Assembly (NCBI GenBank): GCA_046293175.1 | Contig: JBKBPM010000001.1 | Coordinates: forward strand, 171,446-235,445 | Direction: 5' to 3' | DNA: 64,000 nt | From: Minisyncoccia bacterium | GTDB taxonomy: Bacteria > Patescibacteriota > Minisyncoccia > Phycocordibacterales > UBA918 | Part shown: positions 1 to 64,000 of the stretch, in pieces | Numbering within the stretch: the stretch's first letter is position 1 | Layout of the letters: each line of letters opens with the position of its first letter | Notes under the pieces: generated by a model | Databases searched by the model: none | What the model was told of the DNA's origin: nothing | The model's input: only the letters and a program-made list of their open reading frames with translations | Program-made: the position numbers and the translations under genes

Positions 1-496
1 ATTAATGAGGAACTCGACCAGACCTTCATTTCGCAGCATCTTCGCGATTTGATCAATCGCCCAACCTTTGCCAATGCCACCCAGGTCAAGGAGTCCGACT
101 GATAGTCGCCAGGTATCATGCAGGTAATCGATGTCGATAAGGGGATTACCGATCTCGACCGCTCGCTCCATCGCAATGAGCGAATAAGTACTATCATAGC
201 CGCGCGCAATGAGCGCGTCACCAACAAGGATATTAAAGGCGCCTTTAGTCTTGCGGTACATATCGCGGCCATGGCCGATGAGTGCCTTAAAATCGGCATC
301 AGTAGTGACGACGGTGCGTTCGCGATTGAGGGTGCCAACAAGGGTATCTTCCCTAAAGCGGGAAAAACGGTTCTCGATAGACAACAAGAGCGTCGTGATG
401 GAATTGCAGATCCCATCACGACGCTCTGTGCTTATGTTGTCGAAGACCTCAATCCACCATGTTGTCCCGAGGGCAGTGATGGTGATAGTAGGCATG
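1..496 (-). CDS. apbE: FAD:protein FMN transferase ApbE (partial; 3' end runs off the window)
   Basis: Translating the minus strand from the ATG at 496 gives ...LDLGGIGKGWAIDQIAKML..., which matches the ApbE GGIAKG signature region. The gene has no stop inside the window. No signal peptide is evident. Confidence 0.7.
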
Positions 497-501
497 ACTG
501 G

Positions 502-1101
502 TTAGTTGGCAGCGGAAGCTTTAATCTTGGCTACTGCCTCGTTGAAACCGCCAGTAGTAAGTGAGGCGCCACCAACGCGTGAGAGTCTAATCGCATCAAG
601 CTTCTTGCCAATCACCTGTGACTGGTACGCACTCATGAAGCGACTCTGATACTTACTTGATTCACTCACTTTGTCACCACCGTATGTGATTGAAGTGGCT
701 GTTACAATGTCGCCCTTAAGGGTGAGGGTGACCGCCATGGTGTGGTTTGAGTTTTCTGGAGCGCGGTAGGTAATGTTTGCCGTATGTGCGCCATCAGCGT
801 AGATGGTAGCCGGAGCTGCTGGGGTGGTAGGGGTAGTTGGAGTTGAAGGTGTTGCAGGGGTAGCGGCCGGTGTGTCAGCAACAGCTGTTGGGGTCGGGGC
901 ATCACCGGCTTCGGCAGGTACGTTATTACCAGTAGTTGCGTCGTCACCTTCTTCAGTTGGTACCGTGGTGCCGTCAGTAACCTCAGGATTGGCTGGTAAT
1001 GCAGTCTCTTCAATCGGAGTAACAGTTTCTTCGGGACGGAGGAAATACCCACCAAGCCCAATGGCAACCGCTAATCCGATAATAATAAGAACTATTGGCA
1101 T
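502..1101 (-). CDS. membrane-anchored FMN-binding-domain protein (candidate ApbE flavinylation substrate)
   Basis: The 199-aa ORF has an N-terminal TM helix, a Pro/Thr/Ala-rich linker and a C-terminal domain ending ...RVGGASLTTGGFNEAVAKI. That ending resembles the S/TGAT flavinylation motif of NqrC/RnfG-type FMN_bind domains. It lies immediately upstream of apbE on the same strand. Confidence 0.5.
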   Translation of the reverse strand: MPIVLIIIGLAVAIGLGGYFLRPEETVTPIEETALPANPEVTDGTTVPTEEGDDATTGNNVPAEAGDAPTPTAVADTPAATPATPSTPTTPTTPAAPATIYADGAHTANITYRAPENSNHTMAVTLTLKGDIVTATSITYGGDKVSESSKYQSRFMSAYQSQVIGKKLDAIRLSRVGGASLTTGGFNEAVAKIKASAAN

Positions 1102-1114
1102 AGAAATATCTTTT

Positions 1115-1187
1115 TAAGAGTAACAAAACAAGTATACAGGGAAGTTACTCTTGTGGCTATCGAGCGATGTATACTAAGAGTATATAC
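1115..1187. promoter_or_regulatory. palindromic candidate operators in a divergent promoter region
   Basis: An inverted repeat TAAGAGTAAC (1115-1124) pairs with GTTACTCTTG (1144-1153) across a 19-nt spacer. A second near-palindrome GTATACTAAGAGTATATAC lies at 1169-1187. Both sit between the divergent starts at 1101 (-) and 1196 (+). Confidence 0.3.
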
Positions 1188-1195
1188 AGAGTTTT

Positions 1196-2699
1196 ATGCA
1201 AAACGTTACACGCTTACCATTATTGTACTTAGATCGCACGCCGATGTATGGGGTTATTATTCAGGTTTTGGTTGCTACGTATGGTGTTGCTCTGATAGCT
1301 TCTCTTGGTGGCTATATTGGTTTTACACCATTAGAACTTATCCTCAGTGCTGTCACGATCATGATGACGGCGCTGTTCGTGAACGTACTTTGTGCCTCTG
1401 CCACCAAAGTGCCGATACAGCATTATTCTTCGGTTATCACGGCACTCATCCTCATATTTTTGCTTCTCCCATCAACTATGCCGCTAGATCTCTTTGCTTC
1501 TGCGGTTATTACTGCTCTCGCGATTGCGAGTAAATATGTGTTTGCCTACAAAAAGCAGCACCTTGTGAATCCAGTCGCGGCTGGTCTCGTGCTCGGCTCA
1601 CTGTTTGGATTTGGAGGTGGGGCTTGGTGGGTAGCATCAGCAATCTTGTTTGTACCAATTCTTATTGGTGGACTATTGGTGGCAAAAAAGGTGAAGCGAT
1701 TGGATATGGTGGCAGTTTTTTTTGGCGGTAGCTTTTGGCGTCTACATGATCCTGATGTGGAATGAACCACTCCCGATGTCTGAATTATTGGCAACCTTCT
1801 TCTTTTCATACCCCTATGTCTTTTTGGGATTCTTTATGCTCACGGAACCATTTACCATGCCGAGTCAAAAAAATACCCGGTATGTGTATGCTCTCGTTGT
1901 GGCCGTAGTAGCGTTTTTGCCTACTGTAGGCCCAATTAATTTCTCGCCGGAACTAGCACTGGTGATTGGTAACCTCGCACTAGCACCCTTTGCGCAACGA
2001 CAAAAGCTCATTTTGAAGCTTGGTGGCCTGCGGAAAATCACCTCGTCTATTTACGAGTTTTCCTTCCCAAAGCCGGCCGGATTTCAATTTAAGGCCGGTC
2101 AGTACCTCGAGTGGATGGTGCCGCACAAAAAAGCTGATAGTCGAGGTACTCGTCGTTACTTCACTATTGTCTCAGCTCCAGAAGAGGCAGAACTCCGTCT
2201 CGCCTTTAAGCTTCCTGAAAATGCCAGTAGCTACAAAAATGCCATGATAAACCTCAAGGCTGGCGATGTGGTCATTGGTTCGCAGCGCTCGGGCGATTTC
2301 TTATTACCTAAGAACAGCACAGAGAAACTTGGTTTTATTGCTGGTGGTATTGGGGTGACACCGTTTGTGAGCCATGTGTCATCGCTTGAAGCAAAACATG
2401 AACGCCGCGATATTGCCACTCTCTACTGCGTCGCAAATGCTGCCGATTTGGCTTATAGCGAGAAACTCCAGAGTGCCGGTCTCTTCGTGCCTGTGGTAGC
2501 CGGTGGCGAAGTGCCACCAGGAGGGGAATCTGGCTTTTTATCTGCGGATATCATCACGCGCCGGGTGCCAGACTACGCCTCACGCACTTGGTATATCTCC
2601 GGTCCACCAAAGATGGTTGACGCAGCCTATCATACCCTGCGCACTCTTGGTGTACCGGCGCGTCGTATCCACCGCGACTTTTTCCCAGGCCTCGCGTAG
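1196..2699 (+). CDS. polytopic membrane domain fused to an FNR-like FAD/NAD(P)-binding reductase, interrupted by a frameshift in a T8 run (1716-1723)
   Basis: ORFs 1196..1765 and 1722..2699 overlap by 44 nt. Both reading frames look like membrane protein across the junction, and deleting one T from the T8 tract joins them into a continuous ~500-aa product. The C-terminal half carries an RRYFTIVS (RxY[ST]) FAD-binding motif and a GGIGVTPF nucleotide-binding motif typical of ferredoxin-NADP reductase-like domains. Confidence 0.6.
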
Positions 2700-2732
2700 G
2701 GTCAACCGGGCTCGTCCCGTATACTTATCTAT

Positions 2733-4034
2733 ATGTACTTCTCACATAAAACGAGTAAGGCCATACCGAGTAGCGCGGTTGAGGTTCTCAGTGTCGAGCT
2801 AACACCATATCTCGCCTCACTCCGCCGGACAGTTGAACAAGGTGGCTATGCTACCCCTGAGGCACCACTCTCAGTCCCGACTGACGAATACATGCAGACA
2901 GCAGTTGAGGCGATACTCGACAAGGTCTATACGAAGTCTCTGCGTTTTGTCTTTGTCATTGGTATTGGTGGCTCTAATCTCGGCACGAAGGCAGTGTATG
3001 ATGCGATGGCGAGTGCTCGCGACCTTGCCCCGCACCACCAGCCGCGACTCATTTTTATTGATACAACTGATAGTGCACTTCTCGGAACCGCGCAGGCACT
3101 CATTAAAAAAGCGGAACACGCAAACGAAGTCCTTTTTATAATCATCAGTAAATCAGGTACTACCACTGAGACAATCGCGAACGCTGAGATACTCCTCGCT
3201 TCTTTTGCGGACCGCTTTGGTCGCAACGCCAGACGGGTGGTCGTCATGAGCGAGACGGGCTCGTCGCTTCTCGCCGCTGCGCGTGAGCAGCAGATGCACA
3301 CGCTTGATTTGCCACCGACGGTTGGTGGACGGTATTCAGTCTTTACGCCGGTGGGACTTCTACCGCTCGCCCTCATGGGCTTTGATGTTCGACAGATGCG
3401 GACGGTCGCACATACGAGAATTGAAAAATCACTCCATCCCGATGTGGTCTTAAATGATGCAGCCCTCTCAGCCCTGACCCAGTACTACTTTTATCGCGAC
3501 AATATTCGTCAGCACGACACCTTCGTCTTTACCCCGGCTCTTGAATCGGTTGGTAAGTGGTATCGACAACTCCTGGGAGAAAGTATTGGGAAGTCGGTCG
3601 TAGGGGATGATTCAAAGCGGATTGGTATCACGCCAACCGTGACCGTGGGTTCTACCGACCTCCACTCAGTGGGACAGCTCTATCTTGGCGGACCACGCGA
3701 TCGCCTCACCACTTTTGTGAGTGTGATGAGTCGTCCTGATGTTGCGATGCCAAGTGAGAGGGCTTGGCCTGATATTGTGCCGATGGTCAGTGGTAAAAGT
3801 GTAAATACCATCCTTAATGCGATAGAAGCGGGTACCAAAGCAGCGTATGATACGAATAACCTTCCGTACCTAGAGCTGAAGCTTGATACACTGACACCTG
3901 AAGCAATTTCGGACTTTATGCAATTTAAGATGTGCGAAATGATGATGCTCGGGCACTTACTCAAAGTAAATCCGTTTGATCAGCCGCATGTGGAGCAGTA
4001 TAAGACTGTCACCAAACAAATTTTGGGAGGTTAA
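2733..4034 (+). CDS. pgi: glucose-6-phosphate isomerase (short bacterial/archaeal type)
   Basis: The 433-aa product carries the GIGGSNLG and ISKSGTTTET motifs of phosphoglucose isomerase. Confidence 0.85.
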   Translation: MYFSHKTSKAIPSSAVEVLSVELTPYLASLRRTVEQGGYATPEAPLSVPTDEYMQTAVEAILDKVYTKSLRFVFVIGIGGSNLGTKAVYDAMASARDLAPHHQPRLIFIDTTDSALLGTAQALIKKAEHANEVLFIIISKSGTTTETIANAEILLASFADRFGRNARRVVVMSETGSSLLAAAREQQMHTLDLPPTVGGRYSVFTPVGLLPLALMGFDVRQMRTVAHTRIEKSLHPDVVLNDAALSALTQYYFYRDNIRQHDTFVFTPALESVGKWYRQLLGESIGKSVVGDDSKRIGITPTVTVGSTDLHSVGQLYLGGPRDRLTTFVSVMSRPDVAMPSERAWPDIVPMVSGKSVNTILNAIEAGTKAAYDTNNLPYLELKLDTLTPEAISDFMQFKMCEMMMLGHLLKVNPFDQPHVEQYKTVTKQILGG

Positions 4035-4083
4035 GAGTCCATGATAAGTTATCTTCTTTGTTGTCTGCGTCAGAATAATACTC

Positions 4084-4105
4084 AACGTACAACAAGTACG
4101 CCTCA
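4084..4105. repeat. copy 1 of the recurring intergenic motif GTACA-N5-GTACRCCTCA
   Basis: The sequence AACGTACAACAAGTACGCCTCA sits upstream of the ATP synthase operon. See the other copies at 5684, 5811, 44322 and 51743. Confidence 0.5.
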
Positions 4106-4189
4106 TCTTATTCCTCCTTGACACCTCGAATATGGGGCTTCTGATGAACTCTAAAATGATAATAGATAGTTAGTGGTAAACTTATACAT

Positions 4190-4414
4190 ATGCACGAAAC
4201 AAAACGTCGGAGTTTACTGAAAGGGCTTACCTGGCGCATCACGGCCTCGATCACGACGATGCTCATTGTGCTCATAATGACCGGAAACCTTACTCTAGTC
4301 GCTGGCGTCGGACTGGCTGATGTGACCCTTAAGGTCTTGTTTTACTACGTCCATGAGCGGCTATGGGGAAGGGTCCATTGGGGAATTCTTGGCCTGGAAC
4401 CTCATATTAAATAG
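4190..4414 (+). CDS. small membrane protein (DUF2061-like)
   Basis: The 74-aa ORF contains ...LTWRITASITTMLIV... and two TM helices. It sits immediately upstream of atpB, in the position often occupied by AtpI-like or DUF2061 proteins. Confidence 0.4.
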   Translation: MHETKRRSLLKGLTWRITASITTMLIVLIMTGNLTLVAGVGLADVTLKVLFYYVHERLWGRVHWGILGLEPHIK

Positions 4415-4435
4415 CATTATTACCACACCTCAGCG

Positions 4436-4463
4436 TTGCAAAACCTCGATTTTCTGGTATCAT
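4436..4463 (+). promoter_or_regulatory. sigma70-like promoter for the atp operon
   Basis: TTGCAA (4436-4441) is followed by a 16-nt spacer and then TGgTATCAT, an extended -10 at 4455-4463. Confidence 0.4.
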
Positions 4464-4502
4464 GCGGGCGCATAAGGTATCTCCTCGTGCGCTTTACTGT
4501 TC

Positions 4503-5291
4503 ATGTCACTAATCGCAACCGCTTACGCTGCTGAATCTGCCCATGGGGGTATTCACGTTGCTCTCGCACCTTACGTGGTGGGACATGTCTTTGGCGTACC
4601 AATTACCTCAACTTTGATTACCGCTTGGGTTGGGATGCTGATTTTGACCGTTATTGCCGTCCTCGTCCGGCACCGCCTCGCCCTGGTACCTGGCAAGCTC
4701 CAGAGTGTCATAGAAATGATGATTGGTGGCGTTTACGACTACATGGCTGACGTACTTGAGAGTCGCGCTCTGGCTCAGAAGTATTTCGGGGTTGTGATGA
4801 CGATTTTCATTTTTATCCTTACTCTCAACTGGTTTGGGCTTTTTCCGGGTGTTACTTCAATTGGACAGTATGTTGAATACAACGGTAGTGAAAAATTTAT
4901 TCCGTACCTCTATCCAGCCGCGACAGATCTCAATATCACCCTCGCATTTGCGCTGATTGCGTTCTTTACTATCCAATTTTCCGGTATCGCTGCTATTGGT
5001 GCGTTTAAGTACGCGGGGAAGTTTATTAACTTCTCTTCGCCTTTGGCGTTTGCTGTGGGTATCATTGAGCTTATCTCCGAAATCGCCCGCCTCATTTCGT
5101 TCTCATTCCGACTCTTTGGAAATATCTTTGCGGGGAAGACGCTCCTCGTCGTGATCATGTTCTTTGTGCCCTACGTGGTTCCTGTGCCAATTATGGCGTT
5201 TGAAGTCTTCGTCGGATTCATCCAAGCTTTTGTGTTTGCGATTTTGACGTTGTTCTTTATCAAGATTGCGACCGAAGAACCAGCACACTAG
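4503..5291 (+). CDS. atpB: F0F1 ATP synthase subunit a
   Basis: The polytopic membrane protein carries the RLFGNIFAG motif containing the essential Arg. Confidence 0.85.
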   Translation: MSLIATAYAAESAHGGIHVALAPYVVGHVFGVPITSTLITAWVGMLILTVIAVLVRHRLALVPGKLQSVIEMMIGGVYDYMADVLESRALAQKYFGVVMTIFIFILTLNWFGLFPGVTSIGQYVEYNGSEKFIPYLYPAATDLNITLAFALIAFFTIQFSGIAAIGAFKYAGKFINFSSPLAFAVGIIELISEIARLISFSFRLFGNIFAGKTLLVVIMFFVPYVVPVPIMAFEVFVGFIQAFVFAILTLFFIKIATEEPAH

Positions 5292-5301
5292 TGGCTGATA
5301 A

Positions 5302-5634
<333 letters not shown>

Positions 5635-5683
5635 TGATTCTAAAATTGGCACTCTGCGGCGTTGTTGCTCAAAAATTTTGTTC

Positions 5684-5710
5684 CATGTACCAATTTAGTA
5701 CACCTCACAA
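5684..5710. repeat. copy 2 of the recurring GTACA-N5-GTACACCTCA motif
   Basis: The sequence CATGTACCAATTTAGTACACCTCACAA lies within the 290-nt atpE-atpF spacer. Confidence 0.5.
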
Positions 5711-5810
5711 AATTTTCTCGCACGCCTTGCATAGTAACCAATTTAAGAACCCCTAGAACAATCGATGATATCGCAGCATTGACTTTGTCGCTGTGTAAAA
5801 AAATATTTTT

Positions 5811-5837
5811 CAATGTACATCAAAGTACACCTCAAAA
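5811..5837. repeat. copy 3 of the recurring motif (tandem partner of copy 2)
   Basis: The sequence is CAATGTACATCAAAGTACACCTCAAAA. Its flanks (AAAAATATTTTT ... AAAATATTTTTT) also resemble the flanks of copy 2, giving a ~50-nt unit repeated 128 nt apart. Confidence 0.5.
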
Positions 5838-5932
5838 TATTTTTTACTGGCTCCTTGTCACTGCCGCAATCTCATCAATTGTTGATTGATATAGATTAGC
5901 AGTAGAAAAAATTATCAGCTCACACTCCTCAC

Positions 5933-6382
5933 ATGGAAGAAATCATCAAAGCCTTTGGTATCGACGGACGACTCATTGTCATCCAGATTGTCAACTTCGC
6001 TATCCTCATGAGTATCTTGGGGTATTTCCTCTACACGCCAATCCTCAATCTTTTGAAGGAACGTGAAGAGAAAATTGCCAAAGGTATCAAAGATGCCGAA
6101 GCCGCGGCTAAAGCCAAAGCTGAAGCAGATCTTGAGAAGCAGGCGGTCCTCACCGCGGCTCACGACGAAGCGCGGGACATCAACGCGCGTGCCAAAGTAG
6201 CAGCTGACGAAAAGGCTCTCGGTATTGTTGGTGACGCCGAAGAAAAGGCGAATGCCATTGTGAAGAGTGCTGAACTGCGCGCCGCTGAAGCTGCTGATCA
6301 AATCAAAAAAGATGCCGAAGGCGAAATTGCGAAGATTGCTGTCCTTGCAGTTGAAAAGTTACTTCGTGAACAAGCTTCATAA
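5933..6382 (+). CDS. atpF: F0F1 ATP synthase subunit b
   Basis: The product has an N-terminal TM helix followed by a long Ala/Glu/Lys-rich coiled coil. Its position in the operon fits subunit b. Confidence 0.75.
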   Translation: MEEIIKAFGIDGRLIVIQIVNFAILMSILGYFLYTPILNLLKEREEKIAKGIKDAEAAAKAKAEADLEKQAVLTAAHDEARDINARAKVAADEKALGIVGDAEEKANAIVKSAELRAAEAADQIKKDAEGEIAKIAVLAVEKLLREQAS

Positions 6383-6388
6383 AACACC

Positions 6389-6766
6389 ATGATTAAAGAC
6401 TACGTCCTTGCCCTCAAAGCCGCGCTTGCTTCCGGTCAAAAGCCAGAGACGGTTTTTGCTAACCTAAGTCGGGTACTCGCACGTCGTGGACATAGTCAGC
6501 TCTTGGGTCGTATCTTGCGTATCCTCGAGCGTGAGCTTGGTCGTGGCGCTACTCATCTTGAACCAACTCTCGTGGTCGCACGTGAGAAAGATACTAAGTC
6601 GCCACTGGTGGCTAAGCTCATGAAAGCGCTTGGTGTCGAAGGAACTCCTCGTGTCATTGTCGACGACAGTGTCATTGGTGGAGCGAAGCTAAGTCACAAC
6701 CACACCGAAATCGATGCGACGTACAAAACTGCCCTTATTAACCTTTATCAAGCTATCACCAAATAA
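6389..6766 (+). CDS. atpH: F0F1 ATP synthase subunit delta (short form)
   Basis: The 125-aa product ends ...[31 protein letters not shown], which matches the delta/OSCP C-terminal region. It sits between atpF and atpA. Confidence 0.65.
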
Positions 6767-6777
6767 TCCTTATTCGT

Positions 6778-8343
6778 ATGAGTACACCTATCATTGAACG
6801 TATCAAAAAAGAAATCGCTGGTCTCGAAATCAAAGCTCTGCCAACTTCGGTTGGTACGGTGGTTGGTGTCGGTGACGGTATTGCCGAAATCGACGGGCTC
6901 GTCTCGGCGCAGATGATGGAAATGGTAGTGTTTGCGACCGCTGAAGGTGCGACCCTCGAAGCGGCGCTTGCGAGTGAGACGGCGCTCTATGGTCTCGTCC
7001 TCAACCTCGAAGAGGATAGTGTTAAGGTGGTGATCTTGGGTGATAGTGGGCTTGTCCGTGAAGGTATGACGGTGTACCGAACCGAGAAGCTTCTCTCGGT
7101 TCCAGTGGGTGAGGGGATTGTGGGTCGAGTGGTAGATGCACTGGGGGCACCAATTGATGGAAAGGGAGCCTTCAAAACAGATCGTGATATGCCGATCGAA
7201 CGCGTCGCGTACGGGGTAATGGATCGTTCGAGTGTGAACGAACCGATCCATACTGGTATCAAGGCGATTGACTCAATGATCCCCATTGGACGTGGACAAC
7301 GCGAACTCATCATTGGTGACCGTGGGACAGGGAAGACCACCATCGCTATCGACACTATCATCAACCAGAAGTACGAACCAAAAGAAAAGCGTCCAATCTG
7401 TATCTACGTAGCCATTGGTCAGAAACGCTCAAAGACAGCGACCATCATGGCCGAGCTCGAAAAGGCTGGTGCGATGGAGTATACCACCATTGTAGCGACT
7501 TCAGCCTCTGAAGCTTCACCAATGCTCTTCCTTGCACCATTTACTGGTGCCGCAATTGGTGAGTACTTTATGGAACAGGGACGGGATGTGCTCGTGGTAT
7601 TTGATGATCTCTCAAAGCATGCGGTAGCGTACCGTCAGATGTCACTGCTTCTTCGTCGTCCACCAGGACGTGAAGCGTATCCAGGAGATATTTTCTACCT
7701 TCACTCACGACTTCTCGAGCGTTCAGCAAAGCTCTCAAAGGAACTTGGTGGCGGATCTATCACTGCGCTCCCAATTATCGAAACCCAGGAAGGAGACGTG
7801 TCAGCCTATATTCCAACCAATGTGATTTCCATCACCGACGGACAGATCTTCCTCGAAGGTGATCTCTTCAACAAGGGTATCCGTCCCGCGTTGAACGTCG
7901 GTATCTCGGTATCACGAGTAGGTTCGTCAGCTCAGACTAAGGCCATGAAGGCAGTGGCTGGCAAGATTCGTCTTGAACTTGCGCAATTCCGTGAACTTGA
8001 AGCCTTTATGCAGTTTGCGAGTGACCTTGATGAGGACACTAAGCAGCGTATCGACAGTGGACGCAAGTACGTCGAGCTCTTGAAGCAGACCCAAAGTAAC
8101 CCAATGCCGTTCTACAAGCAGGTGGTCTCTATTTACGGAGCGAACACTGGCCTCCTTGATGGTGCAGCCGCGACCTCGGTACAGGCCATCGAGCGTGAGT
8201 TCCATGACTTCATCGAACGTGACCGTAAGGATATCCTGATTGAAATCGAATCAACTCGAGCACTTTCAGATGATCTAAAAGCAAAAATCGATACGGCCAT
8301 TGTGGATTTCAAGGAAGCCAATGCATCACTCTACACAGCCTAA
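6778..8343 (+). CDS. atpA: F0F1 ATP synthase subunit alpha
   Basis: The product carries a GDRGTGKT P-loop and is alpha-like throughout its length. Confidence 0.95.
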
Positions 8344-8363
8344 AGAAGTAACTATTTTCTACC

Positions 8364-10726
<2,363 letters not shown>

Positions 10727-10766
10727 GCCACAGAGGTGTAAGCCGACAATGGCGAATTTTCGCGAG

Positions 10767-10790
10767 TGAGGCCTATTACTAATAGCCTCA
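10767..10790. promoter_or_regulatory. 24-nt near-perfect palindrome in the atpD-atpC spacer
   Basis: TGAGGCCTATTACTAATAGCCTCA is a DNA palindrome with almost no loop. That makes it more likely a protein-binding site than an RNA hairpin. Confidence 0.3.
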
Positions 10791-10840
10791 TCCGCGCACT
10801 ACCACTTTGTTTATTTAATCACCTTCCACAATATAATTTT

Positions 10841-11089
10841 ATGGCAACCAAATTTCTAAAACTCACAATCGCACGAGTCGACGGCCCAGTCTTTGACGGG
10901 GAGGTGGTTTCAGTGACGCTGCCAGGGACCGAAGGGGAGATGACCATCATGGCGGATCACGAACCACTTGTGTCGGCCCTCAAGGCTGGCACCCTCACAG
11001 TTCGTCCTGCTCATGGCGATGCAGCCTCGTACAATCTCACGAACGGTACGGTAGAAGTCCGCGACAATCACGCCACCGTCCTCATCTAA
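10841..11089 (+). CDS. atpC: F0F1 ATP synthase subunit epsilon (N-terminal beta-sandwich only; C-terminal helices absent)
   Basis: The 82-aa product MATKFLKLTIARVDGPVFDGEVVSVTLPGTEGEMTIMADHEPL... follows the epsilon pattern and then ends. The internal ATG within ORF 10766..11089 was chosen as start. Confidence 0.75.
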   Translation: MATKFLKLTIARVDGPVFDGEVVSVTLPGTEGEMTIMADHEPLVSALKAGTLTVRPAHGDAASYNLTNGTVEVRDNHATVLI

Positions 11090-11103
11090 AACAAATCTAA
11101 AAC

Positions 11104-11141
11104 AAAAACCTTTCTGCCAGTAGAAGGGTTTTTGTTTTTTT
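11104..11141 (+). terminator. Rho-independent terminator of the atp operon
   Basis: The sequence AAAACCTTTCT-GCCAGT-AGAAGGGTTTTTGTTTTTTT forms a hairpin followed by a T-run. Confidence 0.5.
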
Positions 11142-11202
11142 AATACTCCATTTAAATGGAGTATGTAACTTATATTACTTTATATTGGTTATTACTAAGA
11201 AT

Positions 11203-11364
11203 ATGAAATCATGGATTATTGCGGGTGGTGCACTGTGTGCGCTTTTTATTACTGGCGTGCTGGTGGCAGTATTTGTAACACCGGTTGAGTATCATTATGC
11301 TGGAGCGAAAGCACACATAGACGGGGCAACACCGTCACAAATTGAACATTGGGAAATGTACTAA
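11203..11364 (+). CDS. small predicted membrane protein (53 aa)
   Basis: The ORF MKSWIIAGGALCALFITGVLVAVFVTPVEYHYAGAKAHIDGATPSQIEHWEMY contains one TM helix. It is absent from the ORF track because it is under 60 aa. Confidence 0.25.
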   Translation: MKSWIIAGGALCALFITGVLVAVFVTPVEYHYAGAKAHIDGATPSQIEHWEMY

Positions 11365-11465
11365 TATGCACGAGGTCTTGCCTCGAACTTCCAAACGAGC
11401 AAGATTTATCCATAGAAAGTGTGCCATAAAAGTACGAGGCAAGACCCCGTACTTTTGTTAGTGGG

Positions 11466-12329
11466 CTATTTCTGACACCCCGGGCAGTAGTGGGTACCAC
11501 GCCCGGCACAGCGAATCTTTTTGATGGTAGTACCGCAGCGAGGGCAGGGAGTACCTTGTTTGCCAAAGACTTGGAGATAGTCGGTGTAGTTGCCGTTGTC
11601 TCCGCCGGTATCGACGAAGTGTTGGAAGGTCGTACCGCCGACCTTAATTGAATTGTTCATGATATCACCAGCGGCTTTGGCGAGGAGTATGGCCTCGGCT
11701 TTGGTGACTTTGTCCGCTCGCCTCGTCGGACGGATTTTAGCAGTGAAGAGTGCCTCGTCGACGTAGATGTTACCAAGTCCGGCAACAAACGATTGATCAA
11801 GCAGCGCCGCTTTGATGGGAGTCTTCCGGCGCTTGAGTCCTTTATAGAAGTACTCAGTATCAAAATCGCCACGAATAGGCTCGGGCCCAAATTTACTGCG
11901 CGCCATATTAACTTCGGTAGCATCGGCTACCTTCACATAGCCAAACAATCGCATGTCATTAAAAAATAATTGCATGCCGTTGTCGAGCGTGAAGCTGATA
12001 CGAGTGTGACGATTGGGGAGATGGGTATCAGTGGGCGAGAGCGAGTGTCCACCACCACCCACAGTGCCAGATGGATCAAGGAAGAGAAACTGCCCGGTCA
12101 TTTTGAGGTGGGCAAGGAGGAAAAAATCGGGAGTGTCAGCAAAGCTAAAGATCATCAGTTTTCCAACCCGGTCGATATGATCGATGACTTTGCCAGTTAC
12201 GAGTGCTCTGAACTCGGTATTATGATTAACCGATTTTGGGTGATAGACAGTCACCGCAGCCACTGTCCGTCCCTTAAGGCGGTGGAGGAGTTGAAGACGG
12301 ACTGTTTCGACCTCTGGTAGTTCGGGCAT
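11466..12329 (-). CDS. mutM: formamidopyrimidine-DNA glycosylase
   Basis: The N-terminus MPELPEVE is the classic Fpg signature, and the C-terminal zinc finger reads CPRCGT...CPGC. Confidence 0.9.
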   Translation of the reverse strand: MPELPEVETVRLQLLHRLKGRTVAAVTVYHPKSVNHNTEFRALVTGKVIDHIDRVGKLMIFSFADTPDFFLLAHLKMTGQFLFLDPSGTVGGGGHSLSPTDTHLPNRHTRISFTLDNGMQLFFNDMRLFGYVKVADATEVNMARSKFGPEPIRGDFDTEYFYKGLKRRKTPIKAALLDQSFVAGLGNIYVDEALFTAKIRPTRRADKVTKAEAILLAKAAGDIMNNSIKVGGTTFQHFVDTGGDNGNYTDYLQVFGKQGTPCPRCGTTIKKIRCAGRGTHYCPGCQK

Positions 12330-12360
12330 AAAGGTAGGGTAGCAGAATTACGCCAAAAGA

Positions 12361-12396
12361 AAAGGACGGCGCATATTGGCGCCGTCCTTTTCTTTT
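12361..12396. terminator. hairpin terminator between mutM and the upstream minus-strand gene
   Basis: GGACGGCGC-ATATTG-GCGCCGTCC forms a 9-bp stem. The minus-strand reading is followed by TTTTCTTTT. Confidence 0.5.
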
Positions 12397-12409
12397 TAAC
12401 CTCTAAAGA

Positions 12410-12976
12410 TTAGAGGTTGATACTGTCACTGCCTGACTTCTCGAGACCTTCTTCCTTTGGAGTGGTCATTTTACAAGAATCCTTGGCAGTCTTCTTGAAA
12501 GCGTCCCAGGCTCCTTTACGGTCGGTTCGTAGTTTGGTGTGGGCAGCTTGTTTGTCCTTCTTCCAATCAGTCCACGCCTTCTTCACGGCTTCGCGGTTAC
12601 CATCAGCACTAGCACCCCAGGCTGAAGCCAAGGCTGCAGCACGCTTATCAAGAGCGGTGGTGATACTACTAGTGAAGGTGGTCCAGGCGGTCTTAATAGC
12701 CGATTCACGGGTTGCTACTGCGGCTGCCATACAAGTACGATCAATGGTAGTGGAAGCACGTCGATCATCACGACGGGGTGAAGTCTTTGATGTTGTACTA
12801 GAAGCATTAGATCCTCGTCGTTCACTCTTGAGTTGTTCAAATTGGCTCATGAGCGTTTGGTACTGGGTCTCTAGGTCAGCAACAGTTGGTGTCGCTGCAA
12901 AAGACATTGCTGGCACCAAGAGGGCGAGCATGAGTGTGCCAATAACAACAGTTTTTAATGAAATAGTAGTTGTCAT
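12410..12976 (-). CDS. secreted hypothetical protein (signal peptide; Ala/Trp/Lys-rich repeats)
   Basis: The N-terminus ...LMLALLVPAMSFAA looks like a signal peptide. AW..DKxxAL-type segments recur internally. No family was recognised. Confidence 0.45.
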   Translation of the reverse strand: MTTTISLKTVVIGTLMLALLVPAMSFAATPTVADLETQYQTLMSQFEQLKSERRGSNASSTTSKTSPRRDDRRASTTIDRTCMAAAVATRESAIKTAWTTFTSSITTALDKRAAALASAWGASADGNREAVKKAWTDWKKDKQAAHTKLRTDRKGAWDAFKKTAKDSCKMTTPKEEGLEKSGSDSINL

Positions 12977-13058
12977 ATATATAATTATTTATTCAATAAC
13001 GATAACCTCTATAGTATAGCAAAACACCCTCGCTCATGGAAGGTGTTTTGGGTATTGG

Positions 13059-13478
13059 TTAACTTCCAGCGGGGAGGCTCTGACAAGCTACTCCGTCACC
13101 ATCTCGGTCCAGACCATGACGGTCTGGCATTTCGGCAGTTTTACAGGTGTCATAGACTTCCTGGGCTTCTGGCTGGGTTTTGAAGTTACTGCAGTTGTAG
13201 ACGTTTTCCTCACACGTAGCACCGTAGAGGGCTTTGCCGTTTTCGTCGCGCTGTATCATGGATTCTGAGAGTGATCCGGTTTCGACGAGCTTCCCGAGGT
13301 CAACATCGGTGTTGGCGGCTTCAAGACCCAGGGCAATGAGAAGGATAGCTCCGATACCAAGCATCCACATTCGCGTCTTTTCAAAGAAGAAGGCGATAAC
13401 CCCAACGAGGATGAGGAGACCAATAATGATAATGAGGCGAGACTTTTTGTTTTGTCGCCAGTCTGCAACGTCTTTCAT
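13059..13478 (-). CDS. membrane-anchored protein with a C-terminal Excalibur calcium-binding domain
   Basis: Two N-terminal TM helices are followed by a C-terminal [10 protein letters not shown], matching the DxDxDGxxCE Excalibur motif. Confidence 0.55.
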
Positions 13479-13545
13479 AAATATTGTTTAACTTTCAATA
13501 GCAGTAGTATACGCCTGACAGAGTCGATTGGTCTAGTCATAAAAA

Positions 13546-13571
13546 CCGGCATGACTTACATGTCATGCCGG
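13546..13571 (-). terminator. Rho-independent terminator for the minus-strand gene 13579..14113
   Basis: CCGGCATGAC-TTACA-TGTCATGCCGG forms a 10-11 bp stem. On the minus strand it is followed by TTTTTAT. Confidence 0.55.
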
Positions 13572-13578
13572 TAGGGGC

Positions 13579-14113
13579 TTAGAGCGATTGTGTAATCGCA
13601 CCAAGCTGGAGCGACAGCTCCCGAGCCCGACGTTGGTTGCCAGCCGCTTTGATGAAGGCCGCAAGGACCAAGGACAGACTGTCCTCGAGTTCACTAAGGG
13701 CGCTAAGCTTTCGCGCCTCACTCGGGCACCGCCCGAGGCGTGTTTCGAGCCCAGGAGGCATCTTCCAGGTGAAAGTGCCAATGTCCGACGCCGATACGGC
13801 TAGTACCGGCTTCTGAAACGGCACCTCCAGATCAACTTCGGTCGACGTCGGTACCCGGTGGGGAAGACGACCGACCGAACGCAGTCTCGGTGCCAGTCCA
13901 TCTGGCTGCCACCAAGGGGCTTTGCAGTTGAGATGGGTATGGACATTCGAACGATAACCGTCACCTTTGATCGGACTGTGACGAACGACGTCACGTACAT
14001 AGATGGTGCCAGAGGGGATAGTGCCACCGCAGAGGGCGCAAACGTAGTGCTGGCGCGCCCGCATGGTACGACCACTCCAGCTTTCGATGAGGTAGGTGGT
14101 GGTTTTCGTGGAC
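13579..14113 (-). CDS. hypothetical protein with a CxxC...HxxxC zinc-ribbon-like motif; GC-rich gene of atypical composition
   Basis: The ORF track gives 13579..14283. The likelier start is the internal ATG (MSTKTTTYLIESW...). It contains HYVCALCGG...HTHLNC. The segment is visibly more GC-rich than its flanks. Confidence 0.4.
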
Positions 14114-14223
14114 ATTAGGATGCTCCTCGTTGATGAAAAGAACGGTACTGACGCTATTGTGGATGATATAGGCAAAGTTGTAAAAATGTCGACGAATTTC
14201 GACAAATATGCTAAAATAAGACC

Positions 14224-14952
14224 ATGAAAACAGATACCATTAGTGCTGCACTCCGTCGGCTTGATATGAGTGATGGCGAGCAAGCGATTTATCTATCATT
14301 ACTCCGCGAGGGTCGTGCGACCGCCAGACTGCTCGCCGACCGCACTGGTCTGACGAGACCTTCGGTGTATGACCAGCTGAAGAAGCTCATCGCTACCAAT
14401 CTCGTGGTGGAACTTGATGTCGATGGTAAGGCCTACTTTGTCGCCGGCGATATCAAACATCTCGATGCGCTCCTTGGCGACCGGATTGACCGCCTCGAAC
14501 AGAGTCGCCAGTTTCTCCTTGAGGCCTTGCCCGATATCGAAGCCGGACTGGATACGGTGACACCAAAGATACGCTTTTTTGAAGGTGAAGATGGCATGAA
14601 GCAACTCATGAAAGATATTATGTGGCACGATGGCGCCACCGTCGAAGCCGTCTGGAACGATACGGAGATCAAAAAGATTTATGACCGTGCTTTCTTGCGC
14701 TGGTGGAACGAACGTCGTGCTGCTCGCAAGATTAAAATTACGTGGCTTTGCCCAAAGGGTACAAAAAAGTCAGACGTCTTTGATTTCTACAATGCAGCAC
14801 TAGATAGTATTGAAGTAGCAACATGGGCTAAACAGCCGGCCATGACAAGACTCGCCTACGCAAATAAAGTGGCGTGTATCAGTTCCCAAAAAGAAGCCTT
14901 TGGATTTATAGTCGAAAGTGCAGAGTTCAAAAAACTCCAGTCGGTGTTCTAG
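14224..14952 (+). CDS. TrmB-family winged-helix transcriptional regulator
   Basis: The N-terminal region ...EQAIYLSLLREGRATARLLADRTGLTRPSVYDQLKKLIATNLV matches the TrmB HTH pattern. Confidence 0.55.
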   Translation: MKTDTISAALRRLDMSDGEQAIYLSLLREGRATARLLADRTGLTRPSVYDQLKKLIATNLVVELDVDGKAYFVAGDIKHLDALLGDRIDRLEQSRQFLLEALPDIEAGLDTVTPKIRFFEGEDGMKQLMKDIMWHDGATVEAVWNDTEIKKIYDRAFLRWWNERRAARKIKITWLCPKGTKKSDVFDFYNAALDSIEVATWAKQPAMTRLAYANKVACISSQKEAFGFIVESAEFKKLQSVF

Positions 14953-15500
14953 TGGTGCTTTCGTAAGAGTGCGAGATAGAGGGTGATAAGAAAGGCGAAC
15001 GATACCGCTGAGATAAATGGAAAGGTGACAAAGCCGAACATATCGATGACCTTATCCGCGCAGCTAGCACTACCATCAACGAGGCAAGGCATAATGCCGT
15101 CACGAGTTTCAGCTGGCAACATCTGGTAGATGTACTGATAGGTGGCCACTGTCATGCCGGCAATTGATAGCGCCATACCGTAGAGCGGGAAGTGGACTGT
15201 GTCTCCTCGGCGATAGGCCATGATAGCCAAAAGTGCCTGCGGGTAAAGCGCAATCCGCTGGAGCCAGCAGAGTGAGCATGGCACAAAGAGGAATATCTCA
15301 GAGTAAAGGAGTGACAACACTACGCCACCCACCGACATTCCAATAATCAGGAGCCAGAGCCAATTAGCCTTCACCGCAGCGAGCCACGTCAGACGAAACC
15401 GGAGGGTATAGAGGAGTAGGAGGGTCGCGGCGAGTAGTCCGAGACTTCCAAGCGCTACAACAAGATTGATAACCGGTAATAAAGGTAATAGATTAAGCAT
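14949..15500 (-). CDS. dsbB: disulfide bond formation protein B (DsbB/BdbC-like)
   Basis: The polytopic membrane protein carries CSLCWLQR (CxxC) in loop 1 and a second Cys pair CLVDGSASC. The start was moved to the internal ATG (MLNLLPLL...) within ORF 14949..15659. Confidence 0.65.
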   Translation of the reverse strand: MLNLLPLLPVINLVVALGSLGLLAATLLLLYTLRFRLTWLAAVKANWLWLLIIGMSVGGVVLSLLYSEIFLFVPCSLCWLQRIALYPQALLAIMAYRRGDTVHFPLYGMALSIAGMTVATYQYIYQMLPAETRDGIMPCLVDGSASCADKVIDMFGFVTFPFISAVSFAFLITLYLALLRKHH

Positions 15501-15561
15501 ATGTGGGTAGTATATCATTTCTAGTAATAGTTCGAGTCCCTGCCCGGTAATAAAATAAGTT

Positions 15562-15570
15562 TGGTATACT
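15562..15570 (+). promoter_or_regulatory. extended -10 element TGgTATACT, 6 nt upstream of the msrA ATG (leaderless candidate)
   Basis: TGGTATACT at 15562-15570 is followed by GTCCCT and then the ATG at 15577. No SD is present. Confidence 0.4.
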
Positions 15571-15576
15571 GTCCCT

Positions 15577-16068
15577 ATGCAAAAAACAGCACTACTAGCC
15601 GGCGGATGTTTCTGGGGACTCGAAGACCTTATCCGTACCCTCCCCGGCGTACTCGACACCGAAGTTGGGTATACCGGAGGGAAGAACGAAAATCCAACGT
15701 ACGAGTTTCATCCCGGACATGCGGAGGCGGTATTGATTACCTACGATGACGATATACTTTCGTACCGACAAGTACTCGATTTCTTTTTTCAGATTCATAA
15801 CCCCACGACCCTCAATCAGCAGGGGAATGACAAAGGGACATCATACCGGTCGGCGATATTTTATGCTGATGAGACCGAACTGGCGGACGCTAAGTTCATG
15901 ATTGATGTCGTAAACGAATCAGGACGCTGGCCTGATCCGGTGGTAACTACCCTTGAACCACGTGGTGTCTTTTGGCCGGCGGAGGACTACCACCAGGACT
16001 ATCTCGAAAAGAACCCCGGTGGCTATACCTGCCACGCTATCTATTTTGAGAGTTATCTTTCGACATAA
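15577..16068 (+). CDS. msrA: peptide methionine sulfoxide reductase MsrA
   Basis: The GGCFWG active-site motif is present and the protein is MsrA-like throughout. Confidence 0.9.
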
Positions 16069-16133
16069 ATACTGAACTAAAATACACAAAGCACTCCAAT
16101 TGGATTGGGGCGCCTTGTGTATTGCTGGTAGGT

Positions 16134-16676
16134 TTACTTGGTTGTCCAGTACGTGTGCTCCCTAAGAAGGACACTAATCTGCTTGAACAGATCCATGATG
16201 GTAGTCATAATCTGGTTCTTACGGTCGGTGGCACTAAATTCGACCACCTCACCTTCAACTTTTTTGTCAGCGATTTTCTTCACCACGTCTTTCGCAAGAT
16301 CACTCTTCAGGTCTAGTGTCTGACTCACCCAGTACTGACCTACGTTATTACGAGTGACAACATACATAGCAGATTTACCATTACCAACCGGTCCACTGTT
16401 ACAGAGATAGCCCCAGGTCTCATCTTTTTGGTGGTAGAGGAAAGCCTCCTTCTCGACGTAGCCCTGGAGTGCATCAGTGACGGTTACTACCTCAGCTGTG
16501 TAGTCTTTTTCGGTGATAGTCTTTTGTACGGTCGCAGTAATGATCATCAAATCATCTGAACCGATAGTCGTATCGAGGTACTGTCCGGTTTCAACACATG
16601 AGAGAGCATGTGATGGTGTCGGGAGTGCGCCGATCAATACTACGAAGAGCGGGATTAAAAATAAAGATGATTTCAT
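16134..16676 (-). CDS. secreted hypothetical protein
   Basis: A signal peptide MKSSLFLIPLFVVLIGALPTPSHA is present. No family was recognised. Confidence 0.4.
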   Translation of the reverse strand: MKSSLFLIPLFVVLIGALPTPSHALSCVETGQYLDTTIGSDDLMIITATVQKTITEKDYTAEVVTVTDALQGYVEKEAFLYHQKDETWGYLCNSGPVGNGKSAMYVVTRNNVGQYWVSQTLDLKSDLAKDVVKKIADKKVEGEVVEFSATDRKNQIMTTIMDLFKQISVLLREHTYWTTK

Positions 16677-16753
16677 ATAAATAGATTTGATTCGCGATTT
16701 GGTAAAGCAGACGCGAGTTACCGTCTACGTAGTATCATACGATGTGTTTTGAT

Positions 16754-16797
16754 ATAGGTAACAAAATCCAGTAAGGATTTTGTTGCGTAGACCTATA
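16754..16797. promoter_or_regulatory. long imperfect inverted repeat in a divergent promoter region
   Basis: TATAGGTAACAAAATCC-AGTAA-GGATTTTGTTGCGTAGACCTATA lies just upstream of the strong SD AGGAAAGGAGG of the gene starting at 16834. Confidence 0.3.
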
Positions 16798-16833
16798 TAC
16801 TGATACATAATAACGACAGGAAAGGAGGCCTAC

Positions 16834-17130
16834 ATGCGGTTACTTGCTACGGTCTTGTTCGCCAGTTCGATAGTGTCAGTGTCCGCTGAGACACTTATCG
16901 CTCCGCTTGGTGGTAAGTTTGTATCTTCTGGCGGTTACTATGTCTCATCTATGAAAGGTGAACGGTTCTTTGAAGAACACTACGTTGAGGAATCAGACCA
17001 GACGTACTTTTGGTATCTGATTTACCGTTATGAAGACGGCGTGATGCGTCTTTTGAAGGTGACTCGTCGGGTGAAGGGTTCTGAAGTGGGCGAGGTTCTC
17101 TTTGTGGTGCCGGGATATGAAGCACTTTAA
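16834..17130 (+). CDS. small secreted hypothetical protein
   Basis: A signal-peptide-like N-terminus is preceded by a strong SD (AGGAAAGGAGG). No family was recognised. Confidence 0.35.
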   Translation: MRLLATVLFASSIVSVSAETLIAPLGGKFVSSGGYYVSSMKGERFFEEHYVEESDQTYFWYLIYRYEDGVMRLLKVTRRVKGSEVGEVLFVVPGYEAL

Positions 17131-17172
17131 GAGAGGGGCTGACGTTTGCAAACGTTGGCCCTTTCTTAATAA

Positions 17173-18063
17173 TTAATCTTGTACCGTGATTGTCATGCCA
17201 ACCTCCGCCCACTCATAGAGTTCGCGGGCTTCACTCGGCTTTACATTCACACAGCCATTACTGTAAGGGCTACCAAAACCATTGTGCCAGTACGCACCGT
17301 GCACTACCGCCCCTTGTTCGGTGAAGTAGAGATTCCACGGGACGCCAGGGAGGTCGTAGTAATTGGTTGAGATACCGGGAATTGGTCCTTGCATGTAGCG
17401 AGACGGAGTTTTGCGAAAAATAGTGAAGGTACCACGCGGGGTGGGGGTGACGGTGCGACCGGTTGATACCCTATAAGTACGGACAAGCTCGTTACCGAGA
17501 TAGGCGTAGAGCACCTGGTCGCTACGGTCGACAAGGAGGCGTTTTGTCGTGGTCGGTGTTTCTGCTGTAAGATCATGGGGACCGTCGGTCTTCACCAGTG
17601 TTCCAGCTCCTTCGGGTATGTACCACGGGAGGGTGAGACGCTCTGGGTAGCGGAGGGTTTCCGGAAAGTCTATTTGGTACCAGCGGGTGCCATCGGCGGC
17701 GGTGACGGTATCTTTGACATACAGGACGGCACCAATACGGAGTTTAGTTCGTTCGGTACTACTCGCGGAAGGGGACGCGTAGGCTCGCACACAGCTTTCC
17801 CCTAGACTGATACTACAACCCGTGGTTATTTCAACGTAGGTGAGTGGTTTTGCTGGTTGATCTTGAAGTGGACCAGTTGGCACTGTTACTCGTGGGAGAC
17901 TTAGTCTCGTGCTCGTAGCTTTAGCTGTAGTAGCAACCACTGTCTCTGGTAGTGGGGTGAGGTGATAGTCGGTCTTAATTTGGCCGTGGAGGATTTGCCA
18001 GAGAAAAAACACACTTATAAGGAGTAGTGGGAATCCCAACAGTGCCAAAGCTGGCCGATTCAT
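17173..18063 (-). CDS. L,D-transpeptidase (YkuD domain) with an N-terminal TM anchor
   Basis: The C-terminal catalytic region reads ...HGAYWHNGFGSPYSNGCVNV, matching the YkuD His/Cys catalytic motif. Confidence 0.8.
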   Translation of the reverse strand: MNRPALALLGFPLLLISVFFLWQILHGQIKTDYHLTPLPETVVATTAKATSTRLSLPRVTVPTGPLQDQPAKPLTYVEITTGCSISLGESCVRAYASPSASSTERTKLRIGAVLYVKDTVTAADGTRWYQIDFPETLRYPERLTLPWYIPEGAGTLVKTDGPHDLTAETPTTTKRLLVDRSDQVLYAYLGNELVRTYRVSTGRTVTPTPRGTFTIFRKTPSRYMQGPIPGISTNYYDLPGVPWNLYFTEQGAVVHGAYWHNGFGSPYSNGCVNVKPSEARELYEWAEVGMTITVQD

Positions 18064-18138
18064 GGTTTAAGCATACGGCTTTTTCAAGCGAGTAGCAAAT
18101 CATTGCAGGTGCGTTAGCTTTGTGATAGAAAAGCACCT

Positions 18139-18627
18139 ATGGAAGCGATATTACAACTGATTGATCCAGTGACCCTTAATTTTGTAGTCGATTTGATGAT
18201 TGCTGTAGCGCTTGGTTTTTTAATTGGGGCTGAACGGGAACTCCGTAACAAAGATGCGGGGATTAGTACTCACACCTTTGTGATATCGGGAGCGATGCTG
18301 TTTACCTTTATGTCGGCAACGGTTGATCCAGCGTCACAGTCGCGAATTGCCGCCCAGATTGTGACAGGAATTGGCTTTTTAGGAGCCGGACTTATCTTAA
18401 AAGATGGAGCGAGTGTCAAAAATCTTACAACAGCCGCCAGTATTTGGTTTGCTGGTGCCATCGGTATGGCCATTGGTTTTGGCTACCATCAGATAGCGAT
18501 TATCGCTGCGATTGCCTCAGTGCTCATACCCCGTATTCCGCACGTACGACCAAAGCAGGTGTATGTTCGGAGTGTTACTACTCGCGAGGATGATGTTCCT
18601 GTTGGTGGAATACCTACCGACGATTAA
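18139..18627 (+). CDS. MgtC/SapB family membrane protein
   Basis: The GAERE motif (LIGAERELRNK) is present, and the size and TM pattern are typical of MgtC. Confidence 0.7.
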   Translation: MEAILQLIDPVTLNFVVDLMIAVALGFLIGAERELRNKDAGISTHTFVISGAMLFTFMSATVDPASQSRIAAQIVTGIGFLGAGLILKDGASVKNLTTAASIWFAGAIGMAIGFGYHQIAIIAAIASVLIPRIPHVRPKQVYVRSVTTREDDVPVGGIPTDD

Positions 18628-18638
18628 GCACATAGCCG

Positions 18639-18667
18639 ATATTGTGGCAACCGATTTCTGGTATAAT
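18639..18667 (+). promoter_or_regulatory. extended -10 promoter (TGgTATAAT) upstream of the aquaporin gene
   Basis: A weak -35 ATATTG is followed by a 17-nt spacer and TGGTATAAT at 18659-18667. Confidence 0.35.
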
Positions 18668-18709
18668 TAAAGTGTAGGACGTTATTCGTTTAAGTATGAA
18701 GAACGTAGT

Positions 18710-19294
18710 ATGAACAAATATGTTGGTGAAGCGGTTGGTACTGGTGTACTGACCATGGTTGTAGCATTAGCACTAGCTGGTACCTTCGCAGTGCCAGTAG
18801 CAGTTTTAGCGGCCCTCACATTAGGGCTTTTTGTTTACTCGCTGGGGCATCTTTCGGGGACACACATTAATCCAGCCGTCACCATTGGTGCTTGGTCAAT
18901 TGGTAAAGTTTCAACTGATGACGCTATTAAGTATGTGATTGCGCAGTTTATTGGAGCGGGTGCGGCCTTATTACTAGTGAGTTCACTCATTACTGCAGCA
19001 ACGCTATCAGTAAAAGCGGATCTCGCAACTGGTATCGCCGAAATGATTGGTACCGCCATATTCACCTTTGGTATTGCTTCGGTTGTTTATGGTAAAACAC
19101 CAGCCGTGATGTCTGGGATGGTGGTTGGTGGTTCACTATTGCTCGGGATTGCGGTGGCGTCTCTGGCCGGAAGTAACGGTGTTCTGAATCCAGCTGTGGC
19201 ACTTGGTATTGGATCATTTAACGTCATGTATGTAGTAGGACCAGTACTTGGCAGTGTATTAGGGATGCAGATCTACAAGCGATTGGCCGTATAA
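18710..19294 (+). CDS. MIP-family channel (aquaporin/glycerol facilitator-like, compact)
   Basis: Two NPA boxes are present: SGTHINPAVT and NPAVALG. Confidence 0.75.
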   Translation: MNKYVGEAVGTGVLTMVVALALAGTFAVPVAVLAALTLGLFVYSLGHLSGTHINPAVTIGAWSIGKVSTDDAIKYVIAQFIGAGAALLLVSSLITAATLSVKADLATGIAEMIGTAIFTFGIASVVYGKTPAVMSGMVVGGSLLLGIAVASLAGSNGVLNPAVALGIGSFNVMYVVGPVLGSVLGMQIYKRLAV

Positions 19295-19452
19295 CGTATA
19301 ACGTGCCAAAAATCCCTCAGACTTTGTTGCGTTTCGGTCGGAAACGTTCATCGTATTTATAAGAACAGTCCAATGGACACGTTGTCTATTGGGCTGTTCT
19401 TATACTGCTACTAGGAGTTTTCTTGATTCTTCGGTATACTCGAAAGACATTT

Positions 19453-20076
19453 ATGGCTGAAGCAATATTGTCGTTTATTACCGCTAACGGGTATCTGGGC
19501 GTGTTTGTCCTCATGGTGGCCGAAAACTTATTTCCACCGATTCCGTCGGAGGTGATTTTGCCGTTTATCGGGCATTTGGCTGCTACTGGTGAATTATCAC
19601 TTGTCCCAGCGCTAGCGGTCGCGACTTTAGGTGCGTTATTTGGTACTACCTTGTGGTTCTTGGTTGGGTGGATGGTCTCAGTACCAGTTTTAGAGCAATT
19701 CTTCAAACGCTTTGGCGGGTACGTCGCCATTGATGTGAAAGATTTTCGCAAAGCGACTAAGTGGTTTACGAAATACGAACTCCCAGCAGTTTTTTTTGGT
19801 CGTATGGTCCCCGCCGTACGTTCGATCATTTCTATCCCAGCCGGTTGTGTCCAGATGCGACCGAGTGTCTTCCTACTCCTTTCATTCTTGGGGGCACTGA
19901 TTTGGAACACCGTATTAATTGGTCTTGGTTTCGTCTTCCTTGATGATTACGGAGTAGTGGCTGCCTACATGAATCCAATTGCTGACACTATCATCTACCT
20001 CTTCATTGGTATTTATATTCTTCAGGTATGTCGCTTTGTGTGGCGACGGGTACGACATGGTGACCTTATCGACTAA
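19453..20076 (+). CDS. DedA/SNARE-associated (VTT domain) membrane protein
   Basis: The DedA-like pattern ...ENLFPPIPSEVILPFIGHLA...FFGRMVPAVRSIISIPAG is present. The start was taken at the internal ATG within ORF 19423..20076. Confidence 0.65.
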   Translation: MAEAILSFITANGYLGVFVLMVAENLFPPIPSEVILPFIGHLAATGELSLVPALAVATLGALFGTTLWFLVGWMVSVPVLEQFFKRFGGYVAIDVKDFRKATKWFTKYELPAVFFGRMVPAVRSIISIPAGCVQMRPSVFLLLSFLGALIWNTVLIGLGFVFLDDYGVVAAYMNPIADTIIYLFIGIYILQVCRFVWRRVRHGDLID

Positions 20077-21358
20077 AGACCAATACAACACTATCATCAT
20101 CGGCGGCGGCCCGGCTGGCCTTATTGCAGCTATTACTGCAGCACGAGAGGGGGCAAAGGTGCTCTTGCTCGAAAAGAATAATCAGCTCGGTAAAAAACTC
20201 CGTAGCACTGGCGGCGGCCGTTGTAACATCACGAACAATACCGAAAACGTTCGCACTCTTTTGTCTCGCTATGGTGAAGCTGGAAAATTTCTTTTTTCTC
20301 CGTTTGCCCAGTTTGGGGTGAAAGAAACCCGACAGTGGTTCTTGGACATCGGTGTTGAGACCGTAGTTGAGACCGAAGCTCGGGTCTTCCCGGTGAGTCA
20401 AAGTGCCGAAGCGGTAACCGAAGCGCTGATAGTGGAGGCTAAAGCTGTAGGTGTCATCATTAAAACCAAAAGCATTGTTACGGCAATAAAACCACAGAAG
20501 GAGGGTTTTGTGGTGCAATTAGGTGCCAAATATAGGTATGCAGCAGGAATGGTAATCGTGGCAACTGGCGGACTCTCACGCCCGGAGACTGGCTCAACCG
20601 GGGATGCTCTCCTGTGGCTACAGAATCTCGGGCACACTATTGAAACACCCAAAGTCGCTTTGGTGCCAGTGGCAGTTAAGGAAACAAATATCACCAAGCG
20701 ACTTAGTGGCGTCGCTTTAGCGAATGCTGGAATTAGTCTGCGACAAGCCGGTATCGTATTTGAAAAAGCAAAAGGCAAAGTCCTTTTCACGCATGTAGGG
20801 CTCAGTGGCCCCGGTATTTTGAATCTAAGTCAGCGAATTGGTCAGGGGTTAGAAACCGGGTCGGTTGAGATACTTCTTGATCTCACACCCAGTATGGCCA
20901 TCGACGTGCTAGAGGAGACGCTCCTTAGGCGTTTTATTACCTCGCCAAACAAACATGTCCAAAACCAGTGGTTCGATATAATTCCTGGTGCACTCGTTGT
21001 TCCATTATTGGAACAGGCGGCGGTAGACCCTCATACACCAAGCCATAGTGTGACTGTAGCTATGCGGCGAAAGTTAATCGCTGCTGCAAAAAACTTCCTC
21101 CTCACCGCGGCACACCTCTTGGGGAGTGATAAAGCAATAGTGACCTCGGGGGGTGTTGCGCTCACTGAAATTGATTTCAAGACGATGGAATCTCGGCTGG
21201 TGCCGGGGCTCTATATAGTTGGGGATGTACTTAACATCAATCGACCGTCAGGTGGCTACAGCCTCCAGCTCGCTTGGACTACTGGGTATGTCGCGGGTAT
21301 GCAGGCTGCTCATCACGCGAGGGTACAAGAGGGTCGCAATCACTATCGTCAAAAATAA
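20057..21358 (+). CDS. HI0933/YhiN-family FAD-dependent flavoprotein
   Basis: The product carries IIGGGPAGL (GxGxxG) and GKKLRSTGGGRCNITN, and ends in a GDVLNINRPSGGYSLQLAWTTG C-terminal pattern. The start was taken at the internal ATG (MVTLSTKDQ). Confidence 0.75.
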   Translation: MVTLSTKDQYNTIIIGGGPAGLIAAITAAREGAKVLLLEKNNQLGKKLRSTGGGRCNITNNTENVRTLLSRYGEAGKFLFSPFAQFGVKETRQWFLDIGVETVVETEARVFPVSQSAEAVTEALIVEAKAVGVIIKTKSIVTAIKPQKEGFVVQLGAKYRYAAGMVIVATGGLSRPETGSTGDALLWLQNLGHTIETPKVALVPVAVKETNITKRLSGVALANAGISLRQAGIVFEKAKGKVLFTHVGLSGPGILNLSQRIGQGLETGSVEILLDLTPSMAIDVLEETLLRRFITSPNKHVQNQWFDIIPGALVVPLLEQAAVDPHTPSHSVTVAMRRKLIAAAKNFLLTAAHLLGSDKAIVTSGGVALTEIDFKTMESRLVPGLYIVGDVLNINRPSGGYSLQLAWTTGYVAGMQAAHHARVQEGRNHYRQK

Positions 21359-21670
21359 TCCCGCCAGGAATACCGCACCGGCGGCCATGTCTTTGCTTCG
21401 GCCGATATTGTCGTGAGTTTCGGGATGGAGGTGGTCAAGTGCGTATTCAAGCGCGGAGTTTTGGAGTTCAGTTATCAAAATGAGGAAGTAGGCGAGTACT
21501 AAAAATAATAGTTCTGTAGCAGAAATTGGAGTAAGCATGATAATCGCAAAAGCGATGACGCTACCAACTCCATACCACTGCAAGCGAAAGTTTTTGTCGG
21601 TACGCAGGGCATAATGGATACCGCGGAGGGCAAAACCGAGTCGGCGACGCTGTTTTTCCACAAATTGCAT
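21248..21670 (-). CDS. dgkA: diacylglycerol/undecaprenol kinase (DgkA family)
   Basis: The ELQNSALE motif is present in a small three-TM protein. Its 3' end overlaps the convergent gene by about 110 nt. Confidence 0.65.
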   Translation of the reverse strand: MQFVEKQRRRLGFALRGIHYALRTDKNFRLQWYGVGSVIAFAIIMLTPISATELLFLVLAYFLILITELQNSALEYALDHLHPETHDNIGRSKDMAAGAVFLAGLFLTIVIATLLYPRVMSSLHTRDIPSSPSELEAVAT

Positions 21671-21982
21671 ATGGTACTATAGTAGCATATGAAAATCATT
21701 TTAGTGATTCAAAGCCTTATTATTCTCGCTTGTGCGTATTATATTTATACGCTCGCGTATCCCACAAAAGAGGTGGAAGAAGTAGTTGAGGTGGCACCAC
21801 TGCCAACAAGTACACCAGCTCTTGTCGAGGTAGAGGCAACTACTACGTTTGAAACAGAGGCAAATACACCAGTACCAAGTGCTGGGCCTAATGATGCCGG
21901 CATGGAATGGCCAGTTTTTGATGGTGAGCTTGAGGTGAGGTAGTGTTTAATCTATTTTTCTTTCTCATTCTATACGGGACTT

Positions 21983-22726
21983 TTATTGATTTCTTGCTCC
22001 CCAATCTTTTTCGGCATAGATGGATACAGTTCGTCGTTTTCGTGCTCGTCCTTTGAGTACATGTTTGTGCGAACGGTAGATTTTGTGAATGATGAATTTT
22101 TCGCCGATGAACTCCCTGAGTACGTCTTCGGTATAGACGTATTCTGGCACACCAATGACCGGATGGATGTACGTGTTTGCTTCTTCGGCTGGAGCGTTTT
22201 TAAGGAGGCGTCGAGTGTGGAGGTCACCATCTGCGAGGAAGGTTTTCATAAAGAGGAATCCTCCCGGTTTAAGGACACGAAAAATTTCGTCACGTAGAAC
22301 GGTGCGTTCAGTGGCTGAAAGAAAGTGTGATGACATCATGTCAAGCACGAGTGACTGTGAGTTATCGGGTAGGGTAATTGGACCGGCAATTGAACGGGCT
22401 TCGTACTCTAGTGGTAGTCCGGTAGACGCGACTTTTGCTTGGGCAATGGCCGTAGTCGAGATGTCGTAACCAACTCCACTCATCCCAAATTGTCGCGCGA
22501 GAAAGATGAGATTACGTCCGTTGCCGCAACCAACATCAAGAGCAGACTCGCCGGGAGCCAGGACATCCTCACGCTCCATCCTGGGGATGAAGCGAGTGAA
22601 CTTCTCGAGGTCTTCACTGTGATCAGTTGAAAGCTTGAGGTGATTCGCATTCTTATACTCATTATCCCAAAAAGACGCGCCGTGTTGTTTGCGCTTTTGT
22701 TTGCGAATGAAGGGTCGTTTTGCCAT
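21983..22726 (-). CDS. class I SAM-dependent methyltransferase
   Basis: Motif I reads LDVGCGNGRN and the post-I acidic residue sits in a GYDIS context. Confidence 0.7.
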   Translation of the reverse strand: MAKRPFIRKQKRKQHGASFWDNEYKNANHLKLSTDHSEDLEKFTRFIPRMEREDVLAPGESALDVGCGNGRNLIFLARQFGMSGVGYDISTTAIAQAKVASTGLPLEYEARSIAGPITLPDNSQSLVLDMMSSHFLSATERTVLRDEIFRVLKPGGFLFMKTFLADGDLHTRRLLKNAPAEEANTYIHPVIGVPEYVYTEDVLREFIGEKFIIHKIYRSHKHVLKGRARKRRTVSIYAEKDWGARNQ

Positions 22727-22941
22727 GAAAAATTATATTGTGTGGTAAATAGTGATATTTAATCACTATTTACCTATTACGAACTTCGTTCCCGATTTGC
22801 CGCTTCCTAGGGCGAATCGTTGGAACCCGAATATTCAGTTGCTACAGAATCAAGAAAAGTCTTGAATCGACGTTAGTAAGATTATGGCATAAAAATAAGC
22901 ACTTTACAAGTGTTGCCAACATCGCTCATGCGCACTCCCTC

Positions 22942-22950
22942 TGGTACAAT
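22942..22950 (+). promoter_or_regulatory. extended -10 TGgTACAAT, 8 nt upstream of the dsbA ATG (leaderless candidate)
   Basis: TGGTACAAT at 22942-22950 is followed by AGCCCTAT and then the ATG at 22959. Confidence 0.4.
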
Positions 22951-22958
22951 AGCCCTAT

Positions 22959-23669
22959 ATGAAAAATCCATGGGTTGTTTTGGGCGTTCTATTTGTCCTT
23001 CTTATTGGTGGCGCAATGTGGTATTCGGCTGGGGCCAATGATACCTATAATGCTGGTGTTGAAGTAAAGGCTCATATCAAGGGTAATCCTGATGCGGCAG
23101 TGAAGCTGGTTGAGTACAGTGATTTTCAGTGTCCGGCTTGTGCGCAGTTTCATGGCGTCGTAAAGGAAATTGTTGATGAATATGGTGATCAACTCTCATT
23201 TGAATACCGTCATTTTCCACTGACGCAGATTCATCGTCTCGCTGAGCCGGCTGCTCGGGCGGCCGAAGCCGCTGGTCAGCAAGGCAAGTTCTTTGAATTT
23301 CACGATCTTCTCTTTGAGAACCAAGGGACTTGGTCAAACAGTACCAACCCTGCGCAGTTCTTCCTTCAATACGCGAACGAAGTAGGTCTCGATATTGATG
23401 AATTTACCCGTATGCAGCGTTCATCAATTCTCCGTAATCATGTCCGGTCACAGTTCACCGAAGCACGTACCGCAGGCTTTACGGGTACACCATCCTTCCT
23501 CCTTAATGGTGAACCGATGGAGTTTCAGACCTTTGATGAATTCCGTGCTCAGATTATCAATGCTATTGATCCATCAGTAGATATCACGGGCGGTATGGGT
23601 GCTCCTGCCGCAGCGGGTACAGTTGAGACGCAATCTGAGGCCGCTCCAGCCGTTCAGTTTGGGATTTAA
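22959..23669 (+). CDS. dsbA: DsbA-family thiol:disulfide oxidoreductase (membrane-anchored)
   Basis: A CPAC active site is present together with a GTPSFLLNG cis-Pro region. Confidence 0.75.
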   Translation: MKNPWVVLGVLFVLLIGGAMWYSAGANDTYNAGVEVKAHIKGNPDAAVKLVEYSDFQCPACAQFHGVVKEIVDEYGDQLSFEYRHFPLTQIHRLAEPAARAAEAAGQQGKFFEFHDLLFENQGTWSNSTNPAQFFLQYANEVGLDIDEFTRMQRSSILRNHVRSQFTEARTAGFTGTPSFLLNGEPMEFQTFDEFRAQIINAIDPSVDITGGMGAPAAAGTVETQSEAAPAVQFGI

Positions 23670-24406
23670 TCAATTATATGCCACGTCACACTGACTCGGT
23701 CAGTGTAACTTTTGAATCGCGCCCACTGCTGTCTGGTAGCTTCTCTCGTAAACAGATGTCCGTGTAGTGGCATTGAAATACTTTCGTTAGTCACAAAATA
23801 CAAACTGTCGCCATCTATTTCTGATTCAGTAAATTCGAGAGCTTCAAAATCTTTTGGAAGATAGGGTTTGTAACCGAGCGCAATTTTAAACAGAGCGAGT
23901 CCAATGCTTGAGTGTTTACCGTAGCCGTTTCGATCCTTACCGTGGCTGATGTATTTTTTTCTAAGGTCGGCTGCATGTTTCGTGATAAGGTAGTCCGCAT
24001 ATAACGATGGACCTGCTGGCAATTTACTGTATATCCATTGGTTAGTAAATATTTTGTATGCAATGTTTATTGACTCTTCGGTAATTGAGAAAATCAATCC
24101 ACCAAGCTGTTTGCCTTGTTCTGAAATAGTTAGTATATGATAGGTTTTTTGGTCAGTGTTCTTAGTAGTTTGCTCGATATCAAATATAACCGGACTATTT
24201 TTTTGTGAAATTGTATTTGTATATAGCGGAGTGAACCATTCAAGAAGTGCTGGAGTAAGAGCAGTTATGTTAGAGGTGATTCCGTCACGACTGCTGTGTG
24301 TTTCTGTTTTTAGAATTCTTTTTGCTGACGTCTGACCATACTGATCTGTGATACCGGTTGTTGGATCTTTCCTCCAGGTAACTTTGTTTGGACCGATATA
24401 TTTCAT
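23666..24406 (-). CDS. hypothetical protein, paralog A of a tandem pair (possible acyl/aminoacyl-transferase-like fold; unassigned)
   Basis: The protein shares clear similarity with the adjacent ORF. One aligned block is GKQLGGLIFSITEES.NIAYKIF...PSLYADYLITKHAADL against GQLVGGTIFTMRPDRLSIAYRTY...PALYAEYIITAYALDN. A second is HGKDRNGYGKHSSIGLALFKIALGY against HGVDHNPYGVNSHIGVAIFKLAVGC. Confidence 0.45.
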   Translation of the reverse strand: MKYIGPNKVTWRKDPTTGITDQYGQTSAKRILKTETHSSRDGITSNITALTPALLEWFTPLYTNTISQKNSPVIFDIEQTTKNTDQKTYHILTISEQGKQLGGLIFSITEESINIAYKIFTNQWIYSKLPAGPSLYADYLITKHAADLRKKYISHGKDRNGYGKHSSIGLALFKIALGYKPYLPKDFEALEFTESEIDGDSLYFVTNESISMPLHGHLFTREATRQQWARFKSYTDRVSVTWHIID

Positions 24407-25221
24407 AGAGTTGGTGTATACAACGTTACTTGTAGTTGTTGAGGATACTTGAATACCTGTTCATATTTCTCTGCAGTACTAGTATCTCCAATCAAATACG
24501 CTTTTGTTATTCGTTCCCCACTTTCTGGATAGAGAAGTACCAATGAACCGAACGGTAGCATCTGTAAATCTGACTCACACAAACTGTGTGTGGTAACAAT
24601 ATCTGGGTAGCAACCGACTGCCAATTTAAAAATAGCTACTCCGATATGCGAATTGACCCCGTAAGGATTATGATCAACACCGTGAACCAGTATAGATAAG
24701 TCATTATCAAGTGCGTAGGCGGTAATAATGTATTCAGCATAAAGGGCGGGGGAGCATTTAGTTTGGTGCTGCAGCCATGATAATGGATAGGTGCGGTATG
24801 CAATTGATAAACGATCAGGACGCATGGTAAAAATCGTGCCACCAACCAGCTGTCCTTTTTCTCGTAGGGTAAGTATGAAGTAGGGATACTTTATTACTTC
24901 TTTCCCAAGTGTTGTTTTAAAAATATTGTGCGGCTTTGGATTATGTTTATCTTGTAGATTTTTTAGATACATTGCCTCAAACCATTGTATATCTTCATTT
25001 GTTGCGGGCGTGATAGTATGACTAATTTCCGCTGAGTCAATTTGATTTAAAAGGACGGTTATTTTTTTTGTATTATTTTTTCCAAAATCAGGAAGTATAT
25101 CTGGATGGATATATTTAATCCAGCGATGTTTATCGGCATGAGTGATTTTCATACGGTAGATAACTTGCATATGTATAACATATGTGGTACTATTAAACAA
25201 ATATTGACGGCTCAAAATCAA
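24403..25221 (-). CDS. hypothetical protein, paralog B of the tandem pair
   Basis: It is paralogous to 23666..24406 (see above) and overlaps it by 4 nt. The surrounding DNA is AT-rich. Confidence 0.45.
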   Translation of the reverse strand: MILSRQYLFNSTTYVIHMQVIYRMKITHADKHRWIKYIHPDILPDFGKNNTKKITVLLNQIDSAEISHTITPATNEDIQWFEAMYLKNLQDKHNPKPHNIFKTTLGKEVIKYPYFILTLREKGQLVGGTIFTMRPDRLSIAYRTYPLSWLQHQTKCSPALYAEYIITAYALDNDLSILVHGVDHNPYGVNSHIGVAIFKLAVGCYPDIVTTHSLCESDLQMLPFGSLVLLYPESGERITKAYLIGDTSTAEKYEQVFKYPQQLQVTLYTPTL

Positions 25222-25262
25222 TCCGTCAAAACACTATTACTCCTATTTGTTGCAGATCTTAT

Positions 25263-26534
25263 ATGAAGAAAGCAAGACAAAAAAATATTATTGCTTTTGT
25301 GATGAGTCCGCATGAATCGTCGGTTACTAGTTTACGTGAGTATGAAAAGAAAAATAAAACTCAGTTTCGTTTGATGCTTATTTGGGATATTAATTATCCG
25401 TTGCCGCAAAATCTTGAACGATATGACGTAGTTGTGCAAATGGATTTTTCTAAGTCAATTCGGATAAGTGAAGCCCTTTTACCTTACCAAGATGAACTTC
25501 TTGCAATCACTTGTCGGAGTGAGGCTAATATTGCTCGATTTGCTAAAGTGATTCCTTTTGTTCCGTACTTACGTACTCCTACCACTGAATCACTCATCTG
25601 GGCAACGGATAAGTATGAAATGAGAAAGCGCTTTCGATTATTTGATCAAAAGATAACGCCAAAATTTACTCGAGTAAAAGATGTTTCAAAAAGTGAGCGA
25701 ACACGGGTAATTGCAAAAGTTGGTTTTCCGATGATTATTAAACCTACCAATTTGGCAGCGAGTTTATTTGTGTCTATTTGTTACCACGAGGATGAATTGG
25801 AAAAAGCACTCAAAACATGTTTCAAGAAGCTCGAAAAAGCCTATGCTCACGATAAGCGAATTGAACAACCAAAAGTAATTGCTGAGCAATACATGGAGGG
25901 AGATATGTATTCTATTGACTCGTATGTAAATAGTAGAGGTGCTGTATATCATTTACCCTTGGTGCGCGTAAAAACTGGCAAAGATATTGGTCACCAGGAC
26001 TTTTATGGCTATCTGCAGATGACCCCAACCATCCTTAAGGGTGAGACCGTGAAGCGGGCAGAAGCGGTAACTGAGACGGCCATTCATGCACTTGGTTTGC
26101 GAAGTACTACTGTGCATACTGAGTTGATGAAAATTGATAATGTGTGGAAAGTAATTGAAGTTGGTCCTCGGATGGGTGGGGCACGAGACAAGCTGTATCA
26201 TCTCAGTTGTGGTATTGATCATCCACTGAATGACGTATTTATTCGTATTCCGAAGAAACCAAAAATTCCGAAAAGATGTGTTGGCAATGCTGCATTTATG
26301 AAATGGTTTCTTCCTAAAGAGGGGATTATTACGGAAATGAAGGGTATTAAAAAAATTGAGCAATTAGAGTCATTCTACAAAATCGAAGTTAACAAAAAAA
26401 TTGGCGATAAGGCTACTTTTGCTCGACATGGAGGGCGGTCTATTTTTAATCTCTACATGCATAATGCCGATCGTGGAAAGTTGCTTGCTGACATTAGACG
26501 AGTTGAACAGATGGTTAAAATTAAAGTGAAATAA
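25263..26534 (+). CDS. ATP-grasp domain ligase (L-amino-acid-ligase/carboxylate-amine-ligase-like)
   Basis: ATP-grasp elements are present: ...VIAKVGFPMIIKPTNLAAS..., EQYMEGDMYSIDSYV and VIEVGPRMGG. It is transcribed divergently from the paralog pair and is AT-rich. Confidence 0.6.
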   Translation: MKKARQKNIIAFVMSPHESSVTSLREYEKKNKTQFRLMLIWDINYPLPQNLERYDVVVQMDFSKSIRISEALLPYQDELLAITCRSEANIARFAKVIPFVPYLRTPTTESLIWATDKYEMRKRFRLFDQKITPKFTRVKDVSKSERTRVIAKVGFPMIIKPTNLAASLFVSICYHEDELEKALKTCFKKLEKAYAHDKRIEQPKVIAEQYMEGDMYSIDSYVNSRGAVYHLPLVRVKTGKDIGHQDFYGYLQMTPTILKGETVKRAEAVTETAIHALGLRSTTVHTELMKIDNVWKVIEVGPRMGGARDKLYHLSCGIDHPLNDVFIRIPKKPKIPKRCVGNAAFMKWFLPKEGIITEMKGIKKIEQLESFYKIEVNKKIGDKATFARHGGRSIFNLYMHNADRGKLLADIRRVEQMVKIKVK

Positions 26535-26538
26535 ATGG

Positions 26539-26570
26539 GGACGGGGCAGGCATGCCCCGTCTTTGTTTGT
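26539..26570 (+). terminator. Rho-independent terminator
   Basis: GACGGGGCA-GGCA-TGCCCCGTC is followed by TTTGTTTGTT. Confidence 0.6.
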
Positions 26571-26584
26571 TATGATAGTGCTGT

Positions 26585-27346
26585 ATGGTACGAACCCGGG
26601 ATTTTGTTCTGTTCCTCCTTACGGTGGCGATTTTGTTGTTGGCGATTATGGGTACGTCGGTCTGGCACAGCTGGCGGACGCTACCATTTATGGCGGGGTT
26701 TTTAGCTGACAGTGGTACCGAGGTAGACTACACCGCCAATGTTCCAGCTCCCGAAGATAATCGGGAGGGTCGTCTTCTGACATTGCGGGCCAAAGTAATT
26801 GAGCGTCTGGGGTCAAACACGGTGGCGAAAAGTGAACCAGAGCCAGAACCGGCAGCCCCAGTTACTGTACCGACCACCACAACCCCAGTTGCAGTAGCTA
26901 CTGTAAAAACTTGTGCTGGGTATCGTACCTTGAACATCCCATGGACACCACAACAGATAATTGCTGAGAACCGCGAAGGCGCCCGGGTCTACTTTGAGCG
27001 TGGATTGCCAGATCCACTGGCGTCTACTACGCCAGAAAATATCCGAGCAGTGATATCACTTCGTAGTTGGCCTGCGGGTAGTTCGACTTGTATCCCAACC
27101 GATGTCATTGGTATTGCTACTGATGGTTCACTTATCCGCAATAATGAACTGGCGCTCTACACTGTCTTTGGCGGAGAAAGTCTGGTCGGATACTCACTTG
27201 ATGGTTTTCCGATTTATGGACCGAGTACTGTCGCCACTGACGCTTGTGGTGGTGCAATCGTTGGCGGACAATATCGATATATCCTTGATGCTGAAAGACC
27301 AGGACTGATTACTTGTTTTGCCGCTGCACCAGCAACCATAAACTAA
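26585..27346 (+). CDS. membrane-anchored hypothetical protein with a Pro/Thr-rich linker
   Basis: An N-terminal TM helix is followed by an EPEPEPAAPVTVPTTTTPVAVA linker and a Cys-containing domain. No family was recognised. Confidence 0.4.
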   Translation: MVRTRDFVLFLLTVAILLLAIMGTSVWHSWRTLPFMAGFLADSGTEVDYTANVPAPEDNREGRLLTLRAKVIERLGSNTVAKSEPEPEPAAPVTVPTTTTPVAVATVKTCAGYRTLNIPWTPQQIIAENREGARVYFERGLPDPLASTTPENIRAVISLRSWPAGSSTCIPTDVIGIATDGSLIRNNELALYTVFGGESLVGYSLDGFPIYGPSTVATDACGGAIVGGQYRYILDAERPGLITCFAAAPATIN

Positions 27347-27348
27347 TT

Positions 27349-28092
27349 ATGAGTACCCTCATTATCGATATCGAAACAGTGGGGGAAGAGTGGGGGAGTA
27401 TTGATGAGGTGACCCAAGCGACCCTCACCAGATGGATTTTAAAAACAAGCACTGATACTGCCGAATACGAAGCGAAGCTCGATGATATCAAACGTGGCCT
27501 TGGGTTTTCACCGTTCACCGGCTCTATCGTTGCGCTTGGTGTCTATGATCTCGATCGTAAAGAGGGTACCGTCTACTATCAAAGTGGTGGTGATAGCCAG
27601 GATGAACGAATTGGTTCGTTTTATTATCGTCCACGCACCGAAAAAATGATGCTCGAAGAGTTTTGGGAAGGAGTGCAACTTTACGAGACAATAGTAACGT
27701 TTAATGGTCGTTCCTTTGATCTACCATTTCTCCTCCATCGGAGTGTCGCACAAGCGCTGTTACCAACGGTTGATCTGATGCGATACCGGTACCTCACGCA
27801 ACAGGTGCCACCGTATCATGTTGACTTAGCTGATCAGCTGACATTTTATGGGGCAATAGCCAAACGACCGAGTCTCCACCTGTGCTGTCGGGCGTATGGT
27901 ATAGAGAGTCCAAAGTCTCATGGAGTGGTGGGGGATGATGTGACAGAGTTGTATCGCCAGAAACGTTTCAAGGAGATTGCTGCCTATAATAGCCACGACC
28001 TGCTCGCGACTGCGCTCCTGTACGAAAAATGGCGCACGTACCTCGCACCGCCACTGTTTCGAAAGTCGCCTCCGGATATAGATTTGCTATAA
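27349..28092 (+). CDS. RNase H-like 3'-5' exonuclease (PolB-exonuclease-like / YprB-like)
   Basis: The three exonuclease motifs are present: Exo I IIDIETVG, Exo II FNGRSFDLPFL and Exo III YNSHDL. Confidence 0.6.
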   Translation: MSTLIIDIETVGEEWGSIDEVTQATLTRWILKTSTDTAEYEAKLDDIKRGLGFSPFTGSIVALGVYDLDRKEGTVYYQSGGDSQDERIGSFYYRPRTEKMMLEEFWEGVQLYETIVTFNGRSFDLPFLLHRSVAQALLPTVDLMRYRYLTQQVPPYHVDLADQLTFYGAIAKRPSLHLCCRAYGIESPKSHGVVGDDVTELYRQKRFKEIAAYNSHDLLATALLYEKWRTYLAPPLFRKSPPDIDLL

Positions 28093-28102
28093 TTTTGAGG
28101 TT

Positions 28103-28231
28103 ATGAAAACTTTTCCAAATGGGTTTTATTGGGGTGAGAAAAGCGTTGGACGCTTTTCGCAAGATCTTGCCAGATATTTCTGGAGTAGAGCGAACATAAA
28201 TATCGACAAGGTGTACAGTCACTGTAAGTGA
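28103..28231 (+). pseudogene. duplicated 5' fragment of a GH1 gene (42 codons)
   Basis: MKTFPNGFYWGEKSVGRF... mirrors MKKTFPEGFYWGAASASY, the N-terminus of the adjacent full-length GH1. The reading frame ends after 42 codons. Confidence 0.4.
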
Positions 28232-28251
28232 CAGCCATATTCATTTTCATT

Positions 28252-29478
28252 ATGAAAAAAACATTTCCGGAGGGATTTTATTGGGGAGCAGCATCAGCCT
28301 CCTACCAAGTCGAAGGTGGTATCGAAAATACCGACTGGGCCAAAGCTGCTCGCGAGGGCAGGGTGCCGGTTTGTGGTATTGCCTGCGATCATTACAATCG
28401 ATATGAGAGTGATTTTGATTTAGCCAAAGAACTCGGACATAATGCACATCGCTTTTCTATTGAATGGGCACGGATTGAACCGGAAGCAGGGAAGTTCAAT
28501 CACGAAGCAATTGCGCACTACCGCGATGTATTAAAGGCACTCCATGCCCGTAAAATCACACCGTTTGTTACACTTTGGCATTTCACCTTACCGCTGTGGT
28601 TTTCCGAGAGTGGTGGTTTTGAGCGCAAGGATGCGCCCGAAATCTTCGCTCGGTACTGTAGCTTTGTCGTTAAAGAGCTTGGAGATCTCTGTAATCACTT
28701 TTCAACAATTAACGAACCAAGTGTGTATGGGAGTAATGGCTGGTTGCGTGGCTCATGGCCGCCATTTAAGCGGTTTGCCCTCACTGATCTTGTTGCTATT
28801 ACGAACTCTGGTCGGCAGCACGAAGCGCGGGCAGATAAAGGTATCAAATACTTTTTCCTCTGGCGGTGGGTGATGAAGAATCTCGCGCTCTGTCACAACG
28901 CGGCGTACCGAGCTATTAAACGAGTAAAACCTGATGCTGAGGTTAACTTCGTTCATCATGTCATCGTATTTGAAGCTAATTGGAATCCGTTTAATAAGTT
29001 GAAAGCCTGGGTTGCCAATTATTCATGGACGCATGTTTTTATGAAGCGGACAGCAGGGCACTACGATACCATTGGTCTCAATTATTACTTCTATACCAAG
29101 TTTGGTGACAAACGAGAGTGGAAGAAGACTGATATGAACTGGAACTTTGCGCCCGAAAAAATCTATGAGGCGTATATGATGCTCAAGCGGTACAAAAAAC
29201 CAGTGATTCTTTGTGAAGCAGGGCTCGCTGATCATGATGATAGTGATCGTGTTGAATACATTACCAAACAAATTGATGCTACCTGGCGCGCACTGCAGTC
29301 GGGGGTTCTGGTTCGTGGTCATATCTACTGGTCACTCTTTGATAACTACGAATGGGCGCTGGGGTTCGAAAAACGATTTGGGCTCATTGCAATCGATTAC
29401 GAGACTCTCGAGCGGACTCCACGACCATCTGCTTACGTGTATAAGAAAATTATCGAAGACAATGGTCTGGTAGAATAA
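28252..29478 (+). CDS. glycoside hydrolase family 1 (beta-glucosidase/beta-galactosidase-like)
   Basis: The N-terminal signature reads FPEGFYWGAASASYQVEG. The acid/base motif is TINEP and the nucleophile region is ILCEAG. Confidence 0.85.
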   Translation: MKKTFPEGFYWGAASASYQVEGGIENTDWAKAAREGRVPVCGIACDHYNRYESDFDLAKELGHNAHRFSIEWARIEPEAGKFNHEAIAHYRDVLKALHARKITPFVTLWHFTLPLWFSESGGFERKDAPEIFARYCSFVVKELGDLCNHFSTINEPSVYGSNGWLRGSWPPFKRFALTDLVAITNSGRQHEARADKGIKYFFLWRWVMKNLALCHNAAYRAIKRVKPDAEVNFVHHVIVFEANWNPFNKLKAWVANYSWTHVFMKRTAGHYDTIGLNYYFYTKFGDKREWKKTDMNWNFAPEKIYEAYMMLKRYKKPVILCEAGLADHDDSDRVEYITKQIDATWRALQSGVLVRGHIYWSLFDNYEWALGFEKRFGLIAIDYETLERTPRPSAYVYKKIIEDNGLVE

Positions 29479-29485
29479 TGGCATA

Positions 29486-30418
29486 ATGGCGTGGATATTA
29501 CTCGCAACCCTCGGACAGTTCATTAGTGCGATTGTTGCGATTCTTGATAAGTACATAGTATCTGACGCAACCGCAATGCCGAAGCCGTTTTTGTATGCTT
29601 TTTATTCCTGTATTCTCACAGGTGGATGGGCGGTTATCTTTGCATTGGGGTATGTACCAGGCCTCCAGGAGCTAGGCTTTCCACATCTATCGAACTTGCA
29701 AATGCCATCATTGACTGTAGTTGCACTCGCTTTTTTGGCTGCGTATACCTTCTTTATGGCGCTCGTATCGATGTATTCGGCACTTCGTGAATCTGAGGCG
29801 GTTAATGTGTTGCCGGTTATTGGAGCGATATCTGCTCTTGCCTCATTTGGTTTCAGTTGGCTGTTCCTAGACTCAAGTTTTTCACTTAATCTGTTGTGGG
29901 GAGTGCTCGTACTTGCACTTGGAACCATGATGGTTGCTCAAGGTCTCCCGCACTGGGATGCGACGCTCCATGTGTTTCATAGTGGACTCTTTTTTGCTTT
30001 GCACTATGTCACTATGAAAGGGCTCTTTCAGGAAACGAGTTTTGATGATGGATTCTTTTGGTCACGGCTCGCTTTTGTACTCTTTGCATTATCCTGGCTC
30101 TTGGTCCCAATGAACCTCCGCAAGCTCAAAGAGCAAGCCAAGGTCACGACGAGGCGTACAAGTGTACTGGTTGTGTTTACCAAGATACTCGCGGGTATTT
30201 CTGCCTTTTTAATTCTCAAAGCGACTGATATGGGTGATGTGGCCGTGGTGCAGGCTCTTGATGGAGTAAAGTTTGTGTTTATTCTCCTCATCACAATCTT
30301 CTTTGCGTCTTGGCTCCCTGATAGCGCTGCTGTCCACGAACCTCGTCCCCGTGAGGTAATACGCCGAGTACTGTACGTGACCCTTATTATGGTCGGTTAC
30401 TTCATTTTGTTCTTATGA
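29486..30418 (+). CDS. polytopic membrane protein (DMT/EamA-like permease candidate)
   Basis: About 10 predicted TM helices in two halves. The identification is weak and rests on topology only. Confidence 0.4.
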   Translation: MAWILLATLGQFISAIVAILDKYIVSDATAMPKPFLYAFYSCILTGGWAVIFALGYVPGLQELGFPHLSNLQMPSLTVVALAFLAAYTFFMALVSMYSALRESEAVNVLPVIGAISALASFGFSWLFLDSSFSLNLLWGVLVLALGTMMVAQGLPHWDATLHVFHSGLFFALHYVTMKGLFQETSFDDGFFWSRLAFVLFALSWLLVPMNLRKLKEQAKVTTRRTSVLVVFTKILAGISAFLILKATDMGDVAVVQALDGVKFVFILLITIFFASWLPDSAAVHEPRPREVIRRVLYVTLIMVGYFILFL

Positions 30419-31458
30419 TGAAACAACCTCTACTCAAAAAAGTCTCCCTCTGGTTTCTTAGCATCTTTGGCGTTGCTTGTTTCATTATTTTGGCGTTGGC
30501 CTACAAACCAGTTCCGGAACAAATTGCGTATGGTATGTCCTTTAATACACCATACGCACGTGAGCTTGGGCTCGATTGGCAAGAGACCTATGACGCCATC
30601 ATCGATGATCTTGGAGTACGGCGACTACGGCTCGCTGCGCACTGGCCAATGGTTGAGCCACAAAATGATGTCTGGAACTTCAAAGAGCTTGATTATCAAG
30701 TCAAAAAAGCCGAAGCGGTCGGAGCGACAATTGTTTTTGCTGTAGGTCGACGTTTACCTCGTTGGCCAGAGTGCCATGTGCCGGATTGGGTAGATGTGCT
30801 TGATGTCGAGACTCAACAGGCCGAACAGTTGACCTACATGACTGCGGTGATTGATCGTTACAAAGATAGTCCAGCGATTATCTATTGGCAGATTGAGAAT
30901 GAACCGTTTTTGTCACTTTTTGCTTTTGAACATTGTGGTCCACTTGATGAAGAGTTTTTGGCAAAGGAGATCGCCTTGGCTCGCGAACTTGATCCGACAC
31001 GGCCGATTCTCGTCACCGATAGTGGAAACCTTGGTACCTGGGCTGGCGCCTTCCGACATGGTGACGCTTTTGGTACGAGTGTCTACGTACACTTTTGGAA
31101 TCCTGAGCTGGGACAATTCCGCACCCTCTTGCCACCGTGGTTTTATCGTTTCAAAGAAAGTCTCATGGAGCTACGCTATGGTAAAAAGCCAACCCTCCTC
31201 ATTGAACTTTCAGCTGAGCCGTGGCTTGTGGCACCCGTAACCGAAGTGCCGTTAGCGGTGCAGTACACCCGGATGAACCTCGACAAATTTAATGATATTC
31301 TTGAGTATGCAAAGCGTACACGGTATGACACCCAGTACCTCTGGGGTGCAGAGTGGTGGTACTGGCTATATAAACAGGGAGAGCATGCGATGTGGAATCG
31401 TGGGAAAGAACTTTTTCACGAACCAGATGTTGAATCAAAAGACACCGATTCGTTATAA
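30415..31458 (+). CDS. membrane-anchored glycoside hydrolase, clan GH-A TIM barrel (GH5/GH113-like)
   Basis: An N-terminal TM helix is present. The acid/base motif is WQIENEP and the nucleophile is in LLIELSAEPW. Confidence 0.55.
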   Translation: MMKQPLLKKVSLWFLSIFGVACFIILALAYKPVPEQIAYGMSFNTPYARELGLDWQETYDAIIDDLGVRRLRLAAHWPMVEPQNDVWNFKELDYQVKKAEAVGATIVFAVGRRLPRWPECHVPDWVDVLDVETQQAEQLTYMTAVIDRYKDSPAIIYWQIENEPFLSLFAFEHCGPLDEEFLAKEIALARELDPTRPILVTDSGNLGTWAGAFRHGDAFGTSVYVHFWNPELGQFRTLLPPWFYRFKESLMELRYGKKPTLLIELSAEPWLVAPVTEVPLAVQYTRMNLDKFNDILEYAKRTRYDTQYLWGAEWWYWLYKQGEHAMWNRGKELFHEPDVESKDTDSL

Positions 31459-31461
31459 TAT

Positions 31462-32664
31462 TTGGGTATGTATAATGCCAAACAAATTGTGATTTCAAGC
31501 ACAATAAGTGTCATTATTGTGCTTAGTATTTTGTATGTTTTTCGGTACCAACTTGCTGCTACTCTCGTAGTCTTGCCAGCGGTAAGTAATGACGTGGTTA
31601 CGAGCGATACATCTCCTGTTGCAGTTTCAATTCCTGAAATAATTGACCAAGTTGATGGTGCGGTTGTGTCAGTAGTTGCTACTAAAGACGTTCCCGTCTA
31701 TGAGCGTTATCTTGAGGAATATAATCCGTTTGGTGATTGGTTTGGAGGTTTTTCGATTCCGCGTATTCGAGAAAATGGAACTGAGTCACGTGAAGTTGGT
31801 GGTGGTACGGGTTTTATAGTTTCAGATGAAGGTCTGATTGTTACTAATCGACATGTCGTAGTAGATGAAGAAGCCTCCTATTCTGTCGTATTGGCAGATG
31901 GAAGTATTCATGGAGTACGGGTAAAAGCAAAAGACCCTGTCTTTGACATAGCACTACTCCAGTTTGAACAGTTGCCAAAGAACCCATTTCCACATCTTTC
32001 ATTTGGTGATTCTGATGCTGTTCGACGTGGTGATACCGTTATTGCGATTGGTAATGCCTTAGCAGAATTTGATAACTCCGTATCTGTCGGCATAATTTCT
32101 GGTATTGGGCGATCTATTACCGCCCGTGACGGTATGGGTATGACCGAACAACTTTCGAATGTTTTTCAAACTGATGCGGCGATTAACCCAGGAAACTCTG
32201 GTGGACCACTACTAAATAATCGAGGTGAGGTTATCGGAGTTAATGTTGCAGCGTCACTAGGTGCTGAAAATATTGGTTTTGCAATTCCATCGGACACCGT
32301 TAAACAAATTGTTGATTCAGTTACTACCTATGGCGAAATAAGACGACCATTCCTCGGTGTGCGTTATACAATGATAACTGAGCGTATGGCAAAGAAGAAC
32401 AACTTAGACATCACATACGGAGCCCTCGTGGCTCGGGGGGAGACAATGGAAGATTTAGCGGTGATGCCTGGATCTCCTGCAGATAAAGCTGGATTAAAAG
32501 AAAATGATATAATTACAGCGATTGATGATGTAACACTTAAGGATACTGATTTGGCCACCGTGTTGCGATCAAAAGCAGCTGACGCCACTATTGTTCTTAC
32601 TATCTTACGCCAAGGTAAAGAAGAAAAAATATCCGTCACATTAGAATCTGCACCACAAGAATAA
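31462..32664 (+). CDS. htrA: HtrA/DegP-family serine protease with a PDZ domain
   Basis: The catalytic triad elements VTNRHVV (His), DIALL (Asp) and GNSGGPL (Ser) are present, with a C-terminal PDZ domain. Confidence 0.85.
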   Translation: MGMYNAKQIVISSTISVIIVLSILYVFRYQLAATLVVLPAVSNDVVTSDTSPVAVSIPEIIDQVDGAVVSVVATKDVPVYERYLEEYNPFGDWFGGFSIPRIRENGTESREVGGGTGFIVSDEGLIVTNRHVVVDEEASYSVVLADGSIHGVRVKAKDPVFDIALLQFEQLPKNPFPHLSFGDSDAVRRGDTVIAIGNALAEFDNSVSVGIISGIGRSITARDGMGMTEQLSNVFQTDAAINPGNSGGPLLNNRGEVIGVNVAASLGAENIGFAIPSDTVKQIVDSVTTYGEIRRPFLGVRYTMITERMAKKNNLDITYGALVARGETMEDLAVMPGSPADKAGLKENDIITAIDDVTLKDTDLATVLRSKAADATIVLTILRQGKEEKISVTLESAPQE

Positions 32665-32668
32665 GTAC

Positions 32669-32962
32669 ATGAAAGAAACTATCAAAAAAACCATATGCTC
32701 AACTCTTGATACCATAGACTCAACGGTTATATCGGGAACCAAAATGATTGATACACTCGTTAGTCCAACCCGCTCAACTTTCACAAGGAGGTACTCGACA
32801 CCCTTTTCACTACTAGCGATATCAAGCGTGATTATGACATTTGTTGGTTTTGAGCAACTCCCTCTTACGGCCGATATCCTGGAGCGTCATCCGATGCTTA
32901 TCCTCGTGCTCGGTATCGCGATTTTGGTACTCACTGGTACACTGTATAAGAAGTTATCGTAG
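32669..32962 (+). CDS. small membrane hypothetical protein
   Basis: A 97-aa protein with two TM helices. No family was recognised. Confidence 0.25.
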   Translation: MKETIKKTICSTLDTIDSTVISGTKMIDTLVSPTRSTFTRRYSTPFSLLAISSVIMTFVGFEQLPLTADILERHPMLILVLGIAILVLTGTLYKKLS

Positions 32963-33188
32963 TTATGAGTTTTTGGCAGTTTGTTTTTTTCTTTCTGTAC
33001 ATTCGCAACTGGCACACTGGTCAGTTCGAATTATCGCGACCACGTCTTGCGCTCTTTTTTGGTGGATTATTTCTGTTTGTCTTGGCACTCTTACTCGTAT
33101 CAATCATGCAAGCGCCGGTAACCTATGTATCAGGGACGGCCGGATAGTACTGGTCAGATAGTCATTTTTGTGGTATATTTGTAAAATT

Positions 33189-34298
33189 ATGAAATTTGTC
33201 CCAGCCTTTATTATTCTTGCTTTATTTGGTTTATCTGTGCCAGTCGCGGAGGCAGAAACCGTCGTGCGAACCGGTGAAGTGATTTCTATAGCTGATGATC
33301 AGCGCGTCGATGGAAATTTTTATGCCCTTGGCAGTACGGTGTCCCTCTCAGGTACGGTGGCCGGGGATGTAGTGGCCGCTGCTGGCACTGTCTCGATTAA
33401 TGCGCCGGTTGAGCATGATGTGTTAGTACTTGGCGGAACGGTAGGCGTTAATGCGACCGTAACTGAAGATGTACGGATTATCGGAGGTGATGTCACTATT
33501 GCAGATCATGTGGCCGGGTCAGTATTTGTGGTGGGTGGGCGAGTATCAATTCTCTCTACCGCCACTATCGAGGGGGATGTCCTCTTGGTCGCTGGTGAAG
33601 CAGTAATTGAAGGAACAGTTAAAGGTGATGTGCTTGGTGTCGCCGAACGGGTGCGTGTCGATGGTGCCATTGGCGCTCTTGATATGAAGGTGGTCGGTTT
33701 GACCTTGGGTGATCGAGCCGTTGTCTCTGGTGATGTTGCCTATACCAGTCAGACTGACATTGTACGTGCTCCAGGTGCACAGGTTACCGGTGCTATTACT
33801 AAAAATGACACCGTTGCTACCGACTCGATGAGTAGTCCGTATCGCGGTGCCGCGATGGCCTTTTTGGTCTCACTCTTTGCTTCGCTCTCGCTGTATTTGG
33901 TCGCGAAGCGTCCACTTTCACTCTATGCAAGGCAGGCTACCGATAACATCGCTCGTGAAGGTTTTATTGGCTTCGGTCTCTTGGTAGCAGTACCAGTCGC
34001 TATTGTGATTCTCATGGTCAGTGTGCTTGGACTTTTCCTTGGACTCTCGCTTCTCGCCATATTCCTCATGACAATAGTACTCGCACTCCCGCTCATGAAT
34101 GTGATTGTTGGTACACTCATTGGTCGCACGTTCCAAAACACCCATGAGGTCAATACGCTCCTCATCACACTTGGGGCACTGACCGTACAGATGATGTTGT
34201 TTGTACCAGTGATTGGTCCGGTCTTACTCTTCATCCTCTTCCTTGTGACTATTGGGGGAGTAGCGACTGGTATTTACCAACTCCTCAAGAGCCATTAA
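33189..34298 (+). CDS. bactofilin-like beta-helix repeat protein with a signal peptide and a C-terminal multi-TM region
   Basis: GDVxxxGxVxIxG-type repeats recur (DVVAAAGTVSINAPVEHDVLVLGGTVGVNATV...). Several hydrophobic helices follow at the C-terminus. Confidence 0.45.
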   Translation: MKFVPAFIILALFGLSVPVAEAETVVRTGEVISIADDQRVDGNFYALGSTVSLSGTVAGDVVAAAGTVSINAPVEHDVLVLGGTVGVNATVTEDVRIIGGDVTIADHVAGSVFVVGGRVSILSTATIEGDVLLVAGEAVIEGTVKGDVLGVAERVRVDGAIGALDMKVVGLTLGDRAVVSGDVAYTSQTDIVRAPGAQVTGAITKNDTVATDSMSSPYRGAAMAFLVSLFASLSLYLVAKRPLSLYARQATDNIAREGFIGFGLLVAVPVAIVILMVSVLGLFLGLSLLAIFLMTIVLALPLMNVIVGTLIGRTFQNTHEVNTLLITLGALTVQMMLFVPVIGPVLLFILFLVTIGGVATGIYQLLKSH

Positions 34299-34310
34299 GA
34301 ATGAATCGAT

Positions 34311-34336
34311 AAAAAGCCGTTTTGGCTTTTTTGTTT
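34311..34336 (+). terminator. Rho-independent terminator
   Basis: AAAAGCC-GTTTT-GGCTTTT forms a hairpin followed by a T-run. Confidence 0.45.
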
Positions 34337-34393
34337 AGTTGGGGAGTGAAGTGTCGTTTATCTATCAAGTGATGGTGTATCATAGGGGGTGAT

Positions 34394-37159
34394 ATGCGCG
34401 AGGGAGTTCCTCAAGAAAAATTTACTAGTCCTGAAGAAGAGATTGCTTTTTTGCGTGAGCGCATTGCGCTCCGCGAACGGGAATTGCTCTCGCGTCAACC
34501 CGAAGCCGACCATAATGACTTTGAAGCGGTAGCAAAAACCGAACTGCGTGAGTATGGCATGTTTACCCCAAAGGTGATTCTTGATGGTGGTCGAGTGATG
34601 GATGGCCACGAGCTCGCGAGCCTGCAGGAACATATCGCAACTACTCGTACTCCGATCGAGGACATCCTCGTGCTCGCCGCCGAAAAGGGGATTCGCAACG
34701 CACTCTCCGTCCTTGAGAAGGTAAATAATCCGTACGTGATTGATGAAGTGCACCGCTCTCTGATCGAACAAATCAAAGGTGGTATGACGACACAGGACCT
34801 GAAAGAAGGTGTGCCACCATGGCAGATACTCCATATGACACTCTTTGAGGTGACCTTACCAGAGCTCAAAAATAGCCAAGATCGCGAGTATCAATTAGCC
34901 GACCTCATCGGCATGATGGAGCAGCTCTTTCGAGGACTGCGTATCATATCAAGCAAGGATAGCTCACAACATGTAGCGCTTGAGATTGCGGTGGCGGACA
35001 ATAGCGACGACATCGTGTTTTATGCAGCTGTACCAACGGAGTTTGTCACGCTTTTTGAAAAGCAGACGCTCTCGCTGTTTCCGCACGCAGTCCTCAGTGA
35101 ACAAGTCCACGATTACAACATTTTTGTCGATGGGGGAGTGAGTATCATCTCCGAGCTTGGACTTAAGAAGCATCCGATCTATCCGCTCCGGACTCATGAG
35201 GCGTTTTCCTCTGACCCGCTGGCAGTACTTCTTAATGCCTTTTCAAAAATTGAACGAGACGGTGGCGGAGCGGCCGTGCAGTTTCTCTTTCGTCATCCGA
35301 AACAATCGTATCGCAGTTCCTATGAAGAAATTGTAAAACGAGTCAAAAAAGGTATGAAGCCAGCGGAAGCGATTCGTCGTAGTACATTAACTGGTGAAAT
35401 GTTAGCCGGGGTCGGTGAACTCTTTTTCTCAAGTGCCAAACCAAAAGACAGTGTCCCACCTGAGCCAGATCAAGAAGCCCTTGAACTCTTCGCCGAAAAA
35501 CAGAAGGGCGATATTTTCGAAACCAATATCCGTATTGCCGTCTCAGCGCGTGATCAACAAAGAGCCAGAGATATTTTGCGTGAAATCGAAGCGACCTTTG
35601 GACAGTATACACATCTGACCGGTAATCAATTTACCTTCCAACATCGTACTGGCTCGAGTCTTCGTCTCGCCGAAAAAGCCTTTTCATTCCGTGAATTTAA
35701 CGGGAAAATCGCTTTGCCGCTCTCGGAGACTGAGCTCTCGACCATTATTCACTTCCCAGGTAACGGGATTGTTTCTTCACCACAGTTTAAGCAGGCACAC
35801 GCTGCTACGGCCGCCGCTCCAACTGATATGCCCACTACAGGCACACTTTTGGGTATCAACCGCCACCGCAATATCGAAAGGGCAATTTACATGACTGAGA
35901 AAGACCGCATGCGCCACTTCTACGTCATTGGTCAGACTGGTACCGGTAAGTCGGTCTTCCTGCAAAACCTCATTCATCAAGATATCGAGGCCGGCCACGG
36001 TGTCTGTATGATTGACCCGCATGGGACTGATATTCAAACAGTACTCGGCTCCATCCCGGCCCATCGTGAACAGGATGTTATCTACTTTGACCCCTCAAAT
36101 CTCGAGAACCCAATTGGACTTAATATGCTCGAGTACGACGAACGCAAGCCCGAGCAAAAGACCTTTGTCGTGAACGAACTCTTTTCAATCTTCCAAAAGC
36201 TTTACGGGGCAAACCCTGAAAGTATGGGGCCGATGTTCGAGCAATACTTCCGAAACGCTACCTTGCTCGTCATGGAGGATCCGGAGAGTGGTAACACGCT
36301 CATGGATATTAGTCGGGTGATGGCAGATGCCAAGTACCGCCGCATGAAACTCGAAAAGGCTAAGAATCCCGTCGTAGTCCAGTTCTGGCGCGAGATAGCA
36401 ACGAAGGCCGGGGGTGAGGCGTCACTTGAGAATATCGTACCATACATTGTATCTAAGTTCGATGTCTTTACGGCGAACGACTACATGCGACCAATTATTG
36501 GTCAGCAGAAGAGTGCGTTTAACTTCCGGCAGATTATGGACGAGCGGAAGATTCTTCTCGTTAATCTCTCAAAAGGTCGTCTTGGTGAAATCAATGCCAA
36601 CCTCATCGGTATGATTGTGGTGGGGAAGATTCTCATGGCCGCGTTGTCGCGCGTGGATAATCCAGCTATGGATTTTGCACCCTTTTTCCTCCACATCGAT
36701 GAGTTTCAAAATGTTTCGACTCCATCCATTGCGTCAATTCTCTCTGAAGCCCGTAAGTACAAGCTCTCGCTCACCATAGCCCACCAGTTCATCGCGCAGC
36801 TTGATGAAGATATTCGTGATGCGGTGTTTGGAAACGTGGGATCAATTGCCTCATTCCGGGTGGGCTCGGAAGATGCGACCTTCCTTGAAAAACAGTTTGC
36901 CCCGTCATTTGAAGCGAACGACCTTATGAACGTCCCGAACTGGAATGCCTTTGTCCGTATGCTTGCTAATGGCGTGCCCACTAAGCCTTTTAGTCTTGCC
37001 GCCATGCCGCCACCAGCGTCTAATCCTGATCGAGTTGAACTTCTCAAAGAGTTCAGTGCCAAACACTACGGCCGTCCGCGCCACGAGGTTGAGGCGGAGA
37101 TATCCGCACGTTACATCAAGGAAGTACCAGCACTTCCATCTCTTAGTGATATACTGTAG
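34394..37159 (+). CDS. VirB4/TraC/HerA-like P-loop ATPase (DUF87-type; type IV secretion-like)
   Basis: The Walker A region reads HFYVIGQTGTGKSVFL, followed by MIDPHGTD. The Walker B/RK region reads FFLHIDEFQNV...EARKYKLSLTIAHQ, as seen in VirB4/TraC/HerA ATPases. No TM helices are present. Confidence 0.5.
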   Translation: MREGVPQEKFTSPEEEIAFLRERIALRERELLSRQPEADHNDFEAVAKTELREYGMFTPKVILDGGRVMDGHELASLQEHIATTRTPIEDILVLAAEKGIRNALSVLEKVNNPYVIDEVHRSLIEQIKGGMTTQDLKEGVPPWQILHMTLFEVTLPELKNSQDREYQLADLIGMMEQLFRGLRIISSKDSSQHVALEIAVADNSDDIVFYAAVPTEFVTLFEKQTLSLFPHAVLSEQVHDYNIFVDGGVSIISELGLKKHPIYPLRTHEAFSSDPLAVLLNAFSKIERDGGGAAVQFLFRHPKQSYRSSYEEIVKRVKKGMKPAEAIRRSTLTGEMLAGVGELFFSSAKPKDSVPPEPDQEALELFAEKQKGDIFETNIRIAVSARDQQRARDILREIEATFGQYTHLTGNQFTFQHRTGSSLRLAEKAFSFREFNGKIALPLSETELSTIIHFPGNGIVSSPQFKQAHAATAAAPTDMPTTGTLLGINRHRNIERAIYMTEKDRMRHFYVIGQTGTGKSVFLQNLIHQDIEAGHGVCMIDPHGTDIQTVLGSIPAHREQDVIYFDPSNLENPIGLNMLEYDERKPEQKTFVVNELFSIFQKLYGANPESMGPMFEQYFRNATLLVMEDPESGNTLMDISRVMADAKYRRMKLEKAKNPVVVQFWREIATKAGGEASLENIVPYIVSKFDVFTANDYMRPIIGQQKSAFNFRQIMDERKILLVNLSKGRLGEINANLIGMIVVGKILMAALSRVDNPAMDFAPFFLHIDEFQNVSTPSIASILSEARKYKLSLTIAHQFIAQLDEDIRDAVFGNVGSIASFRVGSEDATFLEKQFAPSFEANDLMNVPNWNAFVRMLANGVPTKPFSLAAMPPPASNPDRVELLKEFSAKHYGRPRHEVEAEISARYIKEVPALPSLSDIL

Positions 37160-37164
37160 ACGCT

Positions 37165-40092
37165 ATGTCGCTTGAAGCAAAACAAAAGAATCAATTTGAA
37201 GATAAACCATCAGAGTATAGCGTTGCAACATTACGACAACAGGTGGTTGATTTGTCGTCAAAATTTCCTAATATCAAATATCGTGCAGTCGATAAGCAAG
37301 AAGCAATTCGCAATAATTTTGATCAACTTAAACGATTACTTGATCAACCAGACGAAACACTTCTGTCAGAAAGTGAATGTAACCTTGCTGAAGGATTACT
37401 CACTAATATAAAAACACTCCTCGATTTACCTGTAACAGAAGAGCATCGTAACCGAGTAAATAATCGACCTATTCCTGTTGTCTTGCAAGCAATGCCTGGC
37501 ACAATCAGAGAGTCTGATTCCGCAGCTACTGAAATAGTTCAAGAAGTTAAAGAATCATTCAGTGATACAGATGAATTAATCGATCTTTCTGACAGTGCGC
37601 AGTTTGAACAATATGATCAGGAACTCTTAGAGGCAACAAAAAAAGCCTTTTCAAATCAACAATTTTTTAAGGAACATAGACTTGTACAAGGTCTGCAGGC
37701 CCTCGGAACCATGCGAGTTATTTTTGCGCAATGGGATAGAACATTACAACAAATTAAATCAAATCAACAAAACAATAAAGAAGTCGATACCGGATTGTAT
37801 GAGAAACTGAATAAATATTACAATAAAATCCTCGATTTAATTGAGGTAGTTAATGGTGAAGTCACCACCTTCCGTGCAAACCAAGTAGCTGAAGATGAAA
37901 AAAGTTCGGATAGCAATCCAGTTCTCTCAGGTGATGCTCCTGCTGAAGAAGAATCAATAATTGCTAATGAGTCTATTGTCGCATCTGTATCACCCGCTGC
38001 AGTACCTTTGCCGACTCTTGTATTAACCAATGAAGAGAGGGTAACCGAAGAGTCAGGTGCTCCAGTTACTCTCAAACAGCCGCAAGAATCCACTCAGTCT
38101 CCTGAGGTGTCTGCAACCGAACAAATAAACAACAGCATTATTACCATCGCTGATAAATATAAGGCCGAACGTGAATCACTTGGTCGAGCAGCCGATGAGT
38201 TGTTGGCAAAGCCAAACCTGCCTGCCCACGTGCTACAGTCACTCACTTTTGCGAAGTCTGAAATGCTCGTGCATCTTGAACAACTTTCATATACTGATCC
38301 ACAGTACATGCAGCTTCGCGAACGAGTAAAGGAAGTCATTAACGCAGCACAGCAATTAACTGGCGAAGATATCACTATAGCACCAGCACCAAAAATTGAA
38401 GGAGCTAATCACCATCTCGCACCAGAGACAAGAAAGAAACTCTCAGAGAATTCAAAATTACGAGCTGCTTTGTTAGTTGCTATGGTAGCAATCGTGTCAC
38501 CAAATAATGTATCCGACTATAGTGATAATTTCGTAGTTGCTTCAGCTGACATGAGTTCACCACTCAGTCGAATGGGCGAACATGCGCAGTGGATCGGCGA
38601 TACTGCCAGTGGTATTTTGGCAGCTGCTGAGAAAGATGAGCCTAAAAAATTAGTTGTTGTTCGACCATACACAGGCGAAGAGGAAGTCTCTACGGTAACT
38701 GCTGAAGCTCCAACTGAGACGAGGATTACAAACATGAATTTTGCCTCCAGTGGAGAGACTCCACCCTCGGTTGTGGCTGAAGCTGGATCATTACCAGCGG
38801 TAGACCTCAGCGAAGACAATCTACCAAAAGTATCTGAAATAGTCGTAAATCGTTTTGGTTATGAACCAACCGCTCTTGAAGTTGACACTCGTGAGTCAAT
38901 GGTAACGGCTGCTGATACTTCAGTATCCGAGCCAACAATAACAAAAATAGCTGAACCTGATCCCAAGAGCCCAGCCTACCAAGAAAGTATCGCTCCGACT
39001 GAATCAGTAGCTAGTGGTAATACTGTCGTAGAAGTTTTACAAGGTAATGAAGCAACGTACCCAGACCGAGCTATCGATCCACTCCTCGCGGCTGTTGATG
39101 CAACTGGTATTCCTCTGGTACTCGCGAACAAACTCCGCGCCGAAGAGAAAGAAGCGTTCCTGTCTGACGCCAACCGCCTTCGGGCCGCTGGGGTAGGTAG
39201 TGGTCAAAAGAATGTTACTTTCCCAGGCGAAAAAATCAACTACAGTGACCCGGTAGCAAGACTCGATCAGCGTTTTAATGAGTATCGTCAATACTTAAGT
39301 GTACCCCATACAGAAGTAGCGGTTGAAGGAGACAATCTCACTAAACTCGTGGAGAAGTCATACGCACGTGATCTCGCCGTACTCTCTCCAGCTGATCGCT
39401 TGCCGGTAGTAGAGGAAGCTCTGGCCGCGTATCTTGCAACACCTGGAGCCCTCGAAAATCTCAAGCTTAAGGATAAAGATACTGTTCCAATTGCTGCGGT
39501 CGTGCCACTTCAGGTGTTGGCCCGCTATCTCGCTGATGCGGTGGCTAAAAAAGTTCTCACCGCAAATGAGTCTGGTAGCGCTTCGGAAGTATTGGTAGAT
39601 GATAGTTCAACTGCAGAAACGATTGCAGTAGATGTAGATGCCACTTTTAATGCATCTGAAGAATCAGGTAGTGCTTCAAAAGTTATTGAAGACAGGGGTG
39701 AGCCCGGTGAAGTAACGTCTCCGGAAGAATATCCGGGCGGTGTTATAGCGTTTAGCCAGGCCTATAATCAATTGCTCGAATCGTTTGGTATTGCGATTAA
39801 AGCTCCGGCAATGTTTGATAGCTGGTTTACCGTTAATCGGGCAGAATATAATAATCGAGAATTGCTCGGTATGACCGTAGGGGAGATAACCACTATTATG
39901 ATGCAAGATCCGGTAGAGGTGATGCGTGAGCTCAATGCACGCAAGATAAGTCCTGAAGCCGCTAATGCAGTCTATCAGCTTGTCATTGAAGCACGCAAAA
40001 ATGGTTTGGCTCCGTATGCAACTGACTCGACAATCACACTTGAAGAAGTGATCAAACGAAAGGTGCTCGCCGATGCATCAACTAATAAGTAA
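37165..40092 (+). CDS. large acidic hypothetical protein (975 aa)
   Basis: A long uninterrupted ORF with protein-like composition and low complexity in parts. No family was recognised. Confidence 0.4.
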   Translation: MSLEAKQKNQFEDKPSEYSVATLRQQVVDLSSKFPNIKYRAVDKQEAIRNNFDQLKRLLDQPDETLLSESECNLAEGLLTNIKTLLDLPVTEEHRNRVNNRPIPVVLQAMPGTIRESDSAATEIVQEVKESFSDTDELIDLSDSAQFEQYDQELLEATKKAFSNQQFFKEHRLVQGLQALGTMRVIFAQWDRTLQQIKSNQQNNKEVDTGLYEKLNKYYNKILDLIEVVNGEVTTFRANQVAEDEKSSDSNPVLSGDAPAEEESIIANESIVASVSPAAVPLPTLVLTNEERVTEESGAPVTLKQPQESTQSPEVSATEQINNSIITIADKYKAERESLGRAADELLAKPNLPAHVLQSLTFAKSEMLVHLEQLSYTDPQYMQLRERVKEVINAAQQLTGEDITIAPAPKIEGANHHLAPETRKKLSENSKLRAALLVAMVAIVSPNNVSDYSDNFVVASADMSSPLSRMGEHAQWIGDTASGILAAAEKDEPKKLVVVRPYTGEEEVSTVTAEAPTETRITNMNFASSGETPPSVVAEAGSLPAVDLSEDNLPKVSEIVVNRFGYEPTALEVDTRESMVTAADTSVSEPTITKIAEPDPKSPAYQESIAPTESVASGNTVVEVLQGNEATYPDRAIDPLLAAVDATGIPLVLANKLRAEEKEAFLSDANRLRAAGVGSGQKNVTFPGEKINYSDPVARLDQRFNEYRQYLSVPHTEVAVEGDNLTKLVEKSYARDLAVLSPADRLPVVEEALAAYLATPGALENLKLKDKDTVPIAAVVPLQVLARYLADAVAKKVLTANESGSASEVLVDDSSTAETIAVDVDATFNASEESGSASKVIEDRGEPGEVTSPEEYPGGVIAFSQAYNQLLESFGIAIKAPAMFDSWFTVNRAEYNNRELLGMTVGEITTIMMQDPVEVMRELNARKISPEAANAVYQLVIEARKNGLAPYATDSTITLEEVIKRKVLADASTNK

Positions 40093-40098
40093 CATCCT

Positions 40099-40365
40099 AT
40101 GTCTACCGATAAAATGAATCCTGAAGAAGAACAAGCCTTTGCGGTTTTTATTGCCGCTGTTGAGCGCTATGTGGCGAGTGTCGATGAAGCCTCGGGCGAA
40201 CAATTTGAAGCCTGGCTTGATGAACATGCTGAGACAGAAGACTTGCTGCCGCTACTTTTGCAGACCTATCCAAAATTTGGAGAAATTTTTGCAGACGAAG
40301 TAGAGAAGTTGGGTGCACAAACAAATCAAGATGCGCCTTCACTAGCGGTTACTGAGGAAAACTAG
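40099..40365 (+). CDS. small acidic hypothetical protein
   Basis: An 88-aa ORF rich in Glu/Asp. Confidence 0.3.
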   Translation: MSTDKMNPEEEQAFAVFIAAVERYVASVDEASGEQFEAWLDEHAETEDLLPLLLQTYPKFGEIFADEVEKLGAQTNQDAPSLAVTEEN

Positions 40366-40404
40366 TCGATACTTTTTTGATAGAGTGGTAGTATAAGAAG
40401 TGAT

Positions 40405-41940
40405 ATGGTTCAGGAAGTGCGTTCTTCTGCGACTGAGGTCGTTTTTGATTTACACAGCGAAGCTGGTGTGGTGGCTGCTTTGGCAGCGGTCCGTGGGAGC
40501 AACCTGTCTCGTGAAGAAAAAAACGAACTCCGTGATCTCATTTTTGCTTTCAAAAATGAGCCAGACGCCTCACTTGAAGCGACAATACAAAATTCGCTGG
40601 CAAAGCTTACTCCAGCACAAATAACAACACCAACACCTACTCCAGTTTCGGCTCCTGCGACCATAGGTACAACTGCGGTTTCGGCGGCAGCTGCTACGCC
40701 ACGGTATGGTCTCGGTAACACTCGGCCACAGCCAGTGTTTGCTTCACTTCCCGTCACCACAAAAGTGACAGAAAAACCCGGACCTAATCCAGCCTCAGTA
40801 GTGCCTTCTACAGAAGTAATTGCAGAAGTACCAGTTGTACCACCAAATCTTCCGGTTGCACCAAATAAACCTGAGCCAGACCTAAACGTCACCATTACAC
40901 CACCACCAGTTGATCCGGTTCGTATGGTGCCGGTTTCTGTGGCCGCTTCCGACATGATCCCGAAGGCTGTAGTAGATGAAAAACTCGCGACAGTAGCGCC
41001 TACTCCAGAGCCAAGTATTGAACTCAAGCCACCATACCAAGAAGATCATTCACTTGATGTTTATCGCAATCGTATCACCGAAATCAAGCAATTTATTAAT
41101 CAGAAAGTAGGAAACCCGGTAAACCTGGTTGATCTTGATAATACCGTCGGTCGAGCCTACATGGGAGCACTCCTTGAGGCAATGAAAGCGGTCTCAGGCG
41201 GAGGTGGAGATCCAGTTAGTCTTATGGCGAAGCTTGAAGCTGTCGTCAAAGATGTTGAGAAAATATTGGATACAAAATTAGCTTCAGCGCCACAAGCAAC
41301 CCCAGTGACATCAGCTCCAGTGAGTGTGCCGGTAAAGCCAACGGCTGAGACACCAACAGCTGCAGCAGCAACTGCTCCTGCTATCCCGGTACCACACAAG
41401 GCGTCAGACACTACCGCAATGAGTACACCACCAGTGATTGTGCCATCTATTCCAGTTCGTCGGGTCGAAGAACCAATGACCCCAATCACGCCAGGTGATG
41501 TAGCTCAGTCTCGCTTCAAGAATGTTATACCAGTCACCGCACAGGAGCCTCTCAAGACACCAAAAGATCTCCCAACTGCCGCTGAAGTAAAAGCCCGCTC
41601 AGGCATTACTGACCCACTGGCTGATCCAGATGTGGATCTTGGTCTCGAACAACTATTGAGTGAATGGTCTCTATTTCGCAAGAGTGGGGTTTTTGGCACC
41701 GGTCCTAAAGGGACACAACACCCACTTTATCAAAAGCTTGCGGTACTCCAGATGCCACTGATTTTATCTGGTCGGTTTGAGGGTTCAACGCCTGAAATCC
41801 GACAGAGTATCACCGACTATATGAATGGTTGGCGCTATGAACAGGGTATTATCTACGAGCAAGAAGAAACCTTTGAACACTACCTCCGCCGCGTGATTCG
41901 TCATATCATCGATTCACAAACCAGACGCCGTGCTGCATAA
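40405..41940 (+). CDS. Pro/Thr/Ala-rich hypothetical protein with a structured C-terminal domain
   Basis: It contains long PTPTP/PAPA tracts. The C-terminal ~120 aa are not low-complexity. Confidence 0.4.
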   Translation: MVQEVRSSATEVVFDLHSEAGVVAALAAVRGSNLSREEKNELRDLIFAFKNEPDASLEATIQNSLAKLTPAQITTPTPTPVSAPATIGTTAVSAAAATPRYGLGNTRPQPVFASLPVTTKVTEKPGPNPASVVPSTEVIAEVPVVPPNLPVAPNKPEPDLNVTITPPPVDPVRMVPVSVAASDMIPKAVVDEKLATVAPTPEPSIELKPPYQEDHSLDVYRNRITEIKQFINQKVGNPVNLVDLDNTVGRAYMGALLEAMKAVSGGGGDPVSLMAKLEAVVKDVEKILDTKLASAPQATPVTSAPVSVPVKPTAETPTAAAATAPAIPVPHKASDTTAMSTPPVIVPSIPVRRVEEPMTPITPGDVAQSRFKNVIPVTAQEPLKTPKDLPTAAEVKARSGITDPLADPDVDLGLEQLLSEWSLFRKSGVFGTGPKGTQHPLYQKLAVLQMPLILSGRFEGSTPEIRQSITDYMNGWRYEQGIIYEQEETFEHYLRRVIRHIIDSQTRRRAA

Positions 41941-41948
41941 TAGAGCAC

Positions 41949-42569
41949 ATGCTCGCTCACCACGCTCTCCTAGAAATCACCCCGCAGCGTACGGAAGCAA
42001 TTTCTCGTTACAAAGCGGAAGTCGACCAAGCAGTCGAGGTGATTGTGTACGAGGTTGAATCTCTCACCATAGAAGACGTCAGGTACCTCAATACGCTCGC
42101 GTACCAAACACCCGGTTCATATGAGAGTCGCACGATTGTGATAGCGGCACGGGTCATTAACCGTGAGGCACAGCACGCGCTTTTGAAGATGCTCGAGGAG
42201 CCACCAAAGACCACCGCGTTTTATATAATTCTCCCGTCTATTGCGAGTTTGTTACCAACTGTGCTGTCGCGCGTAATAATAGTTGCTAGTGATACCGTTG
42301 TAGATAATGGACACCCCCTCTTTGTTGCTTTTATAGAGGGAGCTCTCAACGCTCGTCTTGATATGATAGCTGATATCGGCAAGCGAAAAGCTGATGAGGA
42401 CTATGATTCACTCTACGATGGACTGGTTGCGTATGTATCGCAGGTGAGTGATCCACACGCACTGACAGCAATTGAGTCCGCGTTACGCTTTTTGCGCCAA
42501 AAAGGGGCCGCGAAGAAGATGATTTGGGAACATCTGGCACTTACGCTGCCGGTCAAAGCAAAGAGATAA
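41949..42569 (+). CDS. holB: DNA polymerase III delta-prime-like clamp-loader subunit (short)
   Basis: The LLKMLEEPP and LPTVLSRV motifs match the clamp-loader SRC/sensor regions. No intact P-loop is present. Confidence 0.55.
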   Translation: MLAHHALLEITPQRTEAISRYKAEVDQAVEVIVYEVESLTIEDVRYLNTLAYQTPGSYESRTIVIAARVINREAQHALLKMLEEPPKTTAFYIILPSIASLLPTVLSRVIIVASDTVVDNGHPLFVAFIEGALNARLDMIADIGKRKADEDYDSLYDGLVAYVSQVSDPHALTAIESALRFLRQKGAAKKMIWEHLALTLPVKAKR

Positions 42570-42573
42570 ATTG

Positions 42574-42582
42574 TGGTATACT
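42574..42582 (+). promoter_or_regulatory. extended -10 TGgTATACT upstream of frr
   Basis: TGGTATACT lies 33 nt upstream of the frr ATG. Confidence 0.35.
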
Positions 42583-42615
42583 CAGGTTCAATCTAGTAGT
42601 AGTTAGACTTTATAT

Positions 42616-43158
42616 ATGGATGAGACTGAAAAAAAACGATTTACTGATATTGTCGAATGGCTCGATAAAGAATTTTCGACGATTCGCACCGGGCAAGCGA
42701 CTCCAACCCTCCTTGATGGTGTACGTGTTGAAAGTTATGGCACTCTGTTACCGCTCAATCAGGTAGGTTCTGTGGGTATTGAAGATGCACGTACCTTGCG
42801 TATTTCACCTTGGGATGCGTCGCAGGTAAAGGCGGTAGAAAAGGCGATTATAGATGCCAACCTTGGTTTGTCAGTTATGGCGGACAGTGCCGGTGTACGC
42901 GTTATTTTCCCAGAACTAACCGGCGAACGTCGTCAGCAGCTAGTGAAGCTCGCCAAGAGTAAACTTGAAGATGCCCGGGTGTCGGTTAAGGCCGTGCGAG
43001 ATGACATCATGAAAGCGATTGATGCTGCTGAAAAGTCTGGTGAGATGAGTCAAGACGACAAATTTATAGCAAAAGAAGAAGCACAAAAAGTTGTGGATGC
43101 GACCAACCGTGCACTTGAAGCCCGATTTGCGGAAAAGGAAGTTGAAATTAGTCGCTAG
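42616..43158 (+). CDS. frr: ribosome recycling factor
   Basis: The protein is RRF-like over its full length (...LPLNQVGSVGIEDARTLRISPWD...). Confidence 0.9.
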   Translation: MDETEKKRFTDIVEWLDKEFSTIRTGQATPTLLDGVRVESYGTLLPLNQVGSVGIEDARTLRISPWDASQVKAVEKAIIDANLGLSVMADSAGVRVIFPELTGERRQQLVKLAKSKLEDARVSVKAVRDDIMKAIDAAEKSGEMSQDDKFIAKEEAQKVVDATNRALEARFAEKEVEISR

Positions 43159-43176
43159 TAATTAACCATCCCTATC

Positions 43177-44271
43177 ATGACCATTTTGATCTTTCTCGCT
43201 GTTCTTGTCGTACTTATCTTAGTGCATGAGTGGGGGCATTTTATAACGGCCAAGTGGACGGGGATGCGCGTGGATGAGTTTGGAATTGGCTTTCCACCAA
43301 AGCTCTTTTCGTGGCGCAAGGGTGAGACGGTGTATTCACTTAATGCGCTTCCAATCGGCGGTTTTGTAAAAATTCTAGGTGAAAACGGCGATGGCGATGG
43401 GGAAGTCTTGTCTGTTGCTGATCAGGTCCGTACCTTTAGTGCCAGACCAAAGTGGGCACAGGCTGTTGTGCTTGTGGCCGGTGTGACGATGAACATCTTG
43501 TTGGCGTGGGTGGTTCTGGTGGCTATCCTGATGGTCGGGACAGATGTCCGAGTGGGGTCTGATTCGGTCGCGCCTGATGCGCCACTTTTAATCCTTGGCG
43601 CTGTACCTGGCAGTCCAGCAGAAGATGTGCCACTGAAGGCGACTATTATCTCGGCGGCGCGTGGGGAAGAGACACTTACGACTCCAACCCCTGAATCGTT
43701 TCGCGAATTTGTGACAGCTGGTAATGGTGCACCAATTACGCTCACGTATCAGGCTGGTGAGACAAAATCAACAGTCACGCTGACACCAGAGCGTGGCGTC
43801 GACCCAAGCAATCCTGATGTCGCCATCCTTGGTATTGATACCGGTTATCTCGAAAACCAGCGCTACAGTTTTGGCCCGGCCCTGGTAGAAGGAACCAAGC
43901 AGACCGTGTATATGCTTAAGGCCATTACGGTTGGTCTCATAACCCTCCTTGGTAATGCAATTGTGGGCGAAGCCGACTTCTCGCAAGTGACCGGTCCGGT
44001 TGGTATTGTTGAGCATGTCGGTACCGCAGCCGCTTTTGGTTTTACCTCATTATTGTACTTCACCGCGGTGATATCACTGAACCTCGCGGTCATTAACCTC
44101 CTCCCAGTACCCGCGCTTGATGGGGGAAGACTGGTTTTTGTGGCGATTGAAGCCATCACGAAGCGTCCAATTAACCCTGTCTGGGTTGGACGCCTCAACC
44201 TCCTTGGCTTTGCAGCGTTGATGCTTTTAATGGTGGTAGTCACTTATAACGACATCCTTAAGTTGTTCTAA
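43177..44271 (+). CDS. rseP: RIP metalloprotease RseP (site-2 protease, M50 family)
   Basis: The HEWGHF zinc motif sits in TM1. The LDGG motif is present near the C-terminus, and the central region is PDZ-like. Confidence 0.85.
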   Translation: MTILIFLAVLVVLILVHEWGHFITAKWTGMRVDEFGIGFPPKLFSWRKGETVYSLNALPIGGFVKILGENGDGDGEVLSVADQVRTFSARPKWAQAVVLVAGVTMNILLAWVVLVAILMVGTDVRVGSDSVAPDAPLLILGAVPGSPAEDVPLKATIISAARGEETLTTPTPESFREFVTAGNGAPITLTYQAGETKSTVTLTPERGVDPSNPDVAILGIDTGYLENQRYSFGPALVEGTKQTVYMLKAITVGLITLLGNAIVGEADFSQVTGPVGIVEHVGTAAAFGFTSLLYFTAVISLNLAVINLLPVPALDGGRLVFVAIEAITKRPINPVWVGRLNLLGFAALMLLMVVVTYNDILKLF

Positions 44272-44321
44272 CGGGGTCACAAAACCCACCGTGACTTTGT
44301 TGCGTTGCGCTCGTCAACGTT

Positions 44322-44347
44322 CAATGTACAACCACGTACACCTCACA
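44322..44347. repeat. copy 4 of the recurring GTACA-N5-GTACACCTCA motif
   Basis: CAATGTACAACCACGTACACCTCACA lies between rseP and the yerC-like gene. Confidence 0.5.
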
Positions 44348-44444
44348 TTGACTCGCTAACGCGTCTCGTCACAACGCTTTTTGAGACCACTTCAGCGCAC
44401 AGTTGTCGTATTTTTATAAATGAAAGCTTACGAGTAAGCAAAAA

Positions 44445-44468
44445 CTTTCTATCATACATGATAGAAAG
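44445..44468. promoter_or_regulatory. operator-like palindrome 1 (CTTTCTATCATACATGATAGAAAG)
   Basis: A 24-nt palindrome with a one-base central mismatch. It sits 64 nt upstream of the yerC-like start. Confidence 0.5.
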
Positions 44469-44500
44469 TTTTTGCTTCAAATACTAAATTTTTATCGGTT

Positions 44501-44529
44501 TTTCATTTATCATATATGATAGAATGAAA
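44501..44529. promoter_or_regulatory. operator-like palindrome 2 (TTTCATTTATCATATATGATAGAATGAAA)
   Basis: It has the same ATCATATATGAT core as the other three. It ends 3 nt before the yerC-like ATG. Confidence 0.5.
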
Positions 44530-44531
44530 TC

Positions 44532-44951
44532 ATGAAAAGAAAGCCCAGTGATCTATCAGCAGCCGATCAACTTTTTACACGTAAGATACTATTTGAAGCA
44601 GCAAAAACTGCCAAAACAAATAAACAGCTAGAGAAATTTTTAGAAGGCCTCTTAACGCCAAGCGAACAGATTATGCTTGGGCGAAGAATCTGGATTTCGC
44701 GTATGCTCCTTGAGCAAAAGCGGTATGATGAAATTGGCGCACGTCTTCATGTTGGTCCGAATACCGTTACAAAAATCGAGCTATGGTTACGTGGTTTACT
44801 TCCTGATTATGGTAAGTATCTCGAGAAGGAAGTTAAAGTTGAAACAATCAAAAGACGTAAACGCATGGCAAAAGAAAACCCTTATGGTCTCACTGCTCTA
44901 AAAATGAAATATCCAATGCATTTCCTCCTCTTTCCCTGGCCAAAAGGCTGA
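44532..44951 (+). CDS. yerC: TrpR-like DNA-binding protein, YerC/YecD family
   Basis: The 139-aa product matches the YerC/YecD pattern: ...LEGLLTPSEQIMLGRRIWISRMLLEQKRYDEIGARLHVGPNTVTKIELWL... Confidence 0.6.
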   Translation: MKRKPSDLSAADQLFTRKILFEAAKTAKTNKQLEKFLEGLLTPSEQIMLGRRIWISRMLLEQKRYDEIGARLHVGPNTVTKIELWLRGLLPDYGKYLEKEVKVETIKRRKRMAKENPYGLTALKMKYPMHFLLFPWPKG

Positions 44952-44955
44952 TTCT

Positions 44956-44979
44956 CTTTCTATCATATATGATAGAAAG
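44956..44979. promoter_or_regulatory. operator-like palindrome 3 (perfect CTTTCTATCATATATGATAGAAAG)
   Basis: A perfect 24-nt palindrome that starts 5 nt after the yerC-like stop codon. Confidence 0.5.
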
Positions 44980-45004
44980 ACCCCGTGTTAGTTTTTTAGT
45001 TGAA

Positions 45005-45034
45005 TTTTCATTCTATCATATATGATAAAATGAA
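45005..45034. promoter_or_regulatory. operator-like palindrome 4 (TTTTCATTCTATCATATATGATAAAATGAA)
   Basis: It has the same core as the others, with one mismatch. Confidence 0.45.
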
Positions 45035-45098
45035 TGAGAGCATAGAAGCCCTTGAATAATGGGCGAGCGGGGGATATATAAATAATATAACGAAAAAA

Positions 45099-45147
45099 CC
45101 AACCGAAGGTTTTTCGGTTGGTGGTGGGGCGGGCTTTCGGCCCGCCC
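45099..45147. terminator. tandem hairpins between convergent genes (bidirectional terminator region)
   Basis: CCAACCGAA-GGTTT-TTCGGTTGG and GGGCGGGC-TTTC-GCCCGCCC form two hairpins. An A6 run precedes the first, giving a T-run on the minus strand. Confidence 0.5.
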
Positions 45148-45155
45148 AAACCATT

Positions 45156-45611
45156 TCACGGTTTCGTCTGCAGAACTCTGTCGGAGTGCTTCAAAAGCCC
45201 GTCGACCATTATTTGCTCCTCGAGGAGGGCTTTCATTCCATAGACCGAAAAGCGTATGAGAGAGTACTCATCGACGGTCATCATGGCATCAAAACATTCG
45301 ATCGCCTCTTGGCAACGATGTGCCCAGGCAATCACAGCAGCATCGGCCGCCGCCAGTTCGGTATCGAGAGCCTTGACCAGAGAAGCCATTTTCACCGGGA
45401 TTTCTTCCTGTTCGAGGAGTAGTGCCTCGCGGATTGAGACATCACCCTCATAGGTAGCGATTTGTTCGGAAAGATTTTCTTGCCTCTCGACGAGGTGTTG
45501 CACCTCATCGACTACAGCGCTGAGGCTGTCAAGCGACGGTGGGTCCTCTGCCTGTGCCGGCAGTACTGCAGTCGCAAGCAGAGTCAAGGCCAATATAATC
45601 TTGCAGATCAT
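45156..45611 (-). CDS. secreted hypothetical protein
   Basis: A signal peptide MICKIILALTLLATAVLPAQA is present. The rest is Glu/Leu-rich and predicted helical. Confidence 0.4.
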   Translation of the reverse strand: MICKIILALTLLATAVLPAQAEDPPSLDSLSAVVDEVQHLVERQENLSEQIATYEGDVSIREALLLEQEEIPVKMASLVKALDTELAAADAAVIAWAHRCQEAIECFDAMMTVDEYSLIRFSVYGMKALLEEQIMVDGLLKHSDRVLQTKP

Positions 45612-45936
45612 GGTCAGCTACTCCCTTTAGTTGTTCAAACATGTCCTCCGCTGAGGCTCCGTTCATATATCAGCACGATTAAAACTATATGTCAATTAAG
45701 TATGCGAAATATTTTGGCCATTGATTGGGGGATGTGGTACACTTCAAATACTTATTCGGAGGTAATTTTACCTTCCCGAATTAACCATTTCACACACCAA
45801 AGTAATCTTTTGGCAGCAAAACTACGCTTCGTCCTCACCATATCTCGATATGACTCGGACTCCAGCTTGTTTTTCGCTCAAAATATTACTTGGTGTTATA
45901 GTGAAAGCGTTAATTAGGGAAGGTAGTAGGATTTTT

Positions 45937-47199
45937 ATGCGCCAATCAAAACTCTTCACGAAGACAAAAAAGGAAGTACCAGCCGACGAGACGTCAAAGA
46001 ACGCTCAGCTCTTGCTGCAAGCGGGCTTTATCTACAAAAACATGGCCGGAGTGTATACTTTCTTGCCACTTGGTCTTCGGGTGATCGAAAAAATCAACAC
46101 GATTATTCGTCGTGAAATGGCAGCTATTGGTACCCAAGAAATGTACATGCCGAGTCTCCAAAACCCCGAACTCTGGAAGAAGAGTAATCGCTGGAGTGAT
46201 GAGTTGGTTGACGTGTGGTTCAAATCTGAGCTGCGCGCTGGTGGCGACGTCGGTTTTGCTTGGACGCATGAAGAGGTGATCACTGATGTAATGCGTCAAT
46301 ACGTGTCATCCTACAAAGATCTCCCATTTGCGGCGTACCACATTCAGACCAAGTTCCGTAATGAGATGCGCGCGAAGAGTGGCATCATGCGTACCCGTGA
46401 GTTTTGGATGAAAGACGCTTACTCCTTCTCAGCGGATGAAGCGCAACACAATGCCTACTACGAAGCCTGTGCGGAAGCCTATATGCGTATCTTTAATGAG
46501 ATTGGTATCGGTAACAAAACGTACAAGACTTTTGCCTCCGGTGGCGCTTTCACTAAGTTCTCGCATGAATTCCAGACCCTCGCTGAAGCCGGTGAGGATA
46601 TTGTGTATGTCTGTGAAGAGAAGGGTATCGCGGTGAATGCCGAAGTTTTGGCGGATGCGGATCTGAGCGAACTGGGTGTCACTCGCGAGGAGCTTATCGA
46701 ACGTAAGAGTATTGAAGTGGGAAATATCTTCTCTCTTGGTACCAAGTTCTCTGAAGCAATTGGATTGATGTTCAAAGATGAGGCTGGGACTGAGCGACCC
46801 GTTATTATGGGCTCATACGGTATTGGTCCCGCCCGGGCGATGGGAACCGTCGTTGATTTGCTTAGTGACGAGAAGGGTATTGTCTGGCCAAAGAGTATTG
46901 CGCCGTACCTCGTTCACCTCGTTGCACTTAATAACGAAGAAGGCGAAATCCGTGACTGGGCTGATGGTCTTTATGCGAACCTGCAGGCGGCAGGAGTTGA
47001 AGTCCTTTACGATGACCGTGATGCCCGTGCCGGTGAGAAGTTTGCTGACAGTGACCTTATTGGTCTCCCATACCGCGTGGTTGTGAGTAAGAAGGGTAAA
47101 GCTGAAGGTCTCTACGAAGTCGTCGAACGTGTAACCGGTGAGGTGAAGAAAGTAAGTGAAACCGAACTTTTTGCACTCCTTGGAGTCGCCACTGTCTAG
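45937..47199 (+). CDS. proS: prolyl-tRNA synthetase (compact form lacking the editing insertion)
   Basis: The N-terminus MRQSKLFTKTKKE and class II aaRS motifs (e.g. FRNEMRAKSGIMRTREFWMKDAYSF) are present, with a C-terminal anticodon-binding domain. The start is the internal ATG of ORF 45850..47199. Confidence 0.9.
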   Translation: MRQSKLFTKTKKEVPADETSKNAQLLLQAGFIYKNMAGVYTFLPLGLRVIEKINTIIRREMAAIGTQEMYMPSLQNPELWKKSNRWSDELVDVWFKSELRAGGDVGFAWTHEEVITDVMRQYVSSYKDLPFAAYHIQTKFRNEMRAKSGIMRTREFWMKDAYSFSADEAQHNAYYEACAEAYMRIFNEIGIGNKTYKTFASGGAFTKFSHEFQTLAEAGEDIVYVCEEKGIAVNAEVLADADLSELGVTREELIERKSIEVGNIFSLGTKFSEAIGLMFKDEAGTERPVIMGSYGIGPARAMGTVVDLLSDEKGIVWPKSIAPYLVHLVALNNEEGEIRDWADGLYANLQAAGVEVLYDDRDARAGEKFADSDLIGLPYRVVVSKKGKAEGLYEVVERVTGEVKKVSETELFALLGVATV

Positions 47200-47200
47200 T

Positions 47201-48277
47201 ATGGCTAAAATGTCGCGCCTCATCCAGAAGATTCTCGGATCTTTCTCAACCGACATTGGTATCGATCTTGGTACCGCCAATACCCTCTTGTATGTCAAAG
47301 GCAAGGGGATTGTTCTTAATGAACCAACGATTGTGGCCGTTAACAAAAAAACGGGACAACTCGTCGCGGTTGGGAATGAGGCCCGGGTGATGCAAGGCCG
47401 CACTCCGAGTCATATCGAAGTGGTGCGTCCACTGGTTGATGGCGTGATTTCAGACTTTGAGGTGACCGAAGAAATGCTCGCGTACCTTATCAACAAAGTG
47501 CGGAGTGAAATGCGTACCTTTATTGCTCCGCGTGTGTTGGTTGGTGTGCCATCAGGAATTACAAACGTGGAAATGCGGGCCGCCCGAGATGCTGCTCGCA
47601 ACGCCGGAGCGCGCGAAGTCTTTCTCATCGAAGAACCAATGGCCGCCGCCATTGGTGCAAAGCTCCCAATTGGCAAAGCGGCTGGTAACATGATTATTGA
47701 TATTGGTGGTGGAACAACTGATATTGCGGTCATCTCTATCAACGGTATCGTTGTGGCCAAAAATCTCCGGGTCGCCGGTGACCATCTCACTGCCGCTATC
47801 ATGTCGTACATCCGCGACCAGTTTAAGGTGTATGTCGGGGAAAAAACGGCCGAAGACGTGAAAATTCTTCTCGCTGCTATCGAAGCACCCGAAGGTGGGA
47901 AGGAGCATGTGGTGCGTGGTCGTGATGTGATTACCGGCCTTCCACGCGAAGTGGTTATCACCGATAGTGATGTCCGTGACGCCATAGCTTCACAAGTAGA
48001 CACTATCGTGGAGTCGGTTCGCGGTGTCCTTGAACAAACACCACCCGAGGTGATGGCTGACATTATGCAGCGTGGTATACATATATCAGGTGGTGGGGCA
48101 CTAATCCCAGGCCTCAAGCAACTCCTTGAAGAAGTGCTTGAAGTCCCCGTCATCATTGTTCCAGACCCCCTGCGGGCTGTCATCCGAGGCGCTGGTATCG
48201 TCATCGAAAACTTAGAACTCTATGAAGAATTACTTATCGACAAAGAAGGGGAGCTCTCGCCAAACCTCCTTACCTAA
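47201..48277 (+). CDS. mreB: rod shape-determining protein MreB
   Basis: The actin-like ATPase carries DIGIDLGTANTLLYVKGKGIVLNEPT and IIDIGGGTTDIAVIS. Confidence 0.9.
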   Translation: MAKMSRLIQKILGSFSTDIGIDLGTANTLLYVKGKGIVLNEPTIVAVNKKTGQLVAVGNEARVMQGRTPSHIEVVRPLVDGVISDFEVTEEMLAYLINKVRSEMRTFIAPRVLVGVPSGITNVEMRAARDAARNAGAREVFLIEEPMAAAIGAKLPIGKAAGNMIIDIGGGTTDIAVISINGIVVAKNLRVAGDHLTAAIMSYIRDQFKVYVGEKTAEDVKILLAAIEAPEGGKEHVVRGRDVITGLPREVVITDSDVRDAIASQVDTIVESVRGVLEQTPPEVMADIMQRGIHISGGGALIPGLKQLLEEVLEVPVIIVPDPLRAVIRGAGIVIENLELYEELLIDKEGELSPNLLT

Positions 48278-49181
48278 AGGGGTACGGATTACGGTACTTC
48301 TCCTGATTGCTGGACTGGTGCTTTTGTATATTCTGCCAAAGCTTGTTTTTGGCGTGGTCTCGGTTGTGCTTTATCCCTTTGAGTCGATGCGGTCATGGAT
48401 TCTTGAGTCACAGGATTCACTTCCATATTATTTGCGCGATCGCTACGAACTCATCAAACATATTGAAGAGCTAGAACAAAAAGTCGCCGTTAGTGGTGGT
48501 ACCGAAAACACTCTCACGAAACTGAAAACTGAAAACGAACAGTTCCGCCTTCTTTGTGAAGCGGTGCCAGATGAGCGCGTTATTGCTCGGGTAGTTGGTC
48601 GTCCGCCCAAACTTCCATACGATGTGGTGATGCTTGATCGTGGAAAAGACCATGGCGTAGTCGAAGAAGCGCCAGTGTTTGTAGGGAGTGACCAAATTAT
48701 TGGGTACGTCTCACGGGTGTACGAACGCACCTCACTCGTCACACTCGTATCAACCGCACAGTTTGAATCGATGGCGTACATCATTGGGCCGAATATTTAT
48801 ACTTATGCCCGTGGTGTCGGTGGGGGAATGATGCGGGTCGTCGTGCCTCAGGGTATTCCGTTGAATGTGGGTGATACGGTGATTTTGCCAGCGATTGATT
48901 CTGGTGTGTATGGCACTATTGCCTATATCGAGACTTCGCCAACCCAGCCAGAGCAATACGGTTATGTGCCGATGGCTAATAATCTTCAGAGTGTGCAGTA
49001 TGTGTCTGTAGGACGTGAGCCGATTGTGCCACATACCTATGAAGAAGCCGAAGAATTGGTCGATAATCTCCGGCACTCGCTCTTTGCAGTGAATCTGCCA
49101 CCAGGAGTTCTGGTGTCACCTGAACTCGCCAGTAGTACCATTAGTACACCATCAACGTCCAAAGCAACAACCACACCATAA
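48222..49181 (+). CDS. mreC: rod shape-determining protein MreC-like
   Basis: An N-terminal TM helix and coiled coil (IKHIEELEQKVA...NEQFRLL) precede a C-terminal beta domain. It lies immediately downstream of mreB. The start position is uncertain. Confidence 0.55.
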   Translation: MKNYLSTKKGSSRQTSLPKGVRITVLLLIAGLVLLYILPKLVFGVVSVVLYPFESMRSWILESQDSLPYYLRDRYELIKHIEELEQKVAVSGGTENTLTKLKTENEQFRLLCEAVPDERVIARVVGRPPKLPYDVVMLDRGKDHGVVEEAPVFVGSDQIIGYVSRVYERTSLVTLVSTAQFESMAYIIGPNIYTYARGVGGGMMRVVVPQGIPLNVGDTVILPAIDSGVYGTIAYIETSPTQPEQYGYVPMANNLQSVQYVSVGREPIVPHTYEEAEELVDNLRHSLFAVNLPPGVLVSPELASSTISTPSTSKATTTP

Positions 49182-49182
49182 T

Positions 49183-49446
49183 ATGTTCTCTTGGCCTCTT
49201 CGAATCATTATGTTTTTTGTTACAACACTCTGTTTTCTATACGGAGCGTATGTGGTTGGTCTTATTTTTGTTATTCTCCTCTCATTACAATATCGCGCCT
49301 ACGAATTTATAGCGCTCGCGTTCTGTATCGACTGTTACTTTTCGCCCGAGCCAATTATGTTTTGGTACACCACAGTAATTACCATTATGGTGTTTTTTGG
49401 GATTTTCCTGCAGCCGTTCATTCGTCGTAATGGACGGTATGAATAA
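49183..49446 (+). CDS. small polytopic membrane protein at the MreD position
   Basis: An 87-aa hydrophobic protein between mreC and mrdA. The assignment rests on synteny only. Confidence 0.3.
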   Translation: MFSWPLRIIMFFVTTLCFLYGAYVVGLIFVILLSLQYRAYEFIALAFCIDCYFSPEPIMFWYTTVITIMVFFGIFLQPFIRRNGRYE

Positions 49447-49451
49447 TAATT

Positions 49452-51152
49452 ATGTGGCGACGCAAAACACAACAAACTGTTGAGTTCGATGAAATCCTCA
49501 TGGATGTATCGAACCTCCCAGCCTTTAATACTGGTCGCCTTGAGGGACGACGCGAACTACCAATTACCAAGCGGAGTATCTTTCTCGTTGGTCTCATTTT
49601 TAGTTTTATTGCTCTTGCCTTTCTCTCAAAGATTTATAGTTTACAAATAGTGGAGGGTGCCAAGTACCGCGAGATTAGTGAAAACAACAGTCTCAATCGT
49701 ACCGTTATTATTGCTGAGCGAGGCGTCGTGTATGACCGTCGTGGTGAACTAGTGATTTGGAACGAGCCTGATTTTACAGGGCAATACTCGTTTCCTGTTC
49801 GGGCTTACACCGATCGTCTTGGTATGGGGCAACTCATTGGGTACGTGAGTTATCCGCAAAAAGATAAAAAGGGCGTCTACTACCGTACCGAGTACGTTGG
49901 CCGGACCGGGGTGGAAAGTGCATTTGAGTCATACTTGCGCGGCCAAAATGGCGAGCAGATAATCGAAGAGGATGTGCATGGCACCGTGGTGGGAGAATAC
50001 GCGCTTAAAGCGCCTGTGCCCGGCGGTGAACTGCATCTCTCGGTTGATGCGGGGCTCTCTGAGGCCATGTACCAGATTATTTCGACCTCCAGTGCCCAGG
50101 CTGGTTTCCGGAGTGGAGCGGGTGCCATTATGGATGTATATACCGGTGAGATTATCGCGATGACCAGTTTTCCATCTTATGACCCAGAGGTAATGGCCGA
50201 TGGCGACAATACCGATTTGATTTCGTCTTACAACACTGACGACCGCCTACCGTTCCTCAATAAGGTGGTGAGTGGTGTCTATACCCCAGGATCAATCGTA
50301 AAGCCGTTTGTGGCGTATGGAGCACTTGCCGAAGATATCATTAGTCCAAACAAAGAAATTGTTTCAACCGGTGAAATTGTTATTCCAAATCCATACAATC
50401 CCGATCAACCTTCGATTTTTCGTGACTGGCGCGCTCATGGAGTGATGACGATGCGTGAAGCAATTGCGTTTTCATCTAACGTTTATTTCTATATTGTCGG
50501 TGGTGGCTTTGGAGATCAAAAGGGACTGGGTATCACAAAGCTTGCTGAGTACTATCGCAAATTTGGGATGGGGAGTATCACCGGTATCAATCTAGCTACC
50601 GAACAAGAAGGGGTGGTGCCTGACCCAGAGTGGAAACAAAAAACCTTTAATGATGATTGGCGGCTTGGGGACACGTACTTCACCTCTATTGGGCAGTATG
50701 GCTTTCAGGTGACACCACTGCAGATGCTTCGAGCGTATGCTGCGCTCGCTAATGGTGGGAAACTCCTTACTCCACATGTCGTGAAGGGACAAGTGAGTTC
50801 TTCGACAGATCTCGGCTTAAATCCCAATTATCTAAAAATCATACACGAAGGTATGCGTAAGAGCGTGATCTTTCCTGGTGGTACGGCACGTGGTCTCGAA
50901 CGCAGTGATGTAGCGGTAGCGGCAAAATCTGGTACTGCCGAAATTGGTGCTGGTAACGCGTACGTGAATTCTTGGGCGGCTGGTTTTTGGCCATACGAAG
51001 AACCACGCTACGCTTTTATTCTCATGATGGATAAAGCGCCACGGAGTAATGCGCTTGGTGCGACTCGTATCATGGGTGGGGTAATGGAATGGATAGCGCA
51101 GAATCGACCGGAGTATCTAAACCCAACCAGTACGCCGATGGTAGGTGGATAA
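49452..51152 (+). CDS. mrdA: penicillin-binding protein 2 (elongasome transpeptidase)
   Basis: An N-terminal TM helix is followed by the three PBP boxes: SxxK (PGSIVKPF), SxN (FSSNVYF) and KTG (KSGTAE). Confidence 0.85.
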   Translation: MWRRKTQQTVEFDEILMDVSNLPAFNTGRLEGRRELPITKRSIFLVGLIFSFIALAFLSKIYSLQIVEGAKYREISENNSLNRTVIIAERGVVYDRRGELVIWNEPDFTGQYSFPVRAYTDRLGMGQLIGYVSYPQKDKKGVYYRTEYVGRTGVESAFESYLRGQNGEQIIEEDVHGTVVGEYALKAPVPGGELHLSVDAGLSEAMYQIISTSSAQAGFRSGAGAIMDVYTGEIIAMTSFPSYDPEVMADGDNTDLISSYNTDDRLPFLNKVVSGVYTPGSIVKPFVAYGALAEDIISPNKEIVSTGEIVIPNPYNPDQPSIFRDWRAHGVMTMREAIAFSSNVYFYIVGGGFGDQKGLGITKLAEYYRKFGMGSITGINLATEQEGVVPDPEWKQKTFNDDWRLGDTYFTSIGQYGFQVTPLQMLRAYAALANGGKLLTPHVVKGQVSSSTDLGLNPNYLKIIHEGMRKSVIFPGGTARGLERSDVAVAAKSGTAEIGAGNAYVNSWAAGFWPYEEPRYAFILMMDKAPRSNALGATRIMGGVMEWIAQNRPEYLNPTSTPMVGG

Positions 51153-51161
51153 GTCGCTGTG

Positions 51162-51189
51162 TTGACCATCACCCGGAAGTCCGTATAAT
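51162..51189 (+). promoter_or_regulatory. sigma70 promoter for greA (TTGACC-16-TATAAT)
   Basis: TTGACC at 51162-51167 is separated by a 16-nt spacer from TATAAT at 51184-51189. A second -10-like TATAAC (51206-51211) lies 7 nt before the ATG. Confidence 0.5.
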
Positions 51190-51218
51190 AGTGTTACATT
51201 ACTTGTATAACGTTCTAT

Positions 51219-51689
51219 ATGACTGACCAGCAATCGTTCCTTACTGCCGAAAAGTTCGCAGAATTGAAACAAGAACTCGACCACCTGAAGACTGTCCGCC
51301 GCAAAGAAGTGGCAGAGTCACTCGAATACGCTCGCAGTCTCGGTGACCTCTCAGAAAATGCTGAATACCAAGAAGCCCGTGATATGCAGGCTGCTATTGA
51401 GGAACGTATCACTCACCTCGAAAAAGTTATTAAAGAAGCGAAGATTGTCTCGCACGACAAGAAAGGTGACATCGTAGTTATGGGTTCTACCGTAACGATT
51501 GTGAAGGACAAAGAAAAAGATAGTCGCACCTACACAATGGTTGGTTCAGAAGAAGCGAACATCCACGAGCATAAGCTTTCATATCTCTCACCACTTGGTG
51601 AAGCTCTCATGGGGAAGGCGAAGGGTGATGAGTTTGTGTTTGAGACTCCAGCGGGCAAACAAAAGTACAAAGTACTTAAGGTCGAATAA
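51219..51689 (+). CDS. greA: transcription elongation factor GreA
   Basis: An N-terminal coiled coil containing SENAEYQEARDMQ is followed by a C-terminal FKBP-like domain. Confidence 0.9.
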   Translation: MTDQQSFLTAEKFAELKQELDHLKTVRRKEVAESLEYARSLGDLSENAEYQEARDMQAAIEERITHLEKVIKEAKIVSHDKKGDIVVMGSTVTIVKDKEKDSRTYTMVGSEEANIHEHKLSYLSPLGEALMGKAKGDEFVFETPAGKQKYKVLKVE

Positions 51690-51742
51690 CAGTTGTCCAT
51701 AAAATGTCCAGCTACGGTGTTGCACTACGCTCGACGTCAGTC

Positions 51743-51765
51743 ATCGTACAATAAGTACGCCTCCT
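51743..51765. repeat. copy 5 of the recurring motif (GTACA-N5-GTACGCCTCC variant)
   Basis: CATCGTACAATAAGTACGCCTCC lies in the greA-lysS spacer. Compare copy 1 at 4084. Confidence 0.45.
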
Positions 51766-51870
51766 TCCGCCTCGCTTATGCGCCTTGTATCTGGAGCATT
51801 TTCTGAACAACTTGAGTGATATAATGAGTCTTACAGTAATACTTGAGAGTTTGAATATGTAGACTACAAC

Positions 51871-51904
51871 ACAAAGAGTGGCACCTGCGGGTGCCGCTCT
51901 TTGT
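51871..51904 (+). promoter_or_regulatory. 15-bp stem hairpin in the lysS 5' leader
   Basis: ACAAAGAGTGGCACC-TGCG-GGTGCCGCTCTTTGT lies 45 nt upstream of the lysS ATG. It sits downstream of an extended -10-like TGATATAAT at 51821-51829. Confidence 0.35.
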
Positions 51905-51949
51905 GTATCTCTTTATAAAAAGCAAAAATTAAGCTACTATAGCAGTATT

Positions 51950-53443
51950 ATGTCGAGTGAAATTATCGAAGAGCGCCGTAAGAAGCGCGAACTATTACGA
52001 GCGGCGGGCATGGATCCGTATACGGCGAAGACCTCAAAGACCCATACAGGAACGGAGGTTTTGGCACAGTTTGATGCGCTTGTAGCTGGGAATACGGCGG
52101 TCACTATCGCTGGGCGCGTCATGGCAATTCGTCTTCATGGCGGTTCGGCGTTTGTCGATGTCTTTGATGGTACAGAGAAGCTCCAGCTCTTTTTAGCCAA
52201 AGACCAACTCGGTGATGATCTTTTCAATCTCTTTGCTGACGCCATTGATGCCGGCGACTTTATCGAAGCCACTGGCGTGCCGTTTGTCACCAAGCGAGAG
52301 ACGAAGGCTGTGGGTGTTACCACTTGGCGTGTGCTCACCAAGGCGCTTGAATCTATTCCGTCTGAGCACTTCGGAATCAAAGACGAAGAAGCACGCTACC
52401 GCAAGCGTTATCTCGACATTCTCCTCAATCCTGAGCTCCACGACCTCTTTGTGAAGAAGGCGAAATTTTGGGCAGTGATTCGTCGGTTTATGGTGGATCA
52501 CGGCTTCCTCGAGGTCGAGACCCCAACGCTTGAGGTCACGACTGGTGGTGCTGAAGCAAGGCCTTTTAAGACCTGGCACAACGACTACGATATGCCAGTC
52601 TATATGCGTATCTGTATTGGTGAACTCTGGCAGAAGCGTCTCATGGCCGCCGGCTACCCTAAGACGTTTGAAATAGGTCGCGCGTACCGCAACGAGGGGA
52701 GTAGCCCAGAACACCTTCAGGAGTTCACGAACCTTGAGTTCTACTGGGCCTACGCCGACTACCGCGATGGGATGACCTTCGTCCGTGATCTTTATCGTAC
52801 GATTGCGAAGGAAGTATTTGGTCAAACTAAGTTCGAGATGCGTGGTCACACGTTTGATCTCGCTGATGAGTGGGTGGAGATAGATTACACAGAGACTATT
52901 AAGGACAAAACCGGTATCGATATTCTCACCGCGACTGAAAGCGAGATGGAGCAGAAGCTCGTGGAGCTCGGCGTAAAGTATGAAGGCCAAAATCGCGAAC
53001 GCCTGACCGATACATTGTGGAAATACTGCCGCAAGCAAATCGCGGGTCCAGCGTTCTTGGTGAATCATCCAAAGCTTGTTGCGCCACTTGCGAAGACTCG
53101 TCCAGGCACTGAGACGGTGGAGATGTTCCAGCCGATTATTGCTGGTAGTGAAGTTGGTCGTGGCTACAGTGAACTTAATGACCCAGATGATCAACGGGCA
53201 CGCTTTGAAGTCCAGAAGGCACTTCTTGAAGCCGGGGATGAAGAGGCGATGATGGCCGACTTTGAATTCGTTGAGATGCTCGAGTACGGTATGCCGCCAA
53301 CTTGTGGCTACGGCTTTGGTGACCGCCTCTTTGCCTTCTTGGCCGGTTTGCCACTGCGTGAGACCCAGATGTTCCCACTCATGAAGCCAAAGCAGGAAGC
53401 AGGGAATGTACCGCCAGAGAATTGTGAAGCGTGCGATTCATAA
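51950..53443 (+). CDS. lysS: lysyl-tRNA synthetase (class II)
   Basis: An N-terminal OB domain and a class II core are present (...FLEVETPTLEVTTGGAEARPF..., GRAYRNEG, FTNLEFYWAY). The start is the internal ATG (MSSEIIEERRKKRE). Confidence 0.9.
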   Translation: MSSEIIEERRKKRELLRAAGMDPYTAKTSKTHTGTEVLAQFDALVAGNTAVTIAGRVMAIRLHGGSAFVDVFDGTEKLQLFLAKDQLGDDLFNLFADAIDAGDFIEATGVPFVTKRETKAVGVTTWRVLTKALESIPSEHFGIKDEEARYRKRYLDILLNPELHDLFVKKAKFWAVIRRFMVDHGFLEVETPTLEVTTGGAEARPFKTWHNDYDMPVYMRICIGELWQKRLMAAGYPKTFEIGRAYRNEGSSPEHLQEFTNLEFYWAYADYRDGMTFVRDLYRTIAKEVFGQTKFEMRGHTFDLADEWVEIDYTETIKDKTGIDILTATESEMEQKLVELGVKYEGQNRERLTDTLWKYCRKQIAGPAFLVNHPKLVAPLAKTRPGTETVEMFQPIIAGSEVGRGYSELNDPDDQRARFEVQKALLEAGDEEAMMADFEFVEMLEYGMPPTCGYGFGDRLFAFLAGLPLRETQMFPLMKPKQEAGNVPPENCEACDS

Positions 53444-53465
53444 ATAGATTTCACAAAATAGGGAA

Positions 53466-53495
53466 AGCCCGGGCGTTTCCGCGCGGGCTTTTCGT
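53466..53495 (+). terminator. GC-rich hairpin after lysS
   Basis: AAAGCCCGGGCG-TTTC-CGCGCGGGCTTTTCG forms an imperfect stem followed by TTTTCGTTT. Confidence 0.45.
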
Positions 53496-53846
53496 TTGCT
53501 TGATGGGTCGCTTCAGCGACGCCAGAACATGAGGCGCTTCCATCTCGACTGCCGAGGCAGCATCGCTTCAGCCGTGAACTCGCCGTCCTTGAAGGTCAAG
53601 ACCGACCGGACGCCCGGCCAGCTCAAGTTCTGCGAGGATCATGTGGGCAACGCAGAAGCCTTCGGTCGCTGCTTGCTCAGGTGCAATGCCGTTTCTGGCG
53701 AAGACTGCCAAGGCAGCTTCGAACTTTGTCGCCGGCAAGCCGATGTTGCCAGAAATCATCACGTAGCGATCTTGCTGCGTGAGCACGAGCTGATTGGCTT
53801 GAGCCACCGGCTGTGCAGGATCGCTGGGGCGAGTTGATTCTGTCTC

Positions 53847-54713
53847 GTGCTACCATATCTTGTAATGTCTCTCCATCGACTGATGAGTCTCTGGTTCTAT
53901 ACGTCGCGCCCGCTCTTGTTTCCGCTGGTGCCACTGATTTTTGCGCTTGGTTATCAAGCGGGTGGGGGAAGTCTAGCTCACTGGTCAGTGGCAGAGTGGC
54001 TATTTGTGCTCGCGCTCACGTGGCCCTTTAGTATGATCATCTACGGGATCAATGATATCTATGATGCGGATATTGATGCTACGGATACAAGACGCAGTCG
54101 ACTCGAGGGCGGCAAGCACAAAGACAGTGAACAAAAGTATATCTGGTGTGGGGTGGGTGTCGCTGTTGCAGTGCTCACGATGGTGAGTGTCATTGCTCAT
54201 GGTGCCTACGGATTTATCTTTGCACTCCTCGCGGTAATCGCCAGTGTGACGTACTCCGTGCCACCGCTACGGTTCAAGAGTCGCGCCGGACTTGATGTGT
54301 TGTTCTCGGGTGTGGCGTATGTAGTGTTCATCTATGGGGTAGGGTACTGGCTTATGAAGCCGTACGCGCCACTACCAGACGCAGTGTATGTGCTCGCCAT
54401 CTTCGCTGCGTGTCTCCATGCCCTTGGTGCCATGCGTGACTACACAGTTGATAAAGCCGCGGGCGCTATCACCATTGCGGTGCAGTTTGGTCCACGTATA
54501 ACGGCCCTTCTCGTTTCTATGGCAGCACTCATTGGTATGGCTATCTGGTACAAAGAGCGCGGACTGGATATCGCAGGCATGCTTGTGTTTGTCAGTATCT
54601 TGGTGCCCGCCCTCCTTACTATCAAGCGACCGAACGAACAATTAATTCGGTATGCCATGCGTGTCATAGCGCTCGTCGTTGGACTCGTCGGCCTTTACAA
54701 AATATTTTTTTAG
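53847..54713 (+). CDS. UbiA-family prenyltransferase
   Basis: A polytopic membrane protein with the NDIYDADID motif (NDxxDxxxD) and a second Asp-rich region. The start codon is uncertain, with candidate ATGs at 53847, 53865 and 53883. Confidence 0.7.
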   Translation: MLPYLVMSLHRLMSLWFYTSRPLLFPLVPLIFALGYQAGGGSLAHWSVAEWLFVLALTWPFSMIIYGINDIYDADIDATDTRRSRLEGGKHKDSEQKYIWCGVGVAVAVLTMVSVIAHGAYGFIFALLAVIASVTYSVPPLRFKSRAGLDVLFSGVAYVVFIYGVGYWLMKPYAPLPDAVYVLAIFAACLHALGAMRDYTVDKAAGAITIAVQFGPRITALLVSMAALIGMAIWYKERGLDIAGMLVFVSILVPALLTIKRPNEQLIRYAMRVIALVVGLVGLYKIFF

Positions 54714-54726
54714 TGTGATGCGTGCA

Positions 54727-54751
54727 AAAAACTACTGTGTCTGTAGTTTTT
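54727..54751 (+). terminator. Rho-independent terminator
   Basis: AAAAACTAC-TGTGTCT-GTAGTTTTT forms a hairpin followed by a T-run. Confidence 0.5.
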
Positions 54752-54776
54752 CAGCAAGAGAGGGTATACAATAAAA

Positions 54777-57700
54777 ATGAATTTTATTTTCATGAGGAGG
54801 TTTCATTCATTTTCTAATATGCAAAGTCGTTATTCTTTGGTTGCGGTAGCAAGGACAGTGTTAGTATCGTTTCTAACACTGTCTTTTTTGTTAGTGTCGA
54901 GTATTCCTGCCGAAGTTTTTGCTGAGGAAAGTGCTGGTACAACCGAGATATCAAATGCTACCACTCCACCCGCGGACACCCCTGTTAGTGAAATCGAGAA
55001 TACGAATCCTGAAACTGTAACACCAAATGATGATACAGAGCCTCCAGTTGAAGAATCTGCAGAACAGCTTACAGAAGTTTCTGATCCCGAAGCAGTAGAT
55101 ACAGAAGAGGATCCTGAAAAAGCACCCGTAGAAGAATTAGAGCCAGAATCAATGGCAGCCATGGGTGCAGGTGGTGCTTCTGGGTCTGGTGACGCTTCAC
55201 CACTCAAGACTTCTTTAGTTGATTCAACCAGCGGCTCATTTCAAACAAATTATGGCATTGTGGTTCCGCCTGGTCGAAACGGCATGCAACCGAACCTGAG
55301 TCTGGGGTACGACGGGGGAGCAAACAGTCAAACAAGTGTATTTGGGTACGGTTGGGATATTAGTATCCCATACATTTCACGTATGAATAAAACTGGTAGT
55401 GAAAATCTCTACGCCACTTCCAGTTATTTCTACTCGTCACTTTCTGGCGAATTGGTTCCTACTGGAGTAACTAATGAATATCGTGCTCGAGTCGAATCAG
55501 GAAGTTTCCTAAAATATGTATATTCCAATAGTGTTTGGACAGTAACAGACAAGTCTGGCCGGACGTATACATTTGGCTCAGCGAGTACTACCAGGCAAGA
55601 TAACCCTAGTGATAGTAACCAGATATACCGCTGGTATATTGCCGAAGAGCGTGACACTAATAATAATGCAATCAGTTACAGTTACTATAAAAATGCAGGG
55701 CAGATTTATCCTGATACCATTTATTACACCAAAAATGGTGCAGATAATGGTATTTTTTCAGTACAGTTTGAACGTGAATCACGGACAGATGTCGTAACAT
55801 CGTACCAAGCTCGTTTTGCTGTGAAAAGTAACTATCGAATTAAAAAGATAGTTGCTTATGTTGATGGTGTGGCTGCACGAAGCTATGCGCTTGCTTATAC
55901 AAATGGTGATAACCAAAAACGTTCACTTCTTTCAACAATTACTGAATCTGGCACTGAAGGAAGTGTTACAACTACGCGGCTAGCTCAATCATTCGAATAC
56001 AAAAATACTAGCACTGAGGGTTGGACTTCAACATCAACATGGTCTACTCCCGAACCATTTTCAAGCAATAGTCTTGATACAGGGTTGCGACTAGTTGACG
56101 TAAACGGTGACAGTTACCAAGATTTAGTTCGCTTCTACGGCACTCAAGGTGGTCAAGAATTTAAATCAATTTATATTAATAACGGATTAAATGGTTGGAC
56201 TAGTACAACGACTTGGAACTGGTCAGATATGAACTTATGGTTTTCAGTGGAAGGTTCTACACAAAATTCACGTAATGATTATGGAACAAGATTCCTTGAT
56301 GTTAATGGTGATGGTTTAACCGATGCTATTACTGGATTTGATAACCTTGATGGTTGGAGTGACTACAAGGTTGTCTATATTAATAATGGAAGCGGCTGGG
56401 CAAGTTCAACCTGGGTTTTGCCAGTGTTTATTACAAAAAAATTAGGCGGTAGCTCAACTTATGACTTGGGTGTACGAACAGGAGATATTAATGGTGATAG
56501 ATTGCCAGATATAGTCGTATCTTACGTAAATGGTTCTGGTGCTACAAGTCAAGAAGTTTACTTAAATAATGGTCAAAATGGGTGGAGCCAAACAACATCA
56601 TGGGTAGTGCCTGAGCCATTTACAAATTGTGCAACTTGTACAAATCCTGGTCTAGATTTAGGAACACACCTAATTGATGTTAATGGTGATGGTCTCGATG
56701 ATGTTGTTAGAAGCTACTCAACATCCGGAACAAGCACCAATAAAGTTTATCTCAATACTGGTACAAATTGGGTACTGGACAGCAGTGTCCAGTTACCTAC
56801 TTACTTTGTTATGACAGGCGACTCTGGCCTACGTTGGGTAGAAGTAAATGGTGATGGTTTGATTGATCTTGTTAGAAACGCAACTACATCTAGAGTAACT
56901 TATTTGAATAGTGGTACAGGTTGGACAAGCCTTGGTCAGCTTCCACCAACTCAAATGCCATTTATTACAACATCAGGTGATAGTGGTGTTCGTGCCGTTG
57001 ATATTGACGGAGATGGTCAATCAGATCTAATTGGAAATACTGGCAGCACTACTTATCTTAATAGTCGAGGTTTTGGTGATTCTCTAACACAAATCACTTT
57101 TCCTCAAGGTGGTAAAATTATAGCTTCATATCAGGGTTCTGCTGAATATCGAAGCGGAAGTCAAATCTTAAACCCAAAAATTCCCTACACCTTCACAACA
57201 GTCTCACAGATACAATATGACTCCAATAATGATGCTATATGGACTGAATCATATCTATACGAAGATGGATTCTATCACTATGCGAGTACGAGTTTTCGTG
57301 ACCGTACTTTTTCAGGTTTTGGCAAAATAACCAAAACCAGTCCTCGTGCTAAGACAGTATCGTATTACCACCAGAATAATGACACTAATAGTAGCAATGG
57401 TGAGACGACAGATTCATACGCCAAGATTGGGCTTGAGTATAAAACGTTCGTCAACGACCTTGCTGGCAATAATTATATTACAAATGTGACAAAATGGTCT
57501 GAATCAGCATTGCCCGGTGGCGCGTCATATATAAGCCAACAGTCACAGGCAACACTATCGCATGATGGCGATAGTGATCATCGGGACATGGCTGTTGAAT
57601 ATAGCTACGATACCAATAATGGTAATCTGCTACAAAAAATTGAATATGGCGAAGTTACTGGAGCTACAGATGGCACCTTTACTGATACCGGCACGGACAA

Positions 57701-60700
57701 ATATACTACCGCATTTACATACGGCGCCAGCTCAACAAATCCGTTATTTACACTAACGATTCAAGCTTCAACTACAGACCAGCAAAACGTCCTAACAAGA
57801 TTAACTAAATACTATTACGATAATAGCACTTTTGGCAGCGTGACTAAAGGTAACCTTACCAAACAAGAAGACTGGGCCACTTCAACCACATATAGTACCC
57901 GTCAATGGGAATATAATACTTTCGGCCTAGTAGGTACGACAACTGATCCACGCGGTAATGTATCAAGTGTGCGATATGACTCTCATAATTTATATCCCTC
58001 ACTCGCTAAAAATGCCCTTGGACACATAACGACCTCAACTTATGATTATTCAAACGGACAGGTCAAAACAAATATTGATGCTAATAGCGCACTGTATACT
58101 TTCAATTATGATGGCCTTGATAGACTGCTTGAAGAGTATGTGCCTGATCCAAACAATGGTAGCTCCACTGTGCTTAAAAATGCATACACCTATTTCGACA
58201 CCAGTTTGCCATATCGTGTTCACCAGTCACGATACTTAAACCAGTATTTAACAGTAGATTCTAATACATATCTCGATGGATTTGGACAAGTCATTCAAAC
58301 TCGTCAAGATATGGAACAGTTCAATAAGTATGCGGTAACTGACTTTGTGTACGATGATGGTGTGTTGATTCGTGAATCCGTCCCGTACCAAGCAAATGGA
58401 TCTGGCTATAGTCCGTCAACGAGCAATACAAACCGACTACGTACTTATAGTTATGATGCGCTGGATCGAAAAATTACCATAGCTGATATGCGTGGTACGA
58501 GCACCCTCGCATACGATCAATGGCAGACGCTTGCGACTGATCCATTGTCTCGTACAAAAAAGACAAATAATGATGCGTACGGAAACCTCGTGAGTGTAAT
58601 TGAACGCAATAGTGGTGTTGATTACACGACAACGTATACCTATGACTACGGAGGTAAACTGACCAGCCTCACAGACGCCCTTAGTAATGTACGTAAATTC
58701 ACTTACGATGGATTAGGTCGACGTCTCTATGCAGAAGATCTTCATGTGGCGACCAGTAGTTCGTTTGGTGTTTGGCGCTATCAATACGACCTGGCAGGTA
58801 ATCTCGGTACTTCTACCAACCCGCGAGGACAAATTGTAGCGTATACGTACGATGCACTTAATCGAACATTGACCGAAAATGCAGCTAGTTCAACCGGAGT
58901 TGAAACTTCTTATACCTACGACTCCTGTACTAAGGGTGTTGGTAAACTTTGTACAGTTGTAGTTGCATTTGCCACTACAACCTATGGTTACAACAACCTT
59001 GGTTCGATGGCAACTGAAACCAAACAAATTCGCGGAACAACCTACACAACCAGTTACCAGTATGACCGACAAGGTAATCAGACAATGGTGCAGTACCCTG
59101 ACAATTCCGTAGTTCGCAATACCTATAATAATGCTGGCTTACTCGATAAAGTTGAACAAAAAGAAAATGGCGGACTATTCAAGAACGTTGTTACAGCTCT
59201 AGATTACAGTCCTGCCCAGAAAGTGACCCTAGAAGCTATAGCGAACGGAGCAACTACTACCAAAACCTACGATTCAATACATCGTCTTACTAATATTTTG
59301 ACCACAACCACTGGAACCACTACACCAAGTCAATGTCCTAGTTATATTCTTGGATCCGGTCTTGATACTAACCTGATATCGTATTGGAACCATAATGAGT
59401 ATTCTTCTGGTTCAGGCGCAGTTACTAGGTTTGATAGTAAAGGAACTAATCACCTAACAGATTTCAACACAACTCTGTCGACTGTAGGTATGATTGATAC
59501 TGCGTCAGATTTGGAAGTTGCAAATACAGAACGACTTACTATTACAGATGCGGCACAGACAGGTCTTGACACTCAAAATGACATGACCTTCGCAACTTGG
59601 CTTAAGTTTGAGAGTCTGCCTGGTACAAACGGACGTATGTACGTAGTCCAAAAAGAAGATATCTTCAAATTTGCACCAGATTTCGATGTAAATGGTACTG
59701 ACTACTTGCGATTGTATCTCCGTGATGCATCAGGTTACTATCACAATTCGGTTTCGTGGGTGCCATTCGTTGATACATGGTATCATGTTGCATTTACCAG
59801 AAATCAAACAACCGGAGCCCTTAAATTCTATGTGAATGGTCAACAGCAGGGTTCAACAATAATGACGGGTAGAACAGCATCTCTGTTAAATTCTGTTGAA
59901 GATTTCAATATCGGTGCTAATCCTGGAGAATTTGATGGTGCGGTTGATGAGACAGCAATTTGGTCACGCGTACTGACTGATACTGAAATCGCCTGTCTCT
60001 ATAATAATGGTGGTGGCATTTCATACAGCTTGGGTGGAATAGGTGGTGGCGGTGAAGCAATGAGACTTCTTGCCATGTCTGAGTCTGAACAAATACTGAA
60101 ATCCGCCGACTATTCGGGATCTGATACACAAGAAATAACTGTCAAAACCGATATAACTGCTTCTTCGACAATTGCAGCCTATGATGTATATAAACAGCAA
60201 CTTAACTCAGCTGATGCAAGTGAAAAGGCAACTCTAAAAGGCCAGATGATTGCTGAAAAAGTAATATCAGGCAGACGAGTTGACCGAAAAGAGTTTAAGA
60301 TAGATTTGTTTGGTGTTGAGCCAATAGATGGAGGACTACAGGTGTACCTTCGCGCCTTTGATGCCCAAGGCAATCAACTTGGCTTTGGTAAAGATGGCAC
60401 GATTGATATTGAACGCTTCAAGATATACAATCCGCCAATTAGCGTGCCTGATGGTACTTACCGAGATGAAGAAATTGAAAAACTTAGTGGAGGTACCCAA
60501 ATTATTAAGTCCCCTAACTTTAAAGATGATCCTGAGGAAGCTTTATATCAGGTATTAGAACAAACAATCAAACTTACTGGTAAGAGTGGTACAAAAATCG
60601 TCCCTAAAAAAATCGGTCGAACCACTAGTGTGTTCTATCCAGATGCGAACCCAGAGAGTTCTTCAGTTGACGGATGGACTCAGTATGAAAGTACACAAAT

Positions 60701-62804
60701 TTCGTGGTCAGCTATTCGCACGGCAAATGGAACTGGATCTGGAGATACTGATGCAACACGATACGTATTGGCAGCTGCCGCTGGTACAGCGACTAGTACA
60801 TTTAATAACCTTCGTCGTGGAATCTTCGTCTTTAACACTGCACCGATTGCAGACACCGATTACATTAGTGGAGCGACACTCTCATTTGTTGCTACAGCAA
60901 AAGGTGATCATGATGCAATAAATGAACGCTTTGCGAACCTGACGAGTGCGTCAACTGCATCAAATGTCGCGATTGCTGCTTCTGATTATCAGTCTCAGTC
61001 GGTACATACCACAAAACTTTCTACGGATAAAAGCATCAAATACGATATAGTTGCTGATAGTAGCACCTATACTGACTGGACACTAAATAGCGATGGTTTG
61101 GCTAACATCAGTACCAGTTCGGTTTCTAAGTTTGGTCTAAGATTTGTTGAAGATATTAGCAGTACTACCATGCCATGGAACTCTGGTTACAATTACGGCA
61201 TATCGATCAGACTGGCAGATACAGCCAATACTTCACTTGATCCAAAACTAGTAGTTGAACACAGTGCTACTTCATCACCAGTAGCAACAACCACCACCAT
61301 TCAAAACATCGCCTACACCTACGATGCGGTGGATAATATTACGCAGATTACTGACACATCAACAACTTTAGCAGCGAAGACTGTACAATTTACTTATGAT
61401 GACCTTAACCGCCTCACGAGAGCCTCAACTACAGTTGCTTCTTCTACACCATTCCTAGAGCAGTACACATACAATGCGATTGGTAATCTACTGACCAAAA
61501 CTGGACAGGGGACATACAGCTACGCTGGTACTGGCTTCGCGAACCCACACGCCCCAACCACCATTGGTACTTCCACCCTCACCTACGACCAAAATGGCAA
61601 CCTCGCCTCATACAACGGTGTGACGTATACCAGTAACTACAAAAACCAACTCACCACCCTCACCAAAAACAGCACCACCACCAAGTACACCTACGACCAC
61701 CAGGGCCAGCGCCTCGAAAAAGCCCGGGGCACCGGTACTACCACCTACGCCTCTGGCGGGTACGAAGTAGCACCAACCGGCGTCACCAAATACATCTACG
61801 CTGGTGGGGAACTAGTAGCCACCATCGCTGGTATAGGAACTACTACTACTACTACTACCTCCTATATCCATCGGGACCACCTATCCTCTACGAATGTAAC
61901 TACGAACCAAAGTGGAGGAGTATCTACCGTCTTAGACTACTACCCGTACGGCTCCACTCGTATCGAGACTGGCACACCACCTCAGAAACAATATATTGGC
62001 CAATACGATGACTCTGAATCAGATCTGGCGTACCTTAATGCGAGGTACTACGACCCAACACGTGGCCAATTTACCTCACAAGACCCCATGCACTGGGCGA
62101 TACCTGCCAATCTCATCGTCGACCCACAATTACAGAACTCGTATGGGTATGCCAAAAATAATCCGATTATCTATAAGGATCCAAATGGTGATATTCCTGT
62201 ACTAGTTGCTCTGTTTGGGGGCGCTGCACTGGCTGGTGCGATTGGTCAAGGTATCGAAGATATTGCGTCAGGTCAACTTTCTGGTTGGCAAGATTATGCA
62301 GGTGCAGCTGCTGGTGGTATGACAGGAATGGCTGCAGCACTAACAACGAAAAATCCTTTTGCCATTGGTGGAGTAACCTCGGGTAGTGAACAATTGTATA
62401 CAAATCTTCTTACAGGTGAAGAGGCAATGAGTGATGTGTTTTCTGAATCAGGTAAAGGCATAATTTTTGGTGGATTTATTGATTTGCGTATCCCTCTACT
62501 GTCTAAAGGTGCTAATAATATTTCAGCACGTACTCAAAGCATTATCACGAAGGTATCAAATGGTACAGTGTCAAATGCTTCTTTAAAAACTGTAAGAAAT
62601 GTCAGTATTTCTCAGTCTGTAAACAGTACCGCTCAATCTACATACAACGGTGTTGAGCATCGTTTATCAAACTCACAAGTAAAAAATGCGTCAAACAATA
62701 TAGAAAAGGCAACCAAAGCTTTTCAGAGCGGTAATTATACTGTAAGTCTCCGTTATTTGGAGAAAGCCAATCAGAATTTAAACAGTAACAAAAAGAAAAA
62801 ATAA
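54777..62804 (+). CDS. Rhs/YD-repeat polymorphic toxin (2675 aa) with a signal peptide, SpvB-like N-terminal region, FG-GAP-like repeats, YD repeats interrupted by a LamG-like domain, an Rhs core terminus and a Gly-zipper C-terminal domain
   Basis: The SpvB-like region reads ...GRNGMQPNLSLGYDGGANSQTSVFGYGWDISIPYISR. Six or more VDVNGDGLxD repeats span 56.09-57.04 kb. Many YTYDxxGNL YD repeats follow. A LamG-like block (...WYHVAFTRNQTTGALKFYVNGQQQG...DETAIWSRVLTDTEI) sits at about 59.33-60.02 kb. The core terminus reads ...LAYLNARYYDPTRGQFTSQDPM. The C-terminal ~235 aa are Gly/Ala-rich (GGAALAGAIGQGI...GAAAGGMTGMAAAL). Confidence 0.85.
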   Translation: MNFIFMRRFHSFSNMQSRYSLVAVARTVLVSFLTLSFLLVSSIPAEVFAEESAGTTEISNATTPPADTPVSEIENTNPETVTPNDDTEPPVEESAEQLTEVSDPEAVDTEEDPEKAPVEELEPESMAAMGAGGASGSGDASPLKTSLVDSTSGSFQTNYGIVVPPGRNGMQPNLSLGYDGGANSQTSVFGYGWDISIPYISRMNKTGSENLYATSSYFYSSLSGELVPTGVTNEYRARVESGSFLKYVYSNSVWTVTDKSGRTYTFGSASTTRQDNPSDSNQIYRWYIAEERDTNNNAISYSYYKNAGQIYPDTIYYTKNGADNGIFSVQFERESRTDVVTSYQARFAVKSNYRIKKIVAYVDGVAARSYALAYTNGDNQKRSLLSTITESGTEGSVTTTRLAQSFEYKNTSTEGWTSTSTWSTPEPFSSNSLDTGLRLVDVNGDSYQDLVRFYGTQGGQEFKSIYINNGLNGWTSTTTWNWSDMNLWFSVEGSTQNSRNDYGTRFLDVNGDGLTDAITGFDNLDGWSDYKVVYINNGSGWASSTWVLPVFITKKLGGSSTYDLGVRTGDINGDRLPDIVVSYVNGSGATSQEVYLNNGQNGWSQTTSWVVPEPFTNCATCTNPGLDLGTHLIDVNGDGLDDVVRSYSTSGTSTNKVYLNTGTNWVLDSSVQLPTYFVMTGDSGLRWVEVNGDGLIDLVRNATTSRVTYLNSGTGWTSLGQLPPTQMPFITTSGDSGVRAVDIDGDGQSDLIGNTGSTTYLNSRGFGDSLTQITFPQGGKIIASYQGSAEYRSGSQILNPKIPYTFTTVSQIQYDSNNDAIWTESYLYEDGFYHYASTSFRDRTFSGFGKITKTSPRAKTVSYYHQNNDTNSSNGETTDSYAKIGLEYKTFVNDLAGNNYITNVTKWSESALPGGASYISQQSQATLSHDGDSDHRDMAVEYSYDTNNGNLLQKIEYGEVTGATDGTFTDTGTDKYTTAFTYGASSTNPLFTLTIQASTTDQQNVLTRLTKYYYDNSTFGSVTKGNLTKQEDWATSTTYSTRQWEYNTFGLVGTTTDPRGNVSSVRYDSHNLYPSLAKNALGHITTSTYDYSNGQVKTNIDANSALYTFNYDGLDRLLEEYVPDPNNGSSTVLKNAYTYFDTSLPYRVHQSRYLNQYLTVDSNTYLDGFGQVIQTRQDMEQFNKYAVTDFVYDDGVLIRESVPYQANGSGYSPSTSNTNRLRTYSYDALDRKITIADMRGTSTLAYDQWQTLATDPLSRTKKTNNDAYGNLVSVIERNSGVDYTTTYTYDYGGKLTSLTDALSNVRKFTYDGLGRRLYAEDLHVATSSSFGVWRYQYDLAGNLGTSTNPRGQIVAYTYDALNRTLTENAASSTGVETSYTYDSCTKGVGKLCTVVVAFATTTYGYNNLGSMATETKQIRGTTYTTSYQYDRQGNQTMVQYPDNSVVRNTYNNAGLLDKVEQKENGGLFKNVVTALDYSPAQKVTLEAIANGATTTKTYDSIHRLTNILTTTTGTTTPSQCPSYILGSGLDTNLISYWNHNEYSSGSGAVTRFDSKGTNHLTDFNTTLSTVGMIDTASDLEVANTERLTITDAAQTGLDTQNDMTFATWLKFESLPGTNGRMYVVQKEDIFKFAPDFDVNGTDYLRLYLRDASGYYHNSVSWVPFVDTWYHVAFTRNQTTGALKFYVNGQQQGSTIMTGRTASLLNSVEDFNIGANPGEFDGAVDETAIWSRVLTDTEIACLYNNGGGISYSLGGIGGGGEAMRLLAMSESEQILKSADYSGSDTQEITVKTDITASSTIAAYDVYKQQLNSADASEKATLKGQMIAEKVISGRRVDRKEFKIDLFGVEPIDGGLQVYLRAFDAQGNQLGFGKDGTIDIERFKIYNPPISVPDGTYRDEEIEKLSGGTQIIKSPNFKDDPEEALYQVLEQTIKLTGKSGTKIVPKKIGRTTSVFYPDANPESSSVDGWTQYESTQISWSAIRTANGTGSGDTDATRYVLAAAAGTATSTFNNLRRGIFVFNTAPIADTDYISGATLSFVATAKGDHDAINERFANLTSASTASNVAIAASDYQSQSVHTTKLSTDKSIKYDIVADSSTYTDWTLNSDGLANISTSSVSKFGLRFVEDISSTTMPWNSGYNYGISIRLADTANTSLDPKLVVEHSATSSPVATTTTIQNIAYTYDAVDNITQITDTSTTLAAKTVQFTYDDLNRLTRASTTVASSTPFLEQYTYNAIGNLLTKTGQGTYSYAGTGFANPHAPTTIGTSTLTYDQNGNLASYNGVTYTSNYKNQLTTLTKNSTTTKYTYDHQGQRLEKARGTGTTTYASGGYEVAPTGVTKYIYAGGELVATIAGIGTTTTTTTSYIHRDHLSSTNVTTNQSGGVSTVLDYYPYGSTRIETGTPPQKQYIGQYDDSESDLAYLNARYYDPTRGQFTSQDPMHWAIPANLIVDPQLQNSYGYAKNNPIIYKDPNGDIPVLVALFGGAALAGAIGQGIEDIASGQLSGWQDYAGAAAGGMTGMAAALTTKNPFAIGGVTSGSEQLYTNLLTGEEAMSDVFSESGKGIIFGGFIDLRIPLLSKGANNISARTQSIITKVSNGTVSNASLKTVRNVSISQSVNSTAQSTYNGVEHRLSNSQVKNASNNIEKATKAFQSGNYTVSLRYLEKANQNLNSNKKKK

Positions 62805-62805
62805 T

Positions 62806-63360
62806 ATGTTGAACTATATTCCACGAAATTGGGTGTGGTATGTTGTTGCCTTAATATTGTTTGGTCCATATATTCTGATTAACGTTATGGAAAACGATAT
62901 GCTAGCTAGAATAATTGGTTTAGGTTTTATTCCAAATGGCGTAGTCTTAATATTACTTTATACAATTCTTAGTAAAGGATATGATTGGATTCAACCAACA
63001 GAGTGGTTTGAAAAAAAACTTCAAAAAGTAAATAAAGGAAAAATACTCATCTTCAGTAAAATATTTCTTTTTGGAGTATTAGTTCTTTTTCTACCCTTGT
63101 CATTAGGCTATTTCAAAGATGTTGTTTTGGTAAAAGATGGTTTAGCCCCAATGACATTTATTGCAACAATTTCTGATATACGAGTTGGTAAAGGTGCTCT
63201 AAATCTATATATTTATTTTGATGATCAGAATGAGAAAATGTCTGCTTATTATTTCTCCCGCAACACCTTTGAAGAAGGGTACACATATAAGTTCTGGTAC
63301 TTGCCAAATACTCGTCAGATAGTTAAAGCAGAACTCATATCCACCAACGAAACACAATGA
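62806..63360 (+). CDS. small multi-TM membrane protein, candidate immunity protein for the Rhs C-terminal domain
   Basis: A 184-aa protein with three TM helices begins 2 nt after the rhs stop. It is very AT-rich, and its stop overlaps the start of the downstream fragment (ATGA). Confidence 0.45.
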   Translation: MLNYIPRNWVWYVVALILFGPYILINVMENDMLARIIGLGFIPNGVVLILLYTILSKGYDWIQPTEWFEKKLQKVNKGKILIFSKIFLFGVLVLFLPLSLGYFKDVVLVKDGLAPMTFIATISDIRVGKGALNLYIYFDDQNEKMSAYYFSRNTFEEGYTYKFWYLPNTRQIVKAELISTNETQ

Positions 63361-63716
63361 CTACCCTCCAGAAAAATAGTACCACCACCTCATACACCTA
63401 CGACCACCTCGGCCAGCGTCTCGAAAAAGCCCGTGGTACCGGTACTACCACGTATGTGGGCGGTGGGTACGAAGTAGCACCAACTGGAGTCACCAAGTAT
63501 ATCTACGCTGGTGGGGAACTGGTAGCCACCATCGCTGGTATAGGAACTACTACTACCTCCTATATCCATCGGGACCACCTATCCTCTACGAATGTAACTA
63601 CGAACCAAAGTGGAGGAGTATCTACCGTCTTAGACTACTACCCGTACGGCTCCACTTGTATCGATATGGGTATACACCGAGTTAGCGGAACGAAATATTT
63701 AATTTATCAAATTTAA
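63357..63716 (+). pseudogene. orphan Rhs core fragment (119 aa) homologous to residues ~2290-2390 of the main Rhs protein
   Basis: TTLQKNSTTTSYTYDHLGQRLEKARGTGTTTYVGGGYEVAPTGVTKYIYAGGELVATIAGIGTTTTSYIHRDHLSSTNVTTNQSGGVSTVLDYYPYGST is near-identical to the main gene. The fragment diverges and terminates before the DPxG core end, with no toxin domain. Confidence 0.6.
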
Positions 63717-63726
63717 ACAGACTCCA

Positions 63727-63752
63727 AAAACCCACCAATTGGTGGTTTTTTA
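63727..63752 (+). terminator. Rho-independent terminator
   Basis: AAAACCCACCAATTGGTGGTTTTTT contains a palindromic stem followed by a T-run. Confidence 0.6.
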
Positions 63753-64000
63753 TTTTGTATCCAATAATCCCCAAAATGTGTGCACAAGTGGCTTGTGGGT
63801 GGGATGAAGTGGTGTATAGTGTAGTTGTGGTGGGAGATAGTGGTATAGAACGAAAGTTCTAGACAGATCCACAACTATCTCTGACAGCAGTCAGCATCGC
63901 TCCACCGATGGTGGCTGGTGTCAGGGATGGAAGTGGAATAGCTATCAAGACAACATTATGTTAATCGGGGAATATCGCCACACACTTGATCCTAAGAAAC

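Follow-up and report, generated by a model that had tools for sequence, protein, structure and literature searches.

A candidate Rhs 'cocoon' toxin locus of a Paceibacteria bacterium with a phage-related insertion in the YD-repeat shell

Antibacterial Rhs and WapA toxins are typically encoded next to an immunity gene. In Tse5, an Rhs protein, the pore-forming tip depolarises membranes and the immunity protein, Tsi5, is an integral membrane protein (PMC9637101). The WapA protein of S. suis is Sec-dependent and carries a DNRLRE-type domain (PMC12704120). The cargo of Tc toxins is larger than ~20 kDa, has a net positive charge and is translocated C-terminus-first (10.1101/706333). Features of all these systems are encountered in a locus (Table 1) near the end of the window, i.e. 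the whole 64-kb stretch of DNA that was analysed. [quoted passage not shown] The first-pass annotation had proposed a Tc-B/C-like shell, a glycine-zipper-like tip (which looks membrane-active) and an immunity gene alongside, a reading that is supported by both the HMM matches and the evidence from the locus.

Table 1. Features of the toxin locus, with coordinates in the window
Feature	Residues	Coordinates	Strand	Basis or remark
Rhs/YD-repeat polymorphic toxin gene	2675 aa, single ORF	54777..62804	+	ORF list and translation
Probable Sec signal peptide	1-49	54777..54923	+	hydropathy scan
Acidic Pro/Glu/Thr-rich linker	50-150	54924..55226	+	translation
SpvB/TcaC-type N-terminal domain	151-309	55227..55703	+	Pfam PF03534, E 4.4e-12, 46 bits, cut-off 22
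Six FG-GAP-like blades	~440-750	56094..57026	+	Pfam FG-GAP_3 and FG-GAP, motifs, DNA repeat family D3
TcdB_toxin_midN-like region	731-857	56967..57347	+	Pfam PF12256, E 2e-9
YD-repeat shell, first block	~858-1513	57348..59315	+	RHS_repeat and YD_repeat_2x matches
Insertion in shell	~1514-2172 (657 aa)	59316..61292	+	defined against insert-free homologues
Laminin_G_3 (concanavalin-A-like lectin) domain	1595-1739	59559..59993	+	Pfam PF13385, E 2.6e-22, 80 bits
Recurrent ~360-aa module	~1814-2170	60216..61286	+	N-half beta-sheet/helix; C-half CBM96/DNRLRE-like
YD-repeat shell, second block	2173-2387	61293..61937	+	alignable with 120/120 homologues
Direct repeat, upstream copy		61643..61977	+	inside core-encoding DNA; repeat families D1 and D2
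Rhs-associated core domain	2388-2471	61938..62189	+	TIGR03696 (Rhs_assc_core), 60.6 bits, cut-off 32.5
C-terminal toxin domain (CTD)	2472-2675 (204 aa)	62190..62804	+	pI 9.46
Candidate immunity protein	184 aa	62806..63360	+	hydropathy; start 1 nt past toxin stop codon
Truncated orphan Rhs core fragment		63350..63716	+	ORF 63357..63716; duplicate of core-encoding DNA
Terminator-like hairpin CCACCAATTGGTGG, then T-run		63732..63755	+	closes the locus

The toxin is 100% identical to an NCBI protein (P0001) that is encoded on a 676-kb contig of a metagenome-assembled genome and named 'LamG-like jellyroll fold domain-containing protein [Candidatus Paceibacteria bacterium]'; the NCBI call starts at 54819, 14 codons downstream of the ORF start. 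The Rhs protein has 658 homologues at E <= 1e-10, and those with a named source come mostly from Paceibacteria/Parcubacteria. With more than 650 homologues, mostly from the same phylum, this build is common in the lineage, and the family is large and lineage-typical, with a TcB-like half (SpvB, six-bladed FG-GAP propeller, TcdB-midN) and a TcC-like half (YD shell, Rhs core) fused in a single polypeptide. Thus, of the 'unusual domain build' noted in the first-pass annotation, the domains are recovered but the rarity is not, the build being unusual only relative to the experimentally studied Rhs and Tc proteins.

The signal peptide region consists of a basic N-region and a hydrophobic core (aa 19-49), followed by ...EVFA/EE; the alignment to the N-termini of the homologues begins at aa ~13-37. 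The linker has no Pfam match. Further downstream, HMM searches recover every domain behind the earlier identification of an Rhs/YD-repeat polymorphic-toxin locus: there are significant Pfam matches, all of those reported being above the curated cut-offs, for SpvB, FG-GAP (FG-GAP_3, E 6e-15; FG-GAP, E 1e-9), TcdB_toxin_midN, RHS_repeat (E 6e-14, with YD_repeat_2x also found in NCBIfam) and Laminin_G_3, and the NCBIfam model of the Rhs core is matched above its cut-off. The FG-GAP-like blades, with D[VI]NGD-type motifs at aa 441, 508, 570, 634, 689 and 742, probably form a six-bladed beta-propeller resembling the TcB gate domain; TcdB_toxin_midC was not detected in the toxin protein in the Pfam search. 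Residues 1222-1512 match the sequences of Tse5 (8cp6) and of an Rhs protein (7q97) in the PDB. In the Rhs core, the aspartyl-protease-type motif series RYYDP...SQDP...NNPIIYKDPNGD is complete (RYYDP at 2423, SQDPM at 2434 and KDPNGD at 2467-2472), and these intact canonical motifs predict the release of the CTD.

The YD shell harbors an insertion hot spot. In the insert-free homologues, the residues corresponding to aa ~1513 and ~2173 are joined directly; among 120 homologues, 41 lack an insert at this position (<40 aa, in many cases just 1-2 aa) and 79 carry one of 40 to >1100 aa, the boundaries of the present insert deviating from the site in these 79 by no more than 1-2 residues. The LamG domain between the YD blocks and the adjacent ~400-aa segment, originally reported as separate elements at coordinates that agree with the limits of the insert, are one insertion at a single shell site. 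The segment had been described as unassigned and is indeed blank in Pfam (no match for residues 1750-2180 even at E 10), but it can now be assigned to a recurrent CBM96/DNRLRE-like module with phage homologues that is present at the hot spot in 39 of the 79 insert-bearing homologues; in one homologue (P0037), LamG and the module are in swapped order. In the predicted structure, the N-terminal half of the module is a beta-sheet/helix domain and a beta-sandwich of a sugar-binding-like, CBM96/DNRLRE-like fold makes up the C-terminal half (aa ~1959-2164), both AF2 models of this study having been built from 20-sequence alignments only.

Homologues of the module in viral contigs are stand-alone genes in all 48 contigs that could be analysed. 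In the five examined closely, this gene is invariably found among tail genes, namely, directly after a collagen-like tail-fibre gene in L048 and L058 (E 1e-46 to 1e-49), directly 3' of such a gene in L076 (E 3e-14), flanked by tape-measure and baseplate-wedge-like genes in L064, and with tail-fibre-like genes on both sides in L053. Terminase and major-head genes are located near the module gene in eight viral contigs. The insert module and this stand-alone phage gene of the tail-fibre region are homologous.

The CTD is predicted to be all-helical and comprises four Gly/Ala-rich hydrophobic helices, a region with the conserved motif GRNS...TK..NGT and a lysine-rich tail. Its glycine-zipper-like appearance, remarked upon before, is apparent in the composition of the first ~100 residues (20% Gly, 15% Ala) and in the stacked [GAS]xxx[GAS]xxx[GAS] motifs at 2478-2492 and 2509-2521; a hydrophobic segment spans aa 2468-2497. 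The CTD is probably membrane-damaging. The CTD family (103 clusters, uncurated) is always located 3' of an Rhs core, including cores of the proteobacterial type; 77% of the family CTDs have a pI above 8, and the tail end is K/R-rich in 57 of 100. In the Rhs family, this CTD is one among many interchangeable tips, which include recognised toxin domains, e.g. Ntox44. A basic domain of 204 aa in an acidic shell (pI 4.86) fits the rules for Tc cargo (10.1101/706333).

The protein encoded immediately downstream contains hydrophobic segments at aa 8-30, 31-57 and 75-110 and a C-terminal domain of ~75 aa. In the related locus L093, the CTD is 50% and the downstream protein 53% identical to those described here; in L094 and L095, the CTDs are 30-32% identical and are followed by TM proteins of the same build. 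Among the 21 family loci examined, most have a small ORF whose start is within ~25 nt of the stop codon of the Rhs gene. This co-occurrence and co-divergence of the CTD and the three-TM protein support the immunity role that had been considered plausible from position.

The upstream copy of the direct repeat starts at ...LTTLTKNSTTT, and the orphan fragment is 85-95% identical to 61643-61977, with the similarity ending at ~63675; no toxin domain follows this fragment (63357..63716). L093 contains an intact counterpart of this orphan, P0121, whose cassette starts at the same residue. The span of the first-pass annotation included the ORF 63357..63716, without a description of it or of the direct repeats flanking the toxin and immunity genes.

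Under the cocoon reading, the signal peptide would export the Rhs protein, the YD shell would enclose the ~21-kDa basic CTD, and the core aspartyl protease would free the CTD by a cut at ~DPNG(D)2472. The 657-aa cassette, with LamG and the CBM96-like module, might jut outward from the shell, an orientation suggested by the size of the insert only, and bind a polysaccharide of the target-cell surface or, alternatively, retain the toxin on the surface of the producer. The freed CTD would put its four Gly/Ala-rich helices into the cytoplasmic membrane of the target, dissipating the membrane potential, and the co-translated three-TM protein would block the CTD in the membrane of the producer itself. 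A toxin-tip/immunity cassette swap via homologous recombination could have left the 335-bp direct repeats and the truncated orphan as its scar, as suggested by these repeats together with the intact orphan cassette of L093, which starts from the same residue. Neighbouring bacteria would be the likeliest targets, possibly related Patescibacteria, given that phages found together with these genomes use this module, although the step from phage use to a related CPR cell as the target is a weak one. If so, a member of the Patescibacteria with a tiny genome encodes a giant toxin, with an antidote gene and with a phage-related sugar-binding cassette in the shell wall.

Retention of the FG-GAP propeller suggests a docking partner, and the protein could be the BC part of a three-component Tc-type toxin, in which an unlinked TcA-like translocator docks on the propeller and injects the CTD tail first into the target cell, which could be the host or a eukaryote. 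This we regard as unlikely, even though SpvB, the six-bladed propeller and TcdB_toxin_midN are all retained and the cationic cargo of ~21 kDa, with its lysine-rich extreme C-terminus, agrees with the Tc cargo rules and with C-terminus-first translocation (10.1101/706333). No TcA-like gene is present in the window, nor at a distance of up to 6 kb from 21 related loci; the neighbours are housekeeping genes, small TM proteins, orphan cassettes, IS200-like transposases and serine recombinases. A TcA gene takes up ~7.5 kb, against a genome of just a few hundred kb. Furthermore, Pfam does not detect TcdB_toxin_midC, the protein comes with a signal peptide and lectin-like domains of its own (the latter on TcA in Tc toxins), and antibacterial Rhs and WapA toxins typically have an immunity gene beside them. 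It is similarly improbable that the protein serves chiefly for adhesion or attachment, as a teneurin-like surface receptor with which an episymbiont grips its host via the LamG and CBM-like domains, the CTD serving as a membrane anchor or signal. The shell displays lectin-like domains, TEN_YD-shell matches are recorded for P0001 and many homologues, the CTD contains the hydrophobic segment, and the cultivated Patescibacteria covered in PMC12206443 are all episymbionts. However, the intact core protease motifs predict CTD release, the CTD is exchanged in the family for other tips, including recognised toxins, occurs also on proteobacterial-type cores and varies together with a downstream TM protein to which it is tightly coupled, and orphan cassettes with recombination repeats are hallmarks of toxin-immunity turnover. 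Finally, an artefact, i.e. an assembly chimera in which phage or lectin DNA was joined to an Rhs gene over 59.3-61.3 kb, or a pseudogene in decay, is hardly credible: the insert is homologous to phage genes, the GC skew changes sign across 58-62 kb and an exact-product look-up gave no record of the full protein, but the frame is open over 8 kb with an even GC content (0.40-0.45), the identical protein is deposited at NCBI, a separate Logan assembly contains an exact copy of 61929-63551, and homologues from independent assemblies, 39 of them with the same module, carry inserts at exactly the same site, which contradicts a chimera.

Among the known systems, the Tc BC cocoon (TcB-TcC; e.g. Photorhabdus TcdB2-TccC3, Yersinia YenB-YenC2) shares with the Rhs protein the SpvB-type N-terminus, the pseudo-six-fold FG-GAP propeller, the TcdB-midN region and a YD shell that ends in the Rhs core aspartyl-protease motif and encapsulates a basic cargo of ~20-30 kDa. 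The Rhs protein differs in uniting B and C in one polypeptide with ~1700 shell residues, in the Sec signal peptide, the lack of a nearby TcA and of a detected TcdB_toxin_midC, the immunity gene and orphan cassettes of the locus, the lectin-like domains inserted in the shell, and a cargo that looks membrane-active rather than enzymatic. With WapA-type Sec-dependent Rhs toxins (B. subtilis WapA; S. suis WapA-CT1, PMC12704120), it shares the signal peptide, the giant Rhs protein, the polymorphic toxin at the C-terminus, the immunity gene beside it and the truncated downstream Rhs-CT fragments. WapA, however, has N-terminal wall-binding domains (LysM in S. suis WapA-CT1), and neither SpvB nor an FG-GAP propeller is among the domains listed for it (PMC12704120); in the present protein, Pfam finds no LysM, the scanned neighbours include no sortase gene, and the carbohydrate-binding-like domains are inserted in the YD shell sequence. 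In the P. aeruginosa T6SS Rhs effector Tse5, paired with Tsi5, the shell likewise encloses a hydrophobic helix-rich C-terminal domain and the YD repeats match in sequence, but Tse5 has a PAAR-like N-terminus and T6SS delivery, lacks SpvB, the propeller and lectin inserts, and sequence similarity between its C-terminal domain and the CTD was not found. The CBM96/DNRLRE modules that bind alginate (7vbo) and chondroitin sulfate (8wab) are only 12-13% identical to the Rhs module, which has no HMM match at the sequence level and possesses an extra N-terminal domain of ~150 aa. The CDI ionophore toxins (CdiA-CT EC93 family) and glycine-zipper depolarising toxins such as EsxX are small helical bundles, some with a putative glycine zipper, at the C-terminus of polymorphic toxins, and they are neutralised by immunity proteins that are hydrophobic, localised to the membrane, polymorphic and specific to their own toxin. 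The carrier protein and the delivery route differ, homology to the CTD was not detected, and the CTD family adds the conserved polar motif PGxTxGRNS...TKxxNGTIxN and a basic C-terminal half.

The Rhs gene is a single open reading frame whose product joins SpvB, FG-GAP, YD-repeat, LamG and Rhs-core elements in the order listed in the table; the Pfam and NCBIfam matches to these models exceed the cut-offs and bear out the composition that the first-pass annotation had proposed for one secreted protein. In the PDB, the sequence matches of the YD shell are the Rhs shells 8cp6 and 7q97. The repeats, the core motifs, the variable tip with its downstream gene and the presence of orphans and repeated segments place the gene among the known Rhs polymorphic toxins, and NCBI already has the protein, as an entry on a 676-kb contig with 100% identity (‘LamG-like jellyroll fold domain-containing protein [Candidatus Paceibacteria bacterium]'; P0001 here). 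The core end carries Asp in place of the usual Leu after DPxG; the aspartyl-protease motifs are intact, and release of the C-terminal domain (CTD, or tip, aa 2472-2675) by core autoproteolysis is predicted from them. By hydropathy, the N-terminus consists of a basic stretch, a hydrophobic segment (aa 19-49) and ...VFA/EE, followed by an acidic linker, an arrangement that fits a Sec signal peptide; the region is conserved and aligns with the N-termini of the homologues. Inside the part of the gene that encodes this putative signal peptide, window positions 54849-54888 form a 14-bp near-perfect hairpin with a T-run (-27.4 kcal/mol, z = -6.3 relative to shuffles, 0 of 200 shuffles folding as well), which could act in attenuation or in translational pausing, or could simply reflect the repetitive codons of the hydrophobic stretch.

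Features of the Rhs gene and its product, and transposase genes next to related Rhs genes
Feature	Position	Strand	Support or detail
Rhs ORF	54777..62804	+	single frame, 2675 aa (ORF list and translation)
SpvB	aa 151-309		Pfam, over curated cut-off
FG-GAP_3 and FG-GAP	aa 441-742		six D[VI]NGD-type blades; Pfam over cut-off and motif positions
TcdB_toxin_midN	aa 731-857		Pfam, over curated cut-off
RHS_repeat (PF05593)			E 6e-14, 4-10 stretches; Pfam, over curated cut-off
YD repeats (TIGR01643 / YD_repeat_2x)	YD shell		NCBIfam
Laminin_G_3 (PF13385)	aa 1595-1739		E 2.6e-22, 80.1 bits vs cut-off 27.6; profile positions 12-151 of 151
Rhs-associated core (TIGR03696)	aa 2388-2471		60.6 bits vs cut-off 32.5
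Core motifs	RYYDP 2423, SQDP 2434, NNPIIYKDPNGD 2461-2472		all present
Y1 transposase genes (loci L002, L003, L009, L011, L013, L015, L022, L040)	~0.5-4 kb 3' of Rhs gene		

At E <= 1e-10, 658 homologues were scored, and those with a named source come mostly from Paceibacteria/Parcubacteria. The SpvB, FG-GAP and YD-shell backbone is common to all of the best 120 of these 658, so the build is typical of the lineage; the first-pass view that it is unusual does not hold at this level, although we know of no experimentally studied member of an Rhs family of this build. An exact-product look-up had neither the 2675-aa ORF nor P0001 on record.

Beside the tip, the protein has a second polymorphic region: a single site in the YD shell that is a hot spot for insertions of shuffled content. 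Homologues of ~2000 aa (P0039, P0042, P0011 and P0026) align to aa ~1-1513 of the query and resume directly at ~2173; LamG and the ‘unassigned' block thus make up a single 657-aa insertion, placed at one point ~300 aa ahead of the core end. Among the best 120 homologues, the site holds fewer than 40 residues in 41 (many with 1-2) and from 40 to more than 1100 in 79. A ~360-aa segment (aa ~1814-2170, hereafter the module) is found there in 39, LamG in 6 and both in 2, and the module stands at another position of the protein in 8. The insert of P0002 is the module only, that of P0037 has the module first and LamG second, and other family members carry Ig_Rha78A_N, DUF5011, DUF2341 or Gly_rich_2 at some place in the protein. 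The clean single-site insertion and these counts strongly disfavour an assembly chimera at 59-61 kb, a possibility raised in the first-pass annotation; as independent homologues share the site and an independent 1.6-kb Logan contig with the putative immunity gene reproduces 61929-63551 exactly, chimera and pseudogene alike were rejected. Insertion at the TcB/TcC junction was also rejected, given that a TcC shell is ~680 aa long whereas only ~300 aa separate the site from the core end.

The sequence between LamG and the resumption of the shell had been left without assignment (aa 1750-2170), and Pfam agrees, aa 1750-2180 giving zero matches even at E 10. The structure prediction suggested for this part was carried out with AlphaFold2 on a 20-sequence alignment of the module (A1). 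The resulting model is confident (pLDDT 81.6, pTM 0.85): two short helices accompany a sheet/helix domain on the N-terminal side and a beta-sandwich on the C-terminal side. The predicted sandwich has the CBM96/DNRLRE-type fold, with 12-13% identity to CBM96/DNRLRE, and the module has no match in Pfam or in NCBIfam, the latter run on the whole protein. Among predicted viral structures, the module is best matched by unnamed proteins that equal it in size (361 aa, E 1.5e-18); next come a phage ‘CBM96 domain-containing protein', a pectate lyase and several tail-fibre proteins.

The module recurs in 55 of the 120 homologues, sometimes twice (local BLAST). A scan of species-representative genomes yielded 42 module loci, nearly all in Patescibacteria metagenome assemblies, where the module occurs either within SpvB-FG-GAP-YD giants, at no fewer than three different positions, or as a free gene of 360-460 aa in single-strand gene arrays. 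Since PHROGs and Pfam are essentially blank for the neighbours of the stand-alone modules in two such loci (L032 and L027), viral loci were used to establish the context. A scan of IMG/VR gave 49 module loci; 48 were analysable, and in every one of them the module stands alone in a frame of 240-650 aa, with SpvB/YD sequence absent nearby. The PHROGs matches of 142 neighbouring ORFs from eight viral loci include the terminase large subunit, the major head protein and many tail and tail-fibre families. The module gene lies after a tape-measure gene and before a baseplate-wedge-like, LamG-containing protein in L064, between two tail-fibre-like proteins in L053, and directly 3' of collagen-like tail-fibre genes in L048, L058 and L076 (E 1.5e-49, 1.4e-46 and 3.4e-14, respectively). 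A tblastn search of GenBank phage records with the module returned no match, so its phage relatives are all uncultivated. The most economical reading is that the module binds a cell-surface polymer in both contexts. An intein or mobile element, which the several sites and the free gene might bring to mind, was rejected because the modelled fold is that of a beta-sandwich CBM, neither Hint nor endonuclease. A separate observation concerns the contig CAYIPF010000001.1 (61,280 bp, a ‘Saccharibacteria' bin), which has the module gene at both ends with identical scores (L027 and L028), suggesting a terminally redundant or circular complete phage genome in a bin.

The CTD had been described as Gly/Ala-rich and glycine-zipper-like, with no recognisable nuclease or deaminase, and this description stands: its first 100 residues contain 20% Gly and 15% Ala in stacked small-xxx-small motifs, and the domain has neither a Pfam model nor a PDB sequence match, PDB profile search included. 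A weak match to Bflower_2 (17.8 bits vs a cut-off of 38) was dismissed, and a word-index search with the CTD alone was blank even for P0001, a limit of the tool. Exhaustive HMMER searching recovered 103 representative clusters at E <= 1e-3, with the match at or near the C-terminal end in nearly every listed protein. The strict Rhs core-end motif is present in 52 of the 103, most others being fragments or having slightly divergent core ends just upstream; the preceding core ends are of the CPR type (NSYSYAxNNPIxxKDPxG) and the proteobacterial type (DPIGxxGGxNLYxYVxNDPxNxxDPxGL). The family alignment (A3) has two motifs, GxGALVGxxGQGIxDLxxGxxSxWQDYxGAAxGGAxG and PGxTxGRNSxxAIxxQxxTKxxNGTIxN. Only 2 of the 120 close homologues carry a tip of this type, the others bearing different ones. 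The CTD (204 aa, pI 9.46) is basic, in contrast to the acidic shell (pI 4.86); its N-terminal half is acidic, its C-terminal half has a pI of 10.5, and it ends in KKKK. In the family at large, CTDs have a median pI of 9.15, and a K/R-rich tail (at least three K/R among the last 12 residues) is present in 57 of 100 tips. Sequence or profile homology of the CTD to pore-forming or ionophoric tips (Tse5-CT, CDI ionophores, colicin pore domains) was not found; like them, the locus combines a predicted hydrophobic/amphipathic helical bundle with a putative membrane-embedded immunity protein. Unrelated tips share an extreme C-terminal helix, ..G[DN]Y..A..YL..A..., with the K/R-rich tail (window 62700-62801; also P0004, P0022, P0047, P0075, P0078 and others), and helix and tail may be a common leader for export from the cocoon or translocation, independent of toxin type.

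The gene downstream of the tip (62806..63360, 184 aa) begins 1 nt past the Rhs stop codon and encodes three hydrophobic segments; in most of 21 family loci, a small ORF begins within ~25 nt of that stop. The closest relative of the CTD (50% identity) is that of P0121, an orphan cassette beginning MLVLTKNTTTTQY, at the same core position as the repeat start in the window, and the protein encoded 3' of it (locus L093) is 53% identical to the 184-aa protein. More distant tips are also followed, 7 nt past the stop, by proteins with three TM segments: 176 aa with a weakly similar C-terminal motif in P0091 (CTD identity 32%), and 91 aa in P0016 (30%). Such conserved linkage and parallel divergence of the CTD and the downstream protein are what is expected of a toxin-immunity pair, and, with the close spacing, support the proposed immunity function of the three-TM protein.

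Signs of tip replacement surround this pair. The segment 61643-61977 is repeated at 63350-63675 (85-95% identity), the two copies bracketing the tip and the putative immunity gene; homology in the downstream copy (ORF 63357..63716) is lost after ...YYPYGST, a terminator-like hairpin follows, and this truncated orphan is the probable scar left when a tip was replaced. L093 has an orphan that is built alike but intact, and orphans with other tips exist in related loci. The L093 tandem array (1-2879) starts with a different tip and an immunity-like protein, soluble and 140 aa long, and continues with an orphan core fragment whose CTD is of the window family and with a homologue of the TM immunity protein; a tip family that is ‘silent' in that genome thus occupies the expressed position in the window. 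In 8 of the 21 related loci, an IS200-like Y1 transposase gene (223-227 aa; PF01797, E 1e-14 to 1e-17 for two members scanned) lies 3' on the same strand, and another neighbour cluster spans 7 loci, with two scanned members (L019, L026) being large serine recombinases. Neither neighbour is present in the window, and a link of these enzymes to cassette turnover is possible.

The 5' neighbours in the window are housekeeping genes (prolyl- and lysyl/aspartyl-type tRNA synthetases, MreB, MreC, a PBP2-type transpeptidase, a UbiA-family enzyme), and no RNA families were detected in the window. At its end (63959-64000) starts an mraZ-like ORF (MLIGEYRHTLDPKK...), so that the Rhs locus is flanked by the UbiA-family gene on one side and by what is probably the beginning of a division/cell-wall cluster on the other. 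In L094 (4822-18043), ftsW and murG flank a homologous Rhs gene, and Rhs loci may repeatedly sit inside the division/cell-wall gene cluster in these genomes. GC content is 0.371 at window 24001-26000 vs 0.45-0.51 elsewhere, the Rhs region also being lower (0.40-0.45); the DNA at 24001-26000 may have been acquired horizontally. A 921-aa VirD4/TraG-like coupling ATPase (T4SS-DNA_transf, TraG-D_C, DUF87) is encoded within window 34394-41940; the two ORFs 3' of its gene (975 and 511 aa) lack Pfam matches, and the region may serve type IV secretion or DNA uptake.

The best-supported reading of the locus is a cocoon used on neighbouring bacteria: exported by its Sec signal, it would act autonomously, its tip would depolarise the membrane of the neighbour, the cognate membrane immunity protein would counter the tip, and a glycan-binding cassette would face outward on the shell. 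The main rival, a true Tc system with an unlinked TcA, would account for the retained propeller and for cargo properties that fit the Tc rules; it is harder to reconcile with a protein that has its own signal peptide and its own lectin-like domains, with the adjoining immunity gene, and with the lack of a TcA-like gene among the ten upstream window ORFs and among neighbour families common to at least three of the 21 related loci. A role in adhesion alone, as in teneurins, is less likely: the protease motifs are intact, tips are interchangeable and the CTD is linked to a putative immunity gene. A more ambitious proposal than the autonomous cocoon, and one we hold to be rather unlikely as a whole, is that the Rhs cocoon toxins of Patescibacteria are polymorphic in two places, the tip and an internal, exterior-facing targeting cassette at a fixed shell hot spot, with modules exchanged with the tail-fibre gene region of phages of the same bacteria. 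If so, and with the same low joint probability, the toxin would be re-aimed by borrowed phage receptor-binding domains, and a single protein would achieve autonomous delivery without TcA, T6SS or T7SS.

In the full-text literature, we found no description of a fixed insertion hot spot with shuffled lectin-type cassettes, of a cassette module homologous to a phage tail-fibre-region gene or of the uncurated CTD family, and no paper on this CPR Rhs family. Patescibacteria account for much of bacterial diversity, and, to our knowledge, little is understood of how they recognise other cells, hold on to them or kill them. All cultivated Patescibacteria are episymbionts, attached to other microbes (PMC12206443). 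At this locus and hundreds like it, ~1% of a very small genome is spent on one secreted protein, in which a Tc-like encapsulation shell is combined with two exchangeable parts, the toxin tip and the lectin cassette. The locus is solid and informative for CPR biology, and we infer every functional step. Should the cassette set the target range, its link to phage tail-fibre genes would make it possible to predict, and to test, which members of these communities attack which others; the locus would also be a natural case of retargeting, of interest to groups that engineer Tc and Rhs shells for delivery. Both the CTD family and the ~360-aa module are ready for description as new families.

Of the features of the BC component of Tc toxins, the Pfam search of the Rhs protein found SpvB, the six-blade FG-GAP region and TcdB_toxin_midN; TcdB_toxin_midC was not reported at E <= 0.01. 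The TcA translocator was not found at the locus. Tc cargo must be larger than ~20 kDa and carry net positive charge, its C-terminal region being translocated first, and the basic 204-aa CTD conforms to this rule (10.1101/706333). In function, the locus may be likened by analogy to Tse5 with Tsi5 (PMC9637101) and to CDI ionophores with CdiI proteins (PMC11630599). The N-terminal wall-binding domain of S. suis WapA-CT1 is LysM (PMC12704120), for which the Rhs protein has no counterpart in Pfam, its first 150 aa being the putative signal peptide and the acidic linker. The Sec-dependent WapA toxins are nonetheless a further likely functional parallel: an N-terminal Sec signal peptide, judged by hydropathy in the Rhs protein, is common to both, and one WapA also carries a DNRLRE domain (PMC12704120).

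Follow-up and report, generated by a model that had tools for sequence, protein, structure and literature searches.

Bacillus subtilis WapA and Photorhabdus TcB-TcC are toxins with a YD-repeat shell, in which the tip is enclosed after the core; the tips of WapA, unlike the one described here, are nucleases with soluble immunity proteins, and Tc toxins require a TcA translocator. Further to EsxX, TspA and TelE are glycine-zipper T7SS toxins that depolarise membranes. Tse5 (RhsP1, PA2684) of Pseudomonas aeruginosa is carried by an Rhs protein; its C-terminal domain (Tse5-CT) makes pores that are ion-selective, and the cognate immunity protein Tsi5 sits in the membrane with 2 transmembrane (TM) segments (PMC9637101). 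The EC93-type ionophore toxins of Escherichia coli CDI (CdiA-CT) are predicted to fold as helical bundles, and a putative glycine zipper is present in some; a very hydrophobic membrane CdiI neutralises them, and the toxin/immunity pairs are exchanged (PMC11630599). In Gram-positive bacteria, the polymorphic T7SS effector EsxX ends in a glycine-zipper toxin that hits a monoderm-type membrane, and its immunity protein is membrane-associated (PMC12744356). Furthermore, a Saccharibacteria genome encodes a comparable 2487-aa RHS/YD protein with an adjoining immunity gene (PMC6031116).

The locus analysed here belongs to a Candidatus Paceibacteria (CPR) genome and forms the variable 3' end of a polymorphic toxin locus of the Rhs (YD-repeat) type. 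It lies in a stretch of DNA of 64,000 nucleotides (the window) and was compared with the related loci L001 to L018. We consider it very probable that it holds an Rhs toxin/immunity cassette. Its features are as follows.

54777..62804, plus strand: rhs gene, 2675 aa (ORF list and translation)
61452..62154, plus strand: GC3-rich 3' core block, GC3 0.56 (GC3 change points)
61938..62189, plus strand: Rhs-associated core domain, residues 2388-2471 (TIGR03696 match)
62190..62801, plus strand: C-terminal toxin tip of 204 aa; its Rhs-associated glycine-zipper family has no name (exhaustive HMMER search)
62199..62270, plus strand: tip helix 1, residues 4-27, VLVALFGGAALAGAIGQGIEDIAS (Kyte-Doolittle, helical in AF2)
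62301..62327, plus strand: glycine zipper G38xxxG42xxxG46 in helix 2, with conserved W33..Y36 before it (alignment A2)
62502..62594, plus strand: conserved polar motif region, residues 105-135, window sequence GANNISARTQSIITKVSNGTVSNASLKT (alignments A1 and A2)
62806..63360, plus strand: putative immunity gene, 184 aa (ORF list, hydropathy, AF2, homologues)
63357..63716, plus strand: truncated orphan Rhs core fragment, 119 codons (translation, repeat with the main core)
63732..63752, plus strand: terminator-like hairpin CCACCAATTGGTGG, then a T run (consensus scan, direct sequence reading)
63958..64000, plus strand: start of mraZ, conserved right-hand flank of the polymorphic locus (MLIGEYRHTLDPKK matches MraZ of L001)

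The rhs gene, with its stop codon at 62802-62804, encodes a protein with a hydrophobic signal-like N-terminal segment (residues 19-49, Kyte-Doolittle), followed by SpvB, FG-GAP and TcdB_midN domains, RHS/YD repeats, a Laminin_G_3 insert, the core and the tip; the Pfam matches are SpvB, FG-GAP_3, TcdB_toxin_midN, RHS_repeat and Laminin_G_3. It resembles WapA and Tc BC-like toxins in its YD/Rhs shell with a Sec signal, its SpvB and TcdB-like domains and the immunity gene directly downstream; the neighbouring genes that were inspected include no TcA translocator. The N-terminus of Tse5, in contrast, is PAAR-like, and the H1-T6SS delivers the protein into diderm prey, whereas the window protein combines a signal-like N-terminus with SpvB/FG-GAP/TcdB-like domains in a CPR genome.

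The core matches TIGR03696 (Rhs_assc_core) with an E value of 1.5e-16 over residues 2388-2471 (profile positions 1-75 of 76) and terminates in NPIIYKDPNG, residue 2471 being the G of DPNG (nt 62178-62189). A preliminary description of this DNA had placed the core terminus at about 62047-62094, which is an internal core motif (YYDPTRGQFTSQDPMH), and had given the C-terminal domain as 235 aa; since the TIGR03696 core ends at residue 2471, the tip corresponds to 62190-62801 and has 204 aa. From the known behaviour of Rhs and TcC proteins, including Tse5 (PMC9637101, PMC10684867), autoproteolysis probably occurs at or just after DPNG. The first residue past this motif is Asp, where Leu or Trp is usual, and the precise cleavage point is thus uncertain.

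An exhaustive HMMER search with the tip retrieved 103 matches at E<=1e-3, of which 101 were counted as family. The family has about 100 cluster representatives, and its hosts are CPR bacteria and several diderm phyla. The tip domain was C-terminal in all members, with a median of 31 residues beyond it, and a DPxG-like motif was found at most 12 aa upstream in 83 of the 92 testable matches. Neither Pfam (52 members searched) nor NCBIfam (31 members) contained an enzyme or other family matching the tip family, and Foldseek searches of PDB and BFVD gave nothing significant, as did a PDB sequence profile. The sole sequence-level similarity in PDB was to the Gly-rich TM helices of NDUFA11, a Tim17-type protein (E 0.005). 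The toxin and immunity families are named in no database, whereas the type of weapon itself is ordinary.

The AF2 model of the tip is all-alpha with eight helices (pLDDT 81.7). Gly and Ala account for 40% of its first 70 residues, which contain G38xxxG42xxxG46, in agreement with the Gly/Ala-rich GxxxG domain described previously. In a simple Kyte-Doolittle hydropathy scan, which underlies all TM calls and is not a trained predictor, helix 1 is the only tip segment with TM-grade hydrophobicity (maximum of 1.85 over 19 residues); the value reached at least 1.4 in 25 of 31 family members. Alignment A2 (31 members) showed Y36, G42 and G43 to be invariant and G38 to be at least 90% conserved. Apart from the zipper, the best-conserved stretch is the polar motif, with the family consensus G[RK]NS..A.T.Q..TK..NGTI.N.S..T..K. 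Its G107, K121 and T134 are at least 90% conserved in A2, as is T120 in A1, and the window tip reads GANN where most members read GRNS. The window copy is polar over residues 100-204, with many Ser, Asn and Lys residues, and conservation in the family is lost beyond residue about 140.

The putative immunity gene begins 1 nt past the rhs stop codon. No convincing terminator was found between the two genes, the sole match (62821-62838) being weak and located within the immunity gene. In the 184-aa protein, the Kyte-Doolittle scan marks three TM segments (residues 8-30, 35-55 and 78-100), so that the initial description of it as a membrane protein holds; its AF2 model (pLDDT 64.6) contains helices H9-27, H31-55 and H77-110 as well as five strands, and the C-terminal beta domain has about 80 aa. 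The N-terminus is predicted to be inside the cell and, from the positive-inside charge pattern over 10 homologues, the beta domain outside. Homologues sit behind related tips in L002, L003, L004, L008 and L009, and CPR loci share the immunity family of the window (BLASTP E 3e-4 to L004; D105, T160, Y161 and P167 invariant). More generally, a small membrane-protein ORF comes next after the tip in 13 of 15 distinct loci (the window, L002, L003, L004 (= L006), L008, L009 and L010-L016), at a gap of -22 to +9 nt. These proteins have 150-306 aa and 2-3 or more TM segments, and they belong to two different immunity families. The other two loci, L005 and L007, have no small membrane ORF downstream of the tip.

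We infer that a pore or ionophore action like that of Tse5-CT/Tsi5 is the best reading of the tip, and the balance inclines slightly towards its being a pore former or ionophore. The 'membrane-inserting, ionophoric' domain proposed earlier is plausible and gains indirect support from the all-helical prediction, the TM-grade helix, the conserved zipper, the lack of an enzyme match and the membrane ORF in 13 of 15 loci. For the locus as a whole, the best explanation, and a reasonably probable one, is an Rhs cassette with an exported, cleaved, pore-forming tip and a membrane immunity protein. The 2675-aa protein would be exported via Sec through its signal-like segment; its SpvB/FG-GAP/TcdB-like and RHS-repeat parts would form a shell enclosing the last 204 residues, and the core aspartyl protease would cut at or just after DPNG (residue 2471). 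The freed tip, predicted to be all-helical with one strongly hydrophobic helix and several Gly/Ala-rich helices including the conserved GxxxGxxxG, would most likely insert into the cytoplasmic membrane of a neighbour cell and oligomerise into an ion-conducting pore, and the membrane potential would collapse. The 184-aa protein would be co-transcribed and, with its three TM helices and outward beta domain, may bind the tip in or at the membrane and protect the producer. The GC-rich 3' core block of ~0.7 kb may act as a homology arm for the exchange of cassettes, each made of a core end, a tip and an immunity gene, and for their stacking as orphans. What the data show are the architecture of the gene, the point where its core ends, the membership of the tip in its family, the recurrent association with membrane proteins and the polymorphism of cassettes at this locus.

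As in Tse5, a short Rhs tip follows the DPxG core end (149 aa vs 204 aa here), both tips being helical, with membrane-inserting propensity and without predicted enzyme function (PMC9637101, PMC10684867), and the immunity protein is a small integral membrane protein with 2 TM segments in Tsi5 and 3 here. The likeness seen is one of architecture, the PDB chain available for Tse5 (8cp6_B) comprising the 1121-residue cage only, and pore formation was demonstrated for Tse5-CT but is only proposed for the window tip. The EC93-type CdiA-CT toxins share with it the predicted helices, the zipper of some members, the hydrophobic membrane immunity protein and the exchange of pairs (PMC11630599). They differ in following a VENN motif in CdiB/CdiA two-partner secretion, whereas here the tip follows DPxG in an Rhs shell, and in an N-terminal entry domain that uses inner-membrane proteins such as AcrB, none being evident in the window tip. 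EsxX is similar in its C-terminal glycine-zipper toxin and membrane-associated immunity protein (PMC12744356), but T7SS toxins are carried by an LXG domain exported by T7SSb in place of the Rhs shell. Pfam and NCBIfam revealed no link to CdiA-CT toxins by sequence or family, and no homology to glycine-zipper T7SS toxins was detected in the libraries searched.

Several observations speak against a pore. A single helix is clearly of sufficient hydrophobicity for a membrane span, tip residues 100-204 are polar, the conserved polar motif (G[RK]NS..TK..NGTI) would also fit an active or binding site, and L005 and L007 lack the small membrane ORF. With this motif (G[RK]NS..A.T.Q..TK..NGTI), the tip could instead be an enzyme that works at the membrane. 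Helix 1 and the Gly-rich helices could anchor such an enzyme to the outer face of the target membrane, with D24, Y36, R108/N109/S110, T120, K121, N124 and T134 acting on a lipid-linked envelope precursor or a lipid head group, in a way similar to TelC and colicin M. The strong conservation of the motif across phyla and the polar C-terminal half of the tip fit this alternative, as does the predicted outward soluble domain of the immunity protein, which matches immunity to an extracytoplasmic lipid-II-targeting toxin (TelC/TipC, PMC12419801). However, no family or fold was matched in Pfam, NCBIfam, the PDB sequence profile or Foldseek against PDB and BFVD, the alignment lacks a conserved Lipocone-type His/Glu/Asp triad (compared with PMC12419801), and R108 is not invariant and is missing from the window copy; we regard such an enzyme as unlikely.

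Cytoplasm-acting toxins are normally paired with soluble cytoplasmic immunity proteins, whereas 13 of the 15 loci here encode an integral membrane partner, drawn from two distinct families. This argues against the zipper-containing N-terminal part being a mere translocation module for a real toxin at residues about 100-204 with a target in the cytoplasm, an arrangement that we consider quite improbable. The tip is indeed bipartite, with a hydrophobic Gly-rich and a polar conserved half, and the T6SS DNase Tde1 requires its glycine zipper for translocation and not for toxicity (PMC10240207). Nevertheless, the polar half has no match among nuclease, deaminase and ADP-ribosyltransferase families, and its sequence is unconserved past residue about 140.

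Returning to the cassette itself, the tip and the 184-aa gene are AT-rich, as was first noted, and form the lowest-GC stretch of the window (immunity gene GC 0.319; only 0.47% of 550-nt windows are as low, all at 62511-62801). The preliminary description had also reported a GC drop at the junction and had taken the low GC as a signature of exchange. Total GC remains at 0.48 over 62190-62399 (the first 210 nt of the tip) and is ~0.35 only from about 62400; it does not fall at the core boundary because Gly and Ala codons are GC-rich. The drop is seen in GC3, which changes from 0.56 to 0.24 at ~62154 (log-likelihood ratio 21), coinciding with the core boundary. A second change point, from 0.31 to 0.56, was located at 61452 (log-likelihood ratio 21), and the GC-rich block between the two inflates the contrast at the boundary. 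GC3 was 0.30 in the Rhs body, 0.24 in the tip and 0.26 in the immunity gene, and about 0.45-0.55 in other window genes. Since the entire Rhs body is AT-rich at synonymous sites, low GC fails to single out the cassette, and the argument from GC is half right; the compositional oddity is the 3' core block, a conserved, probable recombination arm common to orphan modules.

The comparison between strains demonstrates exchange directly and is stronger support for it than base composition; it upholds the initial view of an exchangeable toxin/immunity module on a conserved Rhs scaffold. In L002, homologues of both the tip and the immunity protein (50% and 53% identity) form an orphan module that lies after another tip and apart from the end of the main gene, and L003 also has such a pair. 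At the equivalent locus upstream of mraZ, L017/L018 have a deaminase-like tip and a different immunity gene, the 184-aa family being absent. L001 contains the immunity homologue only (183 aa), near mraZ and without a glycine-zipper tip, and L004, L008 and L009 have it behind distant tip relatives at unrelated genomic positions. The orphan modules of L001, L002 and L003 begin at the equivalent of about 61640. A scenario without cassette exchange, in which low GC stems from amino-acid content and the 184-aa ORF encodes an unrelated housekeeping protein of the membrane that lies between rhs and mraZ by chance, is highly improbable: the AT-rich third positions of the Rhs body, similar to those of the tip, and the homologue of L001 would fit, but GC3, largely independent of amino-acid content, falls at the boundary, and the membrane protein accompanies the tip in L002 and its distant relatives elsewhere and is missing from L017/L018, where another pair is found.

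The orphan core fragment lacks both the core end and a toxin. It opens with an ATG that shares bases with the stop codon of the immunity gene (ATGA), and NCBI lists it as the hypothetical protein MFN3692676.1. The main-core stretch 61643-61977 is repeated at 63350-63675 with 85-95% identity; the 95% observed over 61848-61977, against 85% upstream of it, points to conversion within the genome. The identical truncation junction (...IETG followed by IHRVSGTKYLIYQI and the stop) is present in other strains (L017/L018). The hairpin at 63732..63752 closes the rhs-immunity-orphan unit. On the mraZ side, the DNA is 85% identical to L001 over 63747-64000, and in L017 MraZ also comes after the truncated core fragment.

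The rhs gene (54777-62804, + strand) is an uninterrupted open reading frame (ORF) of 2,675 amino acids. Hydropathy analysis revealed a hydrophobic segment at the N terminus of its product, and Pfam assigned SpvB, FG-GAP, TcdB_toxin_midN, and Laminin_G_3 domains as well as the shell-forming RHS/YD repeats (PF05593 RHS_repeat, E 6.1e-14, six stretches), which NCBIfam also detected (TIGR01643 YD_repeat_2x, E 9.6e-10). The Rhs-associated core corresponds to residues 2388-2471 (TIGR03696, E 1.5e-16). Because this match ends at NPIIYKDPNG, we placed the core boundary at DPNG (nt 62178-62189), and the PxxxxDPxG core end is thus directly followed by a variable tip of 204 amino acids (62190-62801). The preliminary description had located the core end at 62047-62094 and counted 235 residues for the tip; both values have to be replaced, since the motif encoded there, YYDPTRGQFTSQDPMH, is internal to the core domain. 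The residue after DPNG is D, whereas Rhs cores usually have L or W at this position. Candidate aspartates for the core aspartyl protease in the translation are D2449 and D2468. The Laminin_G_3 domain, of the concanavalin-like type, forms an insert midway through the protein (residues 1595-1739, window 59560-59994) and is followed by approximately 500 residues without a Pfam match (about 60000-61400) and then by the last YD repeats. It is also present in the relative P0009, along with a Toxin_R_bind_N match, and may be a receptor-binding insert. Downstream of rhs, the following features were found:

62806-63360, + strand: 184-aa ORF, starting 1 nt past the rhs stop codon
63357-63716, + strand: orphan core fragment, a 119-codon ORF whose ATG overlaps the stop codon of the 184-aa ORF
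63732-63745, + strand: terminator-like hairpin, downstream of the orphan fragment
63958, + strand: start of mraZ, to the right of the hairpin

The orphan fragment is a repeat of the core stretch 61643-61977 (85-95% identity) that stops short of a core end and has no toxin. On the 676-kb contig of this Candidatus Paceibacteria metagenome-assembled genome, the products of the 184-aa ORF and of the orphan fragment are annotated by NCBI as MFN3692675.1 and MFN3692676.1, respectively. The window contains no second copy of the tip or of the 184-aa gene. Promoter-like matches in the region amounted to 10, not clearly above the 5.6 ± 2.5 expected from shuffled sequences.

Four homologues of the 184-aa protein, sharing 51-57% identity, were retrieved from other genomes. 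The loci used for the strain comparison are organized as follows:

L001: the 183-aa gene alone survives as an orphan immunity gene, behind another tip and adjoining mraZ
L002: Rhs core with a different tip, 140-aa ORF, orphan core fragment fused to a tip, 183-aa membrane-protein homologue
L003: end of a related tip, 183-aa gene, and following core fragment, contiguous; DNA 75% identical to window 62787-63640
L017/L018: core end DPSGL, deaminase-like tip, 166-aa ORF, identical truncated fragment (...IETGIHRVSGTKYLIYQI*), mraZ

The core is kept at the locus upstream of mraZ (74-83% DNA identity between strains) while the tip varies, being deaminase-like in L017/L018 and of another type in L001 and L002. 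The tip fused to the orphan core in L002 (P0006) is 50% identical to that of the window. Since L001 (GCA_013565675.1, JACCDV010372827.1, 1-3900) lacks any Rhs body, the locus can exist as orphans only; there, UbiA directly precedes a core fragment of the orphan type that carries a different tip, and next come a small ORF, the 183-aa homologue, and mraZ. The tips of L018 (2-1265) and L017 (1-871) carry HAE...CxxC motifs and match the OTT_1508 deaminase family below threshold (E 2.5e-4); the 166-aa ORF that follows them has no Pfam match and is presumably their immunity gene. The two core copies of the window, main and orphan, have substitutions in common over 61848-61977 that are not found in other strains, and their identity is 95% there versus 85% upstream, a pattern that indicates conversion within the genome.

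The tip and the downstream gene recur as a pair in L002, L003, L004, L008, and L009. From this recurrence, the 184-aa gene qualifies as the cognate immunity gene that moves with the tip, its protective role being putative. Each of the features tested for the Rhs polymorphic toxin class, namely, repeats, core end, tip variation, and a downstream immunity gene, was found, and judged by sequence comparison the locus behaves as a classic member of this class. We consider it highly probable that it is an Rhs toxin/immunity cassette. An exchangeable toxin/immunity module on an Rhs scaffold was what the preliminary description had proposed from base composition, and the strain comparison supports this proposal better than GC content does.

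Word-indexed protein searches with the tip sequence returned no match, and those with the family profile returned only four proteins, none of them named. The family was found when 1.84 billion cluster representatives were searched exhaustively with HMMER, which yielded 103 proteins at E ≤ 1e-3 (14 at E ≤ 1e-10). After P0071 and P0072 had been set aside as spurious, 101 members were left, that is, approximately 100 representatives at 50% clustering. The match was always C terminal (median of 31 residues to the end of the protein). Of the 92 proteins that extend far enough for the upstream sequence to be judged, 83 have a DPxG-type motif immediately before the match, and most of the remaining nine have degenerate versions of this motif. 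According to genome contigs, the hosts include Paceibacteria, other Patescibacteria, Saccharibacteria, Acidobacteriota, Kiritimatiellae, Verrucomicrobiales, Puniceicoccaceae, Melioribacteraceae, and Nitrospira. The groups covered by the cluster representatives are Patescibacteria/CPR, Acidobacteriota, Verrucomicrobiota, Kiritimatiellae, Nitrospira, and Ignavibacteria-like bacteria. A tblastn search of plasmids with the tip and with a diderm relative gave no match.

Conservation was analyzed in an alignment of 31 members. Over the first 50 or so residues the consensus is ..GA..G..GQ...D...G..S.W..Y.GAA.GGA.GG, with Y36, G42, and G43 present in every member and G38 in at least 90%. A glycine zipper of the GxxxGxxxG type is conserved in the relatives (G38xxxG42xxxG46 in the window). 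Farther along the tip is the polar motif G[RK]NS..A.T.Q..TK..NGTI.N.S..T..K, after which the tail is variable; the conserved polar positions of the alignment are D24, Y36, K121, and T134. No Pfam family was found in any of 52 tip relatives or in the window tip, and no NCBIfam family in the window tip or in any of the 31 aligned members. In particular, neither the window tip (E ≤ 0.1) nor the 52 relatives (E ≤ 0.01) matched the Gly-zipper_Omp/OmpA/YMGG, Bacteriocin_IIc, or Ntox/Tox models in Pfam. The preliminary description had proposed comparing the tip and the 184-aa protein with polymorphic-toxin and immunity families, and the Pfam and NCBIfam scans found no family for either. The sole sub-threshold match among the scans of the tip, its relatives, and the immunity proteins was Bflower_2 (E 0.003, 17.8 bits), which was dismissed given a cut-off of 38. 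Membership in the Lipocone superfamily was also ruled out: its four-helix core has a conserved active-site His (H2), Glu (H3), and Asp (H4) (PMC12419801), and the tip alignment has no conserved His or Glu.

For the immunity candidate, which the preliminary description had called a membrane protein, hydropathy and AlphaFold2 (AF2) both predict three transmembrane (TM) segments (H9-27, H31-55, and H77-110 in the AF2 model). These are followed by a five-stranded beta domain (AF2 pLDDT 64.6, from five sequences only), for which Foldseek returned only weak OB-fold-like matches (E 0.2). The N terminus and loop 2 carry Lys/Arg clusters and loop 1 is acidic, so that the predicted topology places the N terminus inside and the beta domain outside. 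MFN3692675.1 is annotated with 157 aa and starts at an internal Met, which leaves out TM1 (window 62806-62886). The ATG at 62806 is supported because the homologues keep the N terminus (MLNYIPRNWGWY..LFGPY), and the 184-aa form is also present in a Logan assembly.

Proteins of the same family (184-189 aa) come next, after a gap of 0-6 nt, in L004 (identical to L006), L008, and L009, whose tips are 32-39% identical to that of the window; D105, T160, Y161, and P167 are invariant in this CPR family, and the BLASTP comparison of the window protein with that of L004 gave an E value of 3e-4. The diderm loci L010, L011, L013, L014, and L016 differ in their partner: the ORF after the tip encodes a protein of another type (150-166 aa), which combines about two TM helices with a soluble domain. 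A longer membrane protein follows the tip in L012, and in L015 a 168-aa membrane-protein ORF overlaps the tip gene by 14 nt. The diderm partners have a soluble-domain pattern in common, such as ...F+..(I/L)....(F/I).YR........, without a Pfam match, and no Pfam or NCBIfam family was found in the window immunity protein or in eight downstream partners. Two seemingly unrelated membrane immunity families appear to neutralize the tip family, one with three TM segments and a beta domain in CPR bacteria and the other with two TM segments and a soluble domain in diderms. Taken together, an unnamed but widespread tip family and unnamed membrane immunity families are caught here mid-exchange in a Paceibacteria population.

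Of the 15 distinct loci, 13 have a membrane protein directly after the tip. If membrane proteins account for roughly one in four bacterial genes, this proportion is far from chance, although the loci are not phylogenetically independent. No small membrane ORF was found downstream of the tip in L005 and L007, where immunity may be encoded elsewhere or the toxins may be aimed at other species. In L005, whose genome also has SurA, 83 nt (9664-9747) separate P0014 from a downstream 3,723-aa TIG/Big_5 protein; in L007, the tip is followed (1338-1441) by another signal-bearing YD-repeat protein.

The AF2 model of the tip, built from 52 sequences, is all-helical with eight helices (pLDDT 81.7, pTM 0.68). 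In 25 of the 31 aligned members, the hydrophobicity of helix 1 (residues 4-27) is sufficient for a membrane-spanning segment. In the window tip, helix 1 is the one TM-grade helix (Kyte-Doolittle 1.85); helices 2-4 are Gly/Ala-rich and moderately hydrophobic (0.3-0.5), and the remainder is polar. In Foldseek searches of PDB and BFVD, no match had an E value under 0.48, and TM-scores did not exceed 0.4. The only similarity of the tip to any solved protein came from a PDB profile search with the family, which weakly matched the Gly-rich TM helices of NDUFA11 (Tim17-type), a mitochondrial complex I subunit (E 0.005, 19.8 bits). This match covers only tip residues 8-77 (window 62211-62420), where both have the pattern ..GA..G...........Y...GG..GG, and is probably compositional; the Pfam Tim17 family matched neither the window tip nor the 52 relatives. 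HlyE was not significant in the same search (E 1.1). Tse5 was not retrieved from the PDB with the tip profile at E ≤ 10; the Tse5 entry 8cp6_B (1,121 aa) is a cage without the tip, the toxin being unresolved in the structure (PMC11630599).

We favor, with moderate confidence, a pore-forming tip. In this mechanism, the protein would be exported through Sec by means of the observed N-terminal hydrophobic segment, the Rhs shell would enclose the tip, and the core would cut itself at DPNG; the last two steps are proposed because they are known for Rhs and TcC proteins and for Tse5 (PMC10684867). Once released onto a neighboring cell, helix 1 and the glycine-zipper helices would insert into the cytoplasmic membrane and form an ion-conducting oligomer. 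The membrane partner would protect the producer by meeting the toxin in the membrane or at its outer face. The closest characterized analogue of the tip and its partner is Tse5-CT/Tsi5 (PMC9637101), in which the immunity partner is likewise an integral membrane protein, and similar modes of action are those of the CdiA-CT ionophores (PMC11630599) and of EsxX, a glycine-zipper LXG toxin (PMC12744356). Alternatively, the tip could be an enzyme anchored in the membrane and acting through the conserved polar motif. A membrane-located partner is compatible with both a pore and an enzyme at the outer face, and we regard the enzyme as unlikely. That the conserved zipper is a translocation aid, as in Tde1 (PMC10240207), is very improbable. 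An immunity partner that is consistently located in the membrane speaks against a target in the cytoplasm. The interpretation given in the preliminary description is partly supported, and its observation was partly confirmed.

As a type of system, neither Rhs toxin/immunity cassettes nor pore formers carried by Rhs proteins are novel; both are well established, and earlier work noted Rhs/YD toxins beside immunity genes in CPR genomes (PMC6031116). A sizeable tip family and at least one immunity family without Pfam, NCBIfam, or PDB matches can now be named. We tentatively suggest, at somewhat less than even confidence, that the tip and its partner are founding examples of an undescribed family of Rhs-borne glycine-zipper membrane toxins present in several phyla; in this reading, the tip would act as a helical pore with a Gly-rich hairpin resembling the TM helices of Tim17/NDUFA11. 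Strain-level cassette swapping of the ordinary type is shown in Candidatus Paceibacteria, CPR bacteria with tiny genomes in which cell-cell antagonism is poorly understood. If they do carry a membrane-depolarizing weapon and a self-immunity gene, competition among like cells would be added to the exploitation of hosts.

The mean GC content of the window is 0.468. With 0.319, the immunity gene is the lowest 550-nt stretch in the 64 kb; only 0.47% of 550-nt windows are as low, every one of them in this region. In the first 210 nt of the tip, total GC is still 0.48, and 0.35 is reached only from about 62400, because the Gly/Ala codons are GC-rich at positions 1 and 2 (GC1 0.67, GC2 0.56). GC at third codon positions (GC3) is approximately 0.45-0.55 in ordinary genes of the window, 0.30 in the Rhs body, 0.56 in the 3' core block (61452-62154), 0.24 in the tip, 0.26 in the immunity gene, and 0.52 in the orphan fragment. 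Maximum-likelihood change points of GC3 were located at 61452 and 62154 (log-likelihood ratio 21 each), the right-hand one within about 30 nt of DPNG. The compositional break at the core-tip junction is thus real, and the GC profile is not uniform across it. The cassette, which the preliminary description had singled out as AT-rich, is nevertheless no more so than the 6.7-kb Rhs body (54777-61452), in which GC3 is 0.30 versus approximately 0.5 in neighboring genes; the compositionally odd segment is the GC-rich 3' core block, exactly the part common to the orphan modules.

This 0.7-kb block, the putative recombination arm, reaches GC3 of 0.7-0.8 in 40-codon windows; nowhere else in the locus is GC3 host-like or higher. 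The contrast between body and arm possibly reflects a separate origin of the body or GC-biased gene conversion in the arm, and the high GC3 of the arm would fit such conversion at a cassette-swapping hot spot. For composition scans, this cassette is a case for caution: Gly/Ala codons hid the true break in total GC, the gene body was as AT-rich as the cassette, and GC3 together with strain comparison was the right test. Other genes of low GC3 (0.28-0.34) in the window lie at 23669-26531, 31459-32661, and 37150-40089 and comprise two ORFs without a Pfam match, located beside an L-amino-acid-ligase-like gene of the ATP-grasp type; an HtrA-like protease (trypsin/PDZ); and an ORF of 980 aa, also without a Pfam match.

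Follow-up and report, generated by a model that had tools for sequence, protein, structure and literature searches.

Organization of the rhs locus

The window, a 64,000-nucleotide stretch of a Candidatus Paceibacteria (CPR) chromosome, contains an array of rhs C-terminal tips between a UbiA-type prenyltransferase gene and mraZ. The parts of the locus given here with window coordinates lie on the forward strand. The main rhs gene (54777–62804) encodes 2,675 amino acids according to the ORF list and its translation. From the amino terminus, the protein consists of a signal/TM segment, a TcB-like part, RHS/YD repeats, a Laminin_G_3 insert, the Rhs-associated core, and a putative C-terminal toxin. 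The N terminus is Sec-type with a hydrophobic stretch at residues 19–49, and the TcB-like part is made up of SpvB, FG-GAP, and TcdB_midN domains (Pfam PF03534, PF13517, and PF12256). The RHS/YD repeats of the shell match PF05593 at 6e-14 in four stretches and also match TIGR01643, and the insert is Pfam PF13385. The Rhs-associated core domain (TIGR03696; 61938–62189) scores 63 bits against a cutoff of 32.5, and the match covers residues 388–471 of the sub-protein starting at 60777. The core ends in NPIIYKDPNGD, a PxxxxDPxG-type motif with D in place of the final L of PxxxxDPxGL. Shell repeats and a core that ends in a PxxxxDPxGL-type motif support the classification of 54777–62804 as an Rhs/YD-repeat polymorphic toxin gene.

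The Rhs sequences of relatives part ways immediately 3' of the NPIIYKDPNGD motif. The segment that follows in the window is the putative variable C-terminal toxin (CT; 62190–62804; 204 residues), which has a Gly/Ala-rich hydrophobic start that hints at an action on membranes. It is followed by a putative immunity gene (62806–63360) whose 184-residue product has three hydrophobic TM-like segments. Both assignments are drawn from the divergence of the relatives and the membrane-type character of the 184-residue ORF. Pfam and PDB sequence searches with the toxin gave no match, and the putative immunity protein had no Pfam match above the cutoffs. The third-position GC content (GC3) is mosaic along the locus, with 0.30 in the rhs body, 0.5–0.78 in a repeat region, and 0.20–0.26 in the toxin and immunity genes (0.24 and 0.26, respectively). 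The GC3-rich block is the upstream copy of the repeat described below and lies between the low-GC3 body and the low-GC3 toxin. The mosaic resembles the low-GC rhs tips described in PMC2935791. We saw no sign of a T6SS within the window, a tRNA scan of the window for a candidate integration site found none, and a near-identity search of a plasmid collection with 61400–64000 gave no match.

The locus is closed by a terminator-like hairpin, CCACCAATTGGTGG, and a T-run (63732–63752; hairpin at 63732–63745), and the hairpin is conserved in the related loci L020, L022, and L025. The mraZ upstream region and mraZ start (63761–64000; ATG at 63958) are 96–100% identical to the same three loci, and MraZ is annotated in the syntenic loci. 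The mraZ flank is the clonal frame 3' of the variable locus. A search of Rfam with 63600–64000 returned only sub-threshold, terminator-like matches.

A direct repeat with a recent identical tract

The end of the shell is present twice. Blastn aligned 61643–61966 with 63350–63664 at 87.7% identity over 325 nt, and a repeat-finding search gave the same pair (families D1 and D2). The upstream copy, inside the main gene, extends from the last YD-shell strands to YYPYGSTRIE (61650–61966; blastn and mismatch map) and recurs in direct orientation as 63357–63664. The initial annotation had proposed that 63369–63656 repeats 61651–61958 and had suggested aligning 61600–62000 with 63350–63720 as a check. 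The alignment bears this out, with a similarity that is neither short nor of low identity, and moves the downstream start to 63350–63357.

The mismatches between the two copies are unevenly spread. There are 29 in the first 165 nt (61650–61814; 82% identity), whereas the base-by-base map has none in the following 144-nt tract (61815–61958 = 63522–63656). The sole difference in this tract is a 9-nt indel, (ACT)6 at 61839–61856 compared to (ACT)3 at 63546–63554, and the longest ungapped identical run is 111 nt (61848–61958 = 63546–63656). A perfect block of about 102 nt had been reported between 61857–61958 and 63555–63646; the block is real, but its downstream end is 63656 and the length of the tract was understated. 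The next mismatch on the 3' side is at 61959/63657 and similarity decays beyond it, where the translations read STRIETG against STCIDMG, as the same annotation had noted. The clustering (29/165 compared to 0/135; Fisher p = 9e-9) is not due to chance. Among eight relatives, the segment corresponding to 61815–61958 is 62–85% identical and that corresponding to 61672–61814 is 67–93% identical. Yet the main gene and the downstream copy agree fully over the first of these segments and at only 85% over the second. Since the tract is less conserved among relatives than the divergent part, its identity within this genome reflects a recent intragenomic gene conversion (main-to-fragment) or crossover rather than to unusual conservation.

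The downstream copy is a truncated core fragment

The downstream copy is a 3'-truncated terminal rhs core fragment (63357–63684). It is highly identical to the main gene up to 63664, and 3' of this point lies a degenerate stretch with a 4-nt deletion (frameshift) that runs up to an ancestral truncation junction. In main-gene coordinates, high identity stops at 61966 and degenerate similarity at about 61988. Of the 76 residues of the Rhs-associated core domain, the fragment thus reaches no further than the first ~17, and it falls about 60 codons short of the DPxG motif. The repeat covers only the final ~110 shell codons. A 119-codon ORF (63357–63716) runs across the fragment; its ATG overlaps the stop codon of the immunity gene (ATGA), its tail, GIHRVSGTKYLIYQI before the stop codon, is not rhs-like, and homologous ORFs are P0121, P0122, and P0123. 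The product matched no family in Pfam or NCBIfam, in agreement with the initial annotation that the downstream copy stops without a toxin domain.

The copy is an rhs piece that lacks its 5' part and is homologous to the stretch of the main core preceding DPxGL. It has neither the DPxGL motif nor a distinct toxin; instead, a 10–17-codon non-rhs tail leads to the stop codon. It also has no immunity gene of its own, and the terminator and mraZ leader follow with no ORF between. Because the DPxG motif, toxin, and immunity gene are all missing, the copy does not qualify as an orphan rhs-CT/rhsI module in the sense of Poole et al. 2011 and Koskiniemi et al. 2014; it is a vestigial core fragment. An orphan leader, CAGCCTAGYAAGCTAC, stands before the orphans in L003/L020 and L011 and is absent from the window even when three mismatches are allowed. 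The fragment tail (63674–63731) was considered as the remnant of a toxin 3' end (repeat family D13) and set aside as too weak, the best local match to the 3' end of the main toxin being reached by 31 of 2,000 shuffles. Matches of the tail to three other toxin ends were not significant.

The truncation is shared among lineages

Fragments with the same truncation junction at the same site by mraZ are found in at least three other Paceibacteria lineages. L020, L022, and L023–25 share the junction ...PPARQ/TGTACAAAATATTT with the window, which shows that the truncation is not recent. It predates the split of the window, L020, L022, and L023–25 lineages. L020 and the window are 94% identical across 6.9 kb of housekeeping genes.

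Identity changes abruptly at the end of the fragment. Between the window and L022/L025 the fragment is 77–88% identical, and the tail, terminator, and mraZ leader are 96–100% identical, with the step at 63665–63673. Fragments from different lineages differ by dS values of 0.57–1.5 with dN/dS of 0.02–0.10 (up to 0.16 in the range cited for the ORF). These patterns suggest that the fragment is still being replaced among lineages and still recombines with functional rhs copies. In the comparison with L020 the identity step falls after the terminator (about 63760) and not at the truncation point, so the fragment may also travel as a passenger and not only act as a 3' arm. The terminal fragment of L020 has no close donor in its own locus (dS 2.0 to its neighbor), yet its ORF is intact.

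Toxin switching in the clade

The CT of the window's main gene is of the same type as the CT of orphan P0001 in L002, with 65% identity, and L002 overlaps L023. Likewise, orphan 1 of L011 carries the main CT of L006. In two cases, then, a tip that is fused to a full gene in one genome occurs unattached downstream in another. Homologs of the window's immunity protein follow the same toxin type in L002/L023 (53% amino acid identity), and in L005 a homolog (58%) is left by itself behind the remnant of a toxin. An exact copy of the immunity gene is present on Logan unitig L001. In L011 the main gene is accompanied by one full orphan and by a terminal orphan that is truncated, and L005 retains toxin-tail remnants and immunity genes. 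The related loci do show the classic architecture of C-terminal switching with displaced tips. Some close relatives lack the rhs body (the 6.9-kb delivery body) and retain immunity genes; when L005 and L020 were searched for traces of the rhs promoter/5' region, as a sign of whether the body was lost or gained, nothing significant emerged. Through UbiA, identity to L020 drops from 91% to 84% on approaching the locus; either import of a tract or weaker constraint on this gene could account for the drop.

A deletion ("empty site") variant or a circle junction was not detected in the databases searched. The only database proteins that carry the fragment's tail are P0121 and P0122, and both are terminal fragments rather than main-gene fusions. 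P0121 (175 residues), in which main-like sequence is joined to the fragment tail, was considered as a main-orphan fusion and rejected, because an unrelated 153-residue gene and a minus-strand DHHA1 gene lie upstream on its contig and on the overlapping L026. It is a longer terminal fragment.

Model for the locus and alternatives

We think it very probable that the locus is a relic of tip displacement, in which a doubly truncated core fragment now brackets an excisable 1.7-kb toxin/immunity cassette. A cassette of core piece, toxin, and immunity gene would have entered the rhs shell at its conserved end by recombination, and the toxin that once lay 3' of the fragment would later have been deleted; the junction common to other lineages makes this deletion old. 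In this genome, the 144-nt tract has lately been made identical to the main gene. The fragment and the main-gene copy are 0.3-kb direct repeats that surround the core end, toxin, and immunity gene. RecA-type recombination between the repeats would loop out a circle of 1,698 or 1,707 bp, according to the side of the ACT indel on which the crossover takes place. Such a circle is the intermediate of the model of Jackson et al. 2009, and the rhs gene left behind would have no toxin and would finish with the tail of the fragment. A different cassette would be installed by the same reaction run backwards or by a double crossover with the repeats as arms. The repeat, conversion tract, truncation, and conserved position are observed features, as is the sharing of cassettes between genomes; excision, integration, and present-day activity we infer. 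The initial annotation had read the layout as a displaced orphan and the repeat as able to delete or exchange the module. The core fragment in direct orientation and the displaced tips in the clade agree with the displaced-orphan part, although the fragment is neither a switchable orphan module nor recently displaced. The identical tract is long enough for homologous recombination that would remove the module, but the fragment supplies no alternative toxin. Lacking the DPxG motif, toxin, and immunity gene, it would allow main-to-fragment recombination only to delete or excise the cassette.

The repeat itself is real. A collapse or duplication by the assembler, a caveat raised in the initial annotation, has nothing to recommend it beyond the general risk with repeats, and its probability is negligible: 29 mismatches fall within the first 165 positions of the copies and the 9-nt indel adds a further difference, the source contig is 676 kb, and the fragment occupies the same position in four other assemblies, with corresponding fragments at this site in ENA, JGI, and Logan assemblies. 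A k-mer unitig from run SRR31360863, 100% identical to 61929–63551, joins the toxin, immunity gene, and fragment start, and each of its two ends lies exactly 30 nt within the identical tract. It is also very unlikely that the fragment is a recently displaced orphan, the gene's previous tip having been shunted downstream by the present cassette and then mostly deleted fast. The order of main gene, toxin, immunity gene, and core fragment suits one round of displacement, and the fragment begins exactly at the immunity stop codon. However, the shared truncation junction contradicts a recent event: the same fragment and junction lie by mraZ in lineages whose flanks are 6% or more diverged and whose upstream cassettes are different. 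The combination of this immunity type, ATGA, and fragment already exists in L023–25 at 86% identity, and the 5' 165 nt of the fragment are 18% diverged from the main gene.

An alternative that we judge very unlikely is that the 117–120-residue ORF is a genuine small gene under selection, whose translation is coupled to that of the immunity gene and whose conservation reflects the function of its protein rather than recombination. In four lineages the ORF contains no stop and keeps its ATG, the ATGA overlap with the preceding stop codon is present in the window and L023, and dN/dS is 0.02–0.16 despite a dS of about 1. Its product, however, would be an isolated piece of beta-shell wall without a family signature, and the C terminus is not conserved, since the 4-nt deletion in the window, L022, and L025 changes the reading frame compared to L020 (IHRVSGTKYLIYQI against TPPARQLYKIFD). 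The terminal fragment of L005 is cut down to 25 nt, and that of L011 is truncated elsewhere and preceded by in-frame stops. The identical tract and identity step indicate recombinational overwriting, which is itself enough for a low dN/dS. A more speculative and rather doubtful reading is that the terminal fragment is more than debris and is maintained as an "acceptor" repeat, a fixed 3' homology arm by mraZ for cassette capture, excision, and swapping. If so, the acceptor repeat would be an integron-like cassette site that uses general recombination alone in place of an integrase, and the coding-like conservation of the fragment would reflect selection for recombination competence.

Comparison with known systems

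Displacement and switching of tips is a known mechanism (PMC2935791, PMC3967940, PMC3150448, and PMC3482391), and a bracketing repeat is an ordinary feature of Rhs toxin loci. The enterobacterial rhs loci of Jackson et al. 2009 (PMC2935791) likewise have a full-length rhs followed by partial core pieces in the same orientation, low-GC tips, and tips attached in one genome and unattached in another. Their core pieces are (near-)identical to the main core of the same genome, and direct core repeats could loop out a circle of core piece, tip, and immunity gene. Their displaced fragments keep a full core repeat and a recognizable tip, whereas the window fragment has neither and repeats only the last ~110 shell codons. 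The host also differs, being a CPR bacterium (Paceibacteria) whose Rhs has a Sec-type N terminus and TcB-like front, with no T6SS sign in the window.

The orphan rhs-CT/rhsI of Salmonella Typhimurium LT2 (Koskiniemi et al. 2014, PMC3967940) shares the direct repeat that links rhs-main to a fragment downstream. The repeat is 522 bp long and 95% identical in LT2, and about 310 bp long and 88% identical in the window, where 144 nt of it form a perfect tract. When the two copies recombine in LT2, the main CT and its immunity gene are lost, and the same is predicted here. In LT2 the product is a new functional chimera armed with the orphan toxin; in the window the predicted product is an rhs cut short before the core end and devoid of a toxin. 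Neisseria mafB, as summarized in PMC2935791, has a full-length gene followed by silent alternative 3' (C-terminal) cassettes flanked by conserved segments, with tips attached in some strains and unattached in others; it belongs to an unrelated protein family, and the likeness is drawn from this literature alone. The cdiA-CT fragments without the VENN motif and cdiI (Poole et al. 2011, PMC3150448) are similarly degenerate terminal pieces of polymorphic toxins. They end orphan arrays in CDI loci and retain neither the motif that marks the toxin boundary nor the cognate immunity gene, but they derive from CdiA filaments, a toxin family other than the Rhs shell.

The locus indicates that Rhs tips are switched by recombination not only in Enterobacteria, where the process was worked out, but also in the ultra-small genomes of Paceibacteria (CPR). 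This bears on how episymbiotic bacteria compete and leaves the existing picture unchanged. The locus is a compact natural example, with one armed gene, one cassette, one terminal repeat, and a fresh conversion tract. In annotation, the 119-codon ORF should be labeled as an rhs remnant and not as a gene.

Organization of the rhs locus

The rhs locus lies on a 676 kb contig of a MAG of Candidatus Paceibacteria bacterium, downstream of chromosomal housekeeping genes (ProRS, MreB, MreC, PBP2, GreA, LysRS, and a UbiA-type prenyltransferase). The main rhs ORF (2,675 codons; 54777–62804, forward strand) encodes a hydrophobic N-terminal segment, SpvB, FG-GAP, and TcdB_midN domains, RHS/YD repeats, a Laminin_G_3 insert, and the Rhs-associated core (TIGR03696; nt 61938–62189), which terminates in NPIIYKDPNGD. 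The 204-residue C-terminal region 3' of the core, the putative toxin, had no match in family or PDB searches. A 184-residue ORF with three hydrophobic segments (62806–63360) is the putative immunity gene, and is followed by the 119-codon ORF of an rhs core fragment (63357–63716), a terminator-like hairpin (63732–63745), and mraZ, whose start at 63958 is based on homology to annotated loci. The GC3 is 0.5–0.78 across 61500–61976 and 0.20–0.26 in the toxin (from about 62175) and immunity gene, compared to 0.46–0.55 in neighboring housekeeping genes. The window thus has a low-GC toxin tip like those of the rhs loci of Jackson et al. (PMC2935791), where it is a classical signature. Elsewhere in the window, a 921-residue ORF (34394–37159) has weak matches to TraD/VirD4-type coupling proteins and is followed by large ORFs without a family match; the region is possibly an island for type IV secretion or DNA uptake.

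The entire 6.9 kb rhs body is missing from related loci. In L020/L003 and L005, UbiA is followed within 30–85 nt by a core fragment and toxin (window 54777–61500 corresponds to L020 7898–7925 and L005 876–960). These relatives, including L020 with its 94% identical flanks, retain only core-fragment/toxin/immunity cassettes after UbiA. The GC3 of the body is 0.30 compared to about 0.5 for the genome. The body may have been imported into the window lineage or lost from its relatives.

The core fragment is part of a genuine direct repeat

Blastn aligned 61643–61966 with 63350–63664 at 87.7% identity over 325 nt. A base-by-base map located 29 mismatches in the 61650–61814 half (82% identity) and none between 61815–61958 and 63522–63656, where the sole difference is (ACT)6 versus (ACT)3. 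The split of mismatches between the halves (29/165 versus 0/135) is significant (Fisher p = 9e-9), and ungapped identity extends for at most 111 nt (61848–61958 = 63546–63656). The ACT triplets form a threonine-codon microsatellite (61839–61856 and 63546–63554), and their differing count probably reflects replication slippage after a conversion event. Both methods confirm the repeat described in the initial annotation, with slight corrections to two downstream coordinates: the end of identity moves from 63646 to 63656 and the fragment start from 63369 to 63357. The translations bear out the reported peptide divergence (STRIETG versus STCIDMG) and the early stop of the fragment.

An assembly artefact, raised in the initial annotation as a possible origin of the duplicate, was rejected. 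The contig is long, and the 5' halves of the two copies are substantially different. A k-mer unitig of Logan run SRR31360863 matches 61929–63551 at 100% identity, and each of its ends stops exactly 30 nt within the identical tract, which is the behavior of a k = 31 graph at a true repeat. ENA and JGI assemblies and further Logan runs also have the fragment at the equivalent position.

The fragment takes in the final ~105 Rhs shell codons and only a few residues at the start of the 76-residue core domain. Beyond the high-identity homology to the main gene, which stops at 61966/63664, alignment with relatives shows degenerate homology running on to about 63684 with a frame-shifting 4-nt deletion. 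The truncation junction reads '...PPARQ | TGTACAAAATATTT', and the sequence beyond it is not rhs-like. The fragment contains no DPxG motif, toxin, or immunity gene. Of the three features that define an orphan rhs-CT/rhsI module in the usage of Poole et al. (PMC3150448) and Koskiniemi et al. (PMC3967940), it therefore lacks two, and the term vestigial core fragment suits it better.

The identical tract marks recent recombination

Eight homologous copies from other loci are 62–85% identical in DNA sequence across the segment 61815–61958 and 67–93% across 61672–61814. The first segment is identical between the main gene and fragment, and the second is 85% identical. The tract without synonymous differences is thus the one less conserved among relatives. 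Purifying selection cannot account for that lack of differences, whereas recent gene conversion or crossover between the main-gene copy and the fragment can. In comparisons of the window with L022 or L025, identity is 77–88% over the rhs-derived part of the fragment, rises sharply at 63665–63673, and reaches 96–100% over the tail, terminator, and mraZ leader from 63674 onward. The tract-forming process is also seen here at the population scale.

The terminal fragments of different lineages have dS values of 0.57–1.5, dN/dS of 0.02–0.10, and no stops. A pseudogene of such age should not look like this, and the pattern is attributed to repeated overwriting by functional alleles. Two findings qualify this attribution. 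The identity step between the window and L020 falls beyond the terminator, indicating that the fragment sometimes moves along with the exchanged segment, and the L020 fragment has no close donor inside its own locus. Selection on a translated fragment product therefore retains a low probability, although the C terminus of the fragment is frameshifted and non-conserved, which speaks against it.

An old truncation at a conserved position

L020 (Logan SRR17591869) is 94% identical to window 46983–53833 and shares the gene order ProRS ... UbiA ... MraZ. Its 117-codon fragment (P0123) lies directly 5' of the terminator and mraZ and has the truncation junction found in the window. The fragment is also present in L022/L026 (P0121) and in L023–25 (P0122), where it follows a 195-residue homologue of the window immunity gene with the same ATGA overlap. 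The more distant syntenic locus L005 (GCA_013565675.1) has only a 25-nt remnant. The common position and junction indicate that the truncation is older than these lineages and that the main gene did not recently shed this fragment as a displaced tip. The strain represented by L022 (1–405) and L026 (1–1407) has a near-identical mraZ leader and a terminal fragment extending 155 nt farther 5', as far as the position that matches 61495. Upstream of this fragment lie an unrelated 153-residue immunity-like gene and a minus-strand DHHA1-domain gene rather than UbiA or rhs.

Tip switching and a model for cassette exchange

Comparison across the clade shows textbook tip switching. In L002, which overlaps L023 at 99.5%, a 385-residue ORF (P0001) has its start at the shell position where the window fragment begins, carries the window's toxin type (65% amino acid identity) followed by the matching immunity type, and sits 3' of a different toxin/immunity pair. 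The armed toxin of the window is thus a silent orphan in L002. Likewise, orphan 1 of L011 carries the tip that L006 has fused to a full-length gene. Besides its main gene, L011 has two immunity-like genes, one complete orphan together with an immunity gene of its own, and a terminal orphan that is truncated. L005 contains a row of immunity genes, one homologous to that of the window, each preceded by a short toxin-tail remnant. The orphans in L003/L020 and both L011 orphans share a short leader with in-frame stops, CAGCCTAGYAAGCTAC (L003 91–106; L011 4635–4650 and 6709–6724; two different loci and organisms), which is absent from the window. This common leader suggests that a cassette spreads as one unit whose 5' end is fixed. 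A ~35-residue tail, A..AL..GNY..A...L.KA...L..KKK, is common to otherwise unrelated toxins of the clade (62700–62801 and the P0001–P0004 C termini), including a GIY-YIG-type toxin, and its remnants survive before the stranded immunity genes in L005.

Two direct repeats of about 310 nt, including the 144-nt perfect tract, bracket the core end, toxin, and immunity gene and, by their sequence comparison, are shown to have recombined recently. Under the established recombination model for rhs tips (PMC2935791, PMC3967940, PMC3482391), recombination between them would excise a 1,698 or 1,707 bp circle of one repeat copy plus the cassette. The remaining rhs would terminate in the tail of the fragment without core end, toxin, or immunity gene, so the cell would be disarmed and vulnerable among armed siblings. 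Single-crossover integration of the circle into a 'body-repeat-tail' recipient would give exactly the window structure. Alternatively, the repeats could serve as two arms for replacing the cassette by double crossover with DNA of a relative's array. The proposal that the repeat could delete or exchange the current module fits this two-repeat model, but orphan switching does not, since the fragment has nothing to switch in. The original observation is correct and its interpretation broadly so. Elements of this type are ordinary in polymorphic-toxin loci; here the host lineage (Paceibacteria) is one in which these loci have been little studied, and literature searches covering Rhs orphans, Patescibacteria, and the Candidate Phyla Radiation found nothing specific on Rhs orphan arrays in this radiation.

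The mraZ leader

The region upstream of mraZ (63761–63957) has no Rfam family match. Its identity is 96–100% to L020, L022, and L025 and about 87% to the distant L005, which makes it more conserved than housekeeping coding sequence (94%). It holds a long imperfect hairpin (about 63883–63927) and GTGG/GTGGG repeats that may be MraZ operator boxes.
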